Shown here: positions 1 through 41,161 of the stretch, piece by piece
How the letters are laid out: every line of letters starts with the position of its first letter
How positions within the stretch are numbered: position 1 is the first letter of the stretch
Origin: Basidiobolus meristosporus CBS 931.73
Lineage: Eukaryota > Fungi > Basidiobolomycota
Direction of reading: 5' to 3'
DNA: 41,161 nt
Assembly: GCA_002104905.1 (NCBI GenBank)
Contig: MCFE01000737.1
Coordinates: 1-41,161, forward strand
Translations under genes and position numbers: made by a program
The notes under the pieces: generated by a model
What the model was told of the DNA's origin: nothing
What the model saw: only the letters and a program-made list of their open reading frames with translations
Database searches by the model: none

Positions 1-1450
1 TGCCATTAGTCAAGAACATGTGATGCTGACCTAAATTGGAATATGCCAAAGTAAAGGCCATATGCTGAAAGCATTATGTCTACTTCTGGCAGTTTACTAG
101 TACTAACAGCCAGATTGTACATATGTGATGCAAGCTGAGTGTACTGCATTTGTAATGTTCCCTGTAATACACTGGAAGTACTGCTTGCAAGCACAATACA
201 AGTTTATGGCAATATGCTACAGTGCATATTGGCAAAATTTAGCCAAGCATCCATTGGGCAAGTGGAAGATATTGATTAACAAGCAGGAGGTATATAGCAA
301 ATATTCATAAATGATCATTAGTACAGTTTGAATGTATACCTGCACTTTTTGTTAACCACCAACAATAACTGGAATACTGTAGCTATGCAATCATCTCACT
401 TTGATGTAGTCAAGTCTAAAAATAACATTTACTAGTACCTTGATGGGATTATGGACATTAATCTGCATTGGCTCCACCCATATGACCATACTATTTTTAC
501 CAGGCACAATGTACTGCAAGGTGACCATTTCCTAAATAGATTTTGGAGCTTTGCCACATTTAAAGGAAAGAAATGAAAGGTTGGCAGACAACCAGTATAA
601 GCCCTGACCATCTATAGAAGATTTACACAGTGCTTACATTCTTAGAGTTTTAAACAAACTCAACTATATCTTGTAATAGTCTAACATTGTGAGCTTTTCC
701 CTTGGTATCCTCTAGATGTGAATGCAAAGAAAGTTTATCAAGCATATGAGCACAGTGTGCCACATTGGCGCAAATCATGGAGATACATATGGAAATGTTG
801 CCAAAGATAGAATGGGAGGTTTGTGAAGATTTGGGATGTGTTTGGATGACCTAAAGGTCTTGACTTAGGATAGCCAGTAGATCATCTATGAGTCCAAGTT
901 GATCAACTAGATCAAATCCTAAGATATATAAATGATGGTCACCATAAACACAACAGAGTGCGAGCTGGCCTGTCAGAATTCAAGAATAATATAGGTAGTG
1001 CCAATTATTTGAATCGACAACACTCTGCGCCTGAATACTCGACACCATGTTTCACGGGCTCATTTCCCCTAAATGTTCGATTGTTTGGCACAGACCTAAT
1101 GCCTGACCCAATCGTGTGCTGTAGTGGGGAATAGTCAGAGAAATTTCATAAGCCACCCTGTAGTGACTGGCCGAGTGTATTGCAAACATATAGCCATGTG
1201 CATGTGCGCACAAACGGTCACTCAACTCTTCAGGCTTCCCCCAGGAATGTCGCTGTTGACTTCCGCATACAAGGTGAATGCCCGACGCACGTCATACATG
1301 TAGAGATTGCTGACACCCAATACCTTGAAATCAAGGCGAGAAGCTTTGGCACAAACCCTTGGTAAAGTCAGGTTGTGAGAAATGCCCTGTGCTGTCAACC
1401 GAAAGCCCAACAGACACCCGATATCCACATCGCTTACCGGACCCCAGTGC
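1..1450 (-). pseudogene. Decayed ORF, possibly a fungal-specific transcription factor (Fungal_trans-like) remnant
   Basis: One minus frame, read by hand through several stops, gives ...YSTRLGQALGLCQ...WHYLYYS*ILTGQ..., loosely like the 'R.A..LGLH...RR.WW.LY..D' signature. The region is CpG-poor. Boundaries are approximate. Confidence 0.25.
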
Positions 1451-1514
1451 AAGGTAGCCCTGCCACCCCGACGTTGGCTAGAGGTATAATGGCATGATTA
1501 GTCTTGCTATTTAT

Positions 1515-2607
1515 TCATTGCACATGATATATCTTGAACATCGCTATCAGCTGATTTGCATTAAAAGACTCGTAGTATGGATATATTCTTGCCTTGGGTA
1601 CATTCTTAGATTGATTCGTAATGATCATATCCAGAACCTTGACAATGTTATCTTCTAACGACGTAAACCCTCCACTCTTGCCTATCTTCCCAAGCACCTC
1701 GACACTATGCGCATTATCGACTTCACCCGCATCTACCACCGGCTCATCAACTGACTTCAGCATGATCATTTGCGGGAAATGTTGACGCATAATCTCCAGG
1801 ATTTGCATCCAGGTATATCTTCCTGCCATAGCAATCAGACGTTCTCCGTTCACTTTATCGATGGTCAAGTCACCCAAGTGCAGCAATGCCGTGTTCTTGA
1901 CGTCGATATACTATTGGGATGGCACAATTGACGGTGCAGCGGGATAGCCCTTTACGACCGCATTGATGACTGCTGAGGAGCTGCGATAGCTCAAGTTCTC
2001 AGGTGATATGGTGATGCCAAAGTTTACATTTGGTATGACAGTATTAAAGGAGAAGGTCTGTTCATTCTCACGCACCCGTGAAAATGCTTCCTGCTCTCCT
2101 CGCGCCTTTGAAGCCCCGTAAAGCAGAATTCCATGCCAACGAGGGTTGCTCTCTCCACTCCACGGCTCGGCAGTTTATTCAACAGCTGCAGTGTTCCATG
2201 TAGTCGAGCTGATCTTATACGGTGTACCAGTTGCGGGGAGAGCACACCCGGCTATGGATGACGTTATTACAACGCACTTTACACCTTGTTCCTTCGCGGT
2301 AGCTTCTATAAGCTGATGTGATTGGATTTAATGGTCACTTTGATTATATCATGGTGTTGTGGGCTCATATCCGTGCCCATGGCCATGTGGGCAACTCCAT
2401 CCATACCTTTAAGAACCTGATCAAAGGCACCTCAACAAGCTCGAAGAGGGGGCCAACGTACGCCTTCATCCATGTATTGGATACGACCGACCGGAGAGTG
2501 CCACGAACATGGTAGCCGTGCTGCAGAAAAACCTGGGTAGTGACGCTGGCAATATAGCCGTTGGCACCAGTAACCAGAATCAGGCCTCCCGGAGGAACAG
2601 AAGTCAT
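1515..2607 (-). pseudogene. Extended SDR / NAD(P)-dependent aldehyde reductase (GRE2/ARII-like) pseudogene
   Basis: N-terminal ILVTGANGYIAS Rossmann motif; VVITSS; catalytic YGASK; C-terminal Y(I)DV and NGERLI segments. The frame is broken by a frameshifting deletion after ELVEVP (~2430), further frameshifts, and in-frame TAA/TAG stops. Confidence 0.8.
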
Positions 2608-3531
2608 TTTAGATACGGAAAAGCTGTTATGTGGAAAAGGTTTTGGTCAGGAACCTCATGGATGGGATCGACCAAATGCTTTATATGGAGAATATATCAC
2701 ATATCAGGCCAGATAACCACAGTAAAGAGCTGCGGATCAACCTTACATGGAGCAAATTCATTGTTCAAGTACACTTGAGTGTGTTACAATTAAGTACCAG
2801 AAGGTTGAAGCATGTCGCAAGGCATTAGCGTGATAACTACCTGGCTAGACACTCCTCCTCCATCTGGGTATCTACCAGGGGTAGTTTCAAGCCATGCTTT
2901 TGTTTATCGAAGAAACAAGCGTATTTACTCGGATTAGTAATCGAAACCCAAGGCGCAATATTGACCCGGAATGGTGAGGTCCCAGCACGCTTTGTAGAGC
3001 CATTTATGAGACGATTTGGGAGATCGGACCAGGGGTTGCACTACTGCCAAAACAACTGTTTCTGGACTCACAACATGTGCTTAGAGACCTTGGCGTATTC
3101 AAGATGGAATGGCCATGGCCCCCTACTTTCCTCTGCGGACCCTCTGCCCAGCTGATGGCGATGAGAGACTCACTTATCGCACAACATGTGTTTTGTTGAC
3201 GCCAAAACAGTTAGTGGGCATAAATGTCACAGAAGAGCTGATGGTCTGAAAGATTGGTGTAATCCTGCATGCCTAGGAACCTCTAGAGCAGCTACCCAAG
3301 CCTACTATATAAAGCTTAAAGAACTTCTTTTTCCCTCTGTTCTGGCCTAATAGACATGGGAATAGCTCCTCAAAGCCTATCTCAGGTTCGAAGTATGATG
3401 TCACGAAATCTAGCAGCGCCTGTACTCCTGGGAAATTTCCAACAATAAGTATCCAAAGCAATGTTGGGCTTTCTTCTTTATTAGATATGTGGAAGGATAA
3501 CCGTGCTAAATGTACTGATAGTTGATTTGGC

Positions 3532-4423
3532 TCAATTTGCGACGGCGATCTCCTGCACAAACTGCTTGATCATCATTGAAACATCTTCACTCTGTCTCAT
3601 GCAAATCACCAGATGCCCACTCTCCTTGATCACTTCAAACCTCACCGAAGTGTTGTGAAGATGATCCCGTATCGCCTCGGCGCCTTCAAGGTTGTAAGTC
3701 TCATCACGCTCGCCGTGCACCATCAGGACAGGGGCATGAATGAGTCCTAAACGAGGCAAAATATCCTCACGTTCTTGATTACTTTGGAGAATAGCGTTGA
3801 TATTTTCGGCTCCAGAGTGACGATTCACCCAATGATTCTTGATACGTTGAGCCCGTGGGCCATTCACATCTGGGTCTCCACCCCAAGATTGCATAGCCGC
3901 GTTCATGATCTCATCCGACGGAGTCTGAGTGGATGTCCAAACCCGGCCCAACAGATTGAAGGCGTCTTTCTGCTGTGGAGTAGGAGATCGAGCCGTAGCA
4001 GCCATAATGACCAAAGCCGCCACATAGGAAGGATGGGAGAGGGCTAGGTGCAGAGCAATGCTAGCTCCCATGGAGATGCCAACGAAAATGGCCTTCTCCA
4101 ATTTCAAATGGTCCTGGACATGCGTAAGCGATGAACATTTATATATTTGGATAGGCGAAGAGCGCACATACCATCAACTTGACTACATCATCGGCCTGAT
4201 CCCAGTAGGTGAACTGCTTCCGCCCATTTCTTGTTTCCCCATGGCCATTAAGGTCAACACAAATCAGATTTGTTTGTGGTAGTGCAGGAGAGAGATGAGC
4301 GATTGTCTCGTCAAACATGGCTGATGACATCCATGACGCGTGGAGAAAGACAAGTGTAGGACTTTTAGGCTCGATAGATGCCGTACTAGTCCAGTGTAGA
4401 GCTGAATCTGAGGAAGATGTCAT
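3532..4423 (-). CDS. Alpha/beta-fold hydrolase, 2 exons (4423-4172, 4113-3532)
   Basis: LVFLHA and DLNGHG motifs in exon 1. A 58-bp GTATGT...CAG intron (4171-4114) joins in frame to the GISMG nucleophile elbow, HGERD acid and SGH catalytic His. Confidence 0.85.
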
Positions 4424-5351
4424 TGGAAGGAAAATTAGGGCGGTGCTGCATGTTATACTTGAGTATCAGCCCTTTTTATATTGATGAGCGGTTGCCTTGC
4501 TAAGTTTGGTATTGTTCCAAGACAGAAGTGTTGGATACACCTGCACAACTGTTAGCAAATGCTATGCTGCGGGGCACGTGCTTACTTATAGTATCTGCCC
4601 ACGATCCAGCCATACATCGAGTTGAAGCTATGATAACGCTCTCCAGAGCCGACTGGTTTTAACCTACTTGACCTTTGGTATGGATCAGTTAAATTGGTGC
4701 TTAACACAGTCCAGTTTCAAGATTCCTGTTACGCCAGAGCACAAGCACCAATAGCGCGAACCGAGGCCACTGACTCATCCGGCGCTTTGATGGTGCGAGA
4801 ATATTTTGCATATATCATGACCGCTGGCAATCCTTATATTGCCATTCGTCATCCTCTTCTGCCTTTAGTCTCCATTAGCATCGCTCAGCGCTACTCTGTA
4901 GTACCATTTATAGGGTGTCTTTCCAGTTCAAAACAAACACCATCGTTGCGGTTTTCGAAGTCGCTTGCAATGCACTCTTCCTTCAGCATATGCCATAGTG
5001 AAATCATCAGAATTCTTTTCTAGAGAGGCTATGAATGGCTTAAACTTGGTTAACAGACTGAATAGTTTACTTTATATCGGTTCTTCACCTAGTTCATCAT
5101 TAAAGCCGTAATATTCTGCTGCCAAAGTCTCACAAATCTAACCGTCTGGGACTTGTCTTTTTCATGGCAATGATCTTTATCTTCAAATTGATCTAGATGA
5201 GTTGCTTATTTATTCGCCTGGTAAATTGTTTTTTTCCTTAACCATCCGACAGCTACCGGACTTACAGCTATAAGCTGTTAAGAATGCGACGTTCATGCCC
5301 AAAACAGCCGCAATATGCGAGCCAACCTTTTCTTTACCAGCTTTACGACTC

Positions 5352-6167
5352 TCACGGAGAGTCAGGCACCGTTGCACGGAACAATCCCTGAGTCAGTACA
5401 CCAGCTTCAAGAAAATCAATCTTGCGGTGCCAGCGCTCAACAAGGTGGTGAACATCCTCCTCAGAAATATCAGCGTTTTGTTTGGCTCCAGTGAGGAACG
5501 TACTCATATCCCGTTGTAAACGGTGGGCCGTGGTTTTACTGATGTCCTGCGCCCTCACCGTTTCAAACCCTGCACCACGTAAAACCTCCTCATATGAAGA
5601 AATCGAAATAAGATGGAGGCCGGATATGTCCAAATAATTCTCGAATTCCTTCGTACTCCGTCCATAGCAAAAGTCATTGACTACCAACACCCCGCCTGGC
5701 TTAAGTAGTTCCCGGCAGCGGGCCAGCACCTTTGGCTTGTAAGCCTCATACATTAGCGTATCCTGGGTATAGATTGCATCAAAAGAGGCAGCCTCCAGGG
5801 TGTGAGAGTATATATCCCCATGTATAAACTGCGTATTTCCACATGGGTCAAGTCGGGCACGACGGCTCTCCGCAATTGAGATCATTGTCTCCGCCAAGTC
5901 GATTCCAACCACCTTTGCTCCATGGTCAGCAGCCAAATAGAAGGCAGCACCACCTAGGCCCGATCCAATGTCTAGCACACGAATACCACTCCAGGGTCGC
6001 AACTCAGGTATTATAGTTTGCTGGAAGGCAGTTAGACCACCAGGGCTCTGAAAGCCATCACCATAGACAACTTCCGATCTTAGAATGTGGTGAGGCACTT
6101 CAAAGCGGCTTTTTTCATACTCCCGCTGGCTTGTCTCGGACTGATTATTTTCGCTGCTTGCCGCCAT
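5352..6167 (-). CDS. Class I SAM-dependent N-methyltransferase, phosphoethanolamine/sarcosine N-methyltransferase-like
   Basis: Intronless. ILRSEVVYGDGFQSPGG, VLDIGSGLGG (motif I), VVGIDL and LLKPGG..V.DFC match the PEAMT C-terminal-type domain. ATG at 6167 preferred over the upstream TTG start. Confidence 0.8.
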   Translation of the reverse strand: MAASSENNQSETSQREYEKSRFEVPHHILRSEVVYGDGFQSPGGLTAFQQTIIPELRPWSGIRVLDIGSGLGGAAFYLAADHGAKVVGIDLAETMISIAESRRARLDPCGNTQFIHGDIYSHTLEAASFDAIYTQDTLMYEAYKPKVLARCRELLKPGGVLVVNDFCYGRSTKEFENYLDISGLHLISISSYEEVLRGAGFETVRAQDISKTTAHRLQRDMSTFLTGAKQNADISEEDVHHLVERWHRKIDFLEAGVLTQGLFRATVPDSP

Positions 6168-6799
6168 TGTGATTGAAATTTGTGAGATGCTAGTGTGTGT
6201 GCTGATCTTTGGAAAGGCTAACGTTGAGTATGTTATCAACTGAAGGCGTTATATAGAGCAAATACTGCATTGCTACGCGTATCATTCTCTAGGCAATTCC
6301 TCACTTTTGAATTGCATAATTTCTGTGATGACGTACTGCTCTTCATATTTGTCTTTATTCCATATTATAATTATTACAACTACCATGACCTCAATGATAG
6401 GGGCCTCTGTGCTACAGTCAACTCTGAAGTCTGTGACAAGATTGCGCGACAATGTAAAGGCATCCTTGAGGGGCCTTACAAATCTTACTGACAGTTTCAT
6501 ATTGGCCAGTTGTTGCACAGAATTGGGACTGGTTTACGGATTGGGAATTCTGCTCATCACCCCTAAGGACTCTCTTAGCTAATGAGGATACAGTGGCTAT
6601 GTCGTGTTTATACGTCAGAGCAATTGTGCATTAAGGCAGTTGTTATCATTAGGGTTCCTTATGCTACTATACTTATGCTACTTTCTATGGACTTGTTCTT
6701 TCGGCTGCTGCTTTACATTCCTATTTGTAGTTGCTCCCTAAATCCAAATATCCTTATATAAAGCTCAAATATCTGCAAGAACCCAAGTACTAAGAGTAT

Positions 6800-7250
6800 G
6801 CTGTTTGGCAATACAAAATGTTTGTAACTTTAGACCTCATATTAGGATATGATGCACCTTGCCAACCTGTGTCTTCCAAATACAACCCCTAAGAGAAAAA
6901 TGAATCAAATGCTAGCAGAATTCTAAGCATCTTTAAGCTTACAACTGTTAGTATATTGGGTATTAGTAACCTGGTAGATAATGGGACACAATTTCTAGGT
7001 AGTTGCTACATTATATATGTTTAATATCTAACTGGTACTACATCACTCATTACTTCCATATATACCCACCACTAATAAATTGGGTGGGGAACTGAAGCTT
7101 AATGCCAGCATGGTACCATTACAATACCATCAAGAAGCTGATGTATTATCAAATGAGTTTGAAGTTTGAAACTTCTTGCAGGGAGAGTGCAAGCACTGCT
7201 ACACTTAGGGTAGTAAATAAGGGTAAGTCATTAAGCACACTGGTCCTCCC
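6800..7250 (+). mobile_element. Degenerate LTR-retrotransposon integrase relic
   Basis: Hand translation gives VTLDLI...LVDNGTQF and a YPP..N-like segment, with stops. CpG is nearly absent. Confidence 0.35.
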
Positions 7251-7349
7251 AGTCATCTCCAGTTATTAGCAGCAACAGTGGTTATACCTATGGATAATTT
7301 GCACTTTGGTAGGCTTATCTTTATTTGATACCTCTTCAAGTTGCTGCCA

Positions 7350-9000
7350 TCAGCACACTTTGTGGTGCTTTAGGGTATAGAATCCTGATAAATACAGCAA
7401 ACATATTGTGTAGTGACTAGAAACAGCACAGAAGTCAAACATGCCTAATTTATAAGTGTTCAAACTATGCACCTCATTGTACAATGAGATCTAGAGGCAT
7501 TGCATGATATTTATCTGTTGTTTGTTGAGCTCAAGTAAGGTGTTTGTACCTTGGAGATTTGCTCAGTTAGCAATAGCAATACAATAAGGATGGTTTAAAT
7601 AGCTATGTGGGGACTTTACAACCTCTGATAAGCTTGATTTTAAATTCTGCAGACAGTTTTGCAAAGTAAATTTGGGTTCAGATCTAATCATGAAGGCTTA
7701 CATAAAAGAAGGAAATCTCTAACCTTTAACTGCCACATCATTGAGTAAAAATGACATGTTTCTGTTCAACTTTAGGATTTGCACCTATAGGTAAAGGAGA
7801 TTTGCCTTGACTCCACTCTAAAAGTACAGTTCTTATAGACTATTATATTGTTTGTTCTGTTATGAACTAGCAGCCAATTTTTGGCTTGTACACTCTCTAT
7901 ACAGGAAAAATTTAAGGCTTGGCATGGTCCTTAAACAAGGTTTTATACTTTTGGTAGAGCCAGATATTCTTATTCCAGACTAGGAGCTTTACTCTCTATA
8001 TCTAATTTCTGCAAAGTCTTCATTGCAATAGACTCCTTCCACTTAAGTCATATCTATTGGTGAACCACTACACCAAGATATGATTCAGAATGCTAACTTG
8101 AAATGTTTAATTCTCAGTTCATCTTGACCTATAATTTTCTTCTAACTCAGTACAATGATATTTCTACACACTTCCTGATTAATTCCATATGCCTATTTCT
8201 GTGTTGGCAAACAATATGTGGCTAATTTAAAGGCTTACTCTTGACTGGACTTATATACCACCATTAAGCATATCAGGCTATTTTGACTCATGAAGACCCA
8301 ATGCACTCTGTATCTTGTGTATCAGTATCTTGTGAACCACCAAGTTGGCTGATTGTTCTAGCATTCTTCATCTGGTAAATATATCCAGCATCAAACTTGG
8401 TTTTTGGCTTTGCTGTCTGATTATCAAAGGCACAATCTATGAAAACCATGTCTTGATCCTCAGCTCATTATCTTGCAGCTATTTCTGTAGTTGCAATCAG
8501 CTGATGTCTTGGCAACTGCAAAGTGGTTGGATAAATCTCAGATGACTAATCACCTGGAATGGCTTGGCAGATCGGTTAATGATGCAATGACCATTTGAAA
8601 ATTGATCAGGTGAGATGGCCAAAAATAGATTCTGAGATGGGAGAAAATAAGCCATAACTGGGATTAGTTATACTTGAGTTGGGGAAAATCAGTTAGGGTA
8701 TTGGATCTTCTAAAAGTGTCAAATTGGTCAAGTTTTATATGTTGATGCACAACACCGGGGATTACTGATCTTGTTACTTGACTATACATGCATTTTACTT
8801 CAAAGCAATCATTAGTATCCAGACATATTGTTCCTTGAGTTGATCCCCATCCATAATCTTTGTATATGCACTGGCTAGCAGCTCCTGCTGTCTCAGTTGT
8901 TGCTTCATCTTGTGTAACAACAGACTTGATGCAATTTACTCCATTGAGTTTGGATAAGATATCTGTACTTTGAAAGAAAGATTATAAAGCCGGTGATAAG
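7350..9000 (-). mobile_element. Degenerate LINE-type RT relic interrupted by a solo LTR
   Basis: Broken minus-strand motifs DMVFIDCAFDN (cf. F.D..KAFD), ILFANT (cf. LFADD) and SYLGVV occur in the expected order. Many stops; CpG-depleted. Limits are approximate. Confidence 0.45.
8502..8754 (-). mobile_element. Solo LTR (253 bp) of the chromodomain Gypsy family at 37.9-40.0 kb
   Basis: Aligns end to end with 37879-38131 (same length, roughly 80% identical by eye). Termini on the minus strand are TGTTG...CATCA. No convincing TSD. Confidence 0.7.
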
Positions 9001-10079
9001 AATGCTAAAGGAAGGTTCCAGAAGTCTGTAGGTAAGCTCCAGGGATTTTGGTCAAGCTTAGAAAATTTTGATAACTTTCAGACCTGCCTTGATTCTGGAA
9101 TTTAGCTGATCTTTTACAAGCCAGATCTTGGGTGAATCCTTTATAACTTGCAGATATTCTTGGTGGAGTCTTGTGCTTTATTTATGGCTTAGGTGCAAAC
9201 CAGGTAATGAAAAATGGTCTAGGTGTAATCCATATTCTCATGGTAGAAAGTAAAACTCAGTGGGAGGTCTGTTATAGTAAAACAATGGCAAATACTACAA
9301 GCTCCTCTTTTTACCCAAGATTGTGGAAAGATCTCAAGTAATTAGCAAGCTATTATACCAACTAGTTGTACCTCTTGCTTGTTGAAATCAATATTGCCAA
9401 ATGCATCTTGAAGGGACCAGATACAAAGCATACATCACATATACTTGGTGATGTCTTGACAACTGGTGTACTACAAACAAGAGCTCATTAGAAAAAGCAT
9501 GCTAGGGACAACCTCCAGAATATCCCTACTTTGTAGAGCCTTCTCTATGCTGTATTGTAGCATGCTTTAAGCTTGCAATATATCTAGGAAATCTAGGAAA
9601 ATTCTGGCACTTGCTCTTGGGTAGGATGCAACTTTGGCTTGTTTTTAGATGCCTGCTGTCAGGTAAGAAACAAATACTCCACTGTAGATGCAATGGATTG
9701 CAGAGATACGGAAATTCAGAGGTTGATAAATAGCTACCTTTTTAGTTGGGTTGATCTTTGTATTTGATCAGCACACCATGCATGGGGTTGCTGAGTCTTT
9801 GTGGGAATTGACAGCAAAGTGATGAGGGTGGTTACTGTAGTAAGAGTTTTGGAGGTATTGGAAATGTTTGGGAGAACAAGTGGATTAGGTGGTTTCAATT
9901 TCCTTGCCTTCCCCTGATTGTTATTGCAAGGGAAATTTGATTTAGATCATGATTGCTATCTAGCGGTAACAGCCTAGATTTCTACAGACAACTACCAAGC
10001 CAGGATGCAAATTAGTCAGTTGCTCCGCATGGTAGCGTGGATTGCTCAAGGGTAGAGAGAAGCAAACACGATCATGCAA

Positions 10080-10750
10080 TCTTGAGCGGCCTACCTGAGA
10101 TATGCAAACAAGTGAGTGGGATGTTCCGGTCTTGTATGGCTGAAATGATTGCCATGATTTCATTAATACTTGGTGGCGAGAATCACCAAATGTAAAGGCA
10201 GTAATGACATGGCAATGAAAATGCAGGCGCGCTAACCGGATCACGAATCAAGCTATACATGGCCAGGAGAGTAAGGGAATGGACGGCTGGTGCTACACAA
10301 ACCCCCATGATCCAAATAGAATGGATGTGGCCCATACTAGGCGGGGCATACTCCTTTGGCAAACTATGTATAGTAATGCAACGGGATAATATCCAGGTGC
10401 ATGGGTATACGATGAAGTGTTGCACAGCTATTACTACCATCATGGCATCCAATATGTTAGTTGGTATAGGATTTTCGGTACTGACATTCGCGACCAGAGA
10501 ATGGGAGATTGTGCCAACTAGGCGGTAGCGGCCACATGTTAATCGACATCCTTACCTACAGGGTTACCTGCCTTATGAACGACTTCATGTACAACAAGGT
10601 ATGCAAATCCCCATTCATAGGTGAGGTGATCCAGAGAGAAGTAGCCCATCTAATGGGTATCAATACGCCCTCTCACACACCTGCAACAAGCATCAGCCTT
10701 GGCGAAAACATGGTAAGATTTTGATGAGACCGCAATGGGGACAGGGGAAA
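10080..10750 (+). pseudogene. Decayed protein-like frame, possibly an O-methyltransferase remnant
   Basis: A long protein-like frame whose stops are explicable by C>T changes, followed by LGGSGHMLIDIL resembling OMT motif I (VDVGGG.GH). The assignment is weak. Confidence 0.2.
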
Positions 10751-11667
10751 ACGTGCCGATATGAGAATAGGAGGACCGGGGACCAGGAAGATCTAATCTC
10801 CCCCCGCTGCATATTCGCCTATACAGTGCAGCTGAAAAGGCCCCCAGCATATTGAACGGAGGATCCATATGGGGGGCGAACTGAAGTCGACTGAATTCAG
10901 CCCACCGTATCCATCAGCAGGTGCCTGAAGGCGAACTCAGACAAATCCAGCCAACGCACGAAACAATCCCTCATTCTCATGGGAGCGGCAGTGGAGGAGA
11001 CTTGGCGAGATAGATGGGGAGAGGGAGTCTGAGAGTGAGGGGAACGAGAAACATGCCGTGGTGTGTCTGGTCTGGGATGGACCTCTACCTACCAAAGCAT
11101 TGGATCTGACTTAAGACCTATACACTATGTACCTTTCTTTCCCACCAATCGATGACTTCTTCAGCAAGAAGTCGGGAACATGACTACGGACCCATCTTCT
11201 GCCAAGCCCGATCCTGCCCTGGGATCTGGTATGATCCGTGATCAGCACCGGGTGAGGGAGGAAGTGGACGGAGAGGGGATGTGGGTGAGGGTGAGGGTGA
11301 GGTCCAGTGAGAGGGAGAGAGAATTTATGCTCTTTCAGGAGTCACCCAAGGCCCAGAGAGAAGCGGATGAACCCACACAGGATGCCACCAACCAGAAGAA
11401 CCCAAGGGTAGTGGCGGGACGACGCTTATAAGATTGGGTTTTGGCTGGGAAGGGAGGTTTATTGGGGAAGCCTAGCGCTTCTACGTTACTAGTGGCAACT
11501 AGAGCAGATGGAACAGGGGGCGGTGAATGAAGAGGGCAATGTAGGTTCACGGAAGCCGATAGACTCGCGTATGTGGATTAGATGGCAAAATTTCCGGGTA
11601 TTTGATATGGGTAGATGTGGGGTGGTGGTGGTGGTGGTGGCGAGAAAGTGAGCCCAGAGGATTTTCA

Positions 11668-12465
11668 CTACTTGGTGGCCTCCAAGGCGATGATGGGACA
11701 GTCGGTGAGGAAATCGGACCAGTAGTCTGGGTCCTGGCCGGAGTTGACGTCAAGCTCCATGTTGATCCAGCGCCAGCTGGAGAAGCCGGCCTGGCGAAGG
11801 GCCCATTCGTAGGTCGGGATGGACCACCAGGAGATGGTGAAGGTGGCGACGGATGTGTCGGTGTTGATAATGTCGTACTGGATGGTATCCCCTTCGATGG
11901 GAGTGGACACCCCGTTAAGCAAGGTCTTGATGATGGTGTATTTCTCGAGTTGCTTCCGGTGGGTCACATACTTGGCGAGGTTTTCGTTTGGGTTGTCGCT
12001 GAGGGTGACGAATTTCCCGCCGTCCTTCAGGTTGCTGGCAATCACCTCACAGAACCGCAACAGCTCGTCGGGGTTCTTGGCGTAGCATAGGAGGTACGCG
12101 GCCGAGACGACGTCAAACTTCTCCAGGTGGTCGATGGGCTCGGCGACATCCATTTCGCCCACGTTCATCACCTTGTACCGAATGCGGGAGGTGTTGGGAC
12201 ACTCCATGCTCTCGGCTATGTCAATCATGGACTTGGAGATGTCCACCCCGTAGACGAAGGAGGCTCGCATTTTGTCGCGGTATAATCTGCTGTAGTAGCC
12301 GCTGCCGCAAGCGAGGTCTAGCACTCGCTTGTCAACCATCGAGTCCCCAATCAATTTGAGGAGGGTGGGCCTCTCTATGTAGATTCGAAAGGGAAGGTCC
12401 TTGGACTTGGTATATTCATTAGCGATGGAGTCGTAAATGGCCACAGGCTTCTGGTTTACCACCAT
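11668..12465 (-). CDS. Class I SAM-dependent methyltransferase, ToxA (toxoflavin N-methyltransferase)-like family, copy A
   Basis: Intronless 265 aa. YDSIA, VLDLACGSGYY, YGVDIS, FDVVSAAYLLCYA and the C-terminal 'AGF..W.W...YWSDFL.DCP' follow the ToxA-type layout. TATATAA lies ~100 bp upstream. Confidence 0.85.
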   Translation of the reverse strand: MVVNQKPVAIYDSIANEYTKSKDLPFRIYIERPTLLKLIGDSMVDKRVLDLACGSGYYSRLYRDKMRASFVYGVDISKSMIDIAESMECPNTSRIRYKVMNVGEMDVAEPIDHLEKFDVVSAAYLLCYAKNPDELLRFCEVIASNLKDGGKFVTLSDNPNENLAKYVTHRKQLEKYTIIKTLLNGVSTPIEGDTIQYDIINTDTSVATFTISWWSIPTYEWALRQAGFSSWRWINMELDVNSGQDPDYWSDFLTDCPIIALEATK

Positions 12466-14074
12466 GCTAACGTTTTGTGTGGAAGGGGGAATATTCTAGG
12501 ATGGGGAGGGCAACCAATGGAGGTTGGAAGTTAGCACTATGGTGGTTGGTCTGGCTGCCCCTTATATAGCAGTAAGGAAGCAAACCGGAGTAACCAAATT
12601 TGGATTGGAGATGGGTGTTCAAGGTTGGTAACACTAAATATTTCCAGTACAGCCAATGGTGCAGTATTGGTGGACCAACAGCCAGTCAACGCCCTCCAAC
12701 TGTTGAACGTTTATCCAAGATCAGTCTGTCTGAGAAATTGAGCCCACCATGCAAGTTGAAACCGTGAATAGGATGCCGCCTATAAACAAGGTTGGCGGGT
12801 TAAGTTTTGGGATCACCCGCCACGAGCCTCGCCAATGGATGGGAATTTCGAGATGCATCCAAGACGGTTCACTTAGGGGAGATCTGGATGTTCTTCATTG
12901 ACCACCCGTCAACTCATTGGTGCGCTCCGGGTTTATGGAAGCCTGTGCTAGATCACAAGCGCTTTGGAGACCGGTTAGATTAATTAGTACCCATTCTCTT
13001 ATCACTCGCCGTTCTAACTGGATTTCGATATATCTCTTTGCAATGGTGAGCGAACAACTTCCTCAGATAGGCGTCTATACGTCATGAAGTGCTTAGTTTA
13101 ACCTGATGGGGCTTTGTAATCGATTCTGGTAATGAATCTCCCACGAAACGATTACCACAATCAGGCACTGGTGGTACGAAATTGGGGGGGGGGTAGATAA
13201 CCTCGTAGATGATTTCCTGTTTTATGGTGTTGACAATCAAGCCAGACGATCCCTGAAATGAAGGAAAATCTGATGACCTTGAGGTACGCCTCTCACTTAC
13301 CTCAAAGGATCGAGATTTTCCCCATGGCCGTTGATCAGCACGGACGACGAGCCCAGATCGGCTTTGGCTCTCGCTCTCACTACGGGTCGTCTCCCATCGT
13401 TGCCCCAATTCCGCATGTCTTATATCACCTGCATATGTCTCTGATATCCATTAGCACTAGCACAGGTGATACTTGACTTAACTGAGGCGTAGGTCTTTCC
13501 CGTACATGCTAGTGCATCTGGTACACCGCAGGAAGTCAGGTCAGGCGAAACTCCCTTCTAACAAAATGGGAAGGTATGGTGCTTGATATCCTTGACGACT
13601 GGGGGAGTGGCTAGATGATGTTCGAGGTGTAAATGAAATACAAGCTCCACGGCCACAATCTACAGTCGATCGCCACCCACTTGGACAGAGCTGGCTCAAC
13701 AAATTGGGGATTTCCCATAGACAATTAAGTTTCCAAATGTCAGATTGGTGAGGCGACTTCAAGGTACATCGGTTTACCATAAAGGGAGGATTGACGTATA
13801 TCTGGGCAATACCAATATGACTATCGTAACTGAACCTTAGGGTCGGGTAGCGAAGCAACTGCTGATGCTTTGCAGATCAAGTTAATTCCTGAAGTCGCTG
13901 GTGAGAATGACAACTTGAGATGTTTTAATCTCATCAATGTGGGACAAATACAGCGTATGGAATGAACAGTGGTCCCACAGCTAGAAATCTCTCACCCTAA
14001 GAAGCGATTCGGCATCCATATGTGGAGCTGTATCGTCCAAATCGGGCAGCAAACAGCGAAATCTTTATTGTTTA

Positions 14075-14878
14075 TTACTGATCAACAGTAGGCCTTCCTT
14101 TTGTGGCCTCGAGGGCGATGATTGGACAGTTCTCCAGAAATTCCGACCAGTACAATGGATCTTGACCAGCATTTCCATCAAGCTCCATTCGGACCCATCG
14201 CCAGCTGGTGAAGCCGGCTTGACGAAGAGCCCATTCGTACGTGGTTAAGGGCCACCATACATTGTTGAAGGAGGCGATGGAACCATCAGTGTTGGTCAGC
14301 TCATATTGAATCGTGTCCCCATCGGTCGGGTTGAAACCCCCGTCAGGAATGGATTTGGCTAAAGCATATTTCTTCCTCTGGTGGACCGTATATGCAGCAT
14401 TTGGATTGTCATTCAGCATGAACAATTTACCACCGTCCTTCAGGTTGCTGGCAATCACCTCACAGAACCGCAACAGCTCGTCGGGGCTCTTGGCGTAGCA
14501 TAGGAGGTACGCGGCCGAGACGACGTCAAACTTCTCCAGGTGGTCGATGGGCTCGGCGACATCCATTTCGCCCACGTTCATCACCTTGTACCGAATGCGG
14601 GAGGTGTTGGGACACTCCATGCTCTCGGCTATGTCAATCATGGACTTGGAGATGTCCACCCCGTAGACGAAGGAGGCTCGCATTTTGTCGCGGTATAATC
14701 TGCTGTAGTAGCCGCTGCCGCAAGCCAAGTCGAGCACTCGCTTGTTTATCATCGAGCTCCCGATCAGTTTTAGTAAGGTAGGTCTCTCGACATAGATTCT
14801 GAACGGGAGATCCTTAGACTTCGTGTACTCCTCGGCAATCCCATCGTAGGCACTGTCTAGCTTGGCGGCGAGGGTCAT
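14075..14878 (-). CDS. ToxA-like class I methyltransferase, copy B
   Basis: Paralog of 11668-12465. The ATG at 14878 (MTLAAKLDSAYDGIA) aligns with the copy A start better than the ORF-track start at 15013. Confidence 0.85.
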   Translation of the reverse strand: MTLAAKLDSAYDGIAEEYTKSKDLPFRIYVERPTLLKLIGSSMINKRVLDLACGSGYYSRLYRDKMRASFVYGVDISKSMIDIAESMECPNTSRIRYKVMNVGEMDVAEPIDHLEKFDVVSAAYLLCYAKSPDELLRFCEVIASNLKDGGKLFMLNDNPNAAYTVHQRKKYALAKSIPDGGFNPTDGDTIQYELTNTDGSIASFNNVWWPLTTYEWALRQAGFTSWRWVRMELDGNAGQDPLYWSEFLENCPIIALEATKGRPTVDQ

Positions 14879-16270
14879 AACACCTCTGAAAATTAAAGGG
14901 GTATCTTGTTGGTAGTCTTTTACTCCAATCACCAAGTATTTATGAGTACTTACAACAATGGAGCAGTGCGTTTGGTGAAACCAACGAAATTCCAACCCAA
15001 CAAACAGAAGCATGAAACTTGCCTAAAGCCTGATGCCACACATTAAAAGCATTCTCGTCGCACCAGCTTCCACCGCACCATTGGCATATTAAGTTATTTA
15101 GGTAGCACGTGCATCAAAGGTGGAAGGTAGAGTGAAGATTCAAATAGATAGAGATCACTGAGACCCAAAGGATCAGCAATCTCTGGGTAGAATTCAAGCA
15201 CGGTTAGTGGACGGGAGATTTTCTTCGGAGCCGAAATAGGGAAGAATGGACCAGAGTTGGGCGAAAAAATACAAGCCCGCTCATAAGCCCTCTCGCCAGA
15301 TCCTATGAGGTTGCCGAGTATTGTTTCAAGTGTTTATGCAACCACATTCGATTCCAGACACCGAGCATATATATTCTGTTAATAGGGCTGGCGTGGGAAT
15401 GCTAGTCGAATTTCATGCTGTCATGCGTCATGTCTGATTCAACGCCGACAACGTGATCTTGCTGATTAACTTAACCAATTAGTGGCTCAATCCTATCACC
15501 TATGTGCGTTTGTTGATTAACCTGCAACTTCTAGTTTAAATCAATGCCCAAGACCCCGGTATCAAGAACTCACCTCCCCCCCTCACCTCTAGGCAGTTTC
15601 GATAGTCCATCTTCTAGGGATATCTCTGGTTAGCTAGGCTTGCCTCTTACATAAACTATTTTAGAGAGGAAACGAAGGGATTCAAGTGAGTAGACACCTA
15701 TTTTTTAATTTATCTGGGTGTAGCCATTATGTGCCCCACACAAGTGTGTTGCCACCTGTTTGGTTCACGTTGGATCAGAACCGAAAAGACGACCTGTGTG
15801 CATTGAGAGCAACCGTACCTCCCAAATTACTGCGTACCTTTATGTTCTCGTGAACCAAAGCACGTGAAAAGTCGACTTCTCTTATCTTTCTGATTGCTGG
15901 AATTTGAGAGAGCCGGTTAAAGGTTACGTCGGTTGCTTCTTTTACCTCTTGCTTTACTTCTTGAAACTGACGTGATGGTTGGGCCAGAAATTTATCCTTC
16001 AACTGAGCGGTTTTCCTTTATTTTAGCGACGGATTGACCTCTCGCCAGCGACTCAACACTACACAACCCTCGATGAACCGACAGTGTGAGTTTTCCCCAG
16101 TTGGCCAGCCAAGGGAGCTGGCCAAACAGTTCTCCGCCGTTCACCTTTAAACTCACCAGGCTTACTTTTATTAAGTTAACCCACACATACTATCGAGCAA
16201 ATCACCAACACCAACACCAGCCTCAACTGCCCCCTCCTACTCTCCCCTCTCTACGCTAAGCACTTCCCAC

Positions 16271-17845
16271 ATGAATCGGACAAGCCTGAACAATGCTTTC
16301 GGGCAAAAGCTAACAAACGGAAAACCATGTAAGTATATCACTCCACCGCTGGTCGCTTCCGCTGCACCTTTTGCTCAACCACCCAACTTTCCCTCGTGGT
16401 CGAAGCACTCGTGAGCCCCACCTGGGGATACTCCACACAGCCCACCTCCTTACGGCAGCCTCCACACCTGAATAATGCAGGCGAGATTCTAGATATGTCC
16501 GAGTTCCCGGCGTTGGGAAGCGCCCCAGCTTCGGGACGGCATTCCAAATTACCCAGCCTAGCAGATGACCGAACTCACCTGGACGAGCCGAGGAAGGATG
16601 ATTTCCCCGCTCTTCCTGGCTTGGGTGATCGTTCCCGTTCTAATCCTAATCAGTCTTTATCGTATGCCACTAGCTTGGCTAGTGGAAGTTCAGTCACTTC
16701 CCCACAGGGCCAGCCCTTGAACGGTACCATTGGGACACCCCTCCCCAGTCAGGCCAACTCTGGTAAGCTTGTGTGAAAAGAAGTCGCCATCTACTTTACC
16801 GTATTAACCTGGTTCCGATTTATCCTCGATTCTTATTATCCAACAGCCCTTACGGAAGGAGAAAAGGTACGTATCCAGCACATGCCAGACCCGAAGTCGC
16901 ATCCTCACCACTCATCCAGTCACCACAGAGTTGGGCGACCAAGCTGTCCGGATCCTTGCAAAGTACTCAAATCACCACGGTCCCAAATCAGAATGCCGAC
17001 CATCACAACGAAAGCGCCGCCACCACCAGCAAATACGGCATGATGGGGATGCTCTCTTTTATCAAGCCGGCTGACCAGCAGGTTGCTATGCTTGTGAACG
17101 GATGTGATCTGACGACGCTGGGGCTGAATCTGAATTCCCAAGAGTGAGTATGGACCCCGCCCTCCCCTCGCAATTCACCTTGCTTATTAAGCGCGCTGCT
17201 CTTTCTTCCAGCGCCCTCTACGCAACTTTCCTGACCCCGTGGGCGGGAGCGTCTACGGGTGAAGCAGATTTCCGGATAGAGCCTGCATATCACCTGCCCT
17301 CGTGCTACAACGCCCAGGTCCCTCCACCGGCGCAACTCAAAATCGCATCGTTCACCGATGAAACACTATTCTACATATTCTACTCCATGCCAAGGGACGG
17401 GATGCAGGAAGCGGCAGCACAGGAATTGTAAGTACCCTCCGCTCGAACGATCCCCTCGGGAGATCTGGGGACTAACCACGAGTTCTCCACCAGGTTCAGT
17501 CGCAACTGGAGGTTCCATAAGGAGGCCCGGCTATGGCTTACGAAAGAACCCGGTAGTGAGCTTAAGGCCAAGACGGCGGCCTACGAGCGGGGCACCTATC
17601 TCTTCTTCGACCCGGCCATCTGGAGTACCGTGAAAAAAGAGGACTTCGTCCTGGCCTATGAATCGCTTGAAGACCGGGCCCCTGCCATGCTCCCTGGTGG
17701 GTACAACTCCAATCTGGGAGGCACGCCCAGCTCTCTGGCAGGTATACCGATGCAGAGCAACTTCCCACCCCAGTTCACCTTCCCGAATCCGAATCAGGTG
17801 CGGTATGGTCTAGCTTCTGGGCCGGGCTACGGAAAGGAGTATTGA
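16271..17845 (+). CDS. NOT2: CCR4-NOT complex subunit NOT2 (multi-exon; exact 3' exon uncertain)
   Basis: Spliced motifs EFPALG, DLTTLGLNLNS, DETLFYIFYSMPRD..QE.AAQEL, RNWRFHK..RLWLT and YERGTYLFFDP. GTAAGT/GTGAGT...CAG introns separate them. Confidence 0.9.
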
Positions 17846-18180
17846 TGTTGATGGCAGGTCGGTCGGCAATGGCACATCGGTGAACCCTACCTCTCAACAG
17901 CCTTTATCTACACCGCCAAGGAGTTCGTCGAAAATGATCTTGTATGTAAATGGGAAAATTCATACGCTTGCTAATGCTGTCGTCCAAAATAAACTCGATG
18001 TTATTTGAACCAGTGGCGAGCAGTGTGTTGGTTGGTTCAGTGAGTCCTGACAAATTGGAGGAGCGAGTCATCGACACCGAGGCGCGGATGGGGTCAGTAA
18101 ATAGAAAACAAAGCAATCCATTAGAGGATTCTCCCTGATATAAAGAGCAGTGGTCCTTCACGGCTGCATATGAATCAACT

Positions 18181-19797
18181 ATGTTGTCACATCCGAAAAT
18201 TCTAGTTTCCTTGGGTCTGGCCATCACTCTCCCCTTGGTAACCGGCGATGTCACCTTTCACGTGACGGGCTTCCCGGAGAAGGATGGGTGCGAGTTGGGG
18301 GTAGTGGTGAATGACCAGTGGACTCGGTTGTCCACCACGCCCGAGGCATTTCCCCTTTGGAGTGGCCAAGTATCGGGTGTGGATACCCCATTAGAGTATC
18401 GCTACGGTGTGTTGGATGAGGCGGGGAATGAGATAGAGAGGGAGAGTTTCACGCGAACTTTAGGCGACGGAAATCAGACCAAGAACGAGTTCTTCGACCG
18501 ATCGAAAACACTGGTCAAAATCCCGGATATCCCCAATGTGTACGCCCCATGGGCATTCGACAGGCCGGCGATATTTGAAGACGGGATGCTAGGTACCATT
18601 CACCTAACCGCTGATCAGGACCAGGTGGACAGCATCCACGAAGCGCAGGATGATCCCCCTGATATAAAGGTAAGCATGAGGTTTGTGCACCCGGACTTCG
18701 CCGTCTCGCTAGAGCATGTTGGTTGGGGGATCAGTGGGCAATCCACAAGAGAGTTCGCCAAGAAGTCATATAAATTGAGCTTCAAGCAGTCCGGGGATTT
18801 CCTCTCCGTTGGGTCCATCAAGTTAAGGGCGGAGGAAACCGATCCGACCATGATGCGGGAAAAGCTGTACCTCGACCTGCTGCATTCCCTCGGCGTTGCC
18901 GCGATACAAGCGAACTGGGTCCGCCTGTATGTGAACCGCAAGCCCGTAGGCCTATTTACAATGACCGACGACATCGAGGCCCCATTCCTCAGGCGTGTGT
19001 TCCATGATGGTGATCTGAAGGCGCCAACCGGGGTAGAATTCGAGTGCAATGCCATCGAAGTCACCAACGAGGCCAACTTAGTCTATCACGGTATGGACGA
19101 GGATCATTACGACTTCACCGATGTCTATGTCATCAAGGAGGCACCAGAAGGTGATGCCGCGGCCAAGGCTGCTTTAATAGCTTTTACCAAAGCCATCCAT
19201 GATTTCCAACCTACGACCGCCAGCCCGAGTGAGATGTCGGAGTTCAAAGCCGTTTGGGATTATCCTCATTTTCTTCGCGCCATGGGATTGGAATTCTTGG
19301 CCGGCGCCTGGGACAACTTCTGGTGGTCAGCCAGCAACTATCATCTGTACAAACCTCCCCACAGACCATGGTTCTTTGTCCCAACTGATTTTGATTACAC
19401 CTTTGGAAACGACTATCCAGATGAGAAGCTACGTTCCTACCAAAAGTTCAACCAAGGGAAGATGCGACCACCCCTTGACAAACTCCTGGCCATCCCCAAG
19501 ACCCGACACGACTTTGAGGAGATGCTGGAAAGAATCACTAATCATGCCTTCAATTCAGATGTTCTGGATGCACAGATTGATGGCTACCTGGAGTTGCTGA
19601 AAGAAGAGATAAGTTGGGATCGTGGTTTACCTCGGCTCACTTCGGGTAAGAATCTTCACTGGTCACTCAAAAGCGCGGTCGACAACATTGCCGGCCCAAT
19701 ACCTGGTAAGGAGTTCGGTCTGAAGCCATGGATCAAGGATCGAGTGAAATTACTTCATACTCAGCTAGGCCACCAGCATAACACCTCGGAACGATAG
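18181..19797 (+). CDS. cotH: Secreted CotH-family kinase-like protein
   Basis: Signal peptide; fungal CotH N-terminal 'FPLWSG...EYRY...E.F.R' module; SGQSTR..AKKSYK, IKLRAEETDPTMMREKLY and PTDFDYTFG motifs. Confidence 0.9.
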   Translation: MLSHPKILVSLGLAITLPLVTGDVTFHVTGFPEKDGCELGVVVNDQWTRLSTTPEAFPLWSGQVSGVDTPLEYRYGVLDEAGNEIERESFTRTLGDGNQTKNEFFDRSKTLVKIPDIPNVYAPWAFDRPAIFEDGMLGTIHLTADQDQVDSIHEAQDDPPDIKVSMRFVHPDFAVSLEHVGWGISGQSTREFAKKSYKLSFKQSGDFLSVGSIKLRAEETDPTMMREKLYLDLLHSLGVAAIQANWVRLYVNRKPVGLFTMTDDIEAPFLRRVFHDGDLKAPTGVEFECNAIEVTNEANLVYHGMDEDHYDFTDVYVIKEAPEGDAAAKAALIAFTKAIHDFQPTTASPSEMSEFKAVWDYPHFLRAMGLEFLAGAWDNFWWSASNYHLYKPPHRPWFFVPTDFDYTFGNDYPDEKLRSYQKFNQGKMRPPLDKLLAIPKTRHDFEEMLERITNHAFNSDVLDAQIDGYLELLKEEISWDRGLPRLTSGKNLHWSLKSAVDNIAGPIPGKEFGLKPWIKDRVKLLHTQLGHQHNTSER

Positions 19798-19875
19798 AAC
19801 ACTTTCAGGAGAAATAAAACAACTGTACTGTTTATTCATTTAACAAACACTCATCAATATACAAGGTTCCAAAAG

Positions 19876-20526
19876 TTAGTTGTTGAGATATCCGGCCAAT
19901 GCTACCGCAACAACACTCAATACAGTCAGTGGATAGAAGTTCGATTCTCCGGCGTTAGAATGGTTGTTGTTAGTTGGGGTCGGGTTTGGATTGGCTGTTA
20001 CTTGGGTGGTTGCTACTGGCTGGGCTGGAGTGTTTCCAGCATTGTTGCCATCTCCTTCGCTGTGGGTTGCCTCTGGGGTTGGCTGTGGGCTTGCAGGAGT
20101 TGGGTTATTGTGATCATTGCCAGCGTCACCGCCGTTGGCGGGTGTATTGTTACCATCGTTATGGCCGGTACCATTCGGATCATTGGCATTACCATTACCA
20201 TTGCCATCACCATTATGATCGGCGGGATTGGCACCGCCATTATGATCATTGGGGTTACCACTACCATTGTGGTCATTGGGATTACCACTACCATTGTGGT
20301 CATTAGGATTACCATTGGCATTGGGGGCATTATCTCCATTGCTGCTACCGCCACCATTGCCGGCACCACAATATGCGGTTCCAGTGCCACAGAAGCCCCA
20401 AGTAGAACAGCATGAGCCTGCGGGGCATTCCACTCCATTACCACAAGTGCCGTCCAAGCTGACCGCAGCCTGAGAAAGGGAGGCCAAAGAGGCAACGAGA
20501 GTTACGGTTACGAGGGAGAATTTCAT
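19876..20526 (-). CDS. Secreted, probably GPI-anchored protein with an N-terminal hevein-like CBM18 chitin-binding module and N/G/D/H-rich repeats
   Basis: Signal peptide; CG...C....CCS.WGFCG....YCG; low-complexity linker; hydrophobic C-terminal tail after SNAG. Confidence 0.85.
   Translation of the reverse strand: MKFSLVTVTLVASLASLSQAAVSLDGTCGNGVECPAGSCCSTWGFCGTGTAYCGAGNGGGSSNGDNAPNANGNPNDHNGSGNPNDHNGSGNPNDHNGGANPADHNGDGNGNGNANDPNGTGHNDGNNTPANGGDAGNDHNNPTPASPQPTPEATHSEGDGNNAGNTPAQPVATTQVTANPNPTPTNNNHSNAGESNFYPLTVLSVVAVALAGYLNN
20210..20317. repeat. 27-bp coding tandem repeat (NPNDHNGSG-type units)
   Basis: About 3-4 units of ccattgtggtcattgggattaccacta, seen directly. Confidence 0.75.
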
Positions 20527-21277
20527 GGTTAAGTTAAGTTTAGATTTGCGGATAAATACAGTGATTTACAAGATGTAGTTCGATTGATATTCAGGATTTA
20601 GATGGTCTTTCTTTGGCTGTCGGTCGGGTCGCATTTATACTGAATCCCTCGCGTTGGGAAATTCATGCGAACCGAGTACCGTTCAAAACGGTTGCATGAA
20701 TGTTACATCAGCAACCAGAAGCCTGGCGCAGTTCCTCTAACGCGAAGTTTGATGTGTCCGTCTGGTAAAATCACCCTTTGGCAGCAACAGCTATGCGAAA
20801 TAGTGATGGCGGTTGCCATGCCACATTGGATAATCCCGAAAACGATTAGCTCACCGAGGTGCTCAACACTCATTCGATCGCCCTGGTAACTGGGAGAGTG
20901 TTGCGATTACGTAGTCTCCACCAGTATGTAATACTTACATCACGTAACGCTGTTGACCACCCTTGGACTTCCTTGGCCATTCATGCTCCGAACATAGTGT
21001 AGGTGACTTGACTAAATGTGCCAAGAGATTGAGGGAAGCATATACCGAAAAGGATAAATGGCGATATCACGTGATAGAGCATACGAACTCTACCAGTTAA
21101 TGCATATAATCAGTTTAGATTGAATGTAAATATTCGTTTAAACAAATGCGGCTTTCAAATGGTTAATTGGGGGTATCATTTGGTCTTCATTGTTGATTGA
21201 GGTTTGTTAAAATATACAAAATTAGTTGATTGCAGTTAGTAGTATTGATGGTTTCTAGATTTTCCCATTGTCGAGCC

Positions 21278-21349
21278 GCCTGCTTAGCGCAGTGGTAGCG
21301 CGTCAGTCTCGTAAACTGAAGGTCGCCAGTTCAATCCTGGCAGTAGGCA
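21278..21349 (+). tRNA. tRNA-Thr: tRNA-Thr(CGT), intronless
   Basis: Acceptor stem GCCTGCT/AGTAGGC; D arm GCGC-AGTGGTA-GCGC; anticodon arm TCAGT-CTCGTAA-ACTGA; T arm GCCAG-TTCAATC-CTGGC. Confidence 0.95.
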
Positions 21350-21925
21350 CAAATTTTACCTGGGCTGAAACGGAGGTTATTTTTAGACTAATTTATTAAC
21401 CCATCTTCGCCTGATTAAGTAAGCTATATTAATGCAGGAACGGTGTGAATGGTGGCCGGAATATCACATGAGAATCATGATATTTTTGCCTCACACCAAA
21501 CGTAAATAAACCTAAATCACATCGGTCAGAACCAAAATGGAGCCATCTATAATCGATCTTTTTCAGGGGCCTGCCATCGAAAGAAACAGGTGAATGGATT
21601 GTTCCCCACACAATGGAGCTTGCTTTTGCGTGCTCGAGAAACTTGCGACGAGGGGGATTTGTGATGTGGAGTAAATATCGAGGTTGTCCAAATCGGACCG
21701 GAAAGTATGGCAAAGCCAGGGCAGAGTACGTGATCACATGGGCATGCCATAATTCTCAACAACCCTAACCCTGACTGGCGAATCGATTTGGAACATTGCG
21801 AATACAGCGCGCATGCACATACCGGCCAGAACCATGAGCGGATTTGGTTTCAACAATACCAGGTATCACAACATCGTGAGATATAAACCTGCACTCCATG
21901 CATTCCTCAAATCTATTGCCGTCTC

Positions 21926-22885
21926 ATGTGGGTCCTTAACAAATTAGCCTATGCCCTCTTTAGCATCTCCGTGATAGGGGCGGTGCCGTACGGAGCCAAA
22001 AGCCTCGACTTGCAGACCATCAAGACTCTCGTCATTTTCGGTGACTCCTTTAGCGATACGGGGAACGTCTACACCCTTTCCAACAAAACACATCCCCCCT
22101 CGTATTACTACAATGGCCACTTCTCCAACGGTAAAATGTGGCCTGAGTACGTTCAGGAGGTCACCACCTGGAGGGTCATCAATTACGCCTATGGAGGAGC
22201 GACCGGTAAGGTTTCGATTAAGATGGAACCATTTAAAGAAAGTTAGCTAACAGAAATCCATCCAGTCAACAATAATATCGTTCAGGGTTATACGGGTGCA
22301 AACTATGATATCAAAGTCCCCGGCGTAGCCCAACAGATTGAAGCGCACAAGGAGTATCTAGCTAAGAACCCCAAGGAAGTATCTCCGAATTCCACCCTAT
22401 ACGTCATCGAGGCAGCAGGGAATGACTACTTCTATGGAGGACCCTCCATCACCCCTGATTCAGTGGCCACTAATGTATACCAGACATCAAAAGTATTGTT
22501 GGAAGCACCGTTCTCTGGGGTTAACCTGCTGTACTTCAACGTCGCTTTGGACCACTTACCATACAACATGAACCAGAATGCGACGGTCAGAGACGAGGCC
22601 AGAGCAAACCGGATCCAGCAAAATTTAGCCCTCAAGTCCTTGATTCGCAGCAATATCAAGGTCAACGTGAAATTATTCGATTTGAATGGTTTTTTGGCCA
22701 GAGAGTTGGTCAGCCCCAGTCACGAAAGCGCAAATATCCCATGTGTCCAGCAACCAAGCACCCCTGGTGGGCAGCCTATCATATGTAATGCCCCCGAGAG
22801 AAAAGTATTCTGGGATATATTCCACCCCACCACCATTACCCATCATGCAATGGCCAAGGCTATCCTTACCACGTTATCTCGTTGA
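21926..22885 (+). CDS. Secreted GDSL/SGNH lipase-esterase, 2 exons (21926-22205, 22266-22885)
   Basis: Signal peptide; FGDSFSDTGN (block I), FSNG, NYAYGGAT, GNDY and FWDIFHPT (block V). The 60-bp GTAAG...CTAAC...CAG intron restores the frame. Confidence 0.9.
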
Positions 22886-23299
22886 TCCCAAAGCATTTAT
22901 AAATCGTATCTTGATTCAACTGTCATGGGGGGGTTGGGAACTGTTGCTTAGTCCTTGATGGTTGAGCAATCTGACAAAGGCATCCGTCTTCATACTAAAG
23001 ATATCAAGGGAGTGCTCAAATGATTACACTATGGCAGGATTCGGATATCAACTCCCTTGAGCCATAAATATATGCGCTCATTCGTAACAACCCCATAAAA
23101 ACTTGTGTAATTTTTTCTACTGCATATGACCACTGTAGCATAATTTCGTGATTTTATTATTAACCCGGGTGATCATGGCAACGTTGTTCAATCGCAAATC
23201 CAAAATCAGCAATCGCCATATACACAGATATGCACTCAACCATAGATCTCTATACTCTAGCATACGGAGTCCACAAAATTGCTAAAGCAAAAAAAAGTG

Positions 23300-24200
23300 G
23301 GGGACTTGAAATGGAATAAAGTAAGGCTCTTGGTATACCACTTTGATTGTGGCCAATAATCTTGCATTAACCATGTATTTAAGAAAACTATGGTTGAGTG
23401 TCATATTTCAAATCCAAAGCAAGATGAAGCAGACTCATGAATGCCATGTAGAGTATATTCATATATGGGCTCACTGATATTAGCAAATCTATGATTTTAT
23501 CCTTGTAATGCAACATTTATGTTGTGAGTTTTTGGAGTTGCTGGAAGTGATGAGGAGAACTGGTTGATTTTATGATTATCATGTCAAGGTGTATTTATGC
23601 TTTCACATTATAATAGTTTTGTAGGTGTTAAAAGTGATTGAGAGAAATAGCCTTGATATTTGAAGGGATTGCGACAAATAATGTATGTAACGTCCTGGAA
23701 AATGTTACAGCATTTGTTGAAGTGTATTTAGAAAACTCCAAGGGGGCATAAATATACTCCAAGAAAAGAATTTAGCAAAAGGACTGCAAAATATCATCAT
23801 AATATCATCTGAATTCTAAGCTTCCCCAAGCTTACAACTCTCAATATCTCAGGTACTGGCTATTTGGCAGACAAGCAGACATATTTTCTAGCAGAAGACT
23901 AGGCTAAATAGCATTGATACCATATCTCGTAATAAGCTAACCACTACTTCCACAAAGAATCACAATTAAAAAAATTGAAAGAAAAACACCAGCTGAATGC
24001 CAGCAAATTATTAGATGAGTTCCAACTGTGGGATTTTTCATAGGGGCAGTATTGGTGCTCAAAGAACCAGTTATAGATGCTAAAAATATGCTAGTTCCCC
24101 AAGTTATTCAAAGAATTTGGGTGTATTGGAAGTGAGTAGCATCTAAATTGCCAATAACTCCCTAGACTTCAAGAGAATGGTCGATGGCTCAGGAACTAAA
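23300..24200. mobile_element. AT-rich, CpG-depleted stretch, probable TE relic of unknown class
   Basis: Composition matches the other relics. No recognisable motif. Confidence 0.3.
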
Positions 24201-24483
24201 TCTCAAGTCGATTAAAAATCCCGCAACACCCAGATGTTCAAACGAGAAATACCATTAGCTCAGGTGACCATTCATTCCAACAATCCGACCACGTCGGCAT
24301 TTTTGGACTCTTGCCATCATGCCATGCTTGCCGCTAGATAGACGCGTAACATGATTCTGATTATACCTAGAATCAGCCGCATCACAAATGTCCTGATGAA
24401 ATCATTATTTTATTTAGCATTCCATTGTTTGTGTTACAAAGGATGTTTCATCTCCAAATCCAAAATTCACTCCAGTAACCGAC

Positions 24484-24972
24484 TCAGTTCTGGCAGTATT
24501 GGACATGCCAATGGTTCCCCTCGTTGAGATAGAAGTTTCCTGCACTGGAGACCCAGTACTTCTGCCCGTTGGAGGTAGTGCTAGGACCTCTCATGTTCTT
24601 CTGGATGTAGTTGGTAAGGCAAGCCTTCATTCTGAGGTCGACGGCTTGTCCCAAGGCATGGAAGGAAGTCTTCCCGTGGGGATAGATCTCGGCGGCCCCG
24701 GTGACTACCACAGGACACCCACTGCCCAACATGCTCTGAAGACCGACCACGGCATTCACGGTGGACACCTCCATCCCGGTCAAGCAAGTTTGGTCGACGT
24801 TTGCGTTGCGGTCTTTGCAACCAAGGTTCACCGAAATCCCACTTCTCGAAAGAACGTTCCTGGGCTCCTGCTCGTTAGTATAGCGAGCAGTGGGCTGATG
24901 GCGAGGGTTACATTCAAAGGCCATGGTTGCGCCGATGAAACCGAGGAGAAGGGTGGAGATAGCGGCTCTCAT
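24484..24972 (-). CDS. Small secreted M15/LAS-type (Hedgehog/DD-peptidase fold) Zn-metallopeptidase-like protein, copy 1
   Basis: Signal peptide; SFHALGQAVD (SxHxxGxAxD, H-x6-D) and HWH (HxH) Zn-ligand motifs; several Cys; TATAAATA at 25018-25025 (minus strand). Confidence 0.75.
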   Translation of the reverse strand: MRAAISTLLLGFIGATMAFECNPRHQPTARYTNEQEPRNVLSRSGISVNLGCKDRNANVDQTCLTGMEVSTVNAVVGLQSMLGSGCPVVVTGAAEIYPHGKTSFHALGQAVDLRMKACLTNYIQKNMRGPSTTSNGQKYWVSSAGNFYLNEGNHWHVQYCQN

Positions 24973-25910
24973 TGCGAAGTTGAGTTGGTGGTGCTCGGCA
25001 ACGATGAGAATCGTACATATTTATAGCCAAGCACTAGGTTTCATTAGGCTTTCAGAACTTCCCACCACTGAAATGGTACTGCATGACGCAGCTAGATGCT
25101 TGTAATATTATGAGAGTCTTCTCGCTATTGGGTATTTGCAAAAGTCAATGGTCTGGGATTCTGTGTAGCTTAAGCTGGTTAGTAATAAACACTGTGAACT
25201 TTGGTGCGATCATCTCCGGGCACATAGATGCGGTTGACGAACCTAATGATTGCGGCTTCCTAGGTACACGTGCGTTACTTTTGTTTCTGTCCATCTGATT
25301 CGAAGCATGGAAAGTTAAATGGGTAGAGTGCTAAGGCTCAACTGGTTAGAATCAACACAATCAGCGAACCAAACGTTTTGTGGAACCATTCGGATAAAGT
25401 CCACTATATCGCTTCGTGTATGATTCTCATCATCAATGGAACAATCTTCAGGATTTTGAGATATTATCGGCTTCCCTGTTGTGGGTAATGATCATCGTAC
25501 TACCACCCCAAGTGCGAAGTTCTGGTGCAGTAGAGCTAGAAACGAAATACTGAAATTGTTTTTACGCTCTCTTCCTAAATTAACCACTCACAGTCGGAGG
25601 AAATATCTATTGAGTTCTGCCTCTATTATAGCTAGAATGACGATAGTTTATCGGTCGCAGAGGGCCAAATTTCCCACCCAACTTCTTGTAAAACCGGGCT
25701 TCTCACAATATCTATTAGATGGAAGTTTGCTTTGACTTTGTTCCATAAACGCTATCCTACGTATGTTCTCAAATATAGAAAAAGGAAATATACTAGGGTG
25801 ATACACAATAGGTGCATCAAGATGGAATCTTAACTTTATTTAGCATTCCATTGTTTGTGTTGCAAGGGTTGTCTCATTTCCCAAATCCAAAATTCATTCC
25901 TGTAGCCGAC

Positions 25911-26399
25911 TCAGTTCTGGCAGTATTGGACATGCCAATGGTTCCCCTCGTTGAGATAGAAGTTTCCCGCGCTAGAGACCCAGTACTTCTGCCCGTTGGA
26001 GGTAGTGCTAGGACCTCTCATATTCTTCTGAATGTAGTTGGTAAGGCAAGCCTTCATTCTGAGGTCGACGGCTTGTCCCAAGGCATGGAAGGAAGTCTTC
26101 CCGTGGGGATAGATCTCGGCGGCCCCGGTGACTACCACAGGACACCCACTGCCCAACATGCTCTGAAGACCGACCACGGCATTCACGGTGGACACCTCCA
26201 TCCCGGTCAAGCAAGTTTGGTCGACGTTTGCGTTGCGGTCTTTGCAACCAAGGTTCACCGAAATCCCACTTCTCGAAAGAACGTTCCTGGGCTCCTGCTC
26301 GTTAGTGTAGCGAGCAGTGGGCTGATGGCGAGGGTTACATTCAAAGGCCATGGTTGCGCCGATGAAACCGAGAAGAAGGGTGGAAATAGCAGCTTTCAT
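25911..26399 (-). CDS. M15/LAS-type secreted Zn-peptidase-like protein, copy 2
   Basis: Protein identical to copy 1 except R2K. It lies 1427 bp from copy 1, and the upstream flanks are also homologous. Confidence 0.75.
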   Translation of the reverse strand: MKAAISTLLLGFIGATMAFECNPRHQPTARYTNEQEPRNVLSRSGISVNLGCKDRNANVDQTCLTGMEVSTVNAVVGLQSMLGSGCPVVVTGAAEIYPHGKTSFHALGQAVDLRMKACLTNYIQKNMRGPSTTSNGQKYWVSSAGNFYLNEGNHWHVQYCQN

Positions 26400-27273
26400 T
26401 GCGAAGTTGAGTTGGTGGTGCTCAGCAATGATGAGAATCGCGCATATTTATAGCCAAGTGTGCAACATATATCAGGGCACTCTCGAAACTTCTCGATGTA
26501 GTAACGAGCACAGCATGGCTCAACAATATGCCTGTAGTATTATGAGGCATTTCCCGCTATGGGGTGGGTGATAAAAATGATTGAGTCAGTTATTAATAAA
26601 CATCAGAAATCCTGCTACGATTCACTCCAGGTACAGGAAAGTGATAAATGAATGGGCTAAATGACTGCGCACATATACCGGGCGCTCTCAAGCACATCTG
26701 TGGGACCTGGGCTTCTACCTATATAATTCGAAGCAGGTATTTATGGAAGCGTAACTGTTGGAGTGCCGGAACCGAACTAATCATGCCCGGTGTAATGGAT
26801 AGGACTAGGAGTAAAATGCTTGCCTATTATTGGAGTCAGTGAACTTCACTTTGTCGTAAACATTAATTCACTCCCATCGTGACTCATCATATCAATCGAA
26901 TAAGAAAATTATGTGAAACAATTCGGATAAACTCTAGTGTATCACTTCGTGTACATTTCTCTTAAATGATTGAGCCATATCCCAGAGTTAGCAATGCTAC
27001 TAGCATTCCCAGTTTGGGAAATGATCAACGAATTACCACTACACGTGGGTAATTCTGGAAGATCTTGATCCAAATTGGGATGACCATCTGAATGTACCCG
27101 GACTCGAATTTTTGTGCAGCATCAATTAGCAAACTACCTGCACCTTGAAGCAGAAATTTGGTGACTGCGTAAAACACAAACTATCGCATCGTAGTCACAC
27201 GTACCAAGCTAAAATATCTAGTTTTCAATTTATTAACATGCAAGTTATATGCTCAAAGATATTGCTTTTCGGT

Positions 27274-27901
27274 TCAACAAGCACCTAAGTCAGCCCATGC
27301 GTCAGTGCTACCAGGGGCCTGGCCTTGTGTCCACCACCTGGCCTGCCACAAGTGGTCACCATAAATAACCTTGGCAGATTCGGAGTAGGCAGTGTCTGGG
27401 CTCCAGGCCAGCACCCCGTCACAGATACCAGGGTTAGGAGTAGAAGTGGGGCTGAGGCTCGATGTAGGGGAAGTCACCTCTGGGCGAATGGTGATGGTTG
27501 GTCGAGCATCAAGCAAGTCCGTGCCATCGTACTGGCCTTGGTATGGGAACTCAGGGATTGTAGGGTATCCTGGCAGGTTTGCGACCAAGAGTTTCGGGCC
27601 ACTTATGTAGCCCTCGTCTGAGCCCTTGATCTCGATATCGGCACAGTTCATGTAGTATTCACGGTTGCCCACCTTGTTGATCCAAGCCCAAGCGAAGACG
27701 ACATTCTTGCTGGTGCCAGCCGACTTGGGAATAGGCACCGAATAGTCCAGACTGCCGATCAGACAATCTTCGTAGACAGTCTTCAGAACGGCAAAAGTCT
27801 TCCCTTCGTCGTAGGACACGGCAAATTGACAATGACCTCCGCTGTGAGTCGCGACTCCGCCAAGCTTGACCTGGATCTCCTTGCCAGCCTCGACAGTCTG
27901 G
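27274..27901 (-). pseudogene. 5'-deleted copy of the AA11-like LPMO-CBM5/12 gene
   Basis: Near-identical to 30428-31055 but cut at ~27901 and joined to sequence homologous to ~31480 onward. Signal peptide and His1 are missing. Confidence 0.8.
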
Positions 27902-28832
27902 CAAGTTACCTCACTTCAGAAAAGGGGGTGATCTATCCTTTGTAGTTAGAGTCAGATGAATAGCCTGGAGTGAGGGTAGATCCGTCACTATACCCAGAAA
28001 GTGTAAATACTCTTTCGAGAGTGCACTAAGCCGGAGAAGGCCATCTCCAAATGGAGAATGCCTTGATTAAATGTATAGGATAATCGACCGAAAATAGTTG
28101 GAGCGATCGGCACTTCGGACCGCAAAAATTCTTTTACTTCTTCTCTTCCACGCTGCACGTTTCCGTTTGAATCCGTATCTTAGGATTGTTTCAGGATGTA
28201 GATACCATTGTGTAAGCATGAACTAAGCTGCTATTGATTATTCAGGAACAGAAGCTAAGATTTTATATAGAACTTCAGCACAATTCTTGTGAGTCTTCAC
28301 ATGAATGAATAGTAAGGTACCGGTGATGCTATGAATTGGAGATAATGTATTCCGGCATTGGAGAGGCGGCTAGGAATTTCCAAAGCACAGGTATACACAT
28401 AACGCTTCGAGGAAAAAATACGTAGAAGCATATTGCCTACATAGCGTTTCTTCGTTTATTTTGGTAGGAAACAATAAATGTCAATACCGCGCTTTTTGGT
28501 CGCAAGTGAATTTCATCGAACTGGAGCCGCATTGTCGGCTTTAGATTGAGCCAACTAACAAATGGCACTCGCCAAAATTTTTTAGGATGCTTTTACAACT
28601 CAGATTCAGGACCTGGATTGATTGGAAGCAAAACCAATATATACAAATCACGGATCCGATCTAAAATAGATCTGGCTTATATTTTTTTAATGTTTCCAGA
28701 ATGTGCCACCGTGATACAAAATGGATTCATCGGAAGCATCAAGATGGAATCTTAACTTTATTTAGCATTCCATTGTTTGTGTTGCAAGGGTTGTCCCATT
28801 TCCCAAATCCAAAATTCATTCCTGTAGCCGAC

Positions 28833-29250
28833 TCAGTTCTGGCAGTATTGGGCATGCCAATGGTTCCCCTCGTTGAGATAGAAGTTTCCCGCGCTAGAGA
28901 CCCAGTACTTCTGCCCGCTGAAGTTCTGCTAGGGCTTCTCATATTTTTCTCAATATAGTTAGTAAGGCAAGCTTTCATTCTGAGGTCGACTGCCTGTGCC
29001 AAGGCATGGAAAGAAGTCTTGCCATGGGGGTAGATTTCGGCGGCTCCGGTGACTACCATGGGAAACCCAATGCCTAGCATGTTTTGAAGGCAAACTAAAA
29101 CATTCTGGTGGACACTTCCATCCCGGCCAAGCAAGTTTGGTCGACATTTGCGTTGCGGTCTTTGCAACCAAGGCTCACGGAAATACCGCTTCTCGAACGT
29201 TCCTGAACTCTTGCTCGTTAGTGTACCGAGCGGTGGGCTGATGGCGGGGG
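28833..29250 (-). pseudogene. M15/LAS peptidase-like pseudogene, copy 3
   Basis: Homologous to copies 1 and 2; lacks the signal peptide and has frameshifts and a stop. HALAQAVD and HWH are retained. Confidence 0.75.
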
Positions 29251-30427
29251 CTCCACTTAGGATGACTCAACTGCGTACTTGTAGCGTTCCCCCTCTAAGA
29301 GATGGTTGCATAAAATGATTCTGTGTAGCTTGAGCTGGTTATTCATAAATGCCATAAATTCTGAGGTAATCCACTCCGAGGACAGCGAAGCGGTAACTTG
29401 ATGAGCCCAATGACTGCGAGCTTCCCAGGTACACATGCGTAACTTGTATTTTCATCTACCTGATCTGCAGTGCGGGAAGTTTATCGGGTCGAGTGCTGAA
29501 TCTAGGGCAGGCACACTTAACTTTGTCTTGAATTGTCCGTCTACTTCGTGAATAACCCCGTATGCTGATCGAAAGTAAGATAGCCATTTAGATGGGTCGC
29601 TTCGCGTATATTTCTCATCATCGATTGAACAATATTTCGGAGTTCGGGATTCCCCGTTTGAAGAATGATCATCGTATAATAACTCTGTGTCGAATTTTGG
29701 AATACCAAGATACACAATAAGGCTATAGGAAAGAAGCAATGTCCCAACGCTCCTCTTCCTACATCATAAACATCTAGTTAAGTATAACCCTTATTGGGGT
29801 CAACCCTAACTACGACAAGATTGCTAAGTCGCTTTTTATATTTGATTGGTTGAATGAAAATTTGTGCCCCAGAAGTAAGTTCAACCCTCACTTTACTCCT
29901 TGAATGAAATCAAATAATTCCACAACACTCTCCTAGTCTGCTGTTGGGAGATATACCTGAGCGCACTATGAGGGGCGATATACCCAAAGTAAGGGGAAGC
30001 GGTTAACAAATCTATTTATACATTTATGGGCTTAGAATCGCTGAATCTTAAGAAAACCAGTACTTGCTACGAAGTAGCTGGAAAACACCTGACCTCTACA
30101 TACGAACAGTGCATTTGTGAATATGTATTAGCGCTAAGCATCATCGCTTTTAGGATATTTCATTTTCTATGTTGCCACAAAAAATTGTTCTGTGAGTACA
30201 CCAGGCTCTTGATATTGATAGCAAGTTAAATCAGCTTCTTTCCAGTCCAAACTCATCGTTATTAACCAGAAACTTCATAAATATAAAAATATTAAGTCAT
30301 GTGCATTCTACCACCGCCTGAAATACATCAAAAATGATATTTGTGTCAATATCTAGGTGTTCATTTGTTTGCTAGTTTTTAATTCATTCACAAGTAAACT
30401 ATATGCTTGAAAATGTTGATTTCCGGC

Positions 30428-31252
30428 TCAACAAGCACCTAAGTCAGCCCATGCGTCAGTGCTACCAGGGGCCTGGCCTTGCGTCCACCACTTGGCCTGC
30501 CACAAGTGGTCACCATAAATAACCTTGGCAGATTCGGAGTAGGCAGTGTCTGGGCTCCAGGCCAGCACCCCGTCACAGATACCAGGGTTAGGAGTAGAAG
30601 TGGGGCTGACGCTCGATGTAGGGGAGGTCACCTCTGGGCGAATGGTGATGGTTGGTCGAGCATCAAGCAAGTCCATGCCATCGTACTGGCCTTGGTATGG
30701 GAACTCAGGGATTGTAGGGTATCCTGGCAGGTTTGCGACCAAGAGTTTCGGGCCACTTATGTAGCCCTCGTCTGAGCCCTTGATCTCGATATCGGCACAG
30801 TTCATGTAGTATTCACGGTTGCCCACCTTGTTGATCCAAGCCCAAGCGAAGACGACATTCTTGCTGGTGCCAGCGGACTTGGGGATAGGCACCGAATAGT
30901 CCAGGCTGCCGATCAGACAATCATCGTAGACAGTCTTCAGAACGGCAAAAGTCCTCCCTTCGTCGTAGGACACGGCAAACTGGCAGTGGCCACCGCTGTG
31001 GGTCGCGACTCCGCCAAGCTTGACCTGGATCTCCTTGCCAGCCTCGATAGTCTGGACAACCTTTCCTTGCTCGTAGCCCTTGCATGGATAGATGCCCAGA
31101 GGATCGACCATGTTGTAGTCAGGAATGCCGGTGAACGTGGGGTTGTATTTTGAGTGACGCGGAGGCGGCTGGATCATTTCCATATGGGCTGTGACCACTG
31201 CAGCAAGACTGGCCAAGGCAGCGCCGGATTGGAGAAATTTGGAGAAAATCAT
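30428..31252 (-). CDS. AA11-like lytic polysaccharide monooxygenase with a C-terminal CBM5/12 chitin-binding module
   Basis: ATG at 31252. The signal peptide ends AVVTA|H, giving an N-terminal His. THSGGHCQF supplies the second His; WAWINKVGNREYYMNCADI; a P/T/S linker; AW...AY....V.Y.D.LWQAKWWTQG..PG. Confidence 0.85.
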   Translation of the reverse strand: MIFSKFLQSGAALASLAAVVTAHMEMIQPPPRHSKYNPTFTGIPDYNMVDPLGIYPCKGYEQGKVVQTIEAGKEIQVKLGGVATHSGGHCQFAVSYDEGRTFAVLKTVYDDCLIGSLDYSVPIPKSAGTSKNVVFAWAWINKVGNREYYMNCADIEIKGSDEGYISGPKLLVANLPGYPTIPEFPYQGQYDGMDLLDARPTITIRPEVTSPTSSVSPTSTPNPGICDGVLAWSPDTAYSESAKVIYGDHLWQAKWWTQGQAPGSTDAWADLGAC

Positions 31253-32299
31253 ACTGGAGGTCAACTCGTTGATGGGGTACACAAGAGAGTAGCCCAAGTA
31301 TTTATACACACAGTCTGGCCACCCGAGGCTCTCAGCACCACCACGGCGACCAGTGGGTATGGGCATATCCACACACAACCACCCATTGTGAATGTTACAC
31401 CGAACTTTACTTATTCCAATAAGTCAGAGCTCCACTCTAAGCCGCTAGAAGACCCTATTCAATTCAATAAGAAAAAATACTGCGTAAATTACTTCAGTTC
31501 AGAAAAGGGAGCAAAATATACATGGCAGAGTCAAATGAATGGTCTAGAGTGCGGGAAAACTCACCACTATACTCAGAAAGTGTATATATCTCCCTTTGGT
31601 GGAGGGGAGGGAAGGGCTACTTAGCTTCCAAAAAGATTGGACTCGTTGGAGTAAATGTCCAGGACAATCGGCCGAAAATAGCTAAAGAGATCGGCACTTC
31701 GGACTCCGAATATTCTTCTATTTCTGTGTACACCCATACTTCACACTCCATCCTACCAGTGGCTTGCTATTTTGCTCGTATAAATCAGTATCCTTTTTGC
31801 CACCATATGTGGAGTAGCTTATTCCGGAATAGAGATCGTCAGGGAATTAGGGTCGGCAGTTAGAGTTGTTGAACCTACCAAAACCACCATTATAAACGTT
31901 TGCGAGTGTAAATATTAGCAGCATATCATGTCAGTGATAAGATCTGAGGTAACCGGGAGACATGGTGCTCGTAAAGCCACTTAGATTATACATTTACCAC
32001 CAAGAGGTCTTTCACGAAAGCGGCGTACCATGTAATTTGGCACTTGGTGTGAATGAATTTACATTCTCGGAGTACGATTGAAAATCCGAACCTTCGACCG
32101 CGGTAGGTATATGTTTACAATATACACATCAAACACTATGCTACTCCCCAGAGAAAAGTGCAAAGACATTACAGCATCCTATCTACCAGAGAAACCACTC
32201 GCTTGAGTCACTCTTTTCACCTAAATATTCATCGCTTCTCGTACATAAATTCTAGTTTCCAATTGTTAAATATTTATTTCCGCTTGTAGATTGTAGCTC

Positions 32300-32467
32300 T
32301 TAACGGCATGCGCGCATGGGGTTGGAGCTGCTGACTGCGGCACACTTGTTGGAGCAACACTGGCTGTTGCTGGTGCAAGAATAGCCTACCTTCTTACAAG
32401 CGGCTTCGGACTGGCTGGCCAGGAGAACGGTCATGAGAGCACCGAGGAGGAATGTCTTGAAGTTCAT
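32300..32467 (-). CDS. Secreted inhibitor-cystine-knot (knottin) peptide, copy 1 (55 aa; not in the ORF track)
   Basis: Hand translation: MNFKTFLLGALMTVLLASQSEA|ACKKVGYSCTSNSQCCSNKCAAVSSSNPMRACR*. Spacing C-x6-C-x5-CC-x3-C-x11-C. TATATAAA at 32532-32539 (minus strand). Confidence 0.85.
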   Translation of the reverse strand: MNFKTFLLGALMTVLLASQSEAACKKVGYSCTSNSQCCSNKCAAVSSSNPMRACR

Positions 32468-33743
32468 TGCGGATGTCTTTGAGAGTGGAGTGATTTTTCT
32501 TTTGATGGGGAGTTTACTAGCACAAAGGTCATTTATATAGTAATCTCAAGGGGCAATGGATCCTGAGTTGGTGACCAATATGCAGTTCGGGTGGGAATGG
32601 ATACCGCTTGATTTGGTTGTTCTACGTTACGCGTGAATACGTGTGTTCAGGTTAAAGGCGAATTTAAGCCTTGTGGACGATAGAAAGAAGAAAAACGGCC
32701 CTTGGCGTGTGTAGACCATCATCATGTATTAATGTAAGAATCTAGTACAGTATTTCACAGACGGCTGATATAGAGAATGTAGCTAACCTCACCCACCAGT
32801 GAAAGAATGGGTTAAATTGCGGAGCACAACGACAAGGTCTTTGTAGTAATTAGGGATATGACACAAGGCTTTGAAATGAGTCAGCAGTTGGAAATTGCTG
32901 CATACGATAGTAGTACAAGGTGCAACCCTTATCGGATTGAAATCGTTTCATGAGATGTATCAAGATTGTTTACTAGTTCCCATGAGTCATACGGCCCTAG
33001 ATGATTCTTACTTCCACAAAGAATAGCTTAAATTCCCATGTGCAAAAGGAGTCTCCATGTTCTTTACTGGGATTAGGATATAGCCATTACATATATAATA
33101 TTTAGTATCTATCCTTCTTCATCTTCTCAGCATATTCGAATAGCCTCTATTAAGCACAGTAATCGATTATTTTCAAAGCAAGCGCATATTTTTATTGCGA
33201 GATGTCCACAAAGGCAAATATTGAGTTGATTTCCGCATTAAACCTATTCTTTGTTGGGGTATATAATATATAATCACATTCTAAGTCACTTGACTTGTTG
33301 TCGAACGTAATGGGGTTATCGTAGGAAGGACACTGTGGGAAAAAATAAGAATTAAGGAAAGCTTCATGGCAGCATCGGCTTTCCGAAGTAGCGGAACAAT
33401 AAATGGTACGACGCATGATACTGCCTATTCATAACGGTATCGACATTCCGAGGTAGTGATTATCAACTAGTGGCACAACACACAGATGGACTGATCCTCA
33501 GTGACCGAGGATGGTGATCATTTCATATTTAAGCTAGTTTCTATGGTTATTAAATGTAGCTACTATTAAGCACGGCAGTCCCATATTTTCATAATGCATA
33601 ATCATGAACAAGCAAGAAAACTTCAACAGTAATGGGTGCAATGCGTCTTTTCTACCACTTTATTTTGACGAAGGCAAGTAGATTTATTACTCTGAAAAAT
33701 GGTAGAATATAGTTAAAGGGCAGACTTCTGTAGGATTTCCAGT

Positions 33744-33911
33744 CTAACGACAAGCACGCATGGGGTTGGAGCTGCTGACTGCGGCACACTTGTTGGAGCA
33801 ACACTGGCTGTTGCTGGTGCAAGAATAGCCTACCTTCTTACAAGCGGCTTCGGACTGGCTGGCCAGGAGAACGGTCATGAGAGCACCGAGGAGGAATGGC
33901 TTGAAGTTCAT
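33744..33911 (-). CDS. Secreted knottin peptide, copy 2 (55 aa)
   Basis: Same mature peptide as copy 1, with T5P in the signal peptide and synonymous changes in the last codons. Probable 37-nt 5'-UTR intron at 33922-33958 (GTGAGT...CTTAC...CAG) and TATAAAA upstream. Confidence 0.85.
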   Translation of the reverse strand: MNFKPFLLGALMTVLLASQSEAACKKVGYSCTSNSQCCSNKCAAVSSSNPMRACR

Positions 33912-34809
33912 TGTTGAGGACCTGCAAAGTAAGTTTTTTCTGGTGTTGAAAAACTCACCAGCCTTGAGGCCACTTTTATAGCAATTGAGGTGAGAAAATC
34001 CAGCGTGAGAGCCATCTGCATTGTGATTTCACTCTGTATCACAGGCCGTTGGTAAGCAGCAAAGTGTACAGCGGGGACGCGACTAGCTGAGCTTGCTACA
34101 AGTACATTGGACAAAGGCAATGAAATGCTCAAGGATCCTGAAAGTATACAGGCTGCGTTTTATTTTAATATTTAGTATCTCCAATATCCTTGTCCTCCTT
34201 GAATGAAAGACAGTATTCTCGTTTATAGTCGGCTCTGTTCCACCAATATCACACACCAAGTGAAGTTAAGCGGTAAAATGCATATTCATATACGACGAGT
34301 TTTGCCAGGGAGCACCATGCTTTACTGATGGTAATAGTATTGGTCTGTGTGGCTTTAGATGGAGGAGAGAACGGCTACTATTGTAAACACAATAGTAGGA
34401 ATCGTTGTTTTAGGATATATCAGTGTAACAAAATACAATCAATAAGTAGTATTAAGTATTGACTAAGCCTATCTATCAACGACCAAGAGGATTGCACTAA
34501 CAATATCAACGATTAAGAGGATTGCAATAAGAGTTTATTGGGAATTAGGGGAACATATTACCGCAAACCATCAGAGGTAGCCACAATCCTAGGTTTGCAA
34601 AGGCAATTCCGTAAATCTGGCGCTTCTGCTTTGGTTCGACTAATTTTCCCTTGAACTGGTGGGAGTCTCGGAAAAATCATGTCGGCTAAATGTCTGTACC
34701 ACACGAGTTCAACGTGGCTTAATGTTTCAATCTCTTGGTTCTACCCAATATTGCATTATTTGTCCCCATATCAGGTAACTCACACTATTTCTGGATCCAA
34801 ATGTATACC

Positions 34810-34899
34810 ATGGCTCTGTAAGCTGCGTGATGATGGCTCTGTAAGCTGCGTGATGATGGCTCTGTAAGCTGCGTGATGATGGCTCTGTAAGATGCGTGA
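34810..34899. repeat. 23-bp minisatellite, ~3.9 copies (atggctctgtaagctgcgtgatg)
   Basis: Three identical units plus one partial unit with a single substitution. Confidence 0.9.
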
Positions 34900-35892
34900 C
34901 CATATCAGCTTTGATCCACATCAGACTTGACTCATCCATCAAAGAAACTAAAATATCATTCAGATCTGCAGATAACATCCAGGATATTCGACACATATGA
35001 CAACACTCAAATAAGGACTTTGTGAGTGATGCACATTTCCGCTATTTAGCTATAAAAGTGTAATTATCCTGGGAAAATTCTCAGCCTTCGTATGGAAGTG
35101 GGACCAGAGCTCTAAGACAAGACTCTCATTACCGACAATGTATCTTGAGAGCTGTATTGACTCTGCGTGATATTAGTGGAGTTACGCGGTGCATGCGTTA
35201 GGTATGACCATCCGACACATGCTTGGATGTTTTGCCTGATGATCATTCTATGGTGAGTTAGAGAAACCAGCGGTCAAGAAAAATCAAAAGGATAAAACAC
35301 TACTAGCACACCATCGTCAAGCCAAAACAGGTAGTTTTTGATTCTCTTTATATTTCCATAACCTCTCGAATTTCACTTCATTTTCTTCCGCTAGGGCTCA
35401 TAATGACGATCATCGCTGTCAATACACTAGCCGCATCCCTTGAATTTTAAGGTACTGGAGCTAGTACTCTCTACAGGAAATGAAGCCACTCAACTGTTAT
35501 CTTAACTGTGATTGGTGAAGACCGACTTTTGCTGTGACACAGACATATTTGGCGGCTGGTGCTACCTGAACTCTGACTGTAAGTGCAAGAATATAGTTGA
35601 AGTAGCTGTTGATAGGTACATTGATTCCCGCAAGCTTTACGCTAATAATTTGGTTCCTGACTGGTAAAGAAAATAATATGCCCAGCTTATATTATAAAAT
35701 CATTCATTTGTACCTTGCCATGAATTCTTACAGACATATGTAAAAGATATTGCATTTGCTCTGTTGGAATGAGCCTCATAATTCTTGTGGTGACTGAGAG
35801 TGCCTATGGTTCTAGCAGGCCCTATAATATATTATGGAATGAGTAGCTTTGCTCCATATCACAATGTAAAGTATCCCCTGTGTTTCAATTAT

Positions 35893-35962
35893 TTAGGGGA
35901 GGGAAAGTCACCAAGGTAGGTGAAATATTTATTTGAGTTCAGCCAAGACTAACTAAAAATAT
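35893..35962 (-). mobile_element. Short 3'-terminal relic of the telomere-associated retroelement family
   Basis: TTAGGG followed by the shared end motif (AAAGTCACC-loop-GGTGAAAT..TTTATTT), then (TTAGGG)2 at 35963-35974. Confidence 0.65.
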
Positions 35963-37560
35963 TTAGGGTTAGGGGGGAGACAGTCACCAACAGGTGAAAT
36001 CTTTATTTCAGTTGAAATAAAGAAGCCAGTGCTACTGTTGTAGCTTTGATAAAAGAATGTGTAGCTGAGGGGAGTTTGTAGGTAAGTTAATAAGAAGTGA
36101 TGATAGTTCTTCAGTGCTCAAGACACTGTTCAGTGGGAAGGGGGGTAGCAAGAGAGGTAAGAATGACTTGTGAACAACATTAATTAGGGGAATGCAATAA
36201 GGATTGATATTCATCATAAAGGGAGTGTGCTGCTGCAGATATTGCTGCCAAACGTCTGTCAAGTCCTTCAGGTAGGCCAGCTTGGGTTTTTCTGAGTGCA
36301 GAATATAATGAGCAAACTTCTTGACTTCATGATCTCCAAGTATAGTTCTCCAGCAGGAGCCAGGTGTAGTATGGTGTGTTCTCTTCCATGCCTTAATCAG
36401 TGGGTTGTTGCAGTGGTGAAGTCTGAAATATAATCTGGTTCTAAGGTAGAGAACTCTGACCTTATAGGGCATAAACCCAAAAGCACCAAGAATAGCATGT
36501 CTGTAGGGGCATTCAGGCAAATGAGGCACCAAGGAAGTAATGCACCATACTGCAAACTTGTCAAGCTTAGTGCAGTCTCTAGAAGTAAGAGAGAGAAGTG
36601 GTAAGCCAAATTCCAGGACAGGGAAGACAAACTGCTTGAGTAGAAGGAGGCAGCTGGAAGCTGAAGTTGTAGGAGGGGTACCTGTCTTGCCAGGATTATT
36701 CTCTTCTTCAGGTGTGCTCCAGAGTCTAGTCCAGTAGGAAGGAAAGGAAAGCCAAGATATGTAGCAGAAGCCTGGGCAGGTAGAGTGGAGCTCTCCAAGT
36801 TGATAGGGCAGCCCAAAGGTACTGTCTTTGCAATGGAAAGCTGGAGATTATTCTTCTGCAGATACTGGTGGATGGTCTGGGAGTCTTGTTGCACATTGTA
36901 GGAGGATATTCTGATGTCATCAGCAAAGAGGGTACCAGACAGTCAGCTGAGAGTCTTGGGAAGTCAATCAAGAAGATGGCAAAGAGTATAGGACCAAGCA
37001 CAGAGCCTTGAACCACTCCATTAGGAGCTGAGAACACAGCTGATTGCTCACTTGGGTGCAGAATTCTTGCTTGTGGATCCAGAAACAGAGACCTGACAAG
37101 GAGGGTGAGAGAGGTACTGGAAAAGCATTGCAACTTGGACCAAAGCAGATTTCTGTCAACTGAATCAAAGGCCTTAATAATATCAAACAGAACAGAGGGA
37201 TACTTGCACTGGAGAGAGTGATCTTGGCTAAGTATGACTGCATATTCCAAGGAGAGGCCAGGAACAAAGCCAAACTGTGCAGGATGAAACTTGAGGGAGT
37301 CCAAGTAGAGCTCTTGAGCAAGCAGAAGCTCAAGCACCTTTCTGCAGGTGGGCAGCAGAGATATTGGCCTGTAGGAGCTAGGATCCAGGTGCTTTCCTTT
37401 ACCCTTGTACAGTGGCAGAACATTGGCAAAGGACTGTTGTATCCAAGAGAAAGTGTAATAAAACTCTTGAATGGTTTAACTGAACCAAAGGGACAATTAA
37501 GTGCAGAATCTTAGAATTGTCAGAGAGTGGCGGAAATATTAGCAGAAAAATTCTGATCTA
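35963..37560 (-). mobile_element. LINE-type non-LTR retrotransposon (RT domain, frameshifted) whose 3' end abuts (TTAGGG)2
   Basis: PLYKGKG..DPSSYRPISLL, QFGF, LFDIIKAFDSV, GVVQGSVLGPILF, LFADD (after a frameshift) and TYLGFPF. The ORF ends at 36032, followed by a ~55-bp 3' UTR with AATAAA and a hairpin. The 5' limit is uncertain. Confidence 0.85.
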
Positions 37561-37878
37561 ATATTGGTCTTGGATATAGCTGGGTTGGCTATAAAGACAA
37601 TGATATTTGTTTGCTAGGCAGGCTAGGCTTGGTGTTCTTTGGAGTGCTAGATATACTAGGCTTGGATAGAAACTAGAACGGAATTGTTGGATTCTTATTT
37701 TTGCTGAGACAGAATCTTAATTTTGTTGAGATACACACTAAACCAAAAGGTTCAGTAAACTTTATTTATACTTTTCTGATCAAGTTGAATTAGTAAGCAC
37801 CAAGGGACTGGATTGATTGAGATAAATTTGGGTGTTCATAGGTGCATAAAATAAATGAAAATTACATCATCAATCAAC

Positions 37879-38131
37879 TGATGTCTTGGCAACTGCACCG
37901 TGGTTGGAGAGATCTCAGATGACTAATCACCTGGGAAGGCTTGGCAGATAGGTTGATAACGTAATGGCCATTTGAAAATAGATCAGGTGTGATAGCTAAA
38001 AATAGATTCTGAGGTGGGATAAAATAAACTGTAACTGGGATTTGTTATGTTTGGGTTAGGGAAAATCAGTTAGGGTACTAGATTTTCAAACGGAGTAAAA
38101 TTGGCTAAGTTTTAAATGTTGATGCACAACA
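37879..38131 (-). mobile_element. 3' LTR of the chromodomain Gypsy element
   Basis: Immediately follows the pol stop and the purine-rich GGAAGGAAG tract on the minus strand. TGTTG...CATCA termini. Homologous to 8502-8754. Confidence 0.8.
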
Positions 38132-40016
38132 TCACTTCCTTCCAGAAGAGGAGTTTTTTGATACCTTCTGGGTTCCTCTGCGGCTCCAATACTGATCAAT
38201 AATGGCAACATCATCAAAGTTGGTGTAAGGTTCCCAGGTGTTGTGTTTGGCATCATAGCCTTTCCACTTGACTAAATAAAGGCAATTTGGTTCTTCTCCA
38301 TCATGGTCCACAATAGCTTCAACTTCATAGGATTCCGAAGTTACTGGGTCTTGAGAAATAAGTTAGAGTGAAGAAGGTGGAAAGTTTTTGGGTAGCAGTG
38401 CTCCAGTGTTATCCTGAAGTACATAAGATCCTCCAGTAGTGTGTCTGACAACCTTGAATGGTCCTTCATACTTGGGGTCAAGCTTAGATTGCCGGATTGG
38501 ATCTAGTGTCATGACATATGACCCATCTGGGAAGCTGCTGTTCCTGTGTCTTGAGGCGTATGTTGAAGTCATCTTTTGCTGAGAGGCCTTACTTCTGGCA
38601 CTGATAGCAGGGTAGACAATGTTGGTAAGGTACTCAAGCCGGTTCTTTAGCTTATCTGTATTCAAACTTGCTAACTCTGTATTCTGGTAGTCTCCAAAGT
38701 GGTTGTATCTTCTTCCAAACATCAAGGAAAATGGTGTTGATCCATGTAGAGCGGCAATTTTGGTGTTGATAGCATATTGTACAGTTGGAATGTACTTGTC
38801 CCAATTCTTCTTGATACCTTTGATAGATTTCCTGATGATGTTCACTGAGGTCTGAACATGTCTTTCAGCCAGTCCATTAGCTTTGGGATGATATGGAGTG
38901 ATCAGACGGTGATCAATGGCGCTATTCCGGCAAAGGGCTGTGATCACGTGATTCACAAATTCTGTTCCATTATCCGATTGAATGACCTTAGGGAATCCAA
39001 ATAGGCAGAAGAGCTTGAATAGTTCTTGTGCAATAGTGGCAGCATACTTGTCTGGGATAGTTTTGAGGAAGACAAAACGTGTGCAGACATCCACAATTAC
39101 AAAGAGGTAGTGATTACCATCATCACTAGTGGTGAAAGGTCCAGCTAGATCAATTGCAATATGATCCATAGGAAGGCTTGCATGGATGGGGCTCAAAGGG
39201 TGAAATCCATGGCGGCTGATATTGTAAAGTTGACATTCTCTGCACGACTTGACAAATTCTAAGCAGTCAACTTTGATATTTGGCCAGTGATATCCATCAG
39301 AGTGTAGCTTCTTCATAAGTGTGTCAGCTCCAAAGTGGCCAAGTAAATGACTCCTCTGTATCAATGTTTTCCTTTGTTCTTCAGGTGGGACTTTCCAAGT
39401 TGCTGAATCCAGTTGAGGAATTATTTTGGAAGTTGTAGAGAGTTTACTGATTACATCAGTAATCACATGTCCCTCCCAAGGTGAAGTTGGAAAAAGTCTT
39501 GACAGGTGGTCAGGAAGGATGTTGAGAATTCCTGGGCGATGAATAACTGTATATTCATAATCAAGTAGAGTATCAAGCCAGTTGGTAAGTATTGGAGTCA
39601 GAGTCTTCTGAGTGTGGATATAGACAAGGGCTTGGTGGTCAGTGTACAAGGTAAAAGGATTACCCCATAGATACTGATGAAACTTCTTCAAGGCAAAGAC
39701 TATGGCAAGTAGCTCCTTCTTGGTAGCAGAGTAGTTTCTCTCAGCAGGTTGTAGGGACCTGGCTTGGAAAGAGATCCAGTGAGGCGGATTTTGGTCTTCA
39801 TCTTGATAGAGGACTGCCCCTAACCCAACATTAGATGCATCCGTAGCAACAACAAAGGGCTTAGTAAAGTCTGGGTAGGATAAGGTGGGTGCTTGTGGAA
39901 GCAGTTGGCAGAGTGACTCAAAGGCTTGGTCATGAGTCTTGTTCCAGGCTGAGGTGAGATCAGGGCTATGGTGCAATGCATCTAAAGGGGCACTCAATGA
40001 GGACATGAGTGGTATG
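38132..40016 (-). mobile_element. 5'-truncated Ty3/Gypsy (chromovirus-type) pol: RT connection, RNase H, integrase, chromodomain
   Basis: VVATDAS..GLGAVL, ELLAI, HLLGHFG...CRECQ, DLAGP, QSDNG, NGLAER and YEGPF. After an in-frame TAA at 38363 the frame continues YEVEAIVDH...YLVKWKGY....NTWEP to a TGA at 38132. The RT catalytic core and gag are absent. Confidence 0.9.
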
Positions 40017-40509
40017 TTAGGGGGGAGGAAAGTCACCAAGTGGTGAAATCTTTATTTACTTATGACAAGTATCTAAAGAAGCCAAGTTAATCTGAAGTTA
40101 TTCCTAGAAAGCTAGGTCTGAGAGATATCTTCCTGGTAAGCCAGGTCTAAGAGTTGAGAGGCTGAGTGGTACTATATTTCCTAGTTAGCTAGGTCTGAGA
40201 GAGGTTTCCTGGAAAGCCAGGCCTGAGAAGTGAGAATCTGAATATATCTGAGCTAAGTTATACTGGTTTGCGGTAGCTGAATTGTGGCCGGAATGGCCAG
40301 TAGACTGGGGGAACTGAGAGGAATTTCTGGGCGATCACTGGCCAAATTTACTAGGCAAATCTGGCCAATTAGCATTTCAAGGATTTCAGCCAATCAGAGC
40401 CTTTACTTTGCCCGATGGTTGATCAAGCCATCTCCCAATGAGCACACATCAATTTATTGATCAAATTTTGCTGGATCCAGGATTTGAACCCACAACCATG
40501 GGTATGGAA
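40017..40509 (-). mobile_element. 489-bp non-coding SINE-like subtelomeric unit, copy 1
   Basis: Starts (plus strand) with TTAGGG and the same end motif as the LINE; ends with a tRNA-like 3'-half (minus: GGTTGTGGGTTCAAATCC). Confidence 0.65.
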
Positions 40510-40998
40510 GGGGGAGGAAAGTCACCAAGTGGTGAAATCTTTATTTACTTATGACAAGTATCTAAAGAAGCCAAGTTAATCTGAAGTAATTCCTAGAAAG
40601 CTAGGTCTGAGAGATATCTTCCTGGTAAGCCAGGTCTGAGGGTTGAGAAGCTGAGTGGTACTATATTTCCTAGTTAGCTAGGTCTGAGAGAGGTTTCCTG
40701 GTAAGCCAGGCCTGAGAAGTGAGAATCTGAATATATCTGAGCTAAGTTATACTGGTTTGCGGTAGCTGAATTGTGGCCGGAATGGCCAGTAGACTGGGGG
40801 AACTGAGATGAATTTCTGGGCAATCACTGGCCAAATTTACTAGGCAAATCTGACCAATTAGCATTTCAAGGATTTCAGCCAATCAGAGCCTTTACTTTGC
40901 CCGATGGTTGATCAAGCCATCTCCCAATGAGCACACATCAATTTATTGATCAAATTTTGCTGGATCCAGGATTTGAACCCACAACCATGGGTATGGAA
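40510..40998 (-). mobile_element. 489-bp SINE-like unit, copy 2, directly capped by the telomere
   Basis: Tandem copy of 40021-40509, with about 8 substitutions counted by eye. Confidence 0.65.
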
Positions 40999-41161
40999 GG
41001 GTTAGGTAGGGTTAGGGTTAGGGTTAGGGTTAGGGTTAGGGTTAGGGTTAGGGTTAGGGTTAGGGTTAGGGTTAGGGTTAGGGTTAGGGTTAGGGTTAGG
41101 GTTAGGGTTAGGGTTAGGGTTAGGGTTAGGGTTAGGGTTAGGGTTAGGGTTAGGGTTAGGT
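40999..41161 (+). repeat. Telomere, (TTAGGG)n, ~27 units, with one proximal variant (TTAGGTAGGG)
   Basis: Seen directly; runs to the window end with the G-rich strand 5'->3' outward. Confidence 0.98.

Follow-up and report, generated by a model that had tools for sequence, protein, structure and literature searches.

A pair of probable knottin genes in Basidiobolus meristosporus with one identical, predicted secreted peptide

The window analysed here, i.e., the whole stretch of 41,161 nt of contig MCFE01000737.1 from Basidiobolus meristosporus CBS 931.73, contains two minus-strand open reading frames (copies A and B) that are very probably real genes for a secreted knottin and whose precursors carry one and the same mature peptide of 33 residues. 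The best explanation as a whole, to which we assign roughly even odds (a probability of about 0.5), is that these genes encode a functional, dosage-amplified and Basidiobolus-specific knottin that acts outside the cell and may be antimicrobial.

Two precursors and their genomic setting

An earlier note on this DNA had described two 168-nt minus-strand ORFs for an identical secreted 33-mer, and both the coordinates and the translations are confirmed (Table 1). In both copies, a 22-residue signal peptide, comprising the n-region MNFK, a 13-residue hydrophobic core and a predicted cleavage site after SEA, is followed directly by the six-cysteine mature peptide (~3.44 kDa, 3446.0 Da in the reduced form, net charge +5), which is strongly hydrophilic and without an obvious amphipathic patch. 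The signal peptide is of the classical type, which suggests that the 33-mer is secreted. The cysteines (C24, C31, C37, C38, C42, and C54) form the framework C-x6-C-x5-CC-x3-C-x11-C, the spacing of which is invariant in all copies of both Basidiobolus species in which the gene is found (B. meristosporus and B. ranarum) and fits the knottin pattern C-x(3-7)-C-x(3-8)-CC-x(2-4)-C-x(n)-C.

The two coding sequences differ at five bases. Position 13 accounts for the Thr5/Pro5 change in the signal peptide, positions 156, 159, and 162 are synonymous (codons 52-54), and position 168 distinguishes the stop codons TAA and TAG; the previous description of a single signal-peptide change among otherwise synonymous differences is thus accurate. 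Both genes had also been called unannotated, which is true of copy B but not of copy A: the public record of MCFE01000737.1 has a 55-aa gene at 32300-32467, whereas none is called at 33744-33911. Both Basidiobolus precursor protein sequences are present in NCBI/UniRef/EukProt.

Table 1. Features of the knottin gene pair and its surroundings in the window (positions count from the first letter of the window).
Feature	Position	Strand	Remarks
Copy A, CDS	32300..32467	-	168 nt, intronless; 55 aa; direct sequence reading
Copy A, signal peptide	32402-32467	-	
Copy A, mature 33-mer	32303-32401	-	
Copy A, stop TAA	32300-32302	-	
Copy B, CDS	33744..33911	-	168 nt, intronless; 55 aa; stop TAG; direct sequence reading
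Copy B, signal peptide	33846-33911	-	Pro5 in place of Thr5
Copy B, mature 33-mer	33747-33845	-	identical to copy A 33-mer
Spacer between copies	32468..33743	.	1276 bp, AT-rich, GC 0.39
TATA box TATATAAA	32532..32539	-	72 nt before copy A ATG
TATA box TATAAAAG	33973..33980	-	69 nt before copy B ATG
AATAAA polyadenylation-type signal	32273..32278	-	22 nt past copy A stop
AATAAA polyadenylation-type signal	33683..33688	-	56 nt past copy B stop; second at 33659-33664
CBM5/12-carrying secreted protein gene	30428..31378	-	neighbour; weak AA9/LPMO_10 resemblance
TTAGGG telomere repeats	41012..41155	+	

The identity between copies A and B starts ~2-4 nt before the ATG and stops at the stop codon. Beyond these points the two loci resemble each other no more than shuffled DNA does (117 nt upstream, z 1.4; 120 nt downstream, z -0.1), in agreement with the claim that the flanks are unalignable, and the spacer does not resemble the opposite flank of copy A or of copy B; the repeat is therefore limited to the CDS. 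The GC3 of the knottin CDSs (0.70-0.71) is like that of the adjoining genes, compared with a GC of 0.39 in the spacer. TATA boxes, which had been reported for both copies, are indeed found before each of them, and TATAAAAG also occurs ~55 nt upstream of all five full-length B. ranarum copies. A candidate 19-mer promoter element seemingly conserved between A and B was rejected because it had been defined on these very two sites, and the upstream similarity does not exceed that of shuffles (z 1.4). The chromosome end is 7-9 kb away from the gene pair, which sits behind retroelement ORFs in a subtelomeric setting among secreted-enzyme genes. For neighbouring tandem genes, a Pfam scan of selected ORFs did not recover an M15/LAS peptidase.

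Selection and the uniformity of the copies

A second scaffold of the same assembly carries a 98%-identical segment with the same knottin pair, which brings the number of copies in the assembly to four. B. ranarum has at least six copies, namely five full ones, all of 168 nt, and a partial one that ends at a contig end. These include a syntenic tandem pair, 1416 bp apart, which adjoins the orthologue of the same CBM5/12 gene in inverted orientation and which, unlike copies A and B of the window, shares its flanks (z 71 and 31). Since frame, length, and all six cysteines are preserved in the orthologues of the second species, the ORFs are far beyond chance.

Between the species, dN/dS is 0.04-0.06 (~0.05) for the mature peptide, at a dS of 0.8-1.2 (~1), and 0.55-0.73 (~0.65) for the signal peptide; the variable sites are distributed over the three codon positions as 10/3/24. 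The charge is +5 in both species, an exchange of Gln to Asp being balanced by one of Asn to Lys, and the most conserved part is the CysV-CysVI loop (..NPMRA..), which is the same in every copy, whether from B. meristosporus or from B. ranarum. By these estimates, the mature peptide is under strong purifying selection, and the conservation pattern is the reverse of that of conotoxins. The evolutionary mode of conotoxins or effectors, to which the earlier note had likened the peptide, does not fit a mature part that is nearly frozen, a variable signal peptide and the lack of a propeptide. Such unusually strong constraint on a 33-mer suggests a specific, conserved target, and conservation likewise suggests that both copies are transcribed.

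Within each species, the mature peptide is the same from every copy, a pattern suggestive of dosage amplification together with gene conversion; such uniformity implies that the copies serve dosage rather than diversity. In B. meristosporus, the fixed differences between A and B are confined to CDS positions 156, 159, and 168, and none is fixed in positions 1-155. From this pattern, seen in two to four sequences, it appears probable that the copies are kept uniform by concerted evolution through gene conversion. Copy A of the window and copy A of the twin scaffold differ at CDS positions 13 and 162. Such mosaic alleles were considered as direct proof of conversion and set aside, since the two differences fit the 2% background divergence and therefore prove no conversion. 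The Basidiobolus pair would be a clear case, on a small scale, of concerted evolution between copies that are homologous, and hence open to conversion, only within the 168-nt CDS.

Predicted fold and distant relatives

In a Pfam scan of the precursor, no family was matched at or above its gathering score. The conotoxin I2 model PF17557 reached 16.2 bits against a gathering score of 27, and UPF0506 (PF11703) reached 19.8 and 20.8 bits against a cut-off of 23.2; the conotoxin models PF02950 and PF08087 were not reported, and PF08099 (Toxin_27, scorpion calcins) gave no match with the peptide alone. The noted likeness to conotoxins and spider toxins is thus not backed by Pfam, as no such model reaches its gathering score.

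An AF2 model of the mature peptide has a pLDDT of 90.9 and a beta-hairpin at 20-24/27-32, with the reservation that the knottin outcome is partly built in because the alignment rows were chosen by the Cys-framework pattern; an unbiased full-length alignment of three sequences yielded a poor helical model (pLDDT 60.7), which was discarded. When the AF2 model was compared with 48,161 chains, all 35 matches with Z>=2 were knottins or knottin-like modules (rmsd 0.5-2.8 A over 24-33 residues). The best of these, with Z 4.7 and an rmsd of 1.6 A over 31 residues, was the complex of the spinach knottin SOTI-III with trypsin, closely followed by Aps III (Z 4.6), and maurocalcin was matched with Z 2.9. 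A Foldseek search against the PDB gave TM scores of 0.62-0.82 to maurocalcin (0.62), Aps III, and atracotoxin but no match at E<=0.001. Taken by themselves, E-values of >=0.2 and Z below 5 are weak, which is expected of a peptide of 33 residues, and weight was put on the identity of the matches. A mixed domain profile (A3) retrieved the solved ICK toxins 6px7 (4e-6), maurocalcin (1.7e-5), and imperatoxin A (2e-4). The ESM Atlas provided leads only in its feature search (scores 0.76-0.82) and generic knottin-bearing clusters only in its fold search. Taken together, the model, which matches ICK structures only, agrees with the fold that had been proposed for this cationic six-cysteine peptide and suggests that the mature peptide folds as an inhibitor cystine knot, in which the disulfides would pair I-IV, II-V, and III-VI, with III-VI threading the ring.

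Searched exhaustively with a profile, 1.84 billion representatives yielded, besides Basidiobolus, only multi-knottin proteins, i.e., LOC103575328, LOC103569034, and LOC103577352 of the parasitoid wasp Microplitis demolitor and the metagenomic P0008-P0010; P0007 (1473 aa) was rejected as a repeat artefact with CxKVGYRCSSDC repeats. The domains of these proteins have the framework of the Basidiobolus peptide, several with a long last loop, but there are two to six of them in each protein, their origin is animal or an unknown eukaryote, and the identity per domain to Basidiobolus is 30-54%. A word-indexed protein search with the mixed alignment gave no further fungal relatives. On these searches, the family is Basidiobolus-specific and known from one genus.

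A knottin-like C-terminal module was also found on secreted proteases in MAGs of Acidobacteriota, Myxococcota, Planctomycetota, and Verrucomicrobiota, although these matches were selected by a pattern drawn from the fungal sequence. Its core reads ...SCT-x-NSQCCSNKC..., and up to 16 of the first 20 residues are identical to those of the Basidiobolus peptide, with which it also shares the Cys spacing up to CysV and a chain end one basic residue after CysVI. In contrast, the module is the terminal domain of proteases of 250-1000 aa (Trypsin_2, S8, M10) with a last loop of 8 residues, whereas that of the fungal peptide has 11 and the Basidiobolus peptide derives from a free-standing precursor of 55 aa, whose gene has a start and a TATA box of its own and specifies a signal peptide. 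A bacteria-only profile gave 36.5 bits to the peptide of this genome and 27.8 bits to that of B. ranarum, compared with 30.1-59.3 bits (median 53.8) for its members, while a profile of the eukaryotic multi-knottin proteins gave the Basidiobolus peptides 40.8/38.9 bits. By these scores, neither group is clearly closer to the Basidiobolus peptide. Transfer from bacteria was accordingly rejected as a conclusion, given that the eukaryotic profile fits as well or better and that the bacterial matches were selected by a fungal pattern. Basidiobolus has been reported to have acquired bacterial genes (PMC7466969). It is conceivable, though distinctly unlikely, that the Basidiobolus knottins and the protease module of soil Acidobacteriota/Myxococcota share a recent ancestry by cross-kingdom transfer, in which case a bacterial module targeting prey or substrate would have been turned into a free, dosage-amplified peptide kept uniform by CDS-limited subtelomeric conversion. 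The bacterial end-module is apparently widespread and undescribed and may deserve a separate study.

Possible roles and comparison with known systems

In the explanation favoured here, the signal peptide would be removed at entry into the secretory pathway, releasing a cationic ICK peptide of 33 residues. Several copies would be retained, all giving one mature peptide per species, and strong purifying selection would keep them uniform, joined in this genome by ectopic gene conversion that reaches only as far as the CDS, the sole homologous stretch between the copies. The peptide would act extracellularly by binding to a conserved target on other organisms, for which an anionic microbial surface is the likeliest candidate, and might serve as an antimicrobial of the host-defence type in the litter, dung, and gut habitat. 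The antimicrobial role is a tentative best guess, somewhat short of even odds. Nothing ties the peptide to microbes over animals or proteases, and its marked hydrophilicity and lack of an obvious amphipathic patch speak against this guess. The earlier note had assumed a parasitic or antagonistic fungus; Basidiobolus is instead a fungus of litter and gut passage, dispersed by insects and a symbiont of the herptile gut, and an occasional opportunist rather than a specialised parasite (PMC9391592).

It is also possible, if unlikely, that the peptide is an animal-directed toxin that acts, as calcins and omega-atracotoxins do, on an ion channel or receptor of spore-carrying insects or in the amphibian or reptile gut. 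Indeed, its nearest solved relatives by profile and fold are the venom peptides Dg12a of an assassin bug (6px7), maurocalcin, imperatoxin A, Aps III, and Hv1a, the calcin framework is matched within one residue of the last loop and has the same ...C-R end, and the distant relatives include the proteins of M. demolitor. Nonetheless, resemblance in fold is uninformative on the target, Basidiobolus is not known to kill insects, and a frozen mature peptide with a variable signal, identical paralogues, and no propeptide is the opposite of what venom and effector families exhibit.

SOTI-III has its inhibitor loop between CysV and CysVI, with Arg as P1 (PMC3795654). The Basidiobolus peptide could likewise be a canonical serine-protease inhibitor, with Arg52 as P1 in this loop, for gut passage or against the proteases of competitors. 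The SOTI-III/trypsin complex as the best structural match, the invariance of the single Arg within the most conserved loop, and the presence of the related bacterial module on secreted proteases are consistent with such a role. However, this Arg lies two residues before CysVI, within the predicted last strand, whereas the P1 Arg of SOTI-III presumably lies about four residues before it, and the register would therefore differ; moreover, Z 4.7 is tied with spider toxins, and similarity to SOTI/MJTI sequences does not extend beyond the cysteines, so that inhibition appears very unlikely.

An endogenous role, e.g., in signalling within the fungus or in association with its cell wall, would explain the frozen mature sequence and the dosage-homogenised copies, and the linkage to a gene with a chitin-binding module across species is in keeping with it. 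Against this highly improbable reading stand the lack of a receptor or processing site and a subtelomeric place among secreted enzymes that is more typical of niche-interaction genes; we know of no precedent for a knottin in fungal self-signalling. Finally, although 55 aa is short and copy B is uncalled in the public annotation, the view that the ORFs lack function, as relics or as products of chance, is effectively refuted by the selection pattern, i.e., intact copies of equal length in two species, a third-position bias and a mature dN/dS of 0.05 at near-saturated dS.

As peptide scaffolds, knottins rank among the most stable and the most useful in pharmacology, and they are known mainly from animals and plants. 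To our knowledge, very few have been found in fungi and none in early-diverging fungi. The Basidiobolus 33-mer, which is short and easily synthesised, would add a fungal branch to this scaffold if it proved to be antimicrobial or channel-active.

Compared with known systems, the peptide has the cysteine framework in common with conotoxin O/I2 precursors. In conotoxins, a conserved signal and a pro-region precede a hypervariable mature toxin, whereas the Basidiobolus precursor has no pro-region, and here it is the mature part that is conserved and the signal that varies. The framework VI/VII ICK venom peptides (the calcins maurocalcin and imperatoxin A, the spider peptides Aps III and omega-atracotoxin Hv1a, and Dg12a), which are its best matches by sequence profile and by fold, have the same framework C-x6-C-x5-CC-x3-C-xn-C, a ...CCSxKC core, ~33 residues, a cationic character, and a hairpin after CysV (predicted in the fungus); the fungal source, the missing propeptide, and the conserved mature part behind a variable signal set the Basidiobolus precursor apart from them. 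With the Mirabilis-type knottins, i.e., the trypsin inhibitor SOTI-III and the antimicrobial Mj-AMP peptides, which are defence peptides, it shares predicted secretion, a signal-plus-mature precursor, and the long hairpin loop between CysV and CysVI, but its loop 2, of 5 residues, is shorter than theirs, the Arg of the last loop would sit in another register, and there is no sequence similarity to SOTI/MJTI outside the cysteines. MLP124266 of a rust is, according to PMC6889267, the first fungal protein for which a knottin-like structure was described. Like the Basidiobolus peptide, for which secretion and knot are predicted, the members of the MLP124266/AvrP4 family are small fungal proteins that are secreted and contain a cystine knot, yet they have a long disordered N-terminal part and an extra helix and no sequence relation to the 33-mer. 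The rust knottins are fast-evolving effectors of plant pathogens, in contrast to the strongly constrained, bare 33-mer of Basidiobolus.

Two precursor genes and the predicted fold of their product

The earlier note described two minus-strand ORFs, each encoding a signal peptide followed by the same 33-residue peptide, and both the ORF listing and direct reading of the DNA place them exactly where it had put them (copies A and B; see table). Each ORF encodes 55 aa. The N-terminal 22 open with a basic n-region, continue with a hydrophobic core 13 residues long, whose Kyte-Doolittle 9-mer mean reaches 2.4, and close on the polar segment SQSEA; the identical mature peptide that follows has six cysteines, spaced C-x6-C-x5-CC-x3-C-x11-C. 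Five bases in total differ between the two coding sequences and, as the note had held, only the one at position 13 changes a residue, making residue 5 of the signal peptide Thr or Pro; those at 156, 159 and 162 are synonymous, and position 168 alters the stop codon (TAA or TAG). The proposed TATA boxes are present about 70 nt 5' of each copy, and AATAAA lies 22 or 56 nt 3'. The GC3 of the genes (0.70) resembles that of neighbouring genes, unlike the GC content of the spacer (0.39). Codon 5, which belongs to the n-region, is the sole differing position in otherwise near-identical paralogues of both this species and Basidiobolus ranarum, with Thr/Pro in the former and Ser/Leu in the latter. Between TATA box and ATG, the 5' leader of copy B has a 37-nt stretch (GTGAGT...TTTGCAG) resembling a very short intron; a 98%-identical twin segment in the same assembly has TTTCCAG instead, and copy A has nothing similar.

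Pfam returned only sub-threshold matches for the peptide, namely UPF0506 (20.8 bits, cut-off 23.2), Toxin_29 and Conotoxin_I2, and phmmer against PDB sequences gave only weak matches, all of them knottins. An AlphaFold model built with an alignment of 35 knottin-type domains, whose rows were picked by cysteine pattern, reached a pLDDT of 90.9 and has a C-terminal beta-hairpin; the profile of this alignment matched the solved inhibitor cystine knot toxins Dg12a (4e-6), maurocalcin (1.7e-5) and imperatoxin A (2e-4). When the model was scanned against 48,161 chains independently of Foldseek, 35 matches reached Z>=2, all knottins or knottin-like modules; SOTI-III scored highest (Z 4.7), followed by Aps III (Z 4.6). 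Foldseek found the same knottin set (TM 0.62-0.82). With so small a peptide, absolute scores are low. The model thus agrees with the knottin fold proposed earlier. The term "conotoxin-like" holds for the six-cysteine framework and the predicted fold, but not for the sub-threshold Conotoxin_I2 match or the selection pattern, which is opposite to that of conotoxins. Knottin-fold proteins are already known in fungi, the rust protein MLP124266 having been reported as the first (PMC6889267). The Basidiobolus genes are already in databases as "hypothetical proteins", and a literature search found no publication linking Basidiobolus with knottins. The peptide is a genus-restricted new entry in a known structural class.

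Subtelomeric setting and relatives in Basidiobolus

The description of the genes as unannotated is correct for copy B, which has no call in the public record MCFE01000737.1, the 41,161-bp scaffold of assembly GCA_002104905.1 that the window spans entirely, but not for copy A, which is called there as a 55-aa gene. Both precursor sequences are nevertheless in NCBI, UniRef and EukProt, that of copy B because it is identical to a called copy A on another scaffold. In the twin segment, a 6.5-kb stretch of MCFE01000324.1 (L005), the same tandem pair recurs, likewise with one of the two called, so that four copies are present in the assembly, on two haplotype-like segments; the twin segment reflects either two haplotypes or a subtelomeric segmental duplication of very recent date. 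Beyond it, the two scaffolds have retroelement-derived sequence in common, as rearranged pieces.

Since the window ends in telomere repeats, with retroelement ORFs between these and the pair, the knottin genes are subtelomeric. On the side away from the telomere lie genes for secreted proteins: two CBM5/12 proteins, a hevein-type chitin-binding protein, a CotH kinase and a GDSL lipase fragment. The methyltransferase, CotH-kinase and hevein-type genes fall within the same subtelomeric 40 kb as the pair. For the adjoining tandem gene family (24484-29250), Pfam gave no M15/LAS peptidase match among the ORFs submitted.

Features of the window and of related loci
Sequence	Position	Strand	Feature
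Window	5352-6239, 11668-12465, 14075-15013, 18181-19797, 19876-20526		three SAM-dependent methyltransferase ORFs, CotH-kinase-domain protein, secreted hevein-type chitin-binding protein
Window	27274-27819	minus	CBM5/12-ending protein gene, tandem; weak AA9/LPMO_10 resemblance (E 0.002-0.02)
Window	30428-31378	minus	CBM5/12-ending protein gene, tandem; weak AA9/LPMO_10 resemblance (E 0.002-0.02)
Window	29262-35811		segment 98% identical to L005 6681-13207
Window	32300-32467	minus	knottin precursor, copy A
Window	32453-32455	minus	codon 5, copy A (also compared in L001-L004, B. ranarum)
Window	33744-33911	minus	knottin precursor, copy B
Window	33897-33899	minus	codon 5, copy B
Window	33922-33958	minus	intron-like stretch
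Window	35894-41155		telomere-proximal, with retroelement ORFs; short repeats in common with L005 1-6687
Window	36726-37337		reverse transcriptase ORF
Window	38363-40039		RNase H and integrase ORF
Window	41012-41155		TTAGGG repeats
L002 (B. ranarum)	13223-14020		CBM5/12 orthologue adjoining knottin pair, inverted
L004 (B. ranarum)	1-51		3' end of another knottin copy, at contig start
L008 (bacterial)	2546-2635		knottin-like module
L012 (bacterial)	3007-3096		knottin-like module
L020 (bacterial)	2998-3087		knottin-like module
L022 (bacterial)	around 1081-1155		knottin-like module
L042-L068 (bacterial)	about 3001-3090 in most		knottin-like module

A word-indexed search found a single cluster of relatives, all from B. 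ranarum: four distinct 55-aa proteins encoded at five loci, and a sixth copy represented by its 3' end. This partial copy lies about 1.9 kb upstream of a complete one, so that B. ranarum has six or more copies and no fewer than two tandem pairs. All full copies are 168 nt long, intronless and encode one mature peptide, which differs from that of the window by three residues (Thr->Ser, Gln->Asp, Asn->Lys) and keeps the net charge of +5. At one locus the tandem pair is 1416 bp apart (1444 bp in the window), beside the CBM5/12 orthologue. Between species, Nei-Gojobori estimates for the mature part are dS 0.8-1.2 and dN/dS 0.04-0.06, and for the signal peptide dS 0.31-0.42 and dN/dS 0.55-0.73; variable sites at codon positions 1/2/3 number 10/3/24. 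Together, dN/dS and codon-position bias are strong evidence for a translated, constrained product.

Probable homogenisation of the coding sequence

Across both haplotype-like segments, the first 155 positions of copies A and B, counted from the ATG, match throughout, with fixed differences only at 156, 159 and 168, and nothing outside the coding sequence is alignable. In the window, identity begins 2-4 nt 5' of the ATG and ends at the stop codon, and a shuffle test puts the flanks, said earlier to be unalignable, at the level of chance (upstream z 1.4, downstream z -0.1). Ectopic gene conversion between old paralogues, with tracts starting and resolving only inside the remaining homology, would be the simplest account of this pattern of copy differences. 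Synonymous sites are near saturation between species, so that a recent duplication, with about 33 unchanged synonymous sites, should have left recognisable flanks. A cDNA-mediated copy should have brought its UTRs along. Copy A of this scaffold has two further differences, which accord with the 2% background divergence and are no proof of conversion. In B. ranarum, homogenisation is either wider or more recent, because paralogues there are still about 90% alike over about 375 bp on the 5' side and 85 bp on the 3' side.

Possible bacterial affinity and likely role

Searched exhaustively with a profile, 1.84 billion representatives yielded, apart from Basidiobolus itself, only proteins that carry several knottin-type domains; their sources are metagenomes and the parasitoid wasp Microplitis demolitor. 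Pattern scans of metagenomes and GTDB genomes revealed a well-defined knottin-like module, about 30 residues long, as the final C-terminal segment of large secreted bacterial proteins (trypsin-like, subtilisin-like and matrixin-like proteases and an RTX protein). These proteins belong to MAGs of Acidobacteriota, Myxococcota, Planctomycetota and Verrucomicrobiota (Thermoanaerobaculia, Vicinamibacteria, Holophagales, Myxococcales, Kofleriaceae, Phycisphaerae, Verrucomicrobiia). The module matched no model in local Pfam or NCBIfam copies, and a literature search found no publication on it. Its spacing is that of the fungal peptide up to CysV, with the core ...SCT-x-NSQCCSNKC..., and it ends in an 8-residue last loop finishing KTC, one basic residue (K or R) and the stop. 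Of its first 20 residues, as many as 16 agree with the fungal peptide, in matches selected with a pattern derived from the fungal sequence. Since uptake of bacterial genes by Basidiobolus has been reported (PMC7466969), a bacterial affinity was tested. On the bacterial-module profile the fungal peptides reach 36.5 and 27.8 bits, on the eukaryotic multi-knottin profile 40.8 and 38.9 bits, and thus show no preference for the former. Given this and the origin of the pattern, transfer between bacteria and Basidiobolus is possible but unsupported.

The precursor is constrained and of secretion type, its many copies specify one product, and this product is a cationic, hydrophilic peptide with a predicted knottin fold; the genes are subtelomeric and have secreted, chitin-related proteins encoded around them, one of these in conserved linkage. 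Such a peptide would bind a conserved extracellular target, and it is this extracellular role that we infer. As the copies are identical and homogenised, the pattern suggests dosage, not an arms race, and host-defence-type antimicrobial peptides fit it better than venom-like toxins. We give a putative antimicrobial role a probability of roughly 0.35-0.4, and consider an animal ion-channel toxin unlikely. A protease inhibitor has in its favour that SOTI-III is the top fold match and that its inhibitor loop sits between CysV and CysVI (PMC3795654), the equivalent of the last loop here. This loop is invariant in the fungal peptide and has a single Arg. The Arg presumably lies in another register than the SOTI-III residue, and inhibition is improbable. 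An endogenous role seems equally improbable.

The family is probably a neat case of concerted evolution limited to the coding sequence, with an unusual selection pattern. In conotoxins, spider toxins and effectors the signal peptide is conserved and the mature peptide diversifies, whereas the Basidiobolus family shows the opposite.
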